From Novakomyces olei (lineage: Eukaryota), in assembly GCA_016906335.1 (NCBI GenBank), contig JADEYG010000007.1, positions 62,001 through 126,000 of the forward strand: a stretch of DNA of 64,000 nucleotides, given 5' to 3'. Positions 1-64,000 of this stretch are shown here, in pieces (the first letter of the stretch is position 1; every line of letters starts with the position of its first letter). The notes under the pieces are model-generated. The model saw nothing but the letters and a program-made list of their open reading frames with translations. It was not told where the DNA came from and ran no database searches. A program made the translations under genes and the position numbers.

Positions 1-641
1 AAACGATGAAGTAATTGTGACATAGGCAGGACCAATTCCACCTTCAGCTAAGCCCAAGAGAAATCGTAAAGCAGCCAGGGACCCGAAATTATGAGCCGCC
101 GCTGTTATCAAAAGAATTGCTGCCCAGATGATGCAACTGTAGGCGACGAAGCGACCAGGACGAAACTTTGTAATTAAAACCATGACGATAGGTTGCGATA
201 CAAGGTATCCAAAGTAGAAAATTGATCTAGGTATTTAGTACTTGATTTTAAAACTAATGATTCGGAACTTACGAGCACCAAGAATACTCTTGACCTTTCA
301 AATTCAAATTTGTGATCAATCCATAGATCGCGGACTGCGACATGACACTTTTGTCCATGTACGTAAACATGTAAGAGATAAACATCTAAAAAGGTTAACA
401 GTCGGCTTTGGCGATCCAAAGTATTATTTTTTCTTACCGGTGGCATAACATGAAAGTCGATCTTGCGCAAAAGAGCCTTCTCTTCCTCGTTTGTAAAAGA
501 CACAGATCCAACTTCATGTAGGTACTGGAGCGCTTCATCTGGTGCAGTAAAGGCTGTACCTTTAGTAGCATCAAGAGGTAGAACCTCTCCATTCTCCCTA
601 TCTGCATCAATCACCTCGGTGATGTTTTCTGCTTTCTCCAT
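1..641 (-). CDS. MFS transporter, anion:cation symporter (allantoate permease/Dal5-like) family; 5' part, continues past window start
   Basis: ATG 641; LLRKIDFHVMP, intron ~386-437, MFISYMFTYMDKSVMSQSAIYGL..QEYSWCS, intron ~226-271, SIFYFGYLVSQP..LRFLLGLAEGG; typical ACS-family N-half. Confidence 0.85.
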
Positions 642-1356
642 AGTATAGTGTTAATACTAGGGACGATATATAAAGTATAATAGACCCGCAACAAAATGCG
701 TGTATAAATAATTATCAAGCTAAAAAAGGTGATTGGGGAAAATAGTGACAGGTACAAGTAACTCGAGAGATAGAGCCAAAGTCTTGTGGGTAAATGTGGA
801 GCAGAACCTTGTGGTTCAAAACTCGAAGACAGCGCTCTTTTATGGACTTAGGAATGGATGCCTCACGACCTTTTAAGCAGATAAAGGGACTTGAAAAAGA
901 TAAGTTGCGTTTGATTGTCTATAGTCTCTATCAAGCGTGTTATACACCATTGACAACACCTTATTACTGATAAACGTTATCTCAAGTGCGTCGGCTGTAA
1001 AAAGTACGGAATACTTGCCCAAATATGGTTAATAAAGCGACAGTGCGGAAAACTGACCAATTTGAGACGTGCGACACGCAAACTTGCAAAGTCCATATCA
1101 TATCAGTCAGTATCGTTTCACGATTATGTGTAACCACGTAAAGCAGGCAATTGCCGCTGATTACGGAAGAGCGGCTCGCATTGCAATAATCCGACCTTGC
1201 AAACTATTCGAGCATTATAAAGAAGGACAAATTCACTCCAAGTTGCTCTGAATTCTGGCAAGAAAACGGGACGTTTTCTACCAAACAGACACAGGCAGCT
1301 TTGAAATTCGACCGAAAAGCAGACTAGAAACGAGAATCGGAGCATAAAAAGTAAAA

Positions 1357-2683
1357 ATGGCAACAACGGCTATTGTGCAAACACAAGAGAAGGTGGACTC
1401 AAAGAAGCCGCGATGGAACACATCACTGCTCCCGCCCAGAAAAGACTTTGTGCCGCCAAAGACTTTTGTCTTCCCTGCTTTGCTGCAAGAAGTGCCTCTG
1501 AACCCGGATGGGCCCACAGAAGTTCCACAGAAAACAGTTCGTGATTATTCCAAAGAATACGTAAGTCCGGAAACAAGAAAGGAAAAATTGAAAATGCAAT
1601 TAAAGCAATTAAAAAGCATCTAGCTGACATTTATGTAGTACAAGTACAAGCATTTCCTGCCACACAATACCATCACTTCTGAGCCTGCACTAACGCCTTA
1701 CGATCATGTGGATCCGGCTTCGCGAGCTGATCCTGAAAAGAAGGCTTTGTTTGCAGCCATGAAGAAAAGACGTGACGTTACGCCTGTGATTGGTACAGAA
1801 GTGGATGGTGTTCAGCTTACGGAATTGACGAATGAGCAAAAGGACGAGCTTGCTTTGTATGTTGCGGAGCGTGGAGTTGTTGTTTTCCGTAATCAAAATT
1901 TCAAAGATCTCAGTCCAGAGGAACTCAAGGAATACGGATCTTACTTTGGCCGCTTACATGTACATCAATGGGGTACTCATGTGAGAGACCACCCTGAACT
2001 CGTTGTTGTCTTTCGCGACAGTGAGGGAACTTACTTTGACAGTAAGGCCACTGACGCCCTTAACACGACTCAATGGCACTCTGATATGACATATGAAGTG
2101 TAAGACTCGCAATTTTTCGCTTCTTGTCTTCTATATTTTATACAATTCTCGTCCCATGCTGACCCTTAATAGAAACCCGCCTGGAACTACCTTTTTGACT
2201 CAGATTGAAACTCCAGATGTCGGCGGAGATACTCTTTATCTAAGCGCGGTAGAGGCCTTTAGCCGTCTTTCCAAGCCAATGCAAACCTTCTTGGAAGGCC
2301 TGGAGGCAGTACATTCTGGGAAGCAGCAAAACTTGAAATCAAACAAGACAAATCTTATACGCCGACCTGGAATTGAGACTGTTCACCCAGTCGTCCGCCG
2401 ACACCCCGTGACCGGAGCAAAAGCACTATGGATCAATCCAGAATACACTTCCAAGATAGTGGGCTTAAAATCGGATGAAAGCGACAATCTACTTAAATTT
2501 CTGTTTGATCATTTGCAGAAGGGACTGGACTTTCATACTAGAGTGAAATGGGAGCCTGGAAGTGTAACGGTTTACGATAATCGTATGGTCTTGCACTCTG
2601 TCGTTCTTGATTATCCTGTCGGACAAAAAGGCCGCCGTCATTTGCTTCGAGTTACACCACAGGCAGAGAAGCCGGCATTTTAG
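1357..2683 (+). CDS. TauD/JLP1-like 2-oxoglutarate-dependent sulfonate dioxygenase
   Basis: Three exons (introns ~1561-1638 and 2100-2172); motifs IGTEVDGVQL, ERGVVVFRNQ, WHSDMTYE (HxD), GGDT, HPVVRRHP, DNRMVLH, RRHLLRVT. Confidence 0.9.
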
Positions 2684-3060
2684 ATAGTGTATTAGTTGTT
2701 GGTTTAAAATCCTGGATATGAAAAGCTTGTGAAGTTGAGGGAGAAGGGTGTCGGTAGCAAATGTTTAGGTAACCACATATTCTGGCAAGTAGGCGTAGAA
2801 AGTAACTTTAATTACCGTAAAGCTCGCTGTAATTCGTACAAAATAAAAATTTGGGTTTATTGTCTATTCAGAACATATAAAGGCCATTGACTGATGGTGT
2901 ATGTAGTTCACCGATTTTTACTTGTCTGACTAACCCTAACCCTTTAGTTTGTTAAGCAACTTATGTGATACTAAATAACCCTACCTGTAATTAATTAGTT
3001 CTTTCAAGAGTATTATGTCACTCAACAAATAAATTGTTCCCTCTAAGACTATCAATTTCT

Positions 3061-4299
3061 CTAAACTTTACTCATGATTGGATCCAGCAGCTCCCGCTCT
3101 GGAAAAGCATGCGCTTTCTCTGACATTTCCATAGGCTTGACTTGAGGGCGCCATGCCCAAGCTTCCTTGAGGGAGGCAGGGAGCTTGTCTTCGATGCTGT
3201 CCGCAACATATTTCCCAATAACAGGCAGAAACTTGAAGCCATGAGCAGATCCTGCAGTAGCAATATGCAATCCTTTTGCCGGATGGGCTCCGATTACAAA
3301 GTGCAAGTCATTGCTATCCAAATCCCAGCAAAGTCGTGGGTTTATCCAAGGCCTTTCAGCAACCTGCGGAATTGTCTCGGCAACAAAATCACGAATCTCT
3401 CTTTCCATTACAGGTGGGATTCCAATTTCCGGGTGGTCCTTTGCTGAAATCTTTCGCGATAGAGGCGTGTTTTTGTAGTTGGCAAGGAATCTAACGGTTG
3501 TAACCTTCATGATATTGTCTTTGTTTGGTGGAAAGATAATGCCTCTTTCAAGATGATCCATTATCGGTATATCCTTGTACAGCTTTGCTTCTTCTGGTGT
3601 AAGCTGAACATGGCCGACACAATGAGCTTTGGCATTGAGCGTATTGTTTGCATTGACAAGCGCGCCTGATCCTGCTCCGGCCGCCAGTACGACTAGCGAG
3701 CTAGGAATAAACTTGTTTTCAGTAGTAATCACACCATTGCAATCTCCCGTTTCATTGAAAGAAATTTTCGAAATGCTGAAAGTCTCTCCACAAAGAAACT
3801 TCACTCCCATAGCCTCAGCTGCTTTGGCCATAGACAAAGTCGCTCCCGCTGCATCTGCCCATCCGGCCATTGGGTTCCATAGTGTAGTCCAGTCCGGGAA
3901 ACTTCCATCCGCAAGTGGTGCAAAACGTTTACGAATTGTCTCTGCTGAAACATATTCTGCTCCCTTTACGCCGAGAGCTTGGTTGTTTTCTAATGATTTT
4001 TTGATGAAGCCTTTGCCGGCACCGCTAGAAGCCAAGAGCCAGCCTGAACGGTGATAGTGCTCATTGAATATAGTATTAGGATCGGCCCACTCGTTAATAG
4101 CCTCTATACCGAGCTGCGAGTAAATAGGCTCCGAGTAATCTGACCGAATGACTTTGTTAATATCAGTGGAAGCTGCTTCGAAGCTGGGAACGGGGAACCT
4201 GTCCAGAACGACTACATTACTGTAGCCACGTTTTGCCAAATGGTATGCCGTAGAAACACCAAAAGCTCCTGCGCCAACGACAACAATCTTGTCCTCCAT
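3061..4299 (-). CDS. FAD-dependent sarcosine/fructosyl-amine/pipecolate oxidase family protein
   Basis: Intronless; likely ATG 4299; GAGAFG Rossmann motif, STDINKVIR, RLCWD (Cys at the covalent-flavin position), GSAHGFKFLP. Confidence 0.88.
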   Translation of the reverse strand: MEDKIVVVGAGAFGVSTAYHLAKRGYSNVVVLDRFPVPSFEAASTDINKVIRSDYSEPIYSQLGIEAINEWADPNTIFNEHYHRSGWLLASSGAGKGFIKKSLENNQALGVKGAEYVSAETIRKRFAPLADGSFPDWTTLWNPMAGWADAAGATLSMAKAAEAMGVKFLCGETFSISKISFNETGDCNGVITTENKFIPSSLVVLAAGAGSGALVNANNTLNAKAHCVGHVQLTPEEAKLYKDIPIMDHLERGIIFPPNKDNIMKVTTVRFLANYKNTPLSRKISAKDHPEIGIPPVMEREIRDFVAETIPQVAERPWINPRLCWDLDSNDLHFVIGAHPAKGLHIATAGSAHGFKFLPVIGKYVADSIEDKLPASLKEAWAWRPQVKPMEMSEKAHAFPERELLDPIMSKV

Positions 4300-5299
4300 A
4301 TTGCGTTTAAATTGACTGTGCGATGCCATGCGGATATATACTCGATGATTAATTTTGCGTGGGCTGTCTCGCAAGTTTTACCCATTTTTCGGCTCTTATT
4401 GCCAGCAAGATTGGTCGGCTCAAGGGGCTAGTCGATGATAGCGCATGAGATTACTTCCAATTTCGACTTTGAGGTCAGACTGGGGTACATATGCTGGGAA
4501 CGTTACTTGTATGGTAACGCAGGTAAGCGCTATCCGCCTTCAGCGATGTTCTACGATCGCCGTCCCGTATATTAGAATTCTGAATAATAATAACTCGAAT
4601 ACCGTAATGGCCTTGATTACTGCCTGTACATTGTACGTTTGCTCTATGTTTATTCTATGTAGCCATAACCTTTTCGACAATAGAAATAGAAATGGAAAAT
4701 AAAAATATAGATCATAACAGCAATGGAATGAAATCAAAAGCAAGACGGTTTGCAATATTAACACTAATCTAAGCTTTTGCAGCGTCAATGAAACTTGTTG
4801 GTTTTGATTCTATTATATGCAATGCTTTTTTACTGTAGCGATATAGCTGAAATACACAGATCGCAACTTAGCATCGGTTCCTGTGCACCAAGTTGATAAG
4901 GTCGATTTTCTCTCAGAGTGGCAAAAAGAATGATTACAGTTGTCCATGTTGACCTGATAACGGTTGCTCACAGACAATAAGATCAAAAGCCGCCTGTATC
5001 AAAGTCAAGATTCTCAAATGCGTTCTCGACGCCCACCCAAGTCACACTCCTGTCCGCGTCATTTGATCTCTAGGCGCACAAAGTAGGGTTTTCCTCGCAA
5101 GTTTTTGCCAATATTTATTTGACTATCTTGCGTGGGCTGTTGCTGAGATAAAAGACTACTTATCTATTATAATATAAGACTTGTGTTATACTATATAAAG
5201 CCACGGCTTGCATGAACTGAACGGCTTGTCGCCGAATATTTACGATCTGGTCTCAATACATCAACTTGTTATCTTTTTTTATTGTGCCTTCAAAGTACA

Positions 5300-7319
5300 A
5301 TGGACGGACAACCGAATTATGATGTGGAAAAAGATGTTCACTTGGGAGCAAAGGCTGTGTCTCCCGCATCGGAGGCAGAAGTAGTTGATATCGGGTACGG
5401 TGGGCTGGTTGAAAATGTGCAGGGAAATTATAAGAAGACTATGAGTGGACGGCACGTTCAGGTAAGCCATTTGAAATATATGTTTTGCTGACTCAAAAGA
5501 TTCTCGCGTTCGGTATTTTTGTCGATTATTATAAAGGCATTTTCTAATTGTGAAAGGCGGTACGATCGGAGCTGGAATATTTATATCAACTGGACACGCG
5601 TTAAGAGAGTAAGTGTTTTATCTAAATTACGAATAAGCTAATTGAATCAGAGCTGGTCCTGGAAACATGGTTTTAGGATACGGTTTGGTTGTTACACAAG
5701 TTCTTGCGGTACTGATGGTTCTTGCTGAGCTTGTCGTGGCGTTTCCTACAAGCGGAAATTTTGTCGATTACACAAACAGATTCGTCGGTGGTGGTGAAGG
5801 TATGTCAGAATCTACTTGTATATATCTTGTTGACATTCACAGCATTTGGCATAGCGATTGCGGAATGGATAGCGTGGACATCTACTATTGGGTACTTCCT
5901 TTTTTACAAAAGTCCTGTTTTAACATACAGATTTGAAGCTTCAGCCTTTTCGGGCCTTGTCGAATTTTGGTCAGATAAATGTCCACGGGCCGTACTCATT
6001 ACAATATTTCTTGTTTGTACGCTTGCTATCCATTTTTTTCCGGTCAGAATTTTCGGTGAATTTGAATTTTTGACATGCTCGGCGCGTATAATTGTCATTA
6101 CCATTTTCATTATCACTTCTTGTGTCGTAATTGCAGGAGGTGCACCTGAAGGAGGACGCTTAACTGGACAGTATTGGCATTATGGACCCGTGTTTCATCA
6201 CGCCTTCAAAGTGAGAAAAAAGTCATTTTTCTTTTTATTAATATTCAGGGATTCATTACTTGCGCTGCACTTGCTTGCTCGGCCATTGGAGATCAAGTGA
6301 TTGTTGGTATGATGGCAGCTGAAGCCCAGAATCCTGCTATGATCATGCCTCGGTCCGTCAAGCTTACGTTCTTTCGTTGCGGATTTGTATATATGATCAC
6401 AATCATATTTATCACAATCTTGGTACCGCAAAACGACCCTGATCTCTTCAGTGAATCGTCTATTGGCGCATCACCTCTCGTCATTGCCTTCAAGCGAGCC
6501 GGGATTAAAGTTCTGCCATGTAAGTTGTTATTTTATTCTAATTTCTTTTGTTCAAATATTTTTTATTGGAATTAAAAGCTAAATTTGAACCCAAGCAATC
6601 CTTAATGGAGTCATGATTGCCGGTCTGTTGGCTATAGCCACCGAGTCGCTTTACATTTCCTCTCGAGTTTTACGTGAAATGGGTCGTCTTCGATTCGCTC
6701 CTCGTTTTTTCCAGCATGTCGATAAACGTGGTCGCCCAACTTGGGCATTAATCTTCACGGGAGCTATCGGTGTTTTGTTTTCCTATCTCAATTTGTCATC
6801 AGGTGGCACAACTGTCTTTCTATGGTTTGCAGACATTGCTTCGGTAAGATATACAGTGTTACCAGAAACATTATTTTTCTAATTTTGCAGACGGCATGGT
6901 TCTTTGTATGGGTTATGTTAAGCGTTGTGAGCCTAAGATTTCACCGGGCAATCAGGCTTCAGAGCAGCGATATTTTTTCACAACCATGGTCGTACCGGAT
7001 GCCCTTTTATCCATTCGCCCCGGTCTATCTTCTTGTATCATCCATAGTTTGCTTGGGCGGAATGATTTATGTGGGTGCGTCACCAATTGGAGCAAGCTCT
7101 TCCGCGAATAGCTTCTTCCAAGAAAATATTGGAATAATTGTCGTCATATTCTTTGCTATTGTTTACAAGATCTATTACCGCACGAATTTAGTCGACCTCA
7201 ACAAGGCCGACTTGGCTACCGGACGTTTTTATCCAACCGAAGAAGAGTCCATGGCTATGGAAAAATACAAGAGTTTACCGCTTTCTCGACGACTTTTGTC
7301 GTACTTGAACGGAACGTGA
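5300..7319 (+). CDS. Amino acid permease (APC/YAT family), multi-intron
   Basis: Spliced product RHVQILAFGGTIGAGIF, AGPG, FGEFEF, AAEAQNP, SPLVIA, SSRVL, VDKRGRP; ~8 GT-AG introns incl. 13-nt exon 5500-5512. Confidence 0.88.
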
Positions 7320-7683
7320 GCGTTGGACCGAACTTACGGATTTTTTAGATTTTTTTTCAATATATACGTCGGAGTTACGTTTAAGATTTAGCTTTCCGAA
7401 GACTTGTTACCACGACAACCTTTAGTATAAGTATTGTTTCTATTTTAGAATAAACTAAGTAGTAACCCAGCTACCCCTAATACTCTGCAGTAGCATGTAA
7501 TTCTGACAACTTTTATGCAGCAAGCCCAGTTTTGACCCTAGGGTTAATGTACCCGTTGCAAATATTTTTGAGACTGCAGGAAGAAGTCACGAGTATGATC
7601 TCATGAGGACGGCAGTTCAACGTATTGAACTATGTTTTGCCTGGGCTATCAGTGCAGAATCCTTTGGATCAATTATCTGAACT

Positions 7684-9095
7684 ATGGCTTCCAAACCATC
7701 ATTGCGAAGCAGAGCGGAAAAGAAGCCCCGGCGACGTGGAGCAAATACTACCTTTGACGATCTGGATCAATTTGAGTCAAAGGAACTTTCGCATCAAGTA
7801 CACCGAATGACTTTGGCTAAACTTGCTAATACAATTACTAGCTGGCTGATATGGGACTGTATATCAAGGATATGGTCGGTGACGGAAATTGTCTTTTCAG
7901 TATGTCGTATTTCTGTATAGGCTTTCACTAAACAACCATCATCACAGGGTATACGTTTGCAAATTGTCGGCTGTTTCGATGTACTAAATGATATGCATGA
8001 AAGAGCACTGTCTGATCAGTTTTTCGGCCATCCGCGGAATTTTGATTTGGTGCGTCGAAGGATCGTTGAATTTGAACGCGCACATGGTTCTTATTTTGCC
8101 GGCTTCATAGATGACTCGGAGCCCTGGAACCAGCATCTCCACCGAATGGCTCAGGATGGTAAAAATGTCCACAGAATTTTAATTGCCATGGCTGACTTTT
8201 TGTTGAAGGAACTTTTGGAGATAATATTGAATTAGTGGCATTTGCAGGTGCTTTTTGTCGCAATATTCGCATATACCACCCGGGATATATTTACACTATC
8301 CCATACTCACCAGAAGCCACTGACACGGATGGTCTTTTTGACAAAGACTATGACGCGGATCCTGTGATCGACTGTACTCCCCAAAACGAAGAGATTCATA
8401 TTGCATATGTATGTAAAATTGTCTTAATTGCTATATCGTTCAAATCAATTTATCAATTAGTATTCCATTGGTTTTGTTTCTGAGGGATATAACCTGCTGA
8501 AAAGGAAAGTGTTTCTAACAAATAGCATTCTTGGGAACATTACTCCAGTGTTCGGAATATAGACGGGCCTCATACGAATTTGCCGCACGTCGAACCTAAA
8601 GAAACTCCCGGATGCGCAGCAGCGGCGGCAGAGGAAAGGAGAAGAATACACCAACAGCAACTCTCAGACCCTAACCGGCCTGCTTCTGACGTTGAAAAGA
8701 CAGTTATGGCGAGTGTTCCTGGCTGTTCATTGCGACTTGCAAGAAAGACTTTAATAGCCGTTAACAGTAATATTAATTCCGCGGTTGACGCACTATTGGA
8801 AGCAGACCAATGGGAAGATGAAGACGAAGGGGCAGAGAAGTCGGTCAATGAAGCGGCAAACGAATTTTCGCCTTCGGCATCTGAAACTCAGGGCACGAGT
8901 GGTGATGGAAAGGCCATTTCCAAGGCTCCCGCCATAATACGAACATCCGCTAGAGAACGAAAGGATAAAGCAAAGAGCGCGCAAAAGGAGCGCGCACTGG
9001 CAAAGAAACGGGCAAAGAGGATCGTTAACGAGCCAGCGCAAACAAAAGACGATCAAAGAGCAGCCGAGTTGCGTATGAAACTAATGTCTATATAG
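7684..9095 (+). CDS. OTU-domain deubiquitinase (OTUD3-like) with C-terminal CUE/UBA-like region
   Basis: Spliced DGNCLFRALSDQ catalytic Cys motif, FGDNIELVAFA, HIAY..WEHYSSVRNIDGPH His motif; C-terminal INSAVDALLE; basic tail. Confidence 0.8.
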
Positions 9096-9344
9096 ATGTC
9101 AGAAAGGCAAGATTACCTTATGTAACAAAAGTATAGTAAATATAGAATGACGATGATTTACCTGGTGTTTTGAGGGAATAGATGTAAATTCGATTTGGCT
9201 CTAGCAGCTGAATAGATTACGCAAGGCTATATATAAAAGAAAGAAGAACAATAATAATATGTATATACAAATAACCCGATTTTATGTACACAAGGTGCGA
9301 CTGAAGCATCCCGTTCTACTGACCTTAACGACCCGGCCTGTTGC

Positions 9345-10655
9345 TTATTCGACCTGCTCCATCAATTTAATGGATTTGATAACTAACCCGCGATCATAAT
9401 CGCTCTGAGGCCAGCTAGGCAGCCAGCTGTCTCGAGCTTCCCAGAACTGAGCAGCGGCATTTTTGTTGCTGTTAACCCAAGGCTTATTACCCCGTCCATC
9501 CGGGAACCAGCCGTTGGTTCCGCCTACATCGACGTTGAGAATCAAGAAAAATTGTTGATCAAACGGCGTCGATTTCCGCCCTGTTGCCCAAATATCCAGC
9601 ATGGCAGTGGAATTAGACCCCGTCAACCCGACAAAATCACCACGTTCCCAAAATGATTCGTGGAAAGGAACGTAGAGAATTTGCAACAAACGGCTGTCCA
9701 TAAAAGTATACAAAAAGTTTCGACTCCACTCTAAGCCAAATGTATGAAACTCTTGACTGAAATCGTGGTAGACACCCTGCAGGGCCGCCGTCGTCTTGTA
9801 GTACCTGTCGTACGCCATCTCCGGACCCCAATGAAGCGTGCTTTTAACCTCATTACGTCCGGCCCGGTAGCCGAGGTAGGTGTGATTGTTCCCCACCGAT
9901 TCAGCAATATCGATCTCGCCAGACCGAGGCCACACGCCGTACACGTTATCCACGGGCATCATCCAAATAGCCGGCCACAGCCAATCACCGCGAGGAAACT
10001 TGGCCGTTACCTCAACCCGGCCGTACCGAATACTTTGCCGAGTCTTTAGTCGAGCCGATCGGACAGGCGGCAGGACACGGCCCAGCGTAGCATTTGACGT
10101 CACTGCACAGTCTGCATCATTCTGAGAAGTACACACACCAGACTCTGTAAGATTTACAGAGTATCCATCAAGCAAATCGCTTTCGCTCAGTATATCGGTC
10201 GTGAGTGTGGGCACAATGTACAGCATGCCGTCTTTAACGTAAGAATTACGTGAACTATTGGTCGCCCAATCAAAGACGCCATTTCCAAACCCTCCGACTT
10301 GCTGTTCGTGGATGAAAATGTCTTTGCTGATCTCGTCAAAGTACGGAATATCAATAACGGTTCTGTACTTGTAGTTTGGCGCTTTATGATAACCCCAAAA
10401 AGCCATAAAGCCAATGATACCCAGGCCACATATAGCGGCGCTCACGACAAAGATGCCCGGCATGTAGAGACGGAACACGCGTTTACGCGCGTGCAGCCAA
10501 GGCTTCTCAATAGGGCCATTAATCAGGCTCGTGCGGTGAACGTACCGCCGATGCCGACGGCCACCACCACTTAACAGCGATGACGTTCTTGAGGACGTGT
10601 AAGCCGGTCCCACTGCTGCTCCTGCGGCCGATTTTTCACTAATACTTGAATCCAT
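9345..10655 (-). CDS. Membrane-anchored GH16 beta-1,3-glucanase / beta-glucan-binding-type protein
   Basis: Intronless 436 aa; single N-proximal TM; PPVRSARL, GDWLWPAIWMMP, WPRSGEIDIAE (ExDxxE), PFDQQFFLILNVDVGG. Confidence 0.88.
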   Translation of the reverse strand: MDSSISEKSAAGAAVGPAYTSSRTSSLLSGGGRRHRRYVHRTSLINGPIEKPWLHARKRVFRLYMPGIFVVSAAICGLGIIGFMAFWGYHKAPNYKYRTVIDIPYFDEISKDIFIHEQQVGGFGNGVFDWATNSSRNSYVKDGMLYIVPTLTTDILSESDLLDGYSVNLTESGVCTSQNDADCAVTSNATLGRVLPPVRSARLKTRQSIRYGRVEVTAKFPRGDWLWPAIWMMPVDNVYGVWPRSGEIDIAESVGNNHTYLGYRAGRNEVKSTLHWGPEMAYDRYYKTTAALQGVYHDFSQEFHTFGLEWSRNFLYTFMDSRLLQILYVPFHESFWERGDFVGLTGSNSTAMLDIWATGRKSTPFDQQFFLILNVDVGGTNGWFPDGRGNKPWVNSNKNAAAQFWEARDSWLPSWPQSDYDRGLVIKSIKLMEQVE

Positions 10656-12279
10656 GGCGGCTGCTGCGACGCGGTAAGGGTGAGTTTAATCTAGACGCTG
10701 CCGTTTACCGTGGAGTAAACTGGCGGCCAGAATAATGAGGAAAAATTTGAAAGGAAACAATTGAAGGGAAACAATTGAAGGATAACAATTGCATTAGAAA
10801 TTCAATAAAGAGATGGAGCAAAGAAAGCCTTGGTGCCGTATGGCATGTATTTAATTAATCCAACAATCCTGGGCCCCGGACTTTATTTCTTGTTTACTTC
10901 CGTTACCGACCCATAAACGGAAATACGCTAGCGCAAAACGCAATGTGATTTGCCGGCGCGCTCTAAGAAGTCTAAGAAGTTAAAATGATGTTTGTACAAT
11001 AAAACGCAACGAGCAGTAACCGCGCACTTGCGATCGAGATTGTATCAGTTGCCGATGTTTGTGAAGTCATACGTTTGACGATTTTCGCAAGATTTTCATC
11101 ATAGTAGCGAGCTGAAACTTCCAAAATCGTGGTTTGCCATCGCTGATAAGGTGGACGAGCCTTTCATAATCGTCGGCAGAAACGGAAAACACATCATCGG
11201 TAAGTCTGCATTAGGTAATGCGCTGCCGCAAGTTTCAATACTCCACACAGCCAATCAAGGAGCTTGTAGACAGGACGGAATTATTCTAGCCTGGTCGCCG
11301 GAGAAGGATTACTTGTGGACTAGGAGATGTTCACGTTTTAATATTTCGTTCCGAGGGACTATTCATCTTACAAGATTTAATATTATTATAACCACCCTTT
11401 TTGGTGGGTGACCTTTTTCATTTTTTATTCTACTCAAATTAGCCTAACTTAAATTTGAAATTTGATTAAATTTCATTCTGTGTAAATTATCGCGTGGTAG
11501 AATACATTAATTTCTTTGCTTCTAGCGTTATTCACAATTTTGTACATTATTTTTGCCTAAGCTATCGTCACTCAACGACACGAGAATCATAATGGTGGTG
11601 TTTTATGGTGCCCAGCGACCAAAATTCTCCCGCAAATTGGTCTAGAGCAGTGGTCTTGCCACTAATCCCCATTTTCGTCGAGATTTATATATTAAATTTG
11701 CTTGTCGCATTTAATAAAGACACCTTCTACTGTCCCAATTTTCAGTACAGTTGCTATGTAGAAAGAAACTTTAGTAGTAGCACACCTCTTACCACCCAAG
11801 TTGGGCGAATACTTCACTAAATTAGTCGGAAACTGTTATAGATTTCGAATATTCTTATTCGGGCCTAGCGTCCTGACCCGTTTAGCTCCAAAAGTATCCG
11901 AATTAAGCATTTGGGGCTCCTTCCTATCACTAGCGCAGTTGACCCTTTGTTTACTCGGCTTGAAGATAGGCGCAAATTGCCACAAATGCCATCTCATTTG
12001 TAGTTCAGCTCTCATCAATTGTACCAGTAATATACGAAAAAGAGTATGAGTTTTTATCCGGGTGGTGCATTATTCAAACCGTGGAGATACGCTGTAAAGG
12101 GCGAGAACACCCGATCTATTGGTCTGGCTCTGTAATTTATCGTCATCGATGTTCCTTTTTTGAGTAGTCTTTGCCTTCGATGCTGATAGTTATAATGTCA
12201 TCCATATCTCTCAGAGCCCGCTATTAATAATGAAGAGCGCCTTGTCCAGTTCAACGCCTCCTTTCATCTGTTATTTAGT

Positions 12280-15200
12280 ATGTTAGTGACCGAAAAATTA
12301 GATTCTCTTCGAGAGGAAGACGAGCCACAGCAATATGATTTGCGTCAGGTCGGTCCTGTCGCAAAGGAGCAAAGAGCCAACTCAACAACCATATCAGATT
12401 CATGTGATGCGACAACGTCAGAACTAGATTCAAGCGACAAAGGAGACGATGAGGACGAAAAAAGTTCAGATGTCCTTGCCGGGCAACAGCTGAATTCAAG
12501 CCAAGATTTACAGTATACTCAAGGCAATATGGAACATGATTACGCATCTAATGACGAAGATGAGGAAGAGGAAGAAGAAGAAGATCCCTACACTTTTATC
12601 ACCGATCTCGACAGGTTTGGCATCGTGTTGGAAACAATTTACAATGAAGCCATGTCGCATCGATTGTTGGGCGAAAGAGGTATGCGTGAAGGAGCCATTT
12701 GTATTCGTACAGGCAGTAACGAGTATCGTATCTATCCCGACAGCGGTAGCGCAGGTAAACCATTTTTAAGAGCTTGTGAGGCACTACACATTGAGGGTGC
12801 CATTCGGATAGAGATCCCCACGGTGACGGCGATTATTCGGCGATGCATATCTCACAACGTTTATTCCGTTCCAATAAAAGAAAATTTAAGAGTTCAAGTG
12901 CTCGAATCCATGGAAGAACTCACACGGGCCAAAAAATCACAAGAGTGCGCCTTTGTCAGCAATGAAAACTGCCTCGTTTTATGGTGTGATAATCCAATTG
13001 AACTTGTGCCTATTGCAGAAGCACTACACAAGGATATAATTGACTTTATATGGGCAGGAGGCCATCGATTGGTACGGGACTTGATGTCACCCGTAACACT
13101 AGGGCTGAACAGCAGTCCCCATGGAGCCGCCGGGGACAAAAGGCATGCGGCTTTGTCTTCAAAGAAACGAAACACAGTTCTCGTTTCCCAGAAATCTGTT
13201 GATGATTCTCTGGAAAGCCAGGACATTTCGGAAGAAAGGCAGTTGCCGCTGATCCAACCGTTTATGGTAGCTTTGTCGGTGCTCATGGTTTCATATTTTA
13301 TCGGTGCCTGTGTGAATAAATTAGTTGCGCAGAGTATGGTTGACCACAATTATTACCGGTTTTTCTTATTGATTTTTGTGCCATGGTTTGGGTTCGCTTC
13401 AATGTTCTTTTGCAATACAATTATTACCAACATCATCACTCTGTTGGGCCCTTTAAGTCAGGCACACAGAAACTCTTTATATTATTCATGCCAGGCACCA
13501 GCAAGAACGTTATTGCCTCGTGAGCTGCCCCGAATTACGATTCAGTGTCCAGTTTACAAGGAGTCACTTGCTGGTGTAATCGAACCGACAGTTCGATCCC
13601 TACGTCAAGCAATTCGCACGTACGAATTGCAAGGCGGATCAGCGTCGATTTTCATTAATGATGACGGAATGCAGCTCTTGGATAAACGGGACCAGGAGAT
13701 TCGACAGCAGTTTTATCGCGACAACAACATCGGCTGGGTCGCTCGACCTCCCTCGGGCAAAGACGGATATATTCGGGCAGGCCGATTCAAGAAGGCTTCC
13801 AACATGAACTTTTGTCTCAACGTCTCCATCAAAATAGAGGAAAAACTGAACAAAATTATGCGCCCTCGAACTTGGACGGAACATGACGAATCTTTGGTAT
13901 ATCAGACTGCCCTGCAGCAAGTAATACACGATGATCCACGCATAATGGCTGATGGAAATATACGTGTTGGTGAACTCATTTTGCTCGTGGACTCTGATAC
14001 ACGTATCCCAGACGACTGTTTTCTTGATGCTGCAAACGAATTTGCTCAAAATTCCAGTCTAGCGATCCTGCAATTTGCTTCCAGTGTCATGTCCGTGACT
14101 CACGATTATTGGGAAGATATGATTACCTTTTTCACGGACCAGGTTTACCACGCTATTAGATTGGCGACAGCAAATGGTGATGTGGCCGCGTTCGTAGGGC
14201 ACAATGCCATTTTGCGTTGGAGTGCAGTTCAAGAAGTCACTACTCGCAACAAAGACGGATACAAGACTTTCTGGTCGGAAGATCATGTCTCGGAAGACTT
14301 TGAACTATCCATCAAAATGCACCATTTGGGATACCTTGTGCGCTATGCCACGTATGCCGTGGGCTTCAAAGAAGGCGTTTCCCTCAGTGTCCAAGACGAA
14401 ATCACTCGCTGGCAAAAGTACGCTTATGGCTGTAGTGAGTTGCTTTTTAATCCCTTTATGTATTGGCTCGAGAGAGGTCCTTTAACGCATGTGGCCAAAT
14501 CGTTTTTGCTTTCTCAGCTTTCGCTATACTCCAAATGGAGTATTCTCGCGTATATAGGAACTTACTTTGCCATTGGCTCCGTTTGGTTCTTGTGCGTTGT
14601 TAATTATGGCGTCATGGCCTGGTACATCCGGTATACGGACAAAATATACCTCAACTCCTTCAACATTATGCTGTCTATTTACGTTGTGTTTGGCGCCCTG
14701 TCTTCCGTGGTGTATGTTATCAGCAACTTTCGTCTCGGCAACCCTAACCCCCTTTCCGTGATGAAGCGTACCATCAAGTACGTGATACCCATGTCATTGT
14801 TTTTCGGCTGCTTGTCATTCCACGTGAGCATGGCACTGCTGTGTCATTTATTCAGTATCAACATTCAATGGGGCGCAACGTAAGGATTTCTTTTCTCCGT
14901 CGTTTTTTGTTTTATTGTTTTTTGCTTTTTTTTCCTGTTCTATTTTTTTTTTTCATGCCATTATACTGCTCAATATCATCAAATGTCCTGCACTTGACTC
15001 GTCCATTCCCTTTGCCTTTATTGCGATAGACGTATGATCAAAGTCGGCAATACTGCCTTGCTCATGATGACACAGATTGCTCGAGCTATCTATCTCGTGA
15101 CCGAAATTTTTATACAATCTTGACCATTTCACTAACAAACCAGAGCTAAGGAGCTCGAAGATTCCAATTTCTTCATTGAAGTCCGAAGCGTCTTGCGGCA

Positions 15201-15435
15201 ATACCGCTTCATGTACATTACCCTGACACTTATTATAATCGGCGCAATCATTTGCCAGACACGGATTCTTCCGTACCATTACGTCGTGTTCCGCTTCCCT
15301 GCCATTTTCCCGCTATTTTACAATCTCGGGTGCCATTTGCTGACACCATTTATCCTTAATCCACAGATTACGGTACGTCGTTTACACCTGATACTCTTAT
15401 TTGCTAACAATGATCTGCAGAAATTCCGATTTTAA
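12280..15435 (+). CDS. Processive GT2-family glycosyltransferase (polysaccharide synthase-like), multi-TM
   Basis: 867-aa ORF with TIQCPVYKE, NDDG, FKKASNMN, LLVDSDT, GHNA, VSEDF, DEITRW; TM helices both sides; two 3' introns (from ~14880 and ~15373), last exon ends 15435; exact start uncertain. Confidence 0.85.
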
Positions 15436-15908
15436 TTGGACCGAAAACCCTTAATGCTGTGGTCGTATAATTTGGTCTCGTCTTGTATTACATGTATTTT
15501 TTGTTTATCTAGAGTCGGGAGCGAAGTTTACGAAAAGCAAATACTAGATATACTGTACTTTTTACCGGTATCGTTATTATACGCTGAATTATATGTAAAT
15601 ATTTGGCTAGTTGGATGATAATCCCTGTCCAACTCATTCGCGTGGATCACAATTTACTCTGGAAAACAGCGTCAATTGCGTCATAGACTGGCAGACTTGA
15701 GACTTAGGCAGAGTCGTATAATCCGTAAAAAAGTACAGCTCGAATCATTAACTCGTTACAGCTGGCGTTTGCCGGCAAACAAAGCCTGTATCCTAATTTC
15801 TTACGTTTTCTTACGTTTTCTCCGCTCCCTACACATAATCACGTGCCAAACAAGGTCTATAGTATAATCTGCTGATCTCCAATCCGGTGGATCCGTGCGT
15901 GGGCAAGA

Positions 15909-17662
15909 ATGATGGACCAACGGACTCGCAAATGTATGCACCGAGACGTTGTCAGCAACTTCTTTTTCAAGCAAGATCAAAGTGCCAAAGGCGCGCAAAA
16001 CCAGACGCTGGTGGCCTTATTCCGACGGAGCCATCATCCAAATATCCACACCTACAAGTATTCTAGTTCCACAGATGGAGAAATTCCCAAAGCTAATTGT
16101 CCAGGGGCAAACTTGCACCGGTTGCCGGAAGTATAGATCGGTCTGATCCGAGCTCTTTAGCGGCTGCGGCTAGAGAAATAAGAGAGGAAACTCAGCTCGT
16201 GGTGGACCGTGACATCACATTATTATACTACGGTAAACCATTTTCGTTTGCTGATGAGAGTATCGGAAGGTCGTGGACCGTTCATCCGTTCGGCTGGGCG
16301 TTTAGCAGTCCTGAGGTAGAAAATAAAATAAGCATCAATTGGGAACACTCTGGCTGGCAATGGTACCCCCCGGAGGCGGTGCTTTCGGGCGAGTTAGAGG
16401 ATCAATGTGTTCCTAGATTGAAGGACAGTTTGAGCCAAGTTTACTTTGGTCCACTAGGAATTTTTTCGCTAAACGACCCATGGATTACTGCCAAAAACAG
16501 TGCTGGCAAGGCCTTTTCGGATTGCCTCAACCGCCTCAAGTCGGATCATGAGAATGGAGCACGTGTCTTGGCCACAGAGTGTGTAAAGTGTCTTTCCCAG
16601 ATTGCACAGTCATTCAGCAAAATGGCTGTGCACAGGTCGTCTATGTCCGGTTGGTGGGATGACTTTGTTGTGGCTGCATGGCACCTGATTTTTAGCGGCC
16701 GACCAAGTATGAATGCTGCTATTAGTTCTGCTGTCCTACACAGCCTTTGGCTCGTATCAAAAGCCAGGGAGGATTCGGGCGATACCAGTCTTGAACACAT
16801 TGCGCGCACTCTCTGTGAATATGTCGAGGAAAGAAACTCTGCACCTTTAAAGATATCCCAGGCCTTTGAATTGTTTATTTCGAGTCTGGAAACAGAGGGC
16901 AAAGACGCTCATAAATTGAATATTCTAACTCTTTCATCTTCTTCAACAATACAGTCTGCCTTGTTGCATTTGCTTTTTTCTTTTCCAAAACTTCACTTGA
17001 GCTTGTGTGTATTGGAATCAAGGCCGTTGTGTGAGGGTGCCAAGTTGGCTTCGGTCTTAATACACGAAACTGAGAAAAGGGATCCCGAGCAATTGCAAAG
17101 ACTAAATATTACAGTCGCCCCGGATTCGCATTTGGCGTTGTTGGTCAAGCAAAATTGTGGGCCTCGCCAGGTTCCTAGTATCTTACTTATTGGTGCCGAC
17201 AGGATAAGTTCTCTGGGCGACGTATCGAATAAAATGGGGTCTTTTTCGGCGGCTATTGTTTCAAAGTCACTATCGCCCAAAACGAAAATTGTTGTTCTTA
17301 GTGAGATCGACAAGGTTGCACGGCCATTGGATTTGACACTTGCTGATCATATTACTCATGCTACTGAAAAAGAAAGGAGGGATTTGAGCGAAAGGGAGAT
17401 GGCTGAGCACATGGCAGAAAATAACAACATCAGTGAAGTGACTAAAATATGGACAGAAGCGGGTGCTGGGCAGGATACGAGTAAAGTTCTAACCCGGGCA
17501 GTGCAAAAACATCATGTTTTAGTTCAGAACGTATACTTTGAATGGGTTCCATCAGAATACATTGACTCTTATGTCTGTGAGGATGGAATGCTTAACCAGT
17601 CAGAGATTTTACAAAAGGCAACAAGCATTGGCAAACTCCATAAACAGTTTTTTGGCGAATGA
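15909..17662 (+). CDS. Nudix hydrolase - eIF2B/ribose-phosphate-isomerase-like (IF-2B family) fusion protein
   Basis: Exon 1 VVSNFF..VALFRRS, intron 16058-16104, Nudix-like box GSIDRSDPSSLAAAAREIREETQL; IF-2B motifs RPSM, TLSSSST, LESRPLCEG, LIGADRI, NKMGS, FEWVP. Confidence 0.82.
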
Positions 17663-18296
17663 TATGATTAAGGCAAGCGAATGTTATTGTGCATTCCATT
17701 ATTTCCGCGTGATTCTTTTTTGGATTTGGTTGATTTTGATAAATTTAGAGTCGTGAGGTTACGAGTTTTAATATTAAAGATTGTCCGAATATGCTTTCAC
17801 TCAGGACTGTTTGGAATAGATTGTATATATATAAAGTCCTTTTAGGTTGTAATCTTATTGGTAATTCGCAAAATGAAATGAAGCCAAATAGAACTCGCGC
17901 CTTAATTTAACTCAAATAACCACAATACATATTCAAATAGCCACAGTGTTAATTTCAAAATTAGTATAGGTATTGCCATTGGCTTCACCGAAATCTATGA
18001 TCTACGAAATTTGTTGCTCGGATCAGTACAGGAACAAAGCCGATTGAGTTTAATCAACGGCGGTTCGCAATCACGTGCGAGTGATCGCATGGAGTTTGAC
18101 GTTTATGATTACTTGTTTTATAATCCGTCTACTTTGCATTATCATAGACCGTTATCGCTAGTAAGTAACATAACGAGCAGAACTTTGTCACACTCCAGAG
18201 GTGAGCAAACTCGTTCACTAAGGCTATTTGGACTGCGAAGGTTTGGGCAATTTAGACTTTGGATGTTTCCAATAAGCGCTAAAAGCATGCGTGTTC

Positions 18297-21144
18297 ATGA
18301 GTGATCAAGATGCCCGCGTAGAGTCGGGCGACAATCGTCCGCTCAAAATTAGGCGGGCAGCGAGAGCCTGTCTTCAAGTACGTGCAATTATTATCTTTAT
18401 TTAATTTCAAGGCTCTGTTTCTCTGTCCATTTTGGTTTCAGGTATCCTTTTTCATTTTCGTTTATTCGATTCTGTGTCTGGTAAATGCTGTACAAGAACG
18501 ATCAAGCCTTGTCGGCACTTTATGTTTGAGATTTCTTAATATGTTGTCATGTGTTAATCCAATAGTGTCGCACAAGAAAGCAGCGATGCCTCCCTGTCAA
18601 CGATTCTGACGATCTGCACTCACCGTGTGCGAGGTGTGCTCATCACGATATCACGTGCTCGTTCGAGACAGATAGTGTCGCAGAGTCTGAGGCTGGTTCT
18701 TTATCGTCATTACAATTAGCTCAGCTTGTTGTTAACTTGCAAAGAAGGTACTGCCCACTGGATTTATATGATTTTCTTACTATCGTGCTCTGATCCTAAC
18801 AATACAGTGTTAATGTTCATGAGAAGCGTATAACAGATCTCGAAAACTGCGTTCGCCTGCAGCCTAAAAGTATTTTAAATCCAGCCAATTTGCAAAGGTG
18901 CGCCAGCTTATACGTCTCAAGCTAATAGTTCATTGAAGTACTTTTACCGATGAAGCTCCTTTACCTCCCCCCGGCTCTGAAACAGCCGAGTATGGGTTTA
19001 ATACTATTGAACTCGGGCCGCCCATAACGACATTACGCACGCTTGGAGAGTTGTCTGACATTCGTACCCAAAAGCCTTTGAATAATTCTTCAATGGTATC
19101 AGCAAATGCGACGCGGTACCAGTGGGCAGATCCAATTGCAAATGGTATTTTGTCAGTGTTCGAAGCACAGCAAGCTGTTGCAATGTAAGCGTTTCTACGG
19201 GGTCTTTTACGGATTATTGCCAATACAAAGACAGATATTAGTCATCAACGCCTGCATTCATAGCATGCTAATATACATAGCTTTTTCGACTTTTGCCATC
19301 CATCCGCGCCGTTTCTGAACGAATCTTCACATCGCTCTATAGCTAAACTTCGCTCTAGTCCGGCGCTTTTTCTTGCTATTTGCTGTATCGGCTGCCGTCA
19401 TTGGACTAGCTCCGCAAGGTGAGTTAAAATTGGGTAGTAAAAAAACGTTTATAAGGAGAAAAGCTTAATTGGCGACTGATTGTGGAAAAAAGCCGTCTGT
19501 TACAACAAAAGATCTTTGTCGATTACAAAATTTACTCACAGATCACAGTCAGACTCGCTGTCTTCATCCAAATTTTTTCAGACTCATTGATGTATTGGAC
19601 TCTTTTATATCGCAAATTCTCCTTAAACCGGTACCTCATGATGTTAATTTGGACACTCTGAAAGTACTTCTTTTATATGCCCAATGGATGTCTTGTTCTG
19701 AGGAAGAAGGCCACCCTGGCAAGTTAAAAGGAAGATACAATGATATTAGTCTCTGGGCGGTCCTCGGATTGGCAAGTCGATATGGCTTATTAATGGGCCT
19801 TGATCGTAATGCTGTTGCACCTTTCCAGACACAAGCAACCGTCACAGAAGGACAGATCTCTAGGTACAGAGTATGGCTGAATTTGCTCACTTGCGACTGC
19901 CTTTTAATGCTTACATCGGGCTTGCCTTCTTCACTCGATCCTACTCCGGCTGCTAACGTGGCACGAAAATTTTGTTCATTAAATTCACAGTCTCCGGGCG
20001 ATGCACGAATAGCGGGTCTTCTAGAATTGGCCGCAATTGCTCACAGGCTAGGCCATAAATTTGACGGGACTGCAACTCATGAGGAAAGTCTGGCTATTGC
20101 CAATCGGCAAATGATTGAATGGGAGAGGTAAGCGCAACCATGGTAAACTTAGGCTAACATTTATAGATATTGGGAACCTAAACTACGTAATTTTATGAAA
20201 TATTTGTTTTTAATTTTCTGTCTCGAACTCCTTAAATCCATTTAATATTATTTGCTTTTATTCTGTTTCTTTTTTGTTTGTCTAATTTAAGGTCAAACGG
20301 ATATGCAACATAGTCAGTTGCCTTTCAATTCTTTACGGGTAAGTTTGCGCATAATAATTTGTACTAAGTATTGCAGTGGTACAGATTAGCGCTAAATAGC
20401 GCTACGTTACGACCCCTCCTTTCGTCGCAGACTCATTCGGCACGTCCTAATCTACAAATTTATCATTTAGAATCGTTGGACATATGCCTTACAGCCGCTG
20501 AGCAAGTCTTATTTTCTTATGCTAGTGGTAGTGCAGAAAGCATCTGGACAGTCGAGTCTCAGGATGTAAACACGTTTCCCTCTGGACACCTTGAAATTGA
20601 TCAATATTTACTCACTCGATTGCACTATACTGTCGATTCGACCTGGATCTCGTTGGCGTTTGCTCTCACGTTTCTGACATTATGTTATTTGCGTGGTATG
20701 ATTGATGGTAAGAGGATATCAATGTTGAGCATCAACAGGATCAACAATTTTCGTAGACGCTGTTTTGTTGAAAAAATTCTTTTTTGACCTTCTTTATTTT
20801 ATTTTTTTTTTCTGTGCTAATCCATCAAAGATGATTTGCAAATATGCGCAATGGCACCGCATCCGGACGCACTTCAAATTTGTGCGCCTCTTCCCCCTCG
20901 ACCCGCCGCTGTGATTTCAAGGCTGACTATATTGGCGCGTGATCTGTTTAATGGTATTAACAAGACTCCAGTATTTGGGCCGGCCCGAGAGTTTCATGCC
21001 ATTGTACTAAATGCTGCGTCTATTATCTTATCAGAGAATGAAGTAAATGGAGCTGAACTGGATGATTTGGCCATGCAGTCTTTACTTAAAACAATCAGCG
21101 AGTCGTTCACAGATTGGCCAGACGGTCTTTTTGAAGCTTCGTAA
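18297..21144 (+). CDS. Zn(II)2Cys6 transcription factor, multi-intron
   Basis: RRAARACLQ|CRTRKQRC...PCARC..HDITC across intron 18378-18565; downstream helical middle-homology region (FCHPSAPFL, LLLYAQW, RVWLNL). Confidence 0.82.
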
Positions 21145-21235
21145 TCAATGGCAATGATCCTTTTGTTAATTTTGTAGAGAAAGAGATTTTATTAGTCTAT
21201 ATCATCAGGAATGTAGGCGCTTTTGTCCCCAATAA

Positions 21236-21661
21236 TCATTGATCAAGCTCGAAGCATATATCCTGAGCGCCCTGCCATAGAACCAATTCACCAAGTGCCC
21301 TTAAATTTTCCGCTCCATCAGTTATTGTCAAGAAATGGTTTGCAGCCAATTGGCCCATTTTACTCGCAAACGAAACTCCTCCATAGCAGAATAAAAATTC
21401 TGTCTCAGAATAGCCTCCCGGGTATAAGAGAATATGGCCTGGAGCAGGATGGGAAGTGTGGTTTTCGAATGGCACTCCAAAGTCTTTTTCACCTAATGGT
21501 ATCCACATGCCCTCCCCGCTCCATCGAACATGAATCAGTTTTTGATTATAGGGCATCAATTGTCGAAACATCTCAATCGTCTTGGGTGCATCCTTCTCAA
21601 ATTTTGCTCGAAAGGTATAAGGGCCCGCTTTAATCCGTACAGTTTCACCAACATCGCCCAT
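21236..21661 (-). CDS. DUF3830-family (cyclophilin-like fold) protein
   Basis: Intronless 141 aa; APKT, HVRWSGEGMWIPLG, ENHTSHPAPGHILLYPGGYSETEFL, FASKMGQLAANHFLTI match my recollection of DUF3830. Confidence 0.8.
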   Translation of the reverse strand: MGDVGETVRIKAGPYTFRAKFEKDAPKTIEMFRQLMPYNQKLIHVRWSGEGMWIPLGEKDFGVPFENHTSHPAPGHILLYPGGYSETEFLFCYGGVSFASKMGQLAANHFLTITDGAENLRALGELVLWQGAQDICFELDQ

Positions 21662-21998
21662 TTTGACGTTTAAGCTTTTGCACTATCGTTTTGCAAGACT
21701 GGTGTAATCGCGTATCCATTACATACATAATTTAGCTTTACTCTTAATGTTACTTGAATTCTAGATACACATTTCATGAGATAGAGATAATCTGTGGCAA
21801 CTTCCCTTATCGGTCGGAACAAGCGGTCTGCGGACCGAGCGGGCCTTATCCCGACGTTAGCCCACGCGCCTAACGTGGGCTCATCAAATATTTCTTGAAT
21901 AACCCTATATTATAAACCCGATAAGGAACAGTAATCACAGACGATCTCAGCAAGAATTAAATAATCTCTATCACTGTTCATATACTAAACCAAAACAA

Positions 21999-23324
21999 AT
22001 GGCGACAGTTCTAACACACACCCGCACATACCAGAATGTGTCTCCTCGATCGCGTGGCAGAATTACTCTGGAGCCGACTGACTCGTTTGTGACATCCGGC
22101 GGCCTAACTGTCTCTCCTATTCTCGATTACGGCAACGACTTTTTCGGTGCTGAAGTATCCGGCGTCGACTGGAGTCAGCCTGTCTCGCCCAAAGTTGTTC
22201 AAGAGGTATTTAGTTCCATTAAGCAACGTCAAAAGTTCACACATCCTAATATTTTAGCTTGTGAAATTGGCCGACAAGTACGCAGTTTTGATATTCCGAC
22301 AGACTAAGCTCGACAATAAAGGGCATATTGCGTTTTCCCAGCAGCTTGGCTCTGAGCTAGAAGTCAATCCTTTCTTTTATGGAATTGAGAACGACAGGCT
22401 TGCTGAGCCGTTTTTATGGGATGTTGCAAAGTATGTAAAAAGAGATTTAATTTACAAAGCATCGAGATTTCTAAACAATACAGCATTGAACGTGACGGAT
22501 CGCTGGTAAAGCCAAATTCAAGAAGATGGCACCATAGCCTCGGGAATGCCTTATGGCACACTGTACGTTTAAATCTTCAAGTCGTTAATCAAGCTAATCC
22601 TTAAGGATTCGTCGTATCACCAGAAACGTTCAAAGTACTCTATTTTGCTGTCTCATGGAAATCCCAGCAAAGGTGGTTCATGGACTCACTTTTCCGACAC
22701 TCGAAAGGCATACGACGATCTGCCGCAAGATATCAAGGACGATATAGAAGACGCTATAGTCGAGCACGAGTAAGATATTTTGGCGTATAATCCTTATTAA
22801 CTTCCAGCTTATGGCACTCCCGAAAGCTCGGATCTCCCGAAATCTTTGGAAATCCTTTACCACATGAACTAGCATCCAAACCTCCTGCTTATCATCGACT
22901 AGTTCAAACTGGGCCAGATGGCCGCAAGACATTATACTTGGCTGCTCATGCCAAACAAATCGTAGGACGGAACTTTGAGGACAGTCAAAAGCTTATTTGG
23001 AAGCTTATCGAACATTGTACGCAGGAAAAGGTAGGGAGCTTGTATCAATTCCAGTCTCTTTCTTATTTCTGCTGATTTTACCTATACTCATTTCTGAAAA
23101 TGCTATGTAAAACAAGTTTACTAATTTATAAGTACGTCTTTAGTATGGAGTGGCTCAACGGCGGTGATATGGTTTGGTGGGATAATCGGCAATGCATGCA
23201 TCGCGCTAACCCTTATACTACTTCAATGACTGCGCGCGACGTTCGCAGGTCGACGATTATTGACGACGGACCTTTGGCACATGGCGCTTTAGACGAGCTG
23301 CGGCAAAAATCAAGTTCTGATTAG
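21999..23324 (+). CDS. TauD-superfamily 2OG/Fe(II) dioxygenase, TfdA (2,4-D dioxygenase)-like
   Basis: Spliced FGAEVSGVDW, AVLIFRQT, GNALWHTDSSYH (HxD), THFSDTRKAY, WWDNRQCMHRA, RDVRRSTI; ~5 introns. Confidence 0.85.
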
Positions 23325-23851
23325 CTCACCCCGTAATTTGGCTCGATCGTATTCTGCAAATAGAGTGGGACCTTTAAGGCAAACTTTACGAATTATTTAG
23401 TCTCATATTTCGCCCATTTAATGAATTACTGTCAAATGCTCTCCCCTCGCGCGATAAGAGGAAACTCCTAATATGTTTCCATGTTGTCTACATATACTTG
23501 TCAAGATGTTGTCTCAAGAGATATACAGTGATTAGGGTTAATATCAGGTTGGCTAAAATCTGTTTTACAAATTATTTCTTAAACATTATTACTTGGCAAT
23601 GTAGATCGCTGCTAAAAATACGATAAAAATAGCAAGAAAATCTCCAATTCAAGCAATTCCCCGGAAATATGCCGTGATACGGTATATCCCTTAACTTGGC
23701 ACATAACGCATTTTTGTCTTACTGCGCTAAAGCGGCTTAAAAACTTTGCTTCAAGAAATCTACTGTTCGGAAAGATGTATCCGGGACGAGGCCTCTGTTC
23801 TCTAATATTCAATTAAATCTATAAAAAAGTCATTCTTGGACTCTATGAGTT

Positions 23852-26539
23852 TCAAACGTTTTCCGAAAAGCGTTTCCAGAAAGAAGTCGGTTCAGGCTAA
23901 AATTAAATATTAGTATGAGTTAAATAAAACCTCTCATTTTGAAATTTACCTTTGCTGCGATCTCATGCGAGGCACCGTTGACAAAATCCATATCTTCGTA
24001 TTTGATAACCTTAGTTTTATGATAAATTTTATATCCGACAAGAAGGACGGCAAAGAACGGAATAGGGAAATATGTCGTGATAAACGCCGAAGTATCGAAG
24101 CTGTGTACTAGATCATGTAAGCAAAAAATAAATAATGAAGAATGAAGAATGGATGCCGAAGTGTTATATTTCTTCTCAATCCTGGACTGTAGAACTTACT
24201 GAAACTGCTGAAGCCGCCAAATATTAAAACAATCGTACATACACTGATCCCGTCTATAAGCAAATGGTTAGCTTATTAAACAATCATGTTGTCATAAACA
24301 TACAATAGCTGAGATAAGGCTGAAATGGTGCTTTGTATGGCAGAGTATTGCGATCAATGCCTTGTGCTTTAAGCCCGTTTTGCCATCGAAGGTTTGTAAG
24401 AAGAATTCCGGTCCACGAGATCATGCCGCAAATTGCAGTCATGTTGGAGACTATAGGTTATTAGTTTCGAAAACTCCAATATCGAATTTAAAAAGATAAT
24501 TGAACAATAATCAAACAATAACATTTGGATTCCTCTTAGAACTTACAATAACCAAAGACAGTTCCAGCTCGGCCATGCTGGTCAGCAGCCATGAACGAAA
24601 GCAGAGCAAATGCACCGCAAAACAAGACACAGACCCACGGAAGGCCATCTTTACGTGTTTTGCCAAATATTTTAGGAGCATGGCCCCGGCTGTACAAACC
24701 ATACAAAGTACGCGATGAAACATAAAGATCTGCACAACCTGCAGACCATGCGCTAGTCAATAAAGCTGCGTTGATTATCGAAGGCAAAATACGAATTCCC
24801 GAATTCTGTAAAAATTGAGACGTTAGTACGATGCAGTCGACCAAATTATCAATTTATTCTTACGCTGATTGCAATAACAAAAGGGCTTCTGGCAGCAGTC
24901 GAACCGAGGTCCAATGATGGGTCATCTGGAGACACAAGCAGACCAATCTATTTTTAAGATTAGTAAACAAAAGATTGTTTTTCACATACCATAAAAGCGC
25001 TGATAACGTAGACTAGCAAATTAAACCACAATAATGTCAGCACATATACACCTGAAATAATCTAAAACATACAAAGGACAAGTCTAATCCAAACACTTTT
25101 GATCGCTTTCGGAACATTTCGGCGAGGCTAATAATGTTAGTATTAATGTACCAATATTTGACCTTACGTTTTCTGTTTCGGCTGCAGCTATGGCAGTAAT
25201 TTCAGTACCGATAAAAGCAAACGCAGCATTGATAAGGACTGTGATAAGGTCAGTTTACAAACTAAACTTTGCTTTTGACTCCAATTTTGATATTGGATAT
25301 TGCTTTAATACTTACCGCTAAAAAACCCAAGAAAACGGCCTTTAGCACCAGCAATCCCCTGATATTGCACAAACCCGCCAGTTTGATTCCAAAAACGAAA
25401 ACCAATCGCTTCGTGGTTAGGTCCACCACCGGCAGTAATGACAATCCCCGTTATAATCAACCCAACGACGGTAATGACCTAAAATTAAGAATTTTATATA
25501 TATATTCCTTTTTGTATACCTTGATTGAGCAAAACCAGAACTCCATTTCACCGTATAGCCAAGTGCCTCCAAAATTTACAATATACTAAGTCATTAGAGA
25601 GTCATTGCTTTTTTTTTGGTATAAACGAACCACGACGATAAGCATAAGTCCGACCCACATGGCATTACTGCAAATTCCAGTTGTACATGTTGAGTCGGGT
25701 CGACTTGCTGGAGTCCAATACGAGATCAAAACAGAGGCAGCAGATAACTCAGCCGGAAGTACGACTAAACAATTATTCATGTTAATATTTATGATCCAAA
25801 ATTTTTAAGTGGTCATAACATACTTATATAACTTTGTAAAAGGTTAGTCAATCCTTAATGTCAAAAGTTAATTCACTTACTTGTACCAAAAGAGCACGCC
25901 CATAGCGAAGCCAAGCTCAGGAGAGACGAATCTTCCGGCCAGCGCAAACTGGCCTCCAGGCATGGGAAATTGAGTAACCATTTCTCCCAAAGCCACCTTG
26001 AAAATAAGTTTAGCTTTTTGCTAGAAGACGCAAATTGTTACCATGACAGAGAATAAAAGCGCAGACATAATACAATATCCAAGCAGCAATCCCAAGGGCC
26101 CACCATGCTGCAAGTCGCTGGCAGTACCTAGAAAAAGTCCCGTTCCCTTTATTTAACGATTAATAACTACTAAGAAAACTAGGATTGTTTGTTCACTTAC
26201 AATTACTCCTCCAATTGCTATCATTTGCCTAAATACGGCGTTAGCTCGATCCAAGTAAACGATACGCTTACAAATGACGCGGCTTGTTATGTTAGCTTAG
26301 TTTCGTACACAACCAAGAGGGAGCTCAGTAGACAGAAAAAAATTAAACTAATATTATTTTTTAGGCGCAAAAGCAGTACCTTAAGAGATCTCTGTAAATT
26401 GACAGAATCGTTTCGTTCTTCAACAACGCCGACATCGTCTGAAGATGTCACTTGATTGGCCTCCAGGCCAGCGGTTTTCTCGTTTTCCTATAGCCATGGC
26501 TCAGTCTCGCTCGTCAATTTAAATTTTCCATACCGACAT
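23852..26539 (-). CDS. Amino acid permease (APC/YAT family) with ~18 introns
   Basis: Spliced [82 protein letters not shown]; stop at 23852. Confidence 0.85.
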
Positions 26540-26714
26540 TACTGTAATTTGGTGAAAAAAAGTGTCGAAATTAGGCTGCTTTATAATGTTCAACGCCTCA
26601 AAAGTCAAACGGCCCTCAGGCAATGTATATGTAGTCAAATAGAAAATCTATATACGATGTAATTGTTGAAATTTGTGCTCCGAATATGATTTTTTTTTCC
26701 AAAGTTCACCTTTT

Positions 26715-26905
26715 ATTTTAAATAGTGCAACAATCTTTATCTAGATAAGGGTTAAGGCGATAATACCACTTATCAGGAATTTTAAAACTCCGGCTAAAAT
26801 TCCGCGATCGCCGTCGGGAACAGCGGGATATTAGCCGACAGGATCCGAAAATCATTGATAAGGATAACACAACGTGTAAACTGTTTCAAGCTATACCTTA
26901 TCTAA
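26715..26905. promoter_or_regulatory. Cluster of GATA-factor sites plus CGG/CCG triplets in the divergent permease/aldolase promoter
   Basis: ttatctagataag, gataat, cttatc, tgataaggataa, cttatc; ccggct..ccgcg..ccgtcggg..gcggga. Confidence 0.55.
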
Positions 26906-26954
26906 GAAACCTTTCTTTCGCATCAAAAAAGGCGAAGACAGCACTAAAAATCAA

Positions 26955-28332
26955 ATGACAAGATCAATTGGCGAGCCCCGGCCTTTACCTCCCGGCCTTT
27001 ACGGTCCATTGCCAACCTTTTTCACGCAAGACCAGGAGATTGATTATCAAAGCTATGGGAAACATACACTTCGTACGTCAAGATGTTGATTAAATTGACT
27101 AACTTCAAGATCTTGCAAAGAATGGAATAAGTGCGTTTCCTGCCTTTGTTACTTTCTAATACTTAACAATAACAGTTCCAGTATGTATGGGATCACTAGG
27201 CGAGGCAGTGCATTTGGTAATGATTGAACCGCATATTTCTTTACATTGGTCTTCCCATTTTTCTAATTGTTTAGAGCTTTGAAGAGCGCATAGATGTCAT
27301 CAAATTTGTCCGCTCTCTGCTCGACCGGGAAGGCCTATCTGAAATGCCTATTGTCGCTGGAGTTGGAGGCTCGAGTACTCGTGAGACCATCCGACTCAGT
27401 AAAGCAGCAGCAGACGCTGGAGCGTAAGTCATCTCTACTCTGCAAATAATCTTATTGTCCAGCGATGCAGGGATGGTGATTCTACCTGCTTATTACGCGG
27501 CTGCCCTGAATTCTGATCAAGATCAAGTCATACAATATTATGTTGATATCTGTGAAGCTTCTCCGGTAAGATTCGTTTTAATTGCTCTTTTCTTATTTCC
27601 ACGCAAAAATGCCTTTGTTTATTTCTATTTTCATTTTAATAACGTCCAAGATTCCAATTTTGTTGTACAATTTTCCTGCAAATGCAGCAGGCCAGGACAT
27701 GTCTTCGGAGGTTATTGAATCAATAATTCATCGTGCCACGAATCTGTGTGGAGTAAAACTGACGTATGTGCAATCGCTTTTAATCAACCAAATCTAAATT
27801 TGATACAGCTGTGGTGGAAGCGTGGGAAAGCTAATTAGACTCACGGCTGCTTTCCGGGAAAATCCGCATCTGAACGAAGCCCGCAAGTTCCCTTTTTTAT
27901 TCCTAGACGGCTTGATTGCCGATTTCATGCCATGGATGGCATTTGGCGGTCATGGGACTGTAAGCGGTGTGCCCAATTTTGCTCCAAAAGCAAGCTCGCG
28001 CCTTTGGCAACTTTGCACAAAATCGGAACCTCTGGAGCCAGAAGAGAAAAAGGAGGCAGAGAAAATACAGGCTGTTCTTTCTAGAGCAGACGCTTTTGCT
28101 GTTCCTGCCGGAATACGAGGAATGAGTAAGCCGATCATATTTAATAAATAATAAATAAATATAAGAACGACACATCAAAAGCTAACTTCATTTTATAGAG
28201 TACGCACTGCACAAGCTGCATGGGTATTCTGTGCATCCGAGAAAGCCGCTGTTACCTCTGAGCGACAAGGAAGGTGCCGAATTTTTCAAGACTCTAGACG
28301 AGCTCGTTGCTTTAGAAAAAACAATAGTTTAG
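26955..28332 (+). CDS. DHDPS/NAL-family class I aldolase (copy 1), multi-intron
   Basis: RPLPPGLYGPLPTFF, GSLGEA, IVAGVGGSSTRETI, ILLYNFP (Tyr), CGVKLT (Schiff-base Lys), GTVSGVPNFAP, PRKPLLP. Confidence 0.87.
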
Positions 28333-29596
28333 AGAACACTTTTCGTGTATGCTCAGTAACCGAGAAAACTCATCGGAGAGCAATACATACTACTAGATAC
28401 TTTAAGCAGATCTAATGATCTTTAGCTGGAAATGCAATTTAAATGCTGAATTACTTTTTGGTGCGAGTGACCTACCATTGGAGGTGCATTAGTCTTTACT
28501 GGTTTATATTTATTTCTTACCACGTTTTATGTAACAAGAAAAAAGATATACCCGTGCGTATTAATTCGCGTTGCGCATTACATAATCAATTATACTTGTC
28601 TGTCAACTATCTTGTTCTAAGTAAATTATGCGCGGCGCAATCTACTTGATGTCTAGTTGGCACGTTTTATAAGTAATATTCTAAAAAGCTTTGATGCCAA
28701 CCCTTGCCTGACCCTTTCTGTAATTCCTATATTCTCTCCGCCCCCTCAAATTAAATTGGTTTAAAACTTGGGTATCCGGCGAACAACAGTCGAGCAACGG
28801 CCAAGATCAAATATGGACTTTATATTTATTTAGAAAACTTAGCCTCCTTCTGCGAAATCGAATTTGACTAGAATCAGGAGGTTTCGCTCAAACCGCTGGA
28901 CTGTTCAAGACAGAGCGGGGACTATATAAGGAAAGGATATCCGGAAAGGAGAACTTTCTTGTCATAAGATAAACATTTCGTAAACGAAGCTTAGTTCACT
29001 CACTCTATTATATAATTGAAAAAAAAATTCAACGACTCTTGATCGACGCGAGCTATTCATGGGACTTCCACATACCTTCCCCATGAGATCGACAGATCAT
29101 ATCTAATCATAGAATTAATTTCATGGGGTAGAAACTTCGAATTACTAATTCGGACTTAGTACAGTGTCTTGTCGCAAGAATAAATTTGTAATCAATCAAA
29201 TGCATATATAGTATTATGTAATGTTCTATTTCTACAAAGATTCTACAAATTAGTCTTCGGCCGGATTAATTAATTATTCTTTTTGAGGCAACGTTTGAAG
29301 TCGCAATTTATAATCAAGACTGAGTCTGGCCTGTCTATATACATTTGGCGTGGCGAAACTCGCAGCGGTATAAAGTAAACAATTCTGCCCTTTTGCGCCT
29401 CTATTTGTGTGCCGGCTACAAAGAGCAGCAAACACGAACATTATCTAATTTCGTATTGCCTTCCCTTCTCCACAATCACTCGGCTTGTATCAGGAGGCAC
29501 AGTATTGAAGGCATAATAAAAATAAACCAATGCAATTACGTTCGGTAGCAGCAAACTGAAACGGCCTGCAAATATTGATCATTCAGCGTCTCAGTC

Positions 29597-31147
29597 ATGT
29601 CTCTCTTTTCAGACTCATTTGTGGGCCTGCTAATTAATTCTCTGTCTAAAGGCAGACTCTGTGTATCAAGTGTTGATAGGTACGTTGATGCCCTGGACGA
29701 GAAAGACTTGCCCGATGTCAAGGCTACACAGCACGTGGTTGACTGGGACAGTGATGCTGATCCTCTGAGCCCTTTAAACTGGGGGTTCTGGAAACGCGTC
29801 TTTGTTACTTTTCACGTGTGCATCCTTACTTTTGCCGTGTACGTTGGCTCTGCCATTTTCACACCGGCGGTGGTGACAATTGCACAGGAATACGGCGTCT
29901 CTGTTGTAGCTGCCACACTTGGTCTGAGTCTTTTCGTTATTGGCTACGCAGTGGGACCGTGTTTTCTCTCCCCTCTATCGGAAACTCCACAAATAGGCCG
30001 ACGTAATATCTATGTTATTACTCTGGCTATGTTTTGTGTCTTCCAAGCCGGTGTGGCTACTGTGAAAACGTTTGGCGGGTTCATAGTTATAAGGTTTATC
30101 AGTGCCTTTATCGGGTCTCCGCCTTTGGCCACTGGTGGAGCTACTGTAGGTGACCTCTGGCCCCAGCATCTTGTTCCCTTTGTTATGTGCTTTTGGGCAC
30201 TCGGAGCCATTGGCGGACCCGTCTTGGGGCCATTGCTTGGTGCTGCTATGGAAGTAGCAGTCGATTGGCGCTTTATTTTCTGGTTTCTTATGATTGTTTC
30301 CGGTGCTGTTTTGATTTTATTGGCTTTCAGTATGCCAGAAACATCGCATGCGAACATTTTGTATCGTAAAGCAAAACGACTACGCTGGCGCACGGGTAAT
30401 AACGAAATAAAATCGCAGGGAGAAATCGATGGGGCACATATGACGCTACGCGAAGTAGTGGTAATGCTACTTCTAAGGCCCTGTATGCTTTGTGTCAGTG
30501 AACCCATTGTCCTCATGTTGAACTTGCACCTTGCCCTCGCCTACGCCATTTTATATATTTACTTTGAAGCCTTCCCTATTGCATTTATTGAGATTTACGG
30601 GTTCAGTAGTGTTGAACTGGGTGCCTCGTTTTTAGCGGTTTTGGTGGGGGCTATTATAACAATCACACTTTATTGTGTATACCTGTTTCGCTATTTGATC
30701 CCGCGAATATTAACAAAGGGAATCGTACCGGAAGACTATTTGCCCATCATGTTTCCGGCAGCCATAATTATGCCAATCAGCCTTTTTTGGTTTGGATGGA
30801 CGGTTAATAGGCATGTTCATTGGATCGTTCCCCTTATCTCGTCTGCTTTTTATTCGGGTAGCGTATTTTTGTTTTTCCAATCAATCATGCTCTACCTGGT
30901 AGCCTCTTACCCAAATTACATAGCTTCTGTTTTGGCTGGAAATGATTTGTTTCGCTCTGGTGTTGCAGCTGCCTTTCCCTTGTTTTCACGAGCGATGTTC
31001 CGAAACACGGGGAACAGTTATGCGCCTCTTGGATGGGGCTGTACTATTCTCGGTGTCATCGCTTGTATAATGGCACCAATACCGTTTATTCTTTACCGTC
31101 TAGGGCTCAAGCTTCGACAGCGATCACGATATGCTTCTGCTCCTTGA
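29597..31147 (+). CDS. MFS drug:H+ antiporter DHA1 family (FLR1/Caf5-like)
   Basis: Intronless 516 aa; VDWD..DPLSPLNW, LSPLSE..GRR, GSPPLATGGAT, GPVLGP, PET, ASVLAGNDLFRS. Confidence 0.9.
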   Translation: MSLFSDSFVGLLINSLSKGRLCVSSVDRYVDALDEKDLPDVKATQHVVDWDSDADPLSPLNWGFWKRVFVTFHVCILTFAVYVGSAIFTPAVVTIAQEYGVSVVAATLGLSLFVIGYAVGPCFLSPLSETPQIGRRNIYVITLAMFCVFQAGVATVKTFGGFIVIRFISAFIGSPPLATGGATVGDLWPQHLVPFVMCFWALGAIGGPVLGPLLGAAMEVAVDWRFIFWFLMIVSGAVLILLAFSMPETSHANILYRKAKRLRWRTGNNEIKSQGEIDGAHMTLREVVVMLLLRPCMLCVSEPIVLMLNLHLALAYAILYIYFEAFPIAFIEIYGFSSVELGASFLAVLVGAIITITLYCVYLFRYLIPRILTKGIVPEDYLPIMFPAAIIMPISLFWFGWTVNRHVHWIVPLISSAFYSGSVFLFFQSIMLYLVASYPNYIASVLAGNDLFRSGVAAAFPLFSRAMFRNTGNSYAPLGWGCTILGVIACIMAPIPFILYRLGLKLRQRSRYASAP

Positions 31148-31971
31148 AGATGGTTGTTTGTTGATCTTTATGCTCATGGTTGCTCTACTAATTTTACCGT
31201 GATTATCCTGCTATTAGTTCGTTCCTGAACGTATATTTCGTTATTTCTGGTTTATTCAGTAATTGGCTCTTTATATTTAGAGTTTATTATCAGCGTATTG
31301 TCTTATCGGATGTATATTATTTTCGTTTTTCCAATCGTTTTTGAGTCAGATAATTGATAATTTTTGTTTGTATGCCACGTGACATATCTCAACCGTCGAT
31401 CGCCGTCAGTTCTCCGACCAAAACCTGATCGATATGACGTAGGTTGTCCTAAAATGTACCTAAAATCTTTACTGCGTGTAAGTAATAGTTTTATTGTTAA
31501 TGATTGGTCCAAAGTTTCAACAGACGTAGTACATAACTCTCAAATGGGCGATATATGAATTTTACTTATCGACACCCTTATTCTCCGGTACGATGCGGCA
31601 ATTATTTGCATCGATGGGACAAGCGGTAATTAAATTTTAGCTAAATTATAGTGAGTTGACTACATAGAAAATATTGCTGGTGGGCGTGTGTGAGGAAGCA
31701 ATAGCACTCATAATTTTTCCGTCAAAAATTTTGCCTCCACATCAATCGCTCAGTATTTATGCTTAAAGTGCCATAAAGTTGTCATAATTACGTACAATCC
31801 CAATAAGAGCCGGCCGATAAAGATAAAATTGCAATAAGGGCCTTATTGCTTATTGCATCCGAAAGCGTGCCGTTATGGCCATATAAATAGCGATCGCATC
31901 TTCGCACTAGTCCCATTAGTTTTTAAGCTCTCGTCTCTAATCACAGTTTCAATTGTTTTTAAACATTCATA

Positions 31972-32850
31972 ATGTCAGAGACAAACAACGAGTTCAAAGT
32001 GGAGTCGCTCTTCAACGTGCAGGGCAAAGTTGCCCTGGTTACTGGAGGTGGAAGTGGTTTGGGTCTTATTGGTGCACAAGCACTGGCAGTAAATGGAGCC
32101 AAAGTATACATTACGGGCCGTACATTGGAAAAGCTGGAAACGGTCGCCGAGACATACTCAAAGAACGCGTCCGGACAAATTATTCCTATCGCCGCTGATG
32201 TTACAACAAAGGAGGGAATTTCGCATTTAGTTTCCGAAATTGAAAAGCGTGAAAAATGCCTGTGCATTTTGTATAACAACGCCGGAATCGATGGTCCCAA
32301 TTTTAAAACGGACTCTAAAACCGCAGAAGAATGGAAGGAAAACTTATTTGACGATAAAAGGGCACAGTTTGAAGATTGGACCAACGAATACCGAACAAAT
32401 GTAGCGCAAGGCTATTTTATGACTACGGCATTTTTACCGCTTTTGCAGAAGGCAACAGAGACGCACCACGGCTATTCTGGGGTAGTCATAAACACTACCT
32501 CAATGTCTGGAATAATTAAAAACGCTCAGTATCATTTTGCTTACAATGCTTCCAAGGCAGCAGCTATCCATCTTTCAAATCTTTTAGCTGCAGAATTAAT
32601 TACTTCTGGCATTAAAGTACGGGTCAACAATATTGCTCCAGGCGTTTTTCCCTCCGAGATGACTACGGGCAAGAGCGATGAGCATCAAAGATCTTATTTG
32701 CCCAAAGATTCCCTTTTGGACGTGCCAGCACAACGACCTGCAAATTATCGCGATTTAGCCAGTGCTCTTTTGTTTGCTATTACTAATACCTATGTGAATG
32801 GTCAAACTATTGTTGTGGACGGTGGTGTTTCGGCTCTCGGTGGGAATTAG
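31972..32850 (+). CDS. Short-chain dehydrogenase/reductase
   Basis: TGGGSGLG, NNAG, YNASK (YxxxK), RVNNIAPGVFPSEM, VDGG. Confidence 0.9.
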   Translation: MSETNNEFKVESLFNVQGKVALVTGGGSGLGLIGAQALAVNGAKVYITGRTLEKLETVAETYSKNASGQIIPIAADVTTKEGISHLVSEIEKREKCLCILYNNAGIDGPNFKTDSKTAEEWKENLFDDKRAQFEDWTNEYRTNVAQGYFMTTAFLPLLQKATETHHGYSGVVINTTSMSGIIKNAQYHFAYNASKAAAIHLSNLLAAELITSGIKVRVNNIAPGVFPSEMTTGKSDEHQRSYLPKDSLLDVPAQRPANYRDLASALLFAITNTYVNGQTIVVDGGVSALGGN

Positions 32851-34236
32851 TTTGTAAATTTTGGTGCTGGTTGATGTCATGATGGTTAACAGTATTTCAT
32901 GAATAAAATAGCTAATGAAGATGAAAATTGATTAGTGATTAAATGCACAAGGCAAAGTAAGGTAGTCTATTTGTAATTATAATGCTTAGTATTGCGCGGT
33001 CGTATGTTGTTTTTGCATTGCAATCATGCCTTATCAAATTCAGAATATATTTGCAGTTGAAAGGAAGCGACTCCATATTCTATCTTTTACCCGAAAGAGC
33101 TTTTTAATTACGTCCAAATGTTATAAAATTTCAGAATTCAAAATTTGCTATTAAAGCGTGGGCGCTGCCTTTGTCTCTCAAAAATAATCTACTCTTTCGA
33201 ATCATTTTTCTCAATATTTCAAAATTTGATAATCGGAATCCGGGTTCGATTATTTGTTTAATGCTTCTCAAGATTTTAAATTTAGCTTGGTCCGTCGAGA
33301 CTTGTGTAAAACTTTGAAATCTCTGTAAACAATTTACATCAAAAGAGACCAGTTAAATTGGCCCTCTATGCGGCTTGGTGCACTTCATTGTTCGAACAGA
33401 CGTCACATGAGAGCAAATCAGTTTCGACTGGTTTGTTCTGTGATCGGTCTAACATCCATTTCGCATCTTCCAGTCTTACATCCGAATATTAATGACTTAC
33501 AGAAAACAGCTGGATATGATATGTCAGGGTCAAATGATATAATTACGCACGCCGTAGCATTTATTTTCCTGTTAACCCTCCTAATTTAGATCAACAGAAG
33601 AGTCATGTTGTGGGTAATGAACGCAACTTCATGCAATTTGTGTCAAAGCAACATTTAAAAGCTGTCATGAACACTTTACAAAATCAGAGATAATCCAACT
33701 AGGCTGATATCGCATTTTAAACTTTTTGAACTTTAATGTGACCCTATCTTTGCTTCGAGCCAAATGTATTCAATAGTCTGCCATTCCATGTAGCATACAG
33801 CCATGATTTAGAACATGATGGTATTATATGGCTATATTATTCACACGCACAAGTCGCACATGGATAGCTATGAAATAACGAGATTTTGTCAACCCGCACA
33901 AAATATCCTATTACATCATCAATCAAGGTGAATTGCGTTTCATTTAAATCTCTTCTTGCAGATTTTCTTCAGCAGTAAAACTGAGCAAATTCTTACAACA
34001 CGGCAGGTCTTTGAAGTCTAGCACAAAAGATGCTATCTTTCATTGTTAGACCGAACTTGATTGGTTAAAATATATGTCACTTACGATCGACAATCACGTG
34101 ACATTGCTTAATTCTAACAAATAATGGCGATAGCCCACGCAACACATACGTGGGATGTATGAGGTTCTTCGACCGTTCGTCCCCCAATGGCTCTGTTGTA
34201 TCCAATTTTAAACGAAAGGGAATGGCTTTTAATATA

Positions 34237-35948
34237 ATGCGCGTTGCCGTGATCGGAGCAGGCGTATCTGGTGTAACTACTGCTGCTCATTTAAAGTCTG
34301 AAGGTGTAAAAGTCACTGTGTTCGAGCGCGCATCAACATCGGGCGGTGTCTGGTAGGTAAAAACGGAAAATCAAATATATGCAACGACCCATGCTGATGG
34401 TTTAGGGTTTATAATGAGAAAAAACCGCCAGAGCCGACATACCCATCACTAATTGCTTCAAAGGCCGAATATGCCTATCATAAAGACGGAGACGTCACCG
34501 ATTCTGTAAAGCATTCGCCGCCAACGTAAATTATATTCAACTTGCTCATTAATTTAACTAACAAAACAGTCCCTGCTATAAATCGTTATATAACAATGTG
34601 CCCACACAGCTGCTTGAACTTAGTGTTCACAAGTGGAAACAAGGAACGGGTCCTTTTGTTCCCCACCATACGGTAGCGGATTATATTCAAGATACGGCAA
34701 GGGCAACAAGTGTCGAGGACGATGTGCAGTACAATACAAAAGTCGAGAATTTATGGAAAGAAAATGGACACTGGAAGATACAGACAGTGACTCGTGCTTC
34801 TTCAGCTCCTGAGTTTCGAACAAGACTTTGGGTATTATACATTGTTTCTTTATTTGATTTTTCTTTTCTGTATCCGTTTTTTAATAGAGGTGTTATCTGC
34901 TTCTACTTTTTGACATGACCCAGAAATTTCGTCATATCTAGCATAACTAATAGTTTAGACATTTGGTGCAGTCGTAGTGGCCAGCGGACACTATAACGCA
35001 CCATTAGTCCCAGCCTTCGACGGCTTGGCCGAATGGAAAAATGCTTTCCCAGACTATATACAGCACTCCAAATCTTATCGAGGCGCACATGGATTTGAAA
35101 ACAAGGTAATCAAATATAATTTAGAGCAAACATATGATTTTTCAAATGGTTGTTTTAATTGTGCACACTTGAATACTTATTCAGACCAGAATGTGCTTTT
35201 GATTGGGGGTGCGACATCTTCATTCGATATTGCAAAAGATCTTAGCCCACACGTGCACAAAATATTTCAGTCTACGCGAAAAGGGCTTTTTGATCATCCA
35301 GTGGAATGGTTACCGTCAAATGCTCTTCAAGTAGGTCCTATCGCTTCATTCAACACCCTCATTGAAGACAAAGAAGGCAATCCTTCAGATTTAGGCTCGG
35401 TTACCCTTAAAGACGGGGCCGTTTTAGATCAGATCGATAGAGTTATTGTCTGTACTGGTTATCAATTCAGTCTTCCCTTTATACCCGCAAGTCTTCATCG
35501 CGATGACATTTGCAGCGCAAAAGCCGATGACAAAGTTTTAGTGACGGACGGTACTATGATACACAATCTGTTTCGTGACATTTTCTATATTTCTGACCAA
35601 ACTCTTTCTTTTGTTGGGATACCTTATCACGTCGCCACTTTTTCGCTTTTTGAGTTTCAGGCTATTGCAATTGCCGCTGTTTACTCTGGCCAAACAAAAC
35701 TTCCGTCAGAGGCTGATATGCGTGCGGATTATAGCCTCAAGCTTGAACGAAATGGAGTTGGCAAAGCTTTTCATTCCTTAAAGAATAAAGATATTGATTA
35801 CGCAGCAAATTTGATGTCTCTGGTGAATGCAGGAAGGCACATGCCAAGTAGAAAGGCGGAAGGCTACACTCAAGAATGGATAAAGCAACGAGATTTCCTT
35901 GCATCGAGGATTAATACTGTGAAGGAAAAAGGAGTTAGTATCAACTGA
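34237..35948 (+). CDS. Flavin-containing monooxygenase (FMO-like, class B)
   Basis: RVAVIGAGVSG, FER..GGVW, ASGHYNAP, HSKSYR, CTGY; four GT-AG introns; an alternative ATG at 34222 is possible. Confidence 0.87.
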
Positions 35949-36047
35949 GCCGACTTAGTTTGACGATATAGCAAATTTGCAACTGAATTTTTCACATTTT
36001 AATTGATTCTGCAGTTCTTCATTTACTTGTATACTGCAAGGCAAATG

Positions 36048-37079
36048 CTATAGTTTACTGGGCCGAGCTTCCTTCTCTACAATTCGCACTATCCGATCAG
36101 CAACACCCCAGCTAAGCTCGTATCCACGTCCGCCAGCACCGTACCCGTGCACGATAACTTTCCCATCCAATGTATCCTCCTTCTCAATCCTCAACCCGCC
36201 TTTGCGCCAGGGCCGACGACCTACATTAACCCCAATAACATTGAATTTTGATACATCATCCACGAAATCAGGAAAGTTCCGAGCTGCTGCCTGCAAAAGC
36301 TCCATAGTCTCGTTCTCCCTGGGCTCTGTTCCAGGGTCACCAGGCTGCTTTGTGCCACCGACAACTGTGCCTCCTCCAAGGGGCCGGGGTATAAGGAAAG
36401 ACCAGGTATCATCCTTATTATGTCTCGTAACCGTTTGATGATAAGGATTAGATACTAAAACAGTCTGCCCGCGTATATACTCCATCTTGGAATCGGTGTC
36501 AAAGTTTCTGCCGGAGCAATTTATTATTATTTTCGCTTTGGGCACCAAAGCAAAGGCTTCAGTCAATGACGCAAGTTTTCTTTGCTTCACGACGCCATGA
36601 AACTGAGAAAGCAGATAGCGCAAGTACACGTGCACATTTATGACGTAACTCAGGTACTGACAGGCCCATACAGTTTCCGCCTTGATTACAGTAAAGTCCG
36701 GCAAAGACTTTGCTAATTCCGCCAGGTCGCCGCCGTTTTGTAATTGCTCTGCTACTGGCGGCACGTATTCTGCATACTCAACGCCAGGAACTGACCTGAC
36801 CCCTGATTGAGGCATTTTTGCAAAGGCATGCATTTTTTGGGAAGTAAATGCTGCCAATTTGTGTTCATCTTTTAGCTGTGCATCTTCGCCAAAAATTGGT
36901 CGAAAATGGGCGCCTGCCCACATTGAAGCATAGTCTGCCGACGGCCTTTGCTGTTTGAAGGGGAAAGACTGTGGCAGCTCGGCGGCAATTACGGTAATTT
37001 TGGAGCTGGGAATCCGCTCTTGCAGCGTTATGGCCGTGCTCAGACCGAGCACACCGGCTCCGACTATTACAATCTCCAT
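36048..37079 (-). CDS. D-amino-acid oxidase / D-aspartate oxidase family, peroxisomal
   Basis: IVIVGAGVLG, YASMWAGAH, RGQTVLV, GRRPWR, HGYGAGGRGYELSWG; C-terminal SKL (PTS1). Confidence 0.88.
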   Translation of the reverse strand: MEIVIVGAGVLGLSTAITLQERIPSSKITVIAAELPQSFPFKQQRPSADYASMWAGAHFRPIFGEDAQLKDEHKLAAFTSQKMHAFAKMPQSGVRSVPGVEYAEYVPPVAEQLQNGGDLAELAKSLPDFTVIKAETVWACQYLSYVINVHVYLRYLLSQFHGVVKQRKLASLTEAFALVPKAKIIINCSGRNFDTDSKMEYIRGQTVLVSNPYHQTVTRHNKDDTWSFLIPRPLGGGTVVGGTKQPGDPGTEPRENETMELLQAAARNFPDFVDDVSKFNVIGVNVGRRPWRKGGLRIEKEDTLDGKVIVHGYGAGGRGYELSWGVADRIVRIVEKEARPSKL

Positions 37080-37426
37080 TATTTGATCCTTTGCGCGTAG
37101 CAATGTTCGACCGTGTTATTATATGATGATTGGTTGATAGCGTATAACTTTACTTGGACCATTTTCAGATAACGTACGAGAGAATAAAAAGTAGCAAAAA
37201 AGTAGCGAGAAATTTGGGGAAAAAAAGTAAGAAAAAAATTGACCTGAAACTAATAGTGTCTACGTAGTATATTCGTCTATACGGAAACTGTGTACAATCC
37301 CCGTTCTATGCAATCTGCATGCAGCGTTTACAACGCTTCTGCTTTCTCTTCAATCGCGAATAATACGTGAAAAAACACTCGCACGAGGTTTTTTCAATCT
37401 TATATCGTCATGTGATCAGATACCAA

Positions 37427-37476
37427 AGGGGTTATAAGTGGGGGCCAGGGCCCGGTGGGGGTCAAGTGGGGGCCAG
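37427..37476 (+). promoter_or_regulatory. G-rich element with three GTGGGG (CreA/Mig1-type SYGGRG) sites and a 13-bp direct repeat aagtgggggccag
   Basis: gggg..aagtgggggccagggcccggtgggggtcaagtgggggccag in the DAO/2OG-oxygenase divergent intergenic region. Confidence 0.5.
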
Positions 37477-38448
37477 ATCGTCCCACAACTAAAGTCGGCG
37501 GGTGAGAGCTAAACCTGTCTCATTTAATAAACTTGTTATCGACTCTTCTGGTCTATATAACGTCGTGTTGAACAAAAGCGCCATGAACGATGCAGTCTTT
37601 ATTAGCTCTCTTTGCACAGAAGCATTGTTTACATTTTAAGTCTTATAATAAATTTGCATTCTGTGGATCATTGCTAGAAATTTACAAACGTTCTGAAGGA
37701 GAAGTACAACGCAGCATTATTTTATATGCATTGGCTCAGCCGTTTGGTCATTAACATTTAATAAAAGACGCCCATTTGTAGCCATTGCGATTTTCTTTTC
37801 GAGCATGGAGGTAAGCTTTAATCTAAAGAATAATATTGCATTAGACTTCAGCCATTTATTTGGCTGAATACGTTACTTATCTTTCACAACACGTGCCTAT
37901 ATTTTATAATATTAAATCATTAAGCGCCCACAAAACTTTACCTATAGAAGAGCATCCCGCATTTATCGCGTGGGCTTTGGCAAGTCAACGATCTGCTTGG
38001 CTTCAAGGCGCGTGTCAGAGATACACAAACATAGACTGCACTCAATACCAACCGTCAATATCAATGGAGCGGTTAACATTGAATCATTTATAAAGAATCA
38101 CGACACGCTGTATTGACAAAACCCTTTATTTTTTGGTGGCCCATTTCCTTTGGTGGGGTTAAATTGCAAATCCCGTATTCGCAATATTGGCAAAGAAAAA
38201 AATTATGGAATATTTATTATAATAATAGTGTATAATACAGATTGACTGACATTTGGCATTTGACACCTGACTCAAACGATAGAGCAAACGTTACAACTGA
38301 GCAGAAAAAGGGAGAGTAAAAAAAGCCAAGAGAAAAAGGGGCAAAAGAGCTTCACTATTGAAGCTCAGATCTAATCCTCCAAGTTTTTGGTGCCTTGTTC
38401 CGCCTCCACCATTAATCAACTACCCCACTTTTACACTTTATTGGAGCA

Positions 38449-39798
38449 ATGTCGTTTGACGCAATACCAATACTGAACTTGTCAGAAGCGCGCGATGCAA
38501 AAACAAAACCAGATTTTTTACAAAAATTACGCTATGCCTTGCTGCATGTCGGTTTTCTGTATATAAAAAACACCGGTGTAGAAGAGCCGCTGATTAAAGA
38601 GGTCGTGCAACAGGGAAAACAATTTTTTGACCTTCCAACAGAGAAAAAACTGGAGATTGAAATGAAAAATGCTCCAAGCTTCCTCGGATACAGCTGCCTC
38701 GGAATGGAAGTCACACGATTCAAAATTGATTGGCGTGAACAGTATGATTTGTCTACGCCCCATGCTCCCCGAAAAGAGACTGACCCCTTATACTACCATC
38801 TTTTAGGCCCTAATCAATACCCCGACCCCGAGTACTTGCCCAACTTCCGGAAAGTATACGACGAATATATGCGGCAAATGTCGGTAATGAGCCTCTATTT
38901 CACGAGCCTAATAGCCGAGTCTATCGGGCTGCCAGAAGATGCTTTCAACAAGTTTTTCGACAAAGGTCAACAACACAAGTTAAAGATAATAAAGTACCCT
39001 GATCTCGACGAACTTGGTATCGACAAGGACATGGAGACACAGGGCGTTGGTCCTCACAAAGATTCTATGCTGACTACGTATCTTTTGCAGGCTTCTCATC
39101 ACAAGGGTCTGCAAGTACAAAATCAGCATGGTGATTGGATCGATTGCCCACCGATTGATGGCACTTTTGTCGTTGCCATCGGCCAGGGTCTCGAGGCACT
39201 GACCAAGGGAGTTTGTCAGAGTACAACGCACCGTGTCCTCAGCCCGCCTCGCGGAAGCGGGCCAAGGTTCAGTATTCCGTTTTTCCAGGGCGTGAGTTAT
39301 GATGCCTCTTTTGAAAGTATGGATGTTCCACAAAGCGTTCTGGACCTGCGCAAAGACGTTTTGCAAAACACGGGGACGAGTAGTGTCGAGTCTACATTCA
39401 GTCAGGGCAAATGGGACCATTTAGGGTCAGCAACGCTATGGAATCGGATAAAGTCACATCCTGATGTTGGCGAGAAATGGGTATGCCGAGTCTTCACTTT
39501 GTACTATTTATATATATCTGTATATATATGCGCGCTTTTCCTGGAAATAATTTGTAAAATGCTAATACCGTTTAAAGTCTTATTTTGATCGTCATTATTG
39601 TCGTTTATTGTTAACCCCTTCTTTTTGTTTTGAGAAAAGTATTTTTCATCAGCACCACGCGCCTGGTTTTTGATTGCCGTCCATTTGTTGCATACTGACA
39701 CCCAGTTCCCTGGAATACTGGCCGATATCCGTCAACAGCAAGCAAAAGACGGAACTATCTCTGATGTCCCCACACGCAACAAGGCGGTCGCTGTTTGA
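38449..39798 (+). CDS. 2OG-Fe(II) oxygenase, isopenicillin-N-synthase/DIOX_N-like
   Basis: IPILNLS, VGFLYIKN, FFDLP..K, GVGPHKD (HxD), TTHRV, RFSIPFF; intron 39481-~39705, last exon ends TGA 39798. Confidence 0.88.
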
Positions 39799-39897
39799 AA
39801 TCCCCCCGCCAAAGAAATATTTTGGTTAAAACGCCTCCCGAAAACCAATCTAAATAAATACAAGTGAACATTCAGGCCGCCGTGTAAATGCAGAAAC

Positions 39898-39972
39898 AAA
39901 AAAATAAATAAAATAATAAAAATAAAAATAAAATAATAAAAATAAAAATAAAATAATAAAAATAAAAATAAA
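39898..39972 (+). repeat. AT-only (AAAAAT/AAT) microsatellite between convergent genes
   Basis: Directly visible aaaaat repeats. Confidence 0.9.
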
Positions 39973-40128
39973 ATCTAGATTGTGTATAAAAAGCCGTGTA
40001 TAAAAAACATGTATAGAACCAGATACAATCATGTGGATGCTGATCAGATGGGCGGTATACCAAATGGTCGTGAGAAAGAAGAGACCTGAGCCGCTGTTTT
40101 AAAAGAGCCATCAACGACCCAGCATATA

Positions 40129-41991
40129 TTAACCCAGAAACGGCTCTCCACAATCCATTTCCAGCATGCAATCGCGCCACCGCCGAGGCTCTCCCTGATC
40201 CCGGTACTGCCATGCGCGATAGATTATCTGATCAATCCGTTTCCAAGGCGCAATTTTTGCGCCTCGGCATAGTCTTCCAATGCGGTCCAGCACGCATGCT
40301 CTTTCCTTGCTCTGCTGTGGCGCCAGTAAAGATCCAGCTTCTAGCAGCGGCCACATTAGCGAGTTTGCGGACCCCGAGTCGGGAGAAACACGCTCCACTA
40401 AGGATATTATATTACTCGCTAGCCTGTCCATAATAACGCGTCTGCGTGACGTGCCCAACAGCCCATGAACGCAGTCGTAAAGGTGTAAAAGGGCAGTTTG
40501 TCTATAAATTTCAACCGTGGAACGGCAGTAGCTTTCCGGAGCGTTGCAGGGTTGGCTGTGTTGCGGTGCGGGGCGCCATTCGAGTAGCGCGTGCTCTAAT
40601 TCTGCACTTTTCACCAGAATGTTTGTGTCCAATTCAATGTCTGCTCTCAAAATTGAGCTCATTTGGCCAATAAGTGGGAATAGCGATTTAGCATAGCCCA
40701 TCAACACAGGGTTTTCTTCCCCGCCATCGTGCCAGCTGTCGTACAATTGCACAAAGGATTCATCTACAAAGGCGCTAATGTACTTTGATGTAAACATTGG
40801 AGAAAGTGCGTCGTGATAGACGAAAATATTGATCAGTGAACGGGCAACGCGGGTCATACTGGCCGGTTCTTGCATTCGGTGCAGTATTATCTGTCGTGCT
40901 GCGGCCAAGTGCGTTTCGCCGCAAGATATCCCCTCATCCCAAGCCTCACACAAGCAGAGCAATATTATACAGCATAAAGTCGCATCGGAGAACCGTTTAT
41001 GGTCGTCCGAAAGATCAGACTGGAGGTACTTTTGCGCCAGTTCCTGGTGGAAAATACTCTTCTCAGAACTGGAAAGCGTAGTGCTAATAATAGCACTCAT
41101 AGCTTGAACTGCATGATAGCAGCAGGAAGATTCACGTAAAAGGTCAAACAGTTCATTGCGGAAAACACTGCGGGGGTCGTCGTTGGCGGACATGAGCTGA
41201 CAGAAATGCTCAAGGTACCAGTTGAAAACAATATTGGTCTCGTCCAGCACCTGTTCCACAAAGCCATTACCCCGCTCCAGCTCCTCTTCGGACTCGTCAA
41301 AGTTATCGTGAAAGAGCTCGTGGAACAGCTTTGGGGCAGTAGTCAGGTAGGCCTGCTCTTCCGTCAGTATAAACGGCTCCTCACTAAAGCCGGCCGGCTT
41401 TTCTCCCCTCACAACTGAGCCAGACTGCCCTGTGAGTACGCCATACCCGTCTCGTTTGCCATTTAGCAATGCTTCCTCGGACTCTACTTTAAAGGGATTC
41501 CTTTTATTTTCCGGGCTTCCATTCGGGCTTCCATTCGGGTTTCCATTCGGGTTTCCACTCGGGTTTCCACTCGGGTTCCCACTCGGGTTCCCACTCGGGT
41601 TCCCACTCGGGTTCCCACTCGGGTTCCCATCCGCACTGGCCTTCTTCTCGGCTTCGTGTCCCGATCCGCATTGTCGGCTACTGCGTACCGCGTCTCCGTC
41701 AATGTCTATTGAAAGCAGCCGCTTGTGTACCCTTCTGCCGGGCTCTGTGTCACCGGCACCGGCACTGGCTCTCCGAGCGCGGTAGTCCTCTGCCTTGTGC
41801 ACTACAAAGTTACGTTGTTTGCCGGTTCCCTGCTGCTGCTTCCCTTCAGCAGCGGACTCGCAATGTAAATTGAGACGGAGGCACTGATGGCATACAGGCA
41901 GCTGCTCTCCGCATTTAACTTTTCGTCTTTTACACGTCACGCACCCGTTGCGGGAATAGTGTGAGCGTTTACGAGGCGGCACGAGGTCCAT
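40129..41991 (-). CDS. Zn(II)2Cys6 transcription factor with fungal-specific C-terminal domain
   Basis: SRNGCVTCKRRKVKCGEQLPVCHQCLRLNLHC; FVYHDAL, LMWPLLEAG, W..CM; intronless. Confidence 0.9.
   Translation of the reverse strand: MDLVPPRKRSHYSRNGCVTCKRRKVKCGEQLPVCHQCLRLNLHCESAAEGKQQQGTGKQRNFVVHKAEDYRARRASAGAGDTEPGRRVHKRLLSIDIDGDAVRSSRQCGSGHEAEKKASADGNPSGNPSGNPSGNPSGNPSGNPSGNPNGNPNGSPNGSPENKRNPFKVESEEALLNGKRDGYGVLTGQSGSVVRGEKPAGFSEEPFILTEEQAYLTTAPKLFHELFHDNFDESEEELERGNGFVEQVLDETNIVFNWYLEHFCQLMSANDDPRSVFRNELFDLLRESSCCYHAVQAMSAIISTTLSSSEKSIFHQELAQKYLQSDLSDDHKRFSDATLCCIILLCLCEAWDEGISCGETHLAAARQIILHRMQEPASMTRVARSLINIFVYHDALSPMFTSKYISAFVDESFVQLYDSWHDGGEENPVLMGYAKSLFPLIGQMSSILRADIELDTNILVKSAELEHALLEWRPAPQHSQPCNAPESYCRSTVEIYRQTALLHLYDCVHGLLGTSRRRVIMDRLASNIISLVERVSPDSGSANSLMWPLLEAGSLLAPQQSKERACVLDRIGRLCRGAKIAPWKRIDQIIYRAWQYRDQGEPRRWRDCMLEMDCGEPFLG
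41509..41628 (-). repeat. Coding 12-bp minisatellite encoding (GNPS)6(GNPN)2 GSPN GSPE
   Basis: Ten tandem 12-bp units (plus strand e.g. cgggttcccact). Confidence 0.95.
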
Positions 41992-42319
41992 TGCTGACAG
42001 CGCATACTCCCATTATTGTACGCACAAACGTGCGAATTGCCTTCCGCCTTGAACGCTTATTTAAGCTTAATCTCACGGGTTTTTAACAATTTGCTCTCGT
42101 CCTCCCCGGCGCAGTACGACGAGTATCGATCGCCTTTGGGCTAAGCCCAAAATCTGTGTGCTTACAGCATTCACTGTCCCCTCCCGGCAGTACAGTATCC
42201 GCCTAATCTGTTATCCCTTGCGAGCCAATCAGATGCGACGATAAGGACGTGCTGCTGGGACCTCCTAGTAATATACTTTATTTCGAGCTGCGGGACCAAT
42301 ATTACGTACACGTACATTT

Positions 42320-42962
42320 AGACAGGTATCCAGGTATACGGGTATATACAGGTATACAGATACAGGTTTATACAAGTTTATACAGGATTATACAGGTACA
42401 TACAGGTACATACAGGTACATACAGGTACATACAGGTACATACAGGTACATACAGGATTACAGGTTTATTACAGGTTTATTACAGGTTTATTACAGGTTT
42501 ATTACAGGTTTATTACAGGTTTATTACAGGTTTATTACAGGTTTACAGGTATATAGGTATACAGGATTATACAGGATTATACAGGATACAGGTTTATACA
42601 GGTTTATTGCAGGTTTATTACAGGTTTACAGGTATATAGGTATACAGGATTATACAGGATTATACAGGATACAGGTTTATACAGGTTTATTGCAGGTTTA
42701 TTACAGGTTTACAGGTATATAGGTATACAGGATTATACAGGATTATACAGGATACAGGTTTATACAGGTTTATTGCAGGTTTATTACAGGTTTATTACAG
42801 GTTTATTACAGGTTTATTACAGGTTTATTACGGGTTTATTACGGGTTTATTACGGGTTTATTACGGGTTTATTACGGGTTCATTACAGGTTTATTACAGG
42901 TTTATTACAGGTTTACAGGTTTACAGGTTTACAGGTATTTAGGTATACAGGTTTATACAGGG
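42320..42962 (+). repeat. Complex tandem repeat with ACAGG core (TTACAGGTTTA, TACAGGTACA, TACAGGATTA, TTACGGGTTTA units), telomere-like
   Basis: Directly visible; includes an 83-bp higher-order unit starting at 42541, 42624 and 42707. Confidence 0.95.
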
Positions 42963-43171
42963 TGTTTTTTGTGCTGCACCAGTTTGACAGCTGGATATGA
43001 ACATTAATATACATGTATGTAGTAGTGCACATCCCTTCACAAAGGTGGGGGGCCCATAGTATATCAGTACTGACATATAGAACTCTTGCCTCACTGGTTA
43101 AGCTTTACATGCTTTCTTGGTTGAAGTCGATAGCTGCTGAAAAATTGTGCCGTTTCAATTACTATGTTTAT

Positions 43172-43220
43172 TATGGTAGCCACGTCACTATGGTAGCAAC
43201 GTAACTATGGTAGCCACGTT
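43172..43220 (+). repeat. Three 17-bp tandem repeats TATGGTAGC(C/A)ACGT
   Basis: Copies start at 43172, 43189 and 43206. Confidence 0.9.
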
Positions 43221-43888
43221 GGATCGGGGCCAATATGATTTAATTGTAGAGAATATGCCGGGGTGGAATCCGACGTACTCACCGGGTGTTTAAGACCCGC
43301 GCCAAAAATCGCTATTCTGTTTGCTAAGCTGTAACACCAAGTCATCCGAGTGTGGCTGCTTGCGGGTTGGGTTATACATAGTTTTAGCTGCAGCTGCGTA
43401 ATTATGGCAAACTCTTTTATTTAATCATTTGCTCGTTTCAGTTGTACGCTGAAAGCAACAAATGTTTGGATGCACCTACAAAGTGCTACAATCGTTCAAG
43501 TCTCGTTATTCGTGCATCAAAACTGGAATTAGCAGCAACAGCGACCCGCAATGATGTAATTATAGTTGTCGGCTCGGATATCCCGAAAGGCAAGTCAGTC
43601 TCGGGCAAAAGATTCTAATTGTGTCTTTAATTAATTAATTCCTGAATTTTTAATTGCAAAGCTTTTGAACTTCCAGAAAGTAGACGTATATATTATTTAG
43701 TTTAATATAAATGGTCTGTAAAGTCTGTATTTTTACTGCAGTATGTGGCAAATATATTGTAATAATAGTGTATATTCGTCAGTGTAATAGGACGCACAAG
43801 AACCCCTATAAATCTAATCTAATCAATCATAAACGCAACCAGCCAAACGCGCCCCCGCAAGCAATCATTTCAAAGAGTGAAAAGCAAG

Positions 43889-45001
43889 TTAATCATAAAG
43901 TTGATTCACAGTGTTTTCAATCCACTGTGACTGCGCTTTGGCAAAAGCCGTAATGTTCTCGTGCTGGTCTTGATCGTCTCGCTTGAAATCAAGCGATTGC
44001 AGCCTCTCGCGCTCCAAACGGCATCGGTCTTCGAGCACCTTCAATCGATACTCGAGCCACTCACGGCCGAGAACGTCCATATCGGACGTCTCCTTCACAT
44101 TGTTCAGGTTGCTCATATCAAATACGCGCGGGTCACGGGGCCGGAAAGACGTGACGCACGTGATGCGCTCATTGCAATTTATAGCGCGCAGGGCAGCATG
44201 AGTCAAGCGAGAACCCTGCATAACCACAATACGGCCCAGTCCCGGCCCGGCGACATGGTGGATCGAGCCGTCTTTGCCCCGGACAGCGGTGGATCCTCCC
44301 TTCATACCTGTCGTATCGGACAGCATCAGAATGGCCACGTACGGGTACGAGTCCACGTGCCAATCGTCCACCTTGCGACTAGTGACGTCACCACCTTCGT
44401 CAGAGGCTTTTCCCTCTACACCAGCAGCCTTTTCGGTTCCTGAGGCCGCAGTGGACAGCGGACTCGATTGCTGCGGAAGACTGGGCGTGTCCCTGAGCTC
44501 GCGTAAGGAATCGAGGCCGGTGCTGCCGAGCTGAATATTGCAGTGGCCAATCTCGTAGTCGATAGTGGGCACCAAATCAATCCCAGCTGCGCGTGAAATT
44601 GCCTCAATAACGCGTGGGTGGGTCCACGCGTCGTACATAAAACGCGACTGCTTCTTCGCGTAACCGCGAACGACACACGGAGCACGTGACCAAGAGTACC
44701 TGTGGTTCTCCTGCACAGGCTCAGACAGAATATCGTTGCGCATAAGTCGGACTGCCTCTGGCGTGAATACTTGGAAGGGCGCTGTAGCTCCTACGGCACT
44801 TGTTCCGTCACGCTCGTCGTCATAGCCAAAGTCGCTCAAATGCTGAATGTAGGCTGGTTCCTGCAGGTCCAAATGCTTTGCCGGGTCAAACTGTACCGTT
44901 GTCAGCGCGTAGTCTGGACGGGCTGGTTCTGACGTCCACGGCTCAAGGACAGTATCGGTTTCTGTGGCTCCGGGAGCTCTCAGTGTCGCTGCTGTTGCCA
45001 T
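43889..45001 (-). CDS. Uncharacterised fungal 2OG-Fe(II) dioxygenase-like protein
   Basis: Intronless; WHVDSYP (HxD), GGST, MQG..LTHAA (distal His), ERITCVTSFR (2OG-binding Arg); first ATG 45001. Confidence 0.72.
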   Translation of the reverse strand: MATAATLRAPGATETDTVLEPWTSEPARPDYALTTVQFDPAKHLDLQEPAYIQHLSDFGYDDERDGTSAVGATAPFQVFTPEAVRLMRNDILSEPVQENHRYSWSRAPCVVRGYAKKQSRFMYDAWTHPRVIEAISRAAGIDLVPTIDYEIGHCNIQLGSTGLDSLRELRDTPSLPQQSSPLSTAASGTEKAAGVEGKASDEGGDVTSRKVDDWHVDSYPYVAILMLSDTTGMKGGSTAVRGKDGSIHHVAGPGLGRIVVMQGSRLTHAALRAINCNERITCVTSFRPRDPRVFDMSNLNNVKETSDMDVLGREWLEYRLKVLEDRCRLERERLQSLDFKRDDQDQHENITAFAKAQSQWIENTVNQLYD

Positions 45002-45864
45002 TGTTGCAGTCGATTTGTACAATGTGCGTCTTAGGACTAATGTTTTCTTTTTTAATGGACGAGCAGAGTAATGTTGAGGGGCTATTGAATAGTCTACGGC
45101 ATCTACATCGCATGGCCGCCTTTATATATCGCAAGACCCGTTTGCGAGCTGGCAATTTGCGGTCGGAATTCACAGCTGCCGCAACACTCTTCCCCATCTG
45201 GTAATTTCAGCTATCGTGGAGAGAAAACCCTGCTTTGCTGGCATATAATATCGGAATACGTGGGGTTAGATAAACGCCTTCTATTTACGTCTCCAATGTT
45301 GATAACGATAGATCTTGCTGGTAGTTATAAAATCCGATGAAATGGGTAAGATTTGTACTAGAAATGTTGTAGTAGTATTCTTTTCACTGGCAGCTCGGAA
45401 AAGACGCTTAAATTGGTAAATGCTTGGCTTTGTATATATATACACTTTTGTATACACTTTTATATATTCCGTATGATCTCATTCTTATCCGTGATCCACA
45501 GTTTATACTAGTATGGTATGAATTGACGGTTCAGGGCTGCTTAAGAAGCAGAAGTATGCATTTGCAGTGCATTTCTTACTGGTGACGGCAGAAAAGTGGG
45601 CTGGCAGAAAAGTTGGGGAGGCAGAATGAAGAGATCGAATGAAACACTGGCGCCTGTTTGCCTCTACAGTCTTTGAACGCAAACGGTTTCTATTTTGCAC
45701 TTCCAAAACTTGGGTCGTTGTTTTCTTGTTCAAATTTTGTCACTCGTCCAGCGAAACTGAAATTTGTTTTGAATTATTTTCCTTTTAAATCAAACCTTTT
45801 TTTGTACGTTCTGACAGATTGGAAGTTTGAACTCCGCAATTCGCCTTTTCATTGTGTGTTCAAT

Positions 45865-46328
45865 TTAGGCACCGTCCCTGGCGCGTTGGCCGGTGTAGAA
45901 TGCAAGTCCATAGTCAGGAGTGGTGAAGGTAATAGTGCAGCCCTTGGGGAAGTAAAATACGTCACCCGGCTTGGCCGTCACGGATTTGCCTGTTTCATCC
46001 GTGATGTTAAAGCTGCCTTCCAAGATGATTTTCATTTCATTGTATGTGTACCTAGTTTCAGCGTATTAGCAATAATGAAATGAGATGCTTGGTTTATTTC
46101 TTTTTCCTTCCAACTTACGGGTACACTAGAGCATCGCCCTTCTCGAGACGGTAGAATCCCGCAGAAATTGGTTTTTCCGAGTCGTTACTAAAACACATTA
46201 GGTTCTGCTTGTGTGCAAGACGCCAATCAGTGCACATACGAAGTCGACACATCTCCAAGGAATGCGTTGGCTTGGCCCAGCATAGGCGGCTTCACCGTCT
46301 GAGCTTGTTGGTAATAGTCCATAGGCAT
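45865..46328 (-). CDS. Small cupin, EutQ/DUF861-like (~114 aa); absent from the ORF track
   Basis: Exons 46328-46240, 46187-46119, 46051-45865 splice in frame: [52 protein letters not shown]. Confidence 0.85.
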
Positions 46329-47707
46329 GATGAGAGTCTAAATAATTGAGAATCGATCCGGTCAGAGATTGAATTGAGGTTTGATGGCGGAAAGACGCTC
46401 CTTTAATACTCTAATCCCCATTACCCGCACCGATCTTCTCTTCGGGAATCAGCCCAGCAAAAGCGCCTATGATTGGCCGGGAAGTCTTATCGCTGATACG
46501 TTATATTGTAGCGCAACATAATAAGCAGACAATTATATGGTAGCTGAAAAGCCTTTTTACACCATTAAGTATTCATACTTGGGCGCGATGGGAAAAGCCA
46601 ACGTAAACCGAGCGAATAATAATTTGTCGCAACCCTTTCGTAAGTCACCGAGGAAAAAGAGACGGCCGTTAAACCCGTATCAGCCTACTTTATGGCTAAG
46701 CAAACGCTATTTTGTTAGAAGATTAATAAGCATTATGTCCAGACGTATATCACATGTACCATTCTAATATATAGCGCCTATATATTAATATGTATTGGCT
46801 ATTTCATTATTTTTGAACTGTGCCATTAATATTAATATTGTACTATTATTAAATTTCCCTTGTTTTCAATGACAATATTTCGAAATCACGTACGCAAATA
46901 TTTAATCTGAACCAATTCAAAAAATAATGAATGAACAAGAAGATAAGAGTCGCGGCTACGAGTCTCCAATTTGCATTGTCTAAAAACACTATTGCTATGA
47001 TTGCAATATTCATGTATTGTTGGTGATAAGATGTTGTTCGAATGGGTAGTTCATGTAGTTTCTTTCTATCCGACTTTAACGCTGGTAAGATCGCTATTGT
47101 AATCGATGCTTTTATCTGATGAGTGAGATGAAATAGCAGGGCTAACCATATCTCATAAGCAGCAGAAATATTTCGACGGAGGCATAAGAAATATTACATA
47201 CACATAGGGCGAACAATAGACAAAAAGACTATAAATCGATGTAAGCAATCTTCAAAATTTCGTACCGCTATAACAGCAGTGCTCAGAATTTAATTTGATA
47301 TAACGTATGTCAGACCGGGGTCTCAGTTGCCTTCATATGTGTTTAGTGCAATACAAATAAATCATTCATTGGTCTTATGAGTTGCAACTAAAAATCAAAA
47401 TGTAATTAAATGCTATCTCAGTCTTGCTATAGTCAATAATGATGATCGCTTCCCGCCTTTAAAGGCCCTTGTAATTACCCAAAACAAAACAAAGAAGGAA
47501 AAAACAACTCCCAAACGCCTTTCTTAACAAATAAAGCACCCCAAATTTTATATGACAAGCAAACAACGAGACGAAAATATGAACGAGATTATTTACGATG
47601 CAAATAAAAAGCATCAACAGTAGGAAAGAAAAAAAAAATTAGAGTGAAAATCCATAATCAAGAAAAAAATCATCACAACGAATATAAACAGGTTACAGTA
47701 ACAAGAC

Positions 47708-49135
47708 CTATCCAGCGGGCTGCCCTTCCCTGAGTCCGATTGTCCCATGCATTTCTGCCGACGTTTCTGTATCAGGCCTTTTTGCAGGCCTGCGCCATTT
47801 TTTATAGAGCCTATAAGGCAAGCCTTTCACAAATCGAGACGTTGTTCCCTTGGGAAAATTGACGGGCGATTCTAATCCGGAGAAAACAAAAATGTCATAG
47901 GTCAGTCCTCCCGCAAGTGAGCCCACGATAGGCCCCGTAGCTCCACCTGTAAGCCACCAAATACTATTCGCTGTCCATATTTCTTTGGCCGGAAGTCCGA
48001 TCATAGACAGTACAATTCTCGGCGAAAGGTCTCGAAAAGGGTTCAAGCAAAAGGGCGAAAGGTACCCAAACGTTGCACCAATCATTACTGTCACAACACC
48101 CAAGACTATAGCGTTCATACCAGAGGGCGGAGGAATATTGTTGCTATCTGCGACTGAAAAAATTGAAATCATATAGACAGCTGAGCAAGTTACCTCATTA
48201 AACCAGGCGCTGGCTACGCTGATTCCCGGTGCTGGAGAAGTGAAAAACACTTTCCCCACTTCATAAGACCAGGCACCCGGACTAGCTTTACGCAAGGCCG
48301 GGTAATAAAGGCCCACGGCGAATGCAGAGGCAGCAAGGGAGCCGAAAAACTGAGCTATGCAAAATTTCCATGCTCTTTTCAAGGGAAACCCTCGAAAAAC
48401 CCAAAGGCTGAGAGTCGTTGCAGGGTTAATGTGTGATCCGGAATACCCACCGCCCACGTAAACGCCCAGCATGATAGCCACACCCCAGGCAAAAACGTTT
48501 GTAGCGTAATCCCCGTACTTTGAACCACCAAGCTGTACTTGGGCATTTGAGCAAAGGCCAATTAACAGGTAAACAAAGACAGCCAAGTACTCGGCCAGTT
48601 CTGCACGATAATAGTCACGGATAAAGTACCAGTAATGCAAATTTTGGAGATCAGACGCAGTCTCTTCTTCCGATCCAGCGGCCACGTTTTTCCGTAGCAA
48701 ATCCAGTATATGCTGCTTGTAATCACCAGGCACTCTCATTCGTGGAATATGATGCGTTTTTCGCGCAGGATTCGGGTTGCCATTCGTGACTCTGTTATTG
48801 TTTCGTCCGTATTCCACATTGGATTGTAGCCCGAGAGGAGCTTCGTGCACATTTAGCTGAGACCCAAACTGTGTCGCTACTCCAATATTCGTATTCTGCT
48901 GGCGAATACTGTGAGCCAAACTGGGCTGTCTCGGACCCAAACGCGGTCTCGCACGAGGCGGCACCGAAGGGTCTTCCTGCACTTGAGGCGGCCCATGTTC
49001 TGAGGCCGCGCCGTGTCCAGCATTGAGTACGTATACAGGCCGCTGCCCGCCACCGTCTTGCTGCTCAAGTTTGAGCTCAACCACGTTTCCATCCACTTTT
49101 AAAAGTGGGAATTTCGTGTCTTGTGCATTCTGCAT
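47708..49135 (-). CDS. Aquaglyceroporin (MIP family) with long N-terminal extension
   Basis: AEYLAVF, SGSHINPA, CLNPFRDLSPR, GPIVGSLAG. Confidence 0.9.
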   Translation of the reverse strand: MQNAQDTKFPLLKVDGNVVELKLEQQDGGGQRPVYVLNAGHGAASEHGPPQVQEDPSVPPRARPRLGPRQPSLAHSIRQQNTNIGVATQFGSQLNVHEAPLGLQSNVEYGRNNNRVTNGNPNPARKTHHIPRMRVPGDYKQHILDLLRKNVAAGSEEETASDLQNLHYWYFIRDYYRAELAEYLAVFVYLLIGLCSNAQVQLGGSKYGDYATNVFAWGVAIMLGVYVGGGYSGSHINPATTLSLWVFRGFPLKRAWKFCIAQFFGSLAASAFAVGLYYPALRKASPGAWSYEVGKVFFTSPAPGISVASAWFNEVTCSAVYMISIFSVADSNNIPPPSGMNAIVLGVVTVMIGATFGYLSPFCLNPFRDLSPRIVLSMIGLPAKEIWTANSIWWLTGGATGPIVGSLAGGLTYDIFVFSGLESPVNFPKGTTSRFVKGLPYRLYKKWRRPAKRPDTETSAEMHGTIGLREGQPAG

Positions 49136-50376
49136 TTAGAGCGCGTAGGCTCTGCGGCTCATATGACTTTGTCGCCAAATGAAAATCGTTAGTCGTGAGA
49201 TAATTGTCAGTCGAGCCGTGAAACAAGGGCGAGAAGAAAGTCAGGAGAAGGGATGTTTTATTGAATAAAACAAAAAAAAAAAAGAATAGAAATAATAGAG
49301 GACAAGTCTGTTTTTACAACAGAATTATGCACACAACGAGGTTGAGGAGAAAAGCATGCTAATGACGTCTCTTTTACCACACAAGATCGATGTGTGTCAC
49401 GTAAATACGCACTAATTTGCATAAAAATTTGCTTTGCTATTCTTACACTGCTCAAATTTAATACACAGCCTAATTAGGTACAGATTTGCCGACAATTCAT
49501 CTACGCAGCACAGGACACTCAAGAGCAGAGTAAAAGAGCAGAAAGGTACAAACAGGGCAGCGCTTCCACGGACCAGCATTGCACGCGTATTTGTCGTAGA
49601 CGAATTTATACAATTTTTTGTATATGAATCGACCGACCGTCTACGATGAAGAACGCGTTCACTCTCCAATGACTTTGTCGGCATTTCATTTCAGTGCTTG
49701 AAATTTTGCTCGGTACACTCTCTCCCGTAATTCTACGAAATATTTATTTATGGGCTCAAGTTACGCAGCCGCTTTCGGTTTCTTTGACAGTTTGCCTTCG
49801 TGTTTTTATACCTTTTGCAATCGCACAAAAAAACCGCTCCAAGTGCCTCGTGAGTTTGATACTCTGTTGACACTTGTTCACCCAATTGGCGGCAAAGTAT
49901 TTTATAAGTTGCCTAACTTTAGGCTGCTCAACTGTATTCTGAAACGCATACTGGCTCTAAATTTGATGGCGGTAGAAAACGTTTCCCGCTTCGCAGCAGT
50001 CAATAAAATTTTGTGTATACATTAGTTTACTCTACCAAAGTGTACGCAAATCCACGCGCATCCTATTCAATGTAAAGCGAATACGCCAAACACGAATCCC
50101 TAGAGTTATATGTACACGGGCCCCGTCTGTATATTGTAGATGCTCAAGTAAGCAGGTAACAATACATATACATTATCAACACCAGCGAGTCTGTCAGATT
50201 CCCGTCTCGTTGTGCGGCGGCGATATATAAGGCGCGATTATATAAGGCACGATTGTGCAATGCCCAAGTTATGCTGTGTGCGGGCAAATGCAAACAAATC
50301 TAAACAGGTAAAGTAAAAGCCGACAGCGGGAGAGCGACGGCGGATTCGGGCAACGTCCATTCAGACCATTGTGCAG

Positions 50377-53139
50377 ATGGCGTCTTTTCTATATTCGCCG
50401 CTATTGGTAAGATCAATTTGCTGACAGCCTCATCGGCCTCTGACGCCGATATTTCAAGACTCTGACTCATTTCTGTTAGACGGATCTCAACCCGCCGCAA
50501 TCGCTGCGCTTATTGCGCACACGAGTGCAACAGGCAAAGCACCTTTCGCATCAGACTTCGGAATGGGTTCGGAACAGAATTGCCGCCAATGAGAGTTACC
50601 TGCGCAGTCTCCAGGGCCTTGCACGGTTTCACTTGGATCCAGGCGCAGGCAAAGGGTATAGAGATTACACAATATATATACACAGTATACACAGTATACT
50701 GGGCAAGACATTTACACTAACTCGCAAGGCCGTACGTCGACTCGTGGCAGGAGCTGTTTGCGTCCGCGAACGAAGTTGCCGAGTCTCATCTCACTTTCCA
50801 AGCTGCTCTTGTCAATGAAATTGAGACGCCTTTGCGTATAAACATGACGCGCAATGAATGGTCCGAGCTGGAAAGCGAACAGCAGCGACTTGAAAAAGTT
50901 GCTGCGGAAATTGATAGAGGTGAAAAGGTACGAAATGAATTAAAGGCACTGCTGAATAGGGAACTAATCACATTTACAGAAAAAAAGCAAATCCGGCAAA
51001 TTCGAGCAGGACAAGCGTGTATGGGCCACAGACGCTGCCAAGCTTTTCCGTAAACTAGAAGTTTTAGACACGCAAAGACTTGAGTTTTTGAAAACCCTGA
51101 TGGTGCGCTATTTCACTTTGGAGGCGGAGAACTGCTCCAGGATCCAAGCTGTTACGGAGAAGGGTGTGGCTTCAGTTATTGATGTGTCCCCGGCGGATGA
51201 TATCAAGCACATAACGCAGGATCCAATGGCAGTTTTGCACCAGGCTTCAGCCGCTCAAGGATCAGGCTATGGTGCTGCTGACTCTGTCAGAGGAAGGAAA
51301 GATTCTTCAACTAGCAATTTCGCTGTGCCCAAAGGGATCGCTCGTAATGGGTCTGATGATCTTGCAAGAAGCTCCTCGCCGAGCAGTGGAAGTGGAGCTT
51401 TTGGACTTAAATCTAAAGTTGGAACAATTTTTCGCAAAAAGAATCGAAACAGTACATTTTTTGGCAGCGGCAAAAAGGGCACAAATGCAGAATCTCCACG
51501 TCGTGTTGATTCGCCGTCGAGATCTTCAACCTATTCTGATAACCCTCCGCCAGTTTTGGAACAACCTGCCGCGGTTTCGCCTCTTATTTCCAGCTCACAG
51601 TTTGAGTCAGGAAATAATAATAATAATGCTAACCAGCACAACAACAGCAACAGTCAGTACTTGGCGCGACAAAGCGCTCCTGCGGCCCGACCCGAACCTG
51701 CACATAGCCGACCGAGCTCCATGGAAATATCTGAAGTTCCTCGATTTGCCGGCGACTCTCATCAACAGCCTCCTGCGTCTTTCTCTGCCAGACAAGCAGC
51801 ACCAGCGCCAGTTCCTTCCTCTTTTCCTGCACTAGTTCCCGAGAGAGCAGGTGATACAGGCGCCAATATGGGTGCAAATGACCATGAACTGCCTCCACCG
51901 ACGCCGACAAAGTACGGGAGGGAGACTAAACCCGACGTTATTCAGGAAGAACCTGGTACAGTCGGCGAAGGACTGGACGAATCACAGCAACAGGCTTTGC
52001 AGAGCACAGCCAGTAAACTGAGGGCACAGCAGCCCTCGATTCGTAGTCGGCAAAAAGGCCGTCGTGAAAATCGAGCGTCGACTTACTTTGGGAGCAATAA
52101 TGAAGACATTGGATCAACTTCAGCTCAGTCGCCGTTTGGTGAAAGTTTTGCTTCTCCTACGGCAGCAGAGGAGAGAGCAGTTCAAGGCAATGGAGGCTTT
52201 TTCAGCTCTGAGACTGCCGGCAGTACACTTTCATCGTCTCCTACTCGACAGAGCTCATTCGCCAAACATAGCGGAGGCCTTGTTGGGGATACTGCTTCGG
52301 TTCGTTCATCCTCGGCTTCGTCAGTAGGTGCTGGGGCTATAGTTCATCCGGACCTTGGAGGCCAGGGCTTACGGAGCTCAATTGTAGAGAGTGTCAGTGC
52401 AGTAATTAGCAATGGTGAGCCGGCAAAAGCAATGGTAGTAGGTGAATGTGCCCTTTTGCAAAATGCACCTGTATTTGATGCTAATTCTAAATTGCTTTTG
52501 CAATTAAAAGCTGCCCAAAACACGAGCGTTAAACGTGCCGTGGCCAACCCTGATATTGCGTGTGAAAGGGGCACCAGCGGTGAGGAGGCACAAAAGTTTG
52601 AGATCAGTCTGAACGCAGCTAAAAGGCAAAGCGTCGTTTTCAAGTATCAATTGGATGTTGATGAGAGCAATTGTGTCCAGTTTCTGCCCATTCTTGTTTC
52701 CCTGCGTGTCAAACACGAACCGGGCCAATCATCTGTCATTCTCGCACTGACAGGGAACCCGAAATTTCGTGGGCGCGGAGGTCAGATCAATTTTAATGAC
52801 GTCACTGTCTCATTGAAATTGGACGGGTCGGCTATTGCACCGGCGTCCTGCCAAAGTCGGCCATCCGGTGAGTTTGTTAAGCGTACGGGTACGCTGCTCT
52901 GGAAAATTGGTGATTTAACAATATCGCCTTACTCAAAGGAACAGTACCTTGCTCGGTTTACGTACGACAGATCGGCCACTAGCAGTGCAACCCCAGTAGC
53001 TGAAATCAAATGGCGCACGAGTCCAGACGAGAATATTTCGTTTGCCAGTGTGGAGACTCTTGCCTCGCCTGGATTTGAGCATTATGGGATTGATAGCTTG
53101 CAACGGTCGCTCCAGAGTCAACGGTACTTTGCCACGTGA
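50377..53139 (+). CDS. SYP1: Syp1/muniscin-like endocytic protein (F-BAR + low-complexity linker + mu-homology domain)
   Basis: Spliced helical N-terminus (introns from ~50407, ~50655, ~50927), Ser/Pro-rich middle, C-terminal GLRSSIVESVSA..VVGECAL..QSRPSGEF..LLWKI..LARF. Confidence 0.72.
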
Positions 53140-53537
53140 GGCTGTGTATAATTGTATAGTCGAGTGCTTTTAGTCTGCAAATTTTTTGTGTTCCCAATAC
53201 AAGGACCAAAGATTGTTGAGAATATTTAGGAAATATAAACAATGTCTAAAGAAAATTATAAGAATACTGAAAGAAATGATGAAAGAATATTTAATAAAAA
53301 ACATGAAAACACACAAAAAAAAAAAAGAAAACACAGTGAAGGGACTAAATACGAAGAGGCTTTTCCCGTCCTGATTGGATTTGTGATATACGTACAAGGT
53401 AATTAATAAATGCTGTTCAAATAAGTCGTCGCTTTACGCTTTACGTTGAACACGTCGTCAAGTGCAAAATGATAATAATTAATAGACCATATTTATCCAT
53501 CAGCCTCCACAAATCTACACGTAAACTGCCCGGAAAA

Positions 53538-56269
53538 TTAGAACCCAATATCATCCAAATTTGCCATTTCATAGTCAAGTTCCAAGTATTCGTCATCATC
53601 GTCATCATCATCTTCACCAAAATTCTCATTATCATTAATGTTTTGCAGTTTTTCGTCAAAAGTACCGCCATCAAAAACGTCATTGTTTTGGCTGGCTGCT
53701 AAGGTTTCCGCCACAGACCGCGAAAATTTGCCTTCTTGTCCATTAGACTCCCTACTCGACCCATCTATACCCAAGACAGCGACTTTTTCCTCCTGTTTTC
53801 GTTGGTGCGCCTCCAAACGCGCCAGGTCCCACCACGATACACCTTCCTGGTCAGCCTGGGTAAAAGGCTGAGACATTGCTCGAAGGAACTTCTTCGCTAG
53901 CACAACAGACATATCCGTACTAAGGTTCGTAGCGCCTTCAGTTATATACTGCTGGATCCATTTTGGCAATTTTGCCCGTTTATCTGCCCTAGAAAATCTC
54001 TTATCTGCCAGGACCATGATTCCATAGTCTTCTTTGCCACGCAATACACGGCCCAGACATTGTGCAGCGTGACGCATAGCATCAAACGTTAAAAAATCAT
54101 TTTCTTTGATAAAATAATTGTCTCTTAAAAACTCCAGCCTCGCTTTCAAGATACGTGATTCCGTGTACTGATAGGGGATACCAAACATAATTACTGTGCG
54201 TCCGTATTGGTGATCAAAATCAATTCCTTCAGACACTTTACCTCGAGCAACACTCAGTAGTATCGCACCTCGCCCATTGTTACAGGCGGTCCGGTACGTT
54301 TCCAATGCCAGCGTCGTCTCCTGCGCGTCGGGAGTTTCGACAAGAATGAGCTTATATTTCCAAGCCTCGTCAAGAATACCCTTACATTAATACAAGAACA
54401 AAAATTGGAGGGAAATAATCAACAGAAATAGTAGATAAATGAACAAGTTACAAAAAAAAACTAGTCCAAGCGCCTTACCATCGTTTGCCACATGCTAACA
54501 ATGCTTTCCATGTACAGGTAACTGGGGAAAAAGCAAACTAGACCATCAGGCGTAATTTTAGCATACTCAATGAGGATGTTTCCGTAATTTCGAACGACAC
54601 TCGGATCATTCCGCACCTCAAATTTGGAGGAAATAGCGATTTGATCACTTCCACGAGTAATAATCATTGGTAAAAACGAGTTTCTTGCCAACGACATGGA
54701 GTAAGACTGCTGAATGACCGTATTAAATTGTAGCATTTTGGGGTACATGTCAAGTGGTGAGATGGTTCCACTGGTAATAACGACCGAAAAAAACCGATCA
54801 AAGACCGGCTTTATCGCGATAGAGGCATCCAAACATGTAAAATGTAAAATTGGGTTAGGCACGGTGGCCGTATCAGACTCAAACGGCTCCAAAATTAGGA
54901 GAAACCCCTTTTCATAAGTTGCCACAAGTGTCGCTAGAGTTGCCACTTCGTGCAAAGACTGATAGTCTTCAATGTCTGTTATTTCTAAAGTACGTACTAG
55001 AGAACTGAGACGTTCCGCGCAGAACCTTAAAGGTTTCCGTTCAATATACGTCAAATCATATACATGCTTCAAAAAGGAAGGCGGCGTTTCTGCAATCACA
55101 TGAAGAACCTTCATTCTGGTCCTTAGGTACTCGACGAACCGTCTCAAAAACGCCACAAAATGCTCTGCACGTCTAATGTTACCTGGCACGGCTTCCTTAA
55201 GCAAATCTTCGGGTATCACGGGATTGCTCATGAAAGAGTCTTCTTCCCGATTTGTTGATTCTTCAGCAAGGCCTTGAACCAGCTTTTCATACTCACTCTT
55301 GAGACGATTTGAGTCCGACTGGCGCATTTCTTGGATTTTTCTGTCGAGATGGGTAACACCTCTCGCTGCACGTCTCAATGAATCGTCCGTTAAATCAATA
55401 CTTAGTGATTCAATACACACGTTGTCGATGTTATGGGCTTCGTCAAATACGACAATGCAGTCTTTAGAAAGCTCTTTGGACACTCGCTCTGCAATTTTTG
55501 GATCCAGAAGATAATGGTAAGAGTAAATAATGACATTGCAAAATGCCATCATTCGCCGTGACATGAAATATGGGCATCGCTTTTTATCCTCTCCAAATTT
55601 GATTAGATCAGTCAGAGTGAAAACTCCGGTCGGAACCAAATCGTGAGGATCAAGATCTTCTAAATTCTCGTGATAATCACACAGCTGCACGTCTTGTCCC
55701 GCGAGTTTCCGCTGCTTTATGAATCCGGCTGTCAAGCTTCGGCAGCGTGCATCCACCACATTCCCCTTTTTTTCTCTCTTAACACTGGGATGCAGGCAAA
55801 GGTTCTTTCGACTGGTAAGGCCGAGACCCCGGAAATCTTCTACTTTTCCAAGCTCTTGTGCACGGAAAGCCATAAGCGACTTCAACTCAGCCAGAGCCTT
55901 TTCAATCTCTGACATTGTACGTGAACAATAGATAAGCTTGCGATGCTCGGGATAATGCTAAAAAGTTAGAAACAAATTAATTCATTTAAATTGCACCGTA
56001 CCATTTGATAAGAAACAATCAACGATAACAAGGATATAGTCTTTCCCGTGCCCGAAGGCATCTCCAAAACACAGTGACCCTAAAGATAATGTCAAAAGAC
56101 GCATCTTTGATGGGATTACTTACGCCAGCATCCAGAGTATGCTTCAAATCGCGCATATACTGATACTGCTCGGGGTATATGCGAGGATACGGGAACAAAA
56201 CAGGCAGATCGTCGATCAGAAACCTATAAAATCGTGAGTATAAATAAATAGAGATCAGGCGTACTTCAT
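53538..56269 (-). CDS. RAD3: TFIIH/NER DNA helicase XPD (Rad3/Rad15)
   Basis: [20 protein letters not shown] (Walker A), [11 protein letters not shown], Fe-S cysteines, [35 protein letters not shown]; 4 introns. Confidence 0.97.
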
Positions 56270-56467
56270 CTTGCTTGGCAGACCGCTGCCGCGCGTACAG
56301 CCTGTAACTGACCGACTAGACTGTACGTTTCTTCCTTTTGACTAATGGCCGAGTGCTCAATATTAATGATTGCCTGTAATTGTATGGATTTTAATTGTAC
56401 CATATTGTAATAAAATATTGGCAAGCCAAGTAATAATTGCATTTATTTGTTAAGCCAATACGTATTA

Positions 56468-56502
56468 CTAGGGTTTATTAGGGTTTGTTACTGTTAGGGT
56501 TT
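56468..56502 (-). promoter_or_regulatory. Three TAGGGTTT (AAACCCTA, telobox-like) motifs upstream of RAD3
   Basis: ctagggtttattagggttt...gttagggttt about 200 bp 5' of the RAD3 ATG. Confidence 0.45.
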
Positions 56503-56801
56503 AAAATGTCTGTTCTTATTTTCCATTTGGCATCTATTAGGTTTCGTCTATCAAACACGATTGCACCACATACTGAAATAAACGACCTACATCAGGAGAG
56601 CAATGGCTTTTAGCGGCAAACACAAATTTCATCTTGTGTTCTATGTAGCTAATTATAATCGACGCTCTAAACGTTAGTGTGGGAGCCCAATTTTGTCGCA
56701 GAGCACAAGCCAGCGACAAAGTTGAGAAATGCAATTTAGTATCAATAAAAGACAAGTCACAGCCACTATGGCTGGAGTAAAGTGAAAGCAGTTCCTCCAG
56801 T

Positions 56802-57988
56802 TTAAAGCGAGTCCTCCAGCTCAAACAAAGTGACAAGTCGTGGATCTTTAAGCCACTTTTCACCCTGCGCCAGTTCTGCCGGGACAAGAGGCAAGCGTGG
56901 ATTTGCTCCGTAGCCAAATTTCAGATGAAGAAGCATTTTCAATCCCGCAAACTATAGATATTTAGCATTAAATGACGTCTGAAAGCAAGGCTTACACCAA
57001 TGCTCTGCATGAAGCCGTCAGCAATCGACAAAGTACCCTGCAGATGCTGTGCCTCGGTGTACTCGGGCGTGCCAGAATTGTAGTTTTTGCCAAGCGTCCA
57101 TAATTTTACACACAATTTCTAACTGTCAGCCAAACTCTAGGAGATTTCCACTTACCGGAACGAGATTAGGCAGGCCTGATATTGCCTGTAACATTGTCAG
57201 AAAGAATCATATAAAGTGCCCTTACGCCGCAAGCCCCACACGAAATTGAGGGAACGAGTATGTCAATATACCCGTCGATAATTTTGAAGTCTTGGCCAGT
57301 TGTCCGCGGATAATTTGACCGGAATTTGGGATTGGCTGTCTCAGCATGCAATCGAGTAATTTTGCCGACAGACGCGCACCTTTGATTAGAGACGGCAAAG
57401 CAAAAATTTAATAATTTAATGAGCCCAAAACAAAAGTGGTACATACGTAAGTTTTGCACCGCAGACATTGGCCGTCGATTTCAAGACGTTTACAATTAAA
57501 TCGCTGCTAATATCGATTCCACTGCTAACTCCTGGAAAGTTATACATCATGACGGGCAATGGACTGGCTTCTGCAACGTCAATGAAGTACTTCTGCAGTG
57601 CAGCTCCGTTGTTCGCAACGAGCGCTCCAGCATAATAACCTGGTGGAATGACCATTACATAATCTGCGCCAGCTTGCTGAGCTTCAATCGCAAGCTCTAT
57701 TGTTTCTCTCGTGCTTGGCATGCCAACACCGGCAATAACAGGAACATGCTTCAGAGAGCATTCATCGAGGGTGTGTCGCGTGGCCTGAATAAGCTGTGAA
57801 CGTTCGCTATGGCTGAGGTGCGGGGCTTCTCCCGCACTGCCGGAAACGACAGGCACTGTTCCGGCAAGCGCCGTGAACTTTACATGAGACTTGAGACTTT
57901 TGATATCAATATCCTGATTCTCATCGAAAAACGTCGGAAGCGGCGTGTAGATACCGTCTGGCAGTGGTCTCGATATTGCGATTGCCAT
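56802..57988 (-). CDS. DHDPS/NAL-family class I aldolase (copy 2)
   Basis: RPLPDGIYTPLPTFF, GSAGEA, VIAGVG..STRETI, MMYNFP, CGAKLT, then exons with IDGYID, GLPNL, NPRLPL; stop at 56802. Confidence 0.87.
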
Positions 57989-59447
57989 TTTGTGCCCTAA
58001 TCTATTTGTCTTTTGCAGTCTATCTCTTTGGCGTTAATATAAAACTCGTTCAAGTTTGTATCCCACGGATTTTGTCGCTTGTGCCTCGAGCATAAATCGC
58101 AAAGCCCGCGCAAAAACTATTTCACCGAAGCGCCGAGTCTCGGCGATATTTTCTTATCGGCGATATCTCAAACAGGACTTTATCGCATAAGGGTACATAT
58201 TATAGAGTTATCGCATAGCGCCGAAGTTGTAAGCTATCACTGTTATCCTTAAGAATAACTTTGTTCTGCACTCGAACAATCCACCGACCAATCAAACTTG
58301 TACTATTCGGCGCATTTTATTATGTGCATGAATTTGACTGATACATGTATGCATCTTCCTTCCACCAGGAACAAAACTGAAATTTGACATTTTAGTTTGA
58401 AATACGTATCAGTCCTTATCTTTCTGATTGGACTGATTGTCATTGATTTTGTAAATTTCCCTCAAAAGACTCACCATGATAGCATTTCGCCGCTCTATAC
58501 ATCGCCAGTGATAAGGCGATAATGTACGATAAAATTGTACCCTCGTAGGCCAAACATTTATTCCAAAGGTGCCGAGATAAGTATATATTTTCCAGATATA
58601 TTGCATTAATTTAATGTTCTTTCTAGCTATCGCCGATTAATGAATAAATTATCTAAATGTATAGAAGCTTGAAACTCGCCAAGGTCGAAGCAAAATTGAT
58701 CCAGAGCGTATATGAAACATTCAGCAAATAGAGGAAACGACGATAAGATAGACAGTCTAAATCATTCGAAGCCAGTAAGTAATATAGAATGGATTCTTTG
58801 TTCAAAACAACATTTTTCACAAAAGAACCGGGCCTTTGGCTAATTCAACTTGGTCCCCAAATAGGTATGATACGCGACCAGGGTACAAGCACAATGAGCC
58901 AATGAAAACGTGTTTTAATCTTGCCAAGGATAAGACTGAAATTGACTGCGTGTTATAATGAATATGCCGTAATCCATCTTTTGATATTTTTATCTCTATT
59001 CTTACGTTCTGTAAACCTGTTATCATTGATTGCTCTACGACAGTTGTTTGGCTGCAGGCAGCTCAATCTTGATTGTCGTTGATTCAATTTAATAGCTAGT
59101 ATATCGATAGTGCATAGCAACAATTTTGCCAGTAGAAAAGATTCTATATTTAAATTTGAATCTCATTGATGAAGGCATAGGCACTTGCTCGTACATCACG
59201 TTTGTGCTCGATGAATGCCATACAAAAACTATACTCAGCAAACTTGCCAACTAACCGTAACAGGATCTGCTCAAAAAACTGCGAGGCCCTTTCAAGTCAT
59301 TATAGTAAAAAATTTTAATTGTTCTTTTTGCTGCAGCAACAACTTCTGGCTTATTTGTTTCAAAATGACTGGCAGCGCCTTGCTACAAATCGCAATTAGT
59401 ATATATACCCCTCTAAATTAATATCCACTCTATAAATGTCGCATATC

Positions 59448-61172
59448 TCACAATGTATATCTAAACAAAGGCGAAAATTCTCCCATTTTGCTGAGGTCTT
59501 CGGAAGAGTACTGCATCCTTACATCCTCTTTGTCCATCGCTTCGCGTTTCTTATTGTCTCTGCGCAAAAGGAACCAATGAAGAGTTGCAGGAATCATTGC
59601 GCCCAAGATAGTGGCTCCCACCGAAAATCCAAAGCCGAGAGGATAGACTGGTGCTTGATTAGCCAAGTAAATATTTGAGCCAATACTGCCTCCACCAACA
59701 CTGCCAAACAGCATGTAAAAGCCGATAGCAGAGGCACGCTTTGACGGGTTTGGAAAGTTGTTAGCCGCCCATGCCCCCAAAATTGGAGCCTGAGCATTGT
59801 AGCCTGCGGCAGCCAGGAAAATAGCGAAATAAGAAAGACCATAGAGGTTCGGGTAATGTGTGGAAGCCCACAGAATAATAATTCCAATAAGTCCAAGCGT
59901 GTAGGAGGACATGATAAATACATATCTCTTTTGAAACCTGTCGCTCATGACTCCAAAAAGAACGCAAATACAAGTGGCAAAAATGTAGGGTGGTGTTGTC
60001 AATGCTTGAGCTCGAATGGCAGAATACCCTAAACTCCTAACCATTGTTGGCAACGTATACGCCAGGGAGTAAGTCGGCACGGACCCACCCCACCAAAACA
60101 TCATCATGATGAGGTACGTTTTTCTGTCTTTAGCGGCGGCAAAAGCATCGCTCCACTTGAATACAAGAGTAGGTGCGTCCGGTCCGGAAGCGTACTTGAT
60201 GCGGAGCCTGGAGTACTCCAGTTCATCAGCAGTGAACCAAAAGGAGCCTTTCTCCCCGTACTGATGGGGGAACTTTGGCAGGAGCAGTATTGTAGAAAGG
60301 CCGGCAAAGATCGTGACCACACCTTCAATCAGGAAAAGCCATTGCCAAGCTGACATCCCGTGTTGGCCGTCCAAGTAAGCCACGCCGTAGGCAATGACAC
60401 CGCCAAAAGCTCCTGCTGCTGTATTTGCACCATAAAAGATGGCCATACGGGTTGCTATTTAAACAAAGGAACAGGTCAGTCACACGAAAAAATTATATTC
60501 TTATTTACGTACCAATTTCCTTTGGTGTGTACCACATACTGAGCAAAAAGTAGCCTCCAGGATACAGACCAGCTTCAGCAATGCCAAGCGCTGTTTATTT
60601 GTTAGAAAAATGGTAACAATATTGCAATCAACAAGGAGCAAGACAAGGTGGGCACTTACCAAGACGAATCACAATAAAACCGCCGTATGATTTAACGACG
60701 CAGGTCAATGTCGAGATGAGGCCCCAGGTTGTAACACTTAGAGGGAACCATACTTTGGGTCCCCATCGTCGCAGCAAAATATTTGCTACCGGCTCAAAAA
60801 GACCGTATGTAAAGAAATAGTACATAAGAGCTAAATTGAACTGACGCGAATTCATTCCAACGTCTGTGAGGAAACCGAAAAGCCGAGCGTTTCCCGCATT
60901 AGATCTGTCCAGGGAGCACATGAGATATAAGAAACTGAGAGTGGGCAACAGTCGCCAATCAACTTTTGAGCGTTAGATAAAAGACTCTGCAAATCAAAGA
61001 ATTAAAACTTACGTTTGGCTATCAGCCGTCGTCTCCCTTTACCCTTGAATTGCTGATGCAGGGTTAGGTAGCGCTCATACTCGCCATTGAAATCAACAAC
61101 CTGGCCTTGGTCGACCTCGTTCTTTGCCAGAACAACTGGCTGCTTCTCAACTCCGTAGGCTTCTTCGCTCAT
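59448..61172 (-). CDS. MFS transporter, ACS family (Tna1/allantoate permease-like)
   Basis: VDWRLLPTLSFLYLMCSLDRSNAGNA, IAEAGLYPG, WQWLFLIEG, SDRFQKR; ATG 61172; 3 introns. Confidence 0.88.
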
Positions 61173-61659
61173 TTTGGCTCAAGTCTTTCTTTGATTTTTT
61201 GAAAGTGGCCAAATCTGCGCGCCTTTATACTACACACACCATGACTTTCTTATCAATGTCGTGGCAAACTACTTCGTCGCTCGCGTATTATCTTTTGACA
61301 GGTTCCATCCTAATCCTGAACGGTCAAGTAATAATATCTCGGTGATTCGGTAATTCGGCGTTATGATTAGAAGGACTCGGATGCCTGATATTGCTTATCG
61401 AAAAATACTCTTGGATAAATTATGAGCGGATAAAGGCGCTATAATCAATGGACTAGAACGCTTATTTCCGCCGATATGAATTCGTATACGAACCCCAATC
61501 TCAAAGATGCCGAAGCACCGAACTTTTGTAATAATGCGCATTTAAATATATACTTTAAATTTGATAAATTAGGAGGCTAACAGTCGGCCACAAGACCATA
61601 TATATCGTAGGATAGTCTGAACCGATAAGAAAGACTTGAAGGATCTTTGAGGGATAACA

Positions 61660-62885
61660 ATGCCTGAGCTTACACTGAAGGCGAAGCTGGCAACCAGAGC
61701 CAAAAACAATGACGACAGCCCACTCTTCCCAGAGTACATGCCGTTTTATGATCCTCTGGAAAAAGTAGATGACATTGGGGAATTCGAGCACAAAGATCCG
61801 GGCCACCTTGCAGACCCAAAGTTTCCAAATCTTTTAGCTACTGCAAGCAAAGTTATCGATCTTTCTCCGTACGTTGGATCTGAAATCGAAGGTGTACAGC
61901 TTTCAGCGCTTTCTGAAGCCGGCTTGAACGAACTTGCGCTTTTGGCTGCACAACGTGGCGCCTTGGTTTTTCGAAACCAGGATTTCGGTCATATTGGATT
62001 TGAGAAGCAAAAGCAAATTGTGCGCCATTTCGGACCTCTCCACGTTCACGGATGGGCACCGCATCCCATCGGCGGCTCCCATGAGCACATGGTCATTTAT
62101 GACCATATCAAGTATGATAAATTAAACAAAAAGCTTAAAAAAAATAAAACAATTGAAACCAATTGAAAACAAATAAAACCTGTGCATCGAATTCGCTTAT
62201 AAAACACACAAACAAGCTAACAATATTTAGCGATTTACGAGTGCGCAAATCCTGGAAAGGCAGAAGTCCTATTCAATGGCACAGCGATCAATCTCCAGAA
62301 TCCCAGACGCCCGGATGTACATTTATCTGCATGCTGGAATCTCCCGCCACGTCCGGTGGCGATACGCTTATCAGCTCTAGCGTGCAAGCGTTCAAGTCTC
62401 TCTCCCCCAAATTCCGTAAACGTCTCGAAGGTCTTACTGCCATTCATACAAACGACGATGGCGTGTCGCAAGAGCTCAAAAACGGACAAAAGGCAGTCAT
62501 GCGACGCGAAAAGCTGGAAAATGAACATCCTGTTGTAATCGTTCATCCTGTCACAAAAGAACGCGCTCTTTACGTGAATCAAGTATACACGAAACGAATT
62601 GTTGGATACGACGAAGAAGAATCCGATTATCTGCTGCGTTTCTTGTTTGACCACATGTCCAAACGTCAGGACTTTCAGTGCCGAGTGCGTTATGAGGAGG
62701 GGACCGTGCTTGTGTTTGACCAGCGTGTAGTTCATCATTCACAGACTCTGGATTATCCGGCCGGTGAACGACGCCACGCCTTTAGATTGACACCCTTGGC
62801 AAACAAGCCGATCGCTTCAAAAATAGACGAAGATGAAGATGATTGTGAAAAGGATAGTGGAAGAGTAATGCTGGGACTTTGCTAG
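61660..62885 (+). CDS. TauD/JLP1-like 2OG-dependent dioxygenase (copy 2)
   Basis: VGSEIEGVQL, QRGALVFRNQ, HVH, WHSDQ (HxD), GGDT, HPVVIVHP, DQRVVHH, RRHAFRLT; intron 62112-62230. Confidence 0.9.
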
Positions 62886-62997
62886 ACTTTTGCAGGTAGT
62901 TTGAATATAATTTTTTGGTTGTTAAAACTAATGGCACCCAATAATATGTACATGAAGGTATCTCTAAACAAAATTGTATCAGACAAAAGCAGGAGAA

Positions 62998-63117
62998 AAA
63001 TAGCAATGATAACAACAATAATAATAGCAACAATAATAAAGGAAATAATAACAGTAATAATAACAGTAATGATAGCAATAATAATAGCAGTAATAATAAC
63101 AGTATTTAATAATAACT
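62998..63117 (+). repeat. Degenerate (AAT/AAC/AGC/AGT) trinucleotide microsatellite between convergent genes
   Basis: Directly visible. Confidence 0.85.
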
Positions 63118-63255
63118 ATTTATCGCACATCTAACAGCAATTCAAAAAAAATTGGAACCGAAAAGAGCCCACGTCCTCTAAAATATGACACATGCTTATA
63201 AAAGAATTGAAACCAACGATAGCAGTAAAATTGCACAAATTTGGAAAATTCCAAT

Positions 63256-64000
63256 TCAAAACGAAAAAACAAACGCATTTTCAGCAAGTTCCAAGTTTTG
63301 ACTATTCTCGCGCCATTGCTGCAAGACAGCCAACGGATCTTCAGAGAAAAAGTCCGCCTTGCGCATGCCGCCATTGTCGCCATCCTCCCCTTCATGGTTG
63401 GCCAAAGCACCCTGATCTCCGTCCGCGTCCACGTCCGGCCCAGACTGAGTTCTTATACCATCTTCACCACCTGGTGTCTGATGCAGTCGGATTGAGCTCT
63501 CAAAAAAATGAAGAATAGATCGAGCATTTGGCCAGAACCGTGTGAGGTGCCGGAGGGAGACAAGAGCAGAATCATACCGTCGCAAAGCGGCTATGGCCAA
63601 TACAGGATTAGAAAACCGTGCCTCTGAGCAGAGCTGGATAATAGCTGTAAACAAGCAATTAACCGCCGACAGCCAGAGCAGCTTCATTTCGCCCTTTTCC
63701 GCAATAAGCTGGAAAATGTCTTGGATGCAAGTCGCTGCGGCCAGGCAAATTTCTACATCGCCACCAGATCTAGTATAATTCTCACGGGAGCCTTGTTGCC
63801 TGGCCCTTTGCCTGTGCAGCATAATCAGAAAGGTATTGTATACAAGGTGAAGATTTGCACACCACACGTTTATTGCAGATGTTAGCCGAAGATGTAAATG
63901 ATGCGGTAGACAAAGGGACCAGCTCGCCAACGACTCATCGGAGGCCTTTAAACCGGCTTCCCGCTCATCTGCAGGCACAGGCAAAGAAAACATCAAATTT
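63256..64000 (-). CDS. 3' part of a fungal-specific (probably Zn2Cys6) transcription factor; continues past window end
   Basis: LASW...LP..L, LHLVYNTFLIMLHR, ICLAAA, LRHLTRFWPNA typical of C-terminal regions of fungal transcription factors; DNA-binding domain not in window. Confidence 0.7.
   Translation of the reverse strand, partial: NLMFSLPVPADEREAGLKASDESLASWSLCLPHHLHLRLTSAINVWCANLHLVYNTFLIMLHRQRARQQGSRENYTRSGGDVEICLAAATCIQDIFQLIAEKGEMKLLWLSAVNCLFTAIIQLCSEARFSNPVLAIAALRRYDSALVSLRHLTRFWPNARSILHFFESSIRLHQTPGGEDGIRTQSGPDVDADGDQGALANHEGEDGDNGGMRKADFFSEDPLAVLQQWRENSQNLELAENAFVFSF

Follow-up and report, generated by a model that had tools for sequence, protein, structure and literature searches.

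Gene Content of the Locus

The window analysed here, a stretch of 64,000 nucleotides of DNA from Novakomyces olei, contains a cluster of five intact genes at positions 18297-28332, two divergent pairs among them (Table 1). A preliminary description of this DNA had proposed five tightly packed genes with divergent pairs sharing 337 and about 415 bp, and we found all five intact at the positions it gave, with spacers of matching length. Gene models were guided by homologues, and domains were called by running Pfam on stop-to-stop pieces.

Table 1. Features of the five-gene cluster and their positions in the window
Feature	Position	Strand	Remarks
Zn2Cys6 transcription factor	18297..21144	+	several exons; ATG at 18297, stop at 21144
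DUF3830 (cyclophilin-like) protein	21236..21661	-	single exon, 141 aa
Shared promoter DUF3830/dioxygenase	21662..21998	.	337 bp
TfdA-type Fe(II)/2-oxoglutarate dioxygenase	21999..23324	+	6 exons, 345 aa
Dioxygenase exons	21999-22205, 22258-22430, 22484-22562, 22606-22769, 22808-23030, 23133-23324	+	
Amino-acid permease (AA_permease / AAT family)	23920..26539	-	about 14-15 exons; internal exon borders approximate
Shared promoter permease/aldolase	26540..26954	.	415 bp
DHDPS-family (HOGA-like) class I aldolase	26955..28332	+	8 exons, 331 aa
Aldolase exons	26955-27072, 27110-27130, 27176-27216, 27275-27423, 27463-27565, 27651-27763, 27809-28125, 28199-28332	+	

The six-cysteine motif of the regulator (CX2CX6C..CX2CX6C) is interrupted by the first intron and is read across exons 1 and 2; the Zn_clus match falls on 18566-18793, with exon 2 alone giving 19.7 bits, and the fungal-specific transcription factor middle domain was not found by Pfam in the two large exons. 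The regulator aligns with residues 535-1161, and the permease with residues 44-530, of P0175, a single mis-fused Cudoniella model that covers permease, regulator, and dioxygenase. AA_permease (PF00324) was found on five of the seven permease pieces. The start of this gene, as read from the sequence, comprises a 6-nt first exon followed by a 46-nt GT..AG intron, and an independent DNA run gave no indel in this region.

Conservation in Other Fungi

The preliminary description had suggested looking for co-occurrence of these families across fungi, and the genes are indeed linked elsewhere. A 133-kb fungal metagenome contig (L001) keeps both divergent pairs, dioxygenase(-)/DUF3830(+) and permease(-)/aldolase(+). 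Contig L003 retains the dioxygenase, DUF3830, and regulator genes together, with the first two again divergent, while contig L002 retains DUF3830 and the regulator; in both L002 and L003, the regulator lies tail to tail with DUF3830. Locus tags or common contigs indicate linkage in Penicillium, Clarireedia, Sporothrix, Cudoniella, Lachnellula, and Cryptococcus. For instance, at least 18 of the 41 NCBI-named DUF3830 matches listed have a dioxygenase match in the same organism on a contig of the same size, some of them on small contigs of only 9.4, 21.9, and 26 kb, and the two genes carry consecutive locus tags in N7456_013726/013727 and N7478_011355/011356. Similarly, at least 12 of the 27 NCBI-named aldolase matches listed share a contig with a dioxygenase match, as in Clarireedia (ACMFMG_001097/001100), Cudoniella (g4354/g4355), and Cryptococcus amylolentus (L202_04410/04413). 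Because synteny is kept in other fungi, the grouping goes beyond chance, and the five-gene cluster is real and evolutionarily conserved.

The Dioxygenase and the Aldolase

The TauD/TfdA domain was found on three of the five dioxygenase pieces, and the protein is identical at 229 of 345 positions to the fungal P0128, which served as its proxy in structure comparisons. The best solved relative of P0128 is TfdA, as the preliminary description had anticipated (PDB 5bke, 9.6e-45 over residues 44-328; 5j92 is also TfdA). By comparison, E. coli TauD (1gqw) reaches 6.5e-14, and the other TauD/AtsK-type chains give 1e-18 at best. All TfdA ligands for the metal and for 2-oxoglutarate (HxD, a distal His, and an Arg that binds 2OG) are aligned in P0128, and the window protein carries its motifs WHTDSSY, MHRANPY, and RDVRR. 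TfdA-type enzymes hydroxylate the carbon of X-CH2-COO- compounds, with the release of glyoxylate. The fungal enzyme differs from TfdA in having an N-terminal extension of about 40 residues and a multi-intron gene, and it is always paired with DUF3830, whereas its bacterial relatives are not: neither DUF3830 nor DHDPS genes were found near the closest of them (at most 42% identity) in the six loci examined.

The DHDPS domain was found on two of the six aldolase pieces. The modelled exons give an open frame, their GT..AG introns measure 37-85 nt, and 225 of 332 positions are identical to P0208. The closest match of P0208 is 3qfe, an uncharacterised DHDPS-family structure (1.1e-32), and human mitochondrial HOGA1 (3s5n) is the nearest among characterised structures, although the similarity is only moderate (7.4e-23). 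The cluster aldolase shares with both the DHDPS-family class I fold and catalytic residues; the alignment keeps, besides the GSxGE motif, the tyrosine of LY(N/S)xP and the Schiff-base lysine of G(V/M)K, so that the lysine-dependent aldolase proposed earlier stands, with a 4-hydroxy-2-oxo-acid aldolase as its best alignment. It falls far under the cut-offs of the NCBIfam equivalogs for dapA, KDG aldolase, NanA, and KdgD.

The DUF3830 Protein and Its Bacterial Relatives

The DUF3830 domain (PF12903) matches over its full length on 21239-21661(-), with an E value of 1.7e-28 and a score of 99.8 bits (cut-off, 26). The protein is 70-82% identical to fungal relatives and 52-69% to bacterial ones, and 19 columns are invariant across 72 fungal and bacterial sequences, with the same residues in both. 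We found no described function for any member of the family in the literature. An AF2 model (pLDDT 93.1) has as its best fold match 3kop, an Arthrobacter protein of cyclophilin-like fold and unknown function (Foldseek TM about 0.8), which a profile search also recovers at 8.9e-6 and which is a distant DUF3830 member at 18-20% identity. The Pictet-Spenglerases KslB and McbB reach TM 0.7-0.8, but since identity is 14-17%, the likeness is one of fold only.

The fungal sequences form one group adjoining bacterial types from purine operons, and the closest bacterial relatives are located in purine/ureide catabolic operons. Above curated cut-offs, bacterial DUF3830 genes have guanine deaminase beside them in L016 and L087, allantoinase and 8-oxoguanine deaminase in L082, and allantoate amidohydrolase and PuuE in L008; OHCU decarboxylase and HIUase lie near in L008 and L018, and subunits of xanthine-dehydrogenase type, called by Pfam and below NCBIfam equivalog cut-offs, adjoin DUF3830 in L007, L082, L091, and L092. 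Among immediate neighbours, xanthine dehydrogenase, guanine deaminase, and a nucleoside-binding protein are commoner than allantoate-level enzymes. We also considered five genomes with DUF3830 in purine/ureide loci. AllA-type ureidoglycolate lyase was found in none of the five (the E. coli control was detected), nor was ureidoglycine aminohydrolase (TIGR03214) above cut-off, while the AllD family was present in one and the M20 allantoate-amidohydrolase family in all five, in three of them within the DUF3830 locus. DUF3830 may thus replace AllE and AllA, judging from their absence in all five genomes (for AllE, above cut-off), but these absences weigh little because most of the genomes are MAGs for which no completeness is reported.

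Promoters and Regulation

Both spacers contain six HGATAR sites, corresponding to 17.8 per kb for DUF3830/dioxygenase and 13.1 per kb for permease/aldolase (measured over 26498-26954, with all six sites within 26737-26898), compared with 3.5 per kb window-wide; just 1.1% and 2.4% of segments of equal length hold that many. The spacers show no enrichment of plain CGG (23.7 and 24.1 per kb versus 21.5 per kb), but their density of paired sites, CGG..CCG and CGG..CGG, is 2-4 times higher, with a central CGG/CCG-rich patch at 21805-21853 and another CGG/CCG patch at 26788-26848. Thus, the earlier observation of GATA and CGG motifs in both promoters holds for GATA and for paired CGG, but not for CGG as such. 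The two spacers have no more k-mers in common than random segments do. The HGATAR enrichment is consistent with nitrogen control and the use of a nitrogen source, and the cluster is probably under a pathway-specific Zn2Cys6 regulator together with GATA-factor control.

A comparable organization has been described for the nicotinate hxn cluster of Aspergillus nidulans (PMC5746545), in which a transporter and oxygenase(s) are likewise found alongside a transcription factor of their own; its divergent promoters bear GATA sites, and it is conserved among fungi, though rearranged. The gene set described there differs from the present one.

Possible Pathways

The cluster is probably a conserved fungal catabolic set for breaking down a nitrogen-containing acid. 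Only one metabolite, glyoxylate, figures in the reactions of both TfdA and HOGA as well as at the end of the ureide pathway, and the route that we tentatively favor, as a possibility, is built around it. The permease would import a small N-substituted glycine-type acid, X-NH-CH2-COO-, in which X may be carbamoyl, amidino, or acyl; hydantoate, guanidinoacetate/creatine, and an acylglycine are candidate substrates. The carboxymethyl carbon would then be hydroxylated by the dioxygenase, in the manner of TfdA acting on phenoxyacetates, and the product would be an N-substituted alpha-hydroxyglycine, of the same chemical kind as ureidoglycolate. DUF3830 would split this adduct, releasing glyoxylate and, as the nitrogen compound, urea, guanidine, or an amide, as its bacterial counterparts may do with ureidoglycine or ureidoglycolate in purine operons, and the aldolase, in a role and direction that are likewise proposed, would interconvert glyoxylate plus pyruvate and 4-hydroxy-2-oxoglutarate. 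The same two-step logic operates in peptidylglycine alpha-hydroxylating monooxygenase and peptidyl-alpha-hydroxyglycine lyase, in which the glycine alpha-carbon is hydroxylated and a lyase then frees glyoxylate, but those families (a copper monooxygenase and a zinc lyase) are unrelated, and the likeness is an analogy only. In the bacterial ureide pathway (AllB or PuuE, AllC, AllE, AllA), among whose genes and upstream purine genes the closest bacterial DUF3830 genes lie, AllE and AllA perform chemistry like that proposed, yielding glyoxylate from an N-carbamoyl alpha-substituted glycine. The DUF3830 fold is unrelated to cupin-type AllE and to AllA, however, and the fungal cluster lacks any ureide enzymes. 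Several observations count against this route: fungi already possess a DAL3-type ureidoglycolate lyase, HOGA-type enzymes normally cleave, which makes the aldolase hard to place in a route that releases glyoxylate, many other bacterial DUF3830 genes have unrelated contexts (propionyl-CoA carboxylase, HicB, thioesterase), and only one of five genomes with the closest bacterial dioxygenase relatives contains DUF3830, on a different contig. The bias of the bacterial neighbours towards the upper purine pathway points the same way.

The preliminary description had favored the import of a non-standard amino acid, its hydroxylation, and retro-aldol cleavage. In this scheme, still a serious rival though rated slightly lower, the dioxygenase would act on C4 (or C3), a transaminase or oxidase from outside the cluster would follow, and the DHDPS-family enzyme would cleave a 4-hydroxy-2-oxo acid to pyruvate and an aldehyde, with DUF3830 as an accessory handling, for example, an imine or cyclic intermediate. 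The conserved cluster, the GATA sites, and the aldolase residues agree with that proposal and support it in part; hydroxylation of an amino acid at C4 followed by cleavage is its conjectural step. In its favor, the cluster's transporter belongs to the amino-acid permeases, the aldolase resembles HOGA and has a Schiff-base lysine, and DUF3830 resembles in fold the amino-acid-binding KslB and McbB. Elsewhere in the window, a second DHDPS-containing group, DHDPS-MFS-TauD, lies at 56.8-62.9 kb, and a TauD-DAO-permease group lies at 1.6-7.3 kb; these families are therefore repeatedly found together, and genes resembling FAD amino-acid oxidases are available, although the two other TauD genes are of a different, TauD/RdpA-like subtype. 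In the bacterial locus L005, DUF3830 occurs together with an aminotransferase, a carbamoylase-family amidase, one gene of the TauD family, and two of the DHDPS family, but the TauD and DHDPS genes of this locus share just 30% and 26% identity with their fungal counterparts. Furthermore, the dioxygenase is closest to TfdA rather than to the known amino-acid hydroxylases of its family, the conserved cluster encodes no enzyme for the deamination required, DUF3830 is left without a role, and the purine-operon setting of its nearest bacterial relatives is unexplained. Alternatively, the dioxygenase would hydroxylate a purine, pyrimidine, or related N-heterocycle, in place of the xanthine dehydrogenase found beside bacterial DUF3830, and DUF3830 would process the oxidised ring product. 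A gene for a Mo-subunit of xanthine-dehydrogenase type lies directly upstream of DUF3830 in L007, L082, L091, and L092 (Pfam; below NCBIfam equivalog cut-offs) and, by clustering, in L011, and DUF3830 comes after guanine deaminase in L016 and L018. Fungi also employ a TauD-family enzyme, XanA, for xanthine (PMC5746545). Nevertheless, we consider this unlikely: the source names of fungal dioxygenase matches cite TfdA and not XanA, which suggests that TfdA may be the nearer reviewed protein, the permease is of amino-acid type and not a nucleobase carrier, and it is hard to see what an aldolase would do in the breakdown of a ring.

It is also improbable that the dioxygenase/DUF3830 and permease/aldolase genes are independent pairs, brought close by shared nitrogen-scavenging regulation and not by one pathway. 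Their relative order and orientation vary between the window, L001, and Cudoniella, the promoters' common k-mers are at chance level, the Cadophora malorum aldolase and dioxygenase lie on separate contigs, and the dioxygenase/DUF3830 pair occurs in many Penicillium genomes with no Penicillium aldolase among the 29 aldolase matches listed. However, such absences rest on the matches listed only, and in several ascomycete classes and in Cryptococcus the four are at most a few genes apart. That the cluster is instead a small biosynthetic one, producing a modified amino acid that the permease would export, seems very improbable. Natural-product pathways do employ oxygenases of the TauD family and class I aldolases, and the flanks of L001 carry a P450, an adenylating enzyme, a methyltransferase, and a polyketide-cyclase-like gene, but these are not conserved with the window, where there is no core synthase in or beside the cluster, and the wide, housekeeping-like conservation (DUF3830 identity of 70-82% across classes) and GATA-rich promoters favor catabolism.

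We found no described pathway or publication with this five-gene set in the literature, in line with the preliminary description, which knew of none. The conserved cluster gives the DUF3830 family a testable role.

Gene Content and Gene Models

The window is fungal, its GC content being around 42% and its genes containing short GT..AG introns, which measure 37 to 85 nt across the genes of the cluster. The two divergent spacers of the cluster, 337 bp between DUF3830 and the dioxygenase and 415 bp between the permease and the aldolase, agree exactly with those of the preliminary description. Two exons are very small. The permease begins with an exon of 6 nt, which comprises ATG and one further codon and precedes a 46-nt intron (26488-26539), and the aldolase, which was modelled with a minimum intron of 30 nt and corrected by hand, contains a 21-nt micro-exon (27110-27130) flanked by introns of 37 and 45 nt; automatic gene callers would probably overlook both. 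A permease start at 26497 was dropped in favour of 26539 with the 6-nt first exon. Contigs from an independent DNA data set show zero differences over 18000-28600, and on this ground an indel in the assembly at the start of the permease was rejected.

Predicted genes of the five-gene cluster and of two further groups in the window
Feature	Position	Strand	Remarks
Zn2Cys6 regulator	ATG 18297, stop 21144	+	six-Cys motif divided by intron 1
DUF3830	21236-21661	-	one exon; PF12903 E 1.7e-28, 99.8 bits (cut-off 26), profile positions 4-140 of 143
TauD/TfdA-family dioxygenase	21999-23324	+	six exons
Amino-acid permease	23920-26539	-	many exons; 6-nt first exon
DHDPS-family aldolase	26955-28332	+	eight exons; 21-nt micro-exon
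TauD/RdpA-like dioxygenase	1639-2680	+	group 1639-7316
FAD-dependent DAO-family oxidoreductase	3064-4377	-	group 1639-7316
Second amino-acid permease	about 5535-7316	+	group 1639-7316
DHDPS-family paralogue	about 56805-58033	-	group 56805-62882; ~50% identical to P0208, the aldolase orthologue
MFS transporter	59451-60972	-	group 56805-62882
TauD/RdpA-like dioxygenase	61651-62882	+	group 56805-62882

Conservation of the Cluster in Fungi

When metagenome contigs were scanned with the DUF3830 protein, three fungal contigs emerged (L001, L002, and L003). L001, a contig of 133 kb, carries the dioxygenase (-) and DUF3830 (+) as a divergent pair, with the permease (-)/aldolase (+) pair directly on its other side. 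L003 holds the dioxygenase N-terminus, DUF3830, and the regulator in the arrangement of the window, and L002 has DUF3830 and the regulator, the contig stopping at the DUF3830 start. For NCBI-named genomes, a shared contig was judged by the equal size of the contigs among the matches listed, where non-matches carry no information. On this basis, at least 18 of the 41 DUF3830 matches listed come from the same organism and contig as a dioxygenase match. The two genes have consecutive locus tags in two Penicillium angulare assemblies, and three of the contigs that bear both measure just 9.4, 21.9, and 26 kb, with six further contigs of 8.5-45 kb adding to the linkage. Among the 27 aldolase matches listed, at least 12 share a contig with the dioxygenase and at least 8 with DUF3830. 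For instance, the aldolase and dioxygenase are tagged 001097/001100 in Clarireedia, 002250/002252 in Sporothrix eucalyptigena, g4354/g4355 in Cudoniella, and L202_04410/04413 in the basidiomycete Cryptococcus amylolentus, while in Cadophora malorum they lie on separate contigs. The deposited 1543-aa model of Cudoniella acicularis (P0175) is a mis-fusion of three neighbours, namely, the permease, the regulator, and the dioxygenase.

The five-gene grouping put forward in the preliminary description is borne out by the three metagenome contigs and by the tags or shared contigs of the named genomes (at least 18 for DUF3830-dioxygenase, at least 12 for aldolase-dioxygenase), and, judged from gene order, it is more than chance. 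Catabolic clusters that have their own regulator are already known from fungi, and we consider it very probable that the five genes work together as a conserved cluster for the catabolism of a small nitrogen-containing acid. The same description knew of no pathway with this gene set; in the searched literature, we likewise found neither such a pathway, nor a role for DUF3830 or the five-gene set, nor any publication on DUF3830 or PF12903.

The Dioxygenase, the Aldolase, the Permease, and the Regulator

The Pfam family PF02668 was matched by three of the five dioxygenase exon pieces (E 3.7e-8, 2.4e-5, and 1.2e-6) and is present in all full-length dioxygenase relatives among the matches listed. 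The spliced model carries the iron triad HxD...H and the 2OG-binding Arg (WHTDSSY, MHRANPY, and RDVRR). In structure comparisons, the full-length orthologue P0128, identical at 229 of 345 positions, served as a proxy; it has HxD, the distal His, and the Arg at positions aligned with those of TfdA 5bke, and its matches were TfdA 5bke (9.6e-45), 5j92 (1.9e-43), AtsK (2.4e-18), and TauD 1gqw (6.5e-14). By these alignments, the predicted dioxygenase is nearer to TfdA than to TauD or AtsK. Bacterial relatives at 1e-30 or better were found in 13 of 401 Pseudomonadota genomes, with a top identity of 42%, and none of the six loci examined had a DUF3830 or DHDPS gene beside the relative. Since the bacterial relatives are unlinked to DUF3830, the pairing of the two genes is, as far as gene order can tell, a fungal invention. 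The three closest bacterial relatives (L146, L147, and L148) all have a RidA-family (L-PSP) gene within about 1.5 kb, two of them an Inhibitor_I78 gene nearby as well, and their surroundings include valine-catabolism-like and dihydroxyacetone kinase genes.

The aldolase gave PF00701 on two of six pieces, and its model carries the GVK lysine, the LYNFP tyrosine, and GSLGE. The full-length orthologue P0208 (225 of 332 identical) was again used as a proxy, and its Schiff-base lysine, tyrosine, and GSxGE motif align with those of HOGA1, the human 4-hydroxy-2-oxoglutarate aldolase. The closest structure to P0208 is 3qfe, an uncharacterised member of the DHDPS family (1.1e-32), and HOGA1 comes next (7.4e-23), being the best among the characterised structures. 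A true dihydrodipicolinate synthase was rejected as a candidate, as P0208 scores 99 bits with TIGR00674 (dapA), whose cut-off is 206.

The permease is a generic member of the AAT family, for which Protein Atlas returned generic names, with "putative arginine permease" at rank 2. In the regulator, all six cysteines of the CX2CX6C-Xn-CX2CX6C motif are read through the exon 1/2 junction, and exon 2 alone scores 19.7 bits with Zn_clus, slightly below the cut-off of 21. No fungal-specific middle homology domain was found, exons 19469-20131 and 20368-20787 matching no Pfam family at E 0.01; these exons share 45-51% identity with the regulators of L002 and P0175.

Sequence and Fold of DUF3830

The DUF3830 family is small, with 1338 representative clusters (50% identity) at E 0.001 or better, and identity to the protein of the window is 70-82% for fungal and 52-69% for bacterial members. 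Across 72 aligned sequences from fungi and bacteria, 19 columns show no variation, including S48, E50, E66, S85, E86, E88, Y93, and N108, with H44, R46, K101, and H109 almost invariant; this pattern, common to fungi and bacteria, suggests a single conserved active site. The AF2 model (pLDDT 93.1) has a cyclophilin-like fold, with a TM of around 0.8 to 3kop, a DUF3830-family structure of unknown function, which ranks ahead of KslB/McbB and then the cyclophilins. KslB and McbB are Pictet-Spenglerases and reach a TM of 0.7-0.8 to the model at 14-17% identity.

The 14 fungal rows group together (SH-aLRT 94) in a quick tree rooted at the midpoint; their group adjoins a bacterial group holding the Chloroflexia purine-operon genes and L005, while many bacterial genes from unrelated contexts are set off by a long branch. 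Among the 12 longest of the best 150 of 1338 representatives, no informative fusion was found, 10 having DUF3830 alone and 1 a transposase piece in addition. The remaining one, a predicted protein of 223 aa (P0273), joins a glycine-cleavage P-protein fragment to DUF3830; it is the sole fusion seen that touches glycine metabolism and may be a gene-calling artefact.

Bacterial Neighbourhoods of DUF3830

Bacterial loci were called with GC3-aware gene prediction and annotated with Pfam and NCBIfam. Three Chloroflexia loci (L082, L091, and L092) share the order of xanthine-dehydrogenase (XDH)-type subunits, DUF3830, and a PnrA-type nucleoside ABC transporter. L082 also has allantoinase and 8-oxoguanine deaminase, each over its cut-off, and L083 matches this arrangement in gene sizes, the likeness being one of sizes alone. 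XDH-like subunits lie upstream of DUF3830 in L007 and, by clustering only, in L011, and guanine deaminase lies directly upstream in L016 (586.7 bits against a cut-off of 351) and, by clustering only, in L018, L020, and L021. In L008, DUF3830 occurs with PuuE allantoinase (489.6 against 424.6), allantoate amidohydrolase (604.7 against 479), OHCU decarboxylase, a flavin urate-hydroxylase-like gene, and HIUase; L018 has PuuE-like, OHCU decarboxylase, and flavin genes. The Novosphingobium locus L087 contains purine nucleoside permease, guanine deaminase, a LOG-family gene, and adenosine deaminase, and L081 (69% identity) contains an AtzD/TrzD ring-opening amidohydrolase and three amidohydrolases.

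A high-GC locus, L005 (7251-17283), whose DUF3830 is 65% identical to the fungal protein, brings together two DHDPS-family genes, a TauD-family dioxygenase, an aminotransferase, an ABC transporter, a carbamoylase-family M20 amidase, an SDR, and a class II aldolase. Its members are not orthologous to those of the fungal cluster, of which the locus may be a bacterial equivalent. Elsewhere, DUF3830 has neighbours that do not fit purine or ureide breakdown, such as propionyl-CoA carboxylase/MeaB (L013 and L015), molybdopterin oxidoreductase and lactate-utilisation genes (L017 and L090), cystathionine-beta-lyase-like genes (L027, L028, L036, and L093), or HicB/thioesterase/AlkZ (around 15 near-identical marine loci).

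In five bacterial genomes with DUF3830 in a purine-type locus (G001-G005), AllA-type ureidoglycolate lyase was found in none, with a positive E. coli control, and ureidoglycine aminohydrolase (TIGR03214) exceeded its cut-off in none; as most of the five are MAGs, these absences carry little weight. The AllD family is present in one of the five, and the M20 allantoate-amidohydrolase/carbamoylase (AllC) family in all five, in three of them within the DUF3830 locus. Allantoicase gave no matches in the five genomes, and the control was likewise silent, so this result is uninformative.

Promoters and Other Features of the Window

The preliminary description had noted GATA and CGG motifs in both shared promoters, of which the GATA part stands, whereas the CGG part holds for paired sites and not for single triplets. 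Each spacer has six HGATAR sites, the GATA-factor pattern, corresponding to 17.8 and 13.1 per kb versus 3.5 per kb window-wide, and six sites are reached by only 1.1% and 2.4% of windows of equal length. For CGG, single triplets show no enrichment in either spacer; closely set CGG/CCG pairs are 2-4 times denser, with one central patch per spacer. Given the excess of HGATAR in both spacers, control of the cluster by a GATA factor may reasonably be inferred. The 7-9-mers common to both spacers showed no excess over random segments, and the dioxygenase/DUF3830 spacers of the window, L001, and L003, once aligned, gave a mean identity of 55% and no clear block. The pattern CGG[N]AACA[N]GCGG, spotted by eye and a lead only, occurs at 21815 and 26815 and nowhere else in the window, and is missing from L001-L003.

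Beyond the cluster, the window contains a second nutrient-scavenging group of three genes (1639-7316) and a third group (56805-62882) in which the family combination is repeated without DUF3830. The stretch 34959-42012 holds the second DAO-family gene of the window and its second Zn2Cys6 regulator, the latter with a Fungal_trans_2 domain, together with an FMO-like gene and a DIOX_N/2OG-Fe(II) oxygenase. As a whole, the window gives the impression of an island of genes for oxidative scavenging. Immediately upstream of the cluster, a single 521-aa frame (16097-17659) combines a NUDIX domain with an IF-2B-family domain (methylthioribose-1-phosphate-isomerase-like); in the bacterial locus L093, a NUDIX gene follows DUF3830. 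Two GC-rich stretches within 40001-46000 (0.52 and 0.50 versus around 0.42 elsewhere) overlie the second Zn2Cys6 gene and a 410-aa frame at 43892-45121.

A Putative Route and Its Alternatives

In TfdA chemistry, the carbon of X-CH2-COO- is hydroxylated and glyoxylate is then released; HOGA chemistry interconverts glyoxylate plus pyruvate and 4-hydroxy-2-oxoglutarate; and the last ureide steps lead from ureidoglycine and ureidoglycolate to glyoxylate. Glyoxylate is the one metabolite common to all three. A small nitrogen-containing acid might first be imported, after which the dioxygenase would hydroxylate its alpha-carbon, X being an amide-like nitrogen (carbamoyl, amidino, or acyl). Since the product would be a stable carbinolamide of the ureidoglycolate type, which needs a lyase, we propose the order of import, alpha-hydroxylation by the dioxygenase, cleavage by DUF3830, and handling of glyoxylate by the aldolase. 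We regard this order as tentative, a possibility that falls well short of being probable. The preliminary description had favoured hydroxylation of an amino acid followed by retro-aldol cleavage, and the amino-acid permease as transporter, the DHDPS-MFS-TauD and TauD-DAO-permease groups elsewhere in the window, and the bacterial locus L005 all speak for such a route, which we nevertheless find rather doubtful. A route aimed at a purine-like ring seems quite improbable: XDH genes adjoin bacterial DUF3830, but the sources name the dioxygenase matches after TfdA. XanA is a fungal xanthine dioxygenase (PMC5746545).

A broader form of the proposal with DUF3830 as the cleaving enzyme, unlikely as it stands, is that DUF3830 could be a new enzyme family that frees glyoxylate from glycines bearing an N-carbamoyl or N-amidino group and an alpha-hydroxy or alpha-amino group. 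It would then provide an unrecognised ureidoglycine/ureidoglycolate step in the purine breakdown of many bacteria without AllE/AllA, and in fungi, coupled to a TfdA-type hydroxylase, it would complete an oxidative route of two enzymes that removes the carboxymethyl group of N-substituted glycines (for instance, hydantoate, guanidinoacetate, or creatine). The proposed fungal pair would parallel the hydroxylase and lyase by which peptide hormones are amidated, but without copper and with non-peptide substrates.

Significance

The fungal cluster links DUF3830 to a defined partner, a TfdA-type dioxygenase, and its bacterial relatives link the family to purine and ureide breakdown; together, partner and context narrow the chemistry of DUF3830 enough for a small substrate screen. 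If the proposal is true, it would name a new enzyme family and fill a gap in bacterial purine catabolism. It would also reveal a nitrogen-scavenging pathway spread over ascomycetes and some basidiomycete yeasts, and would give a first natural substrate to the widespread fungal "TfdA-like" genes, which are annotated today after a herbicide-degrading enzyme.
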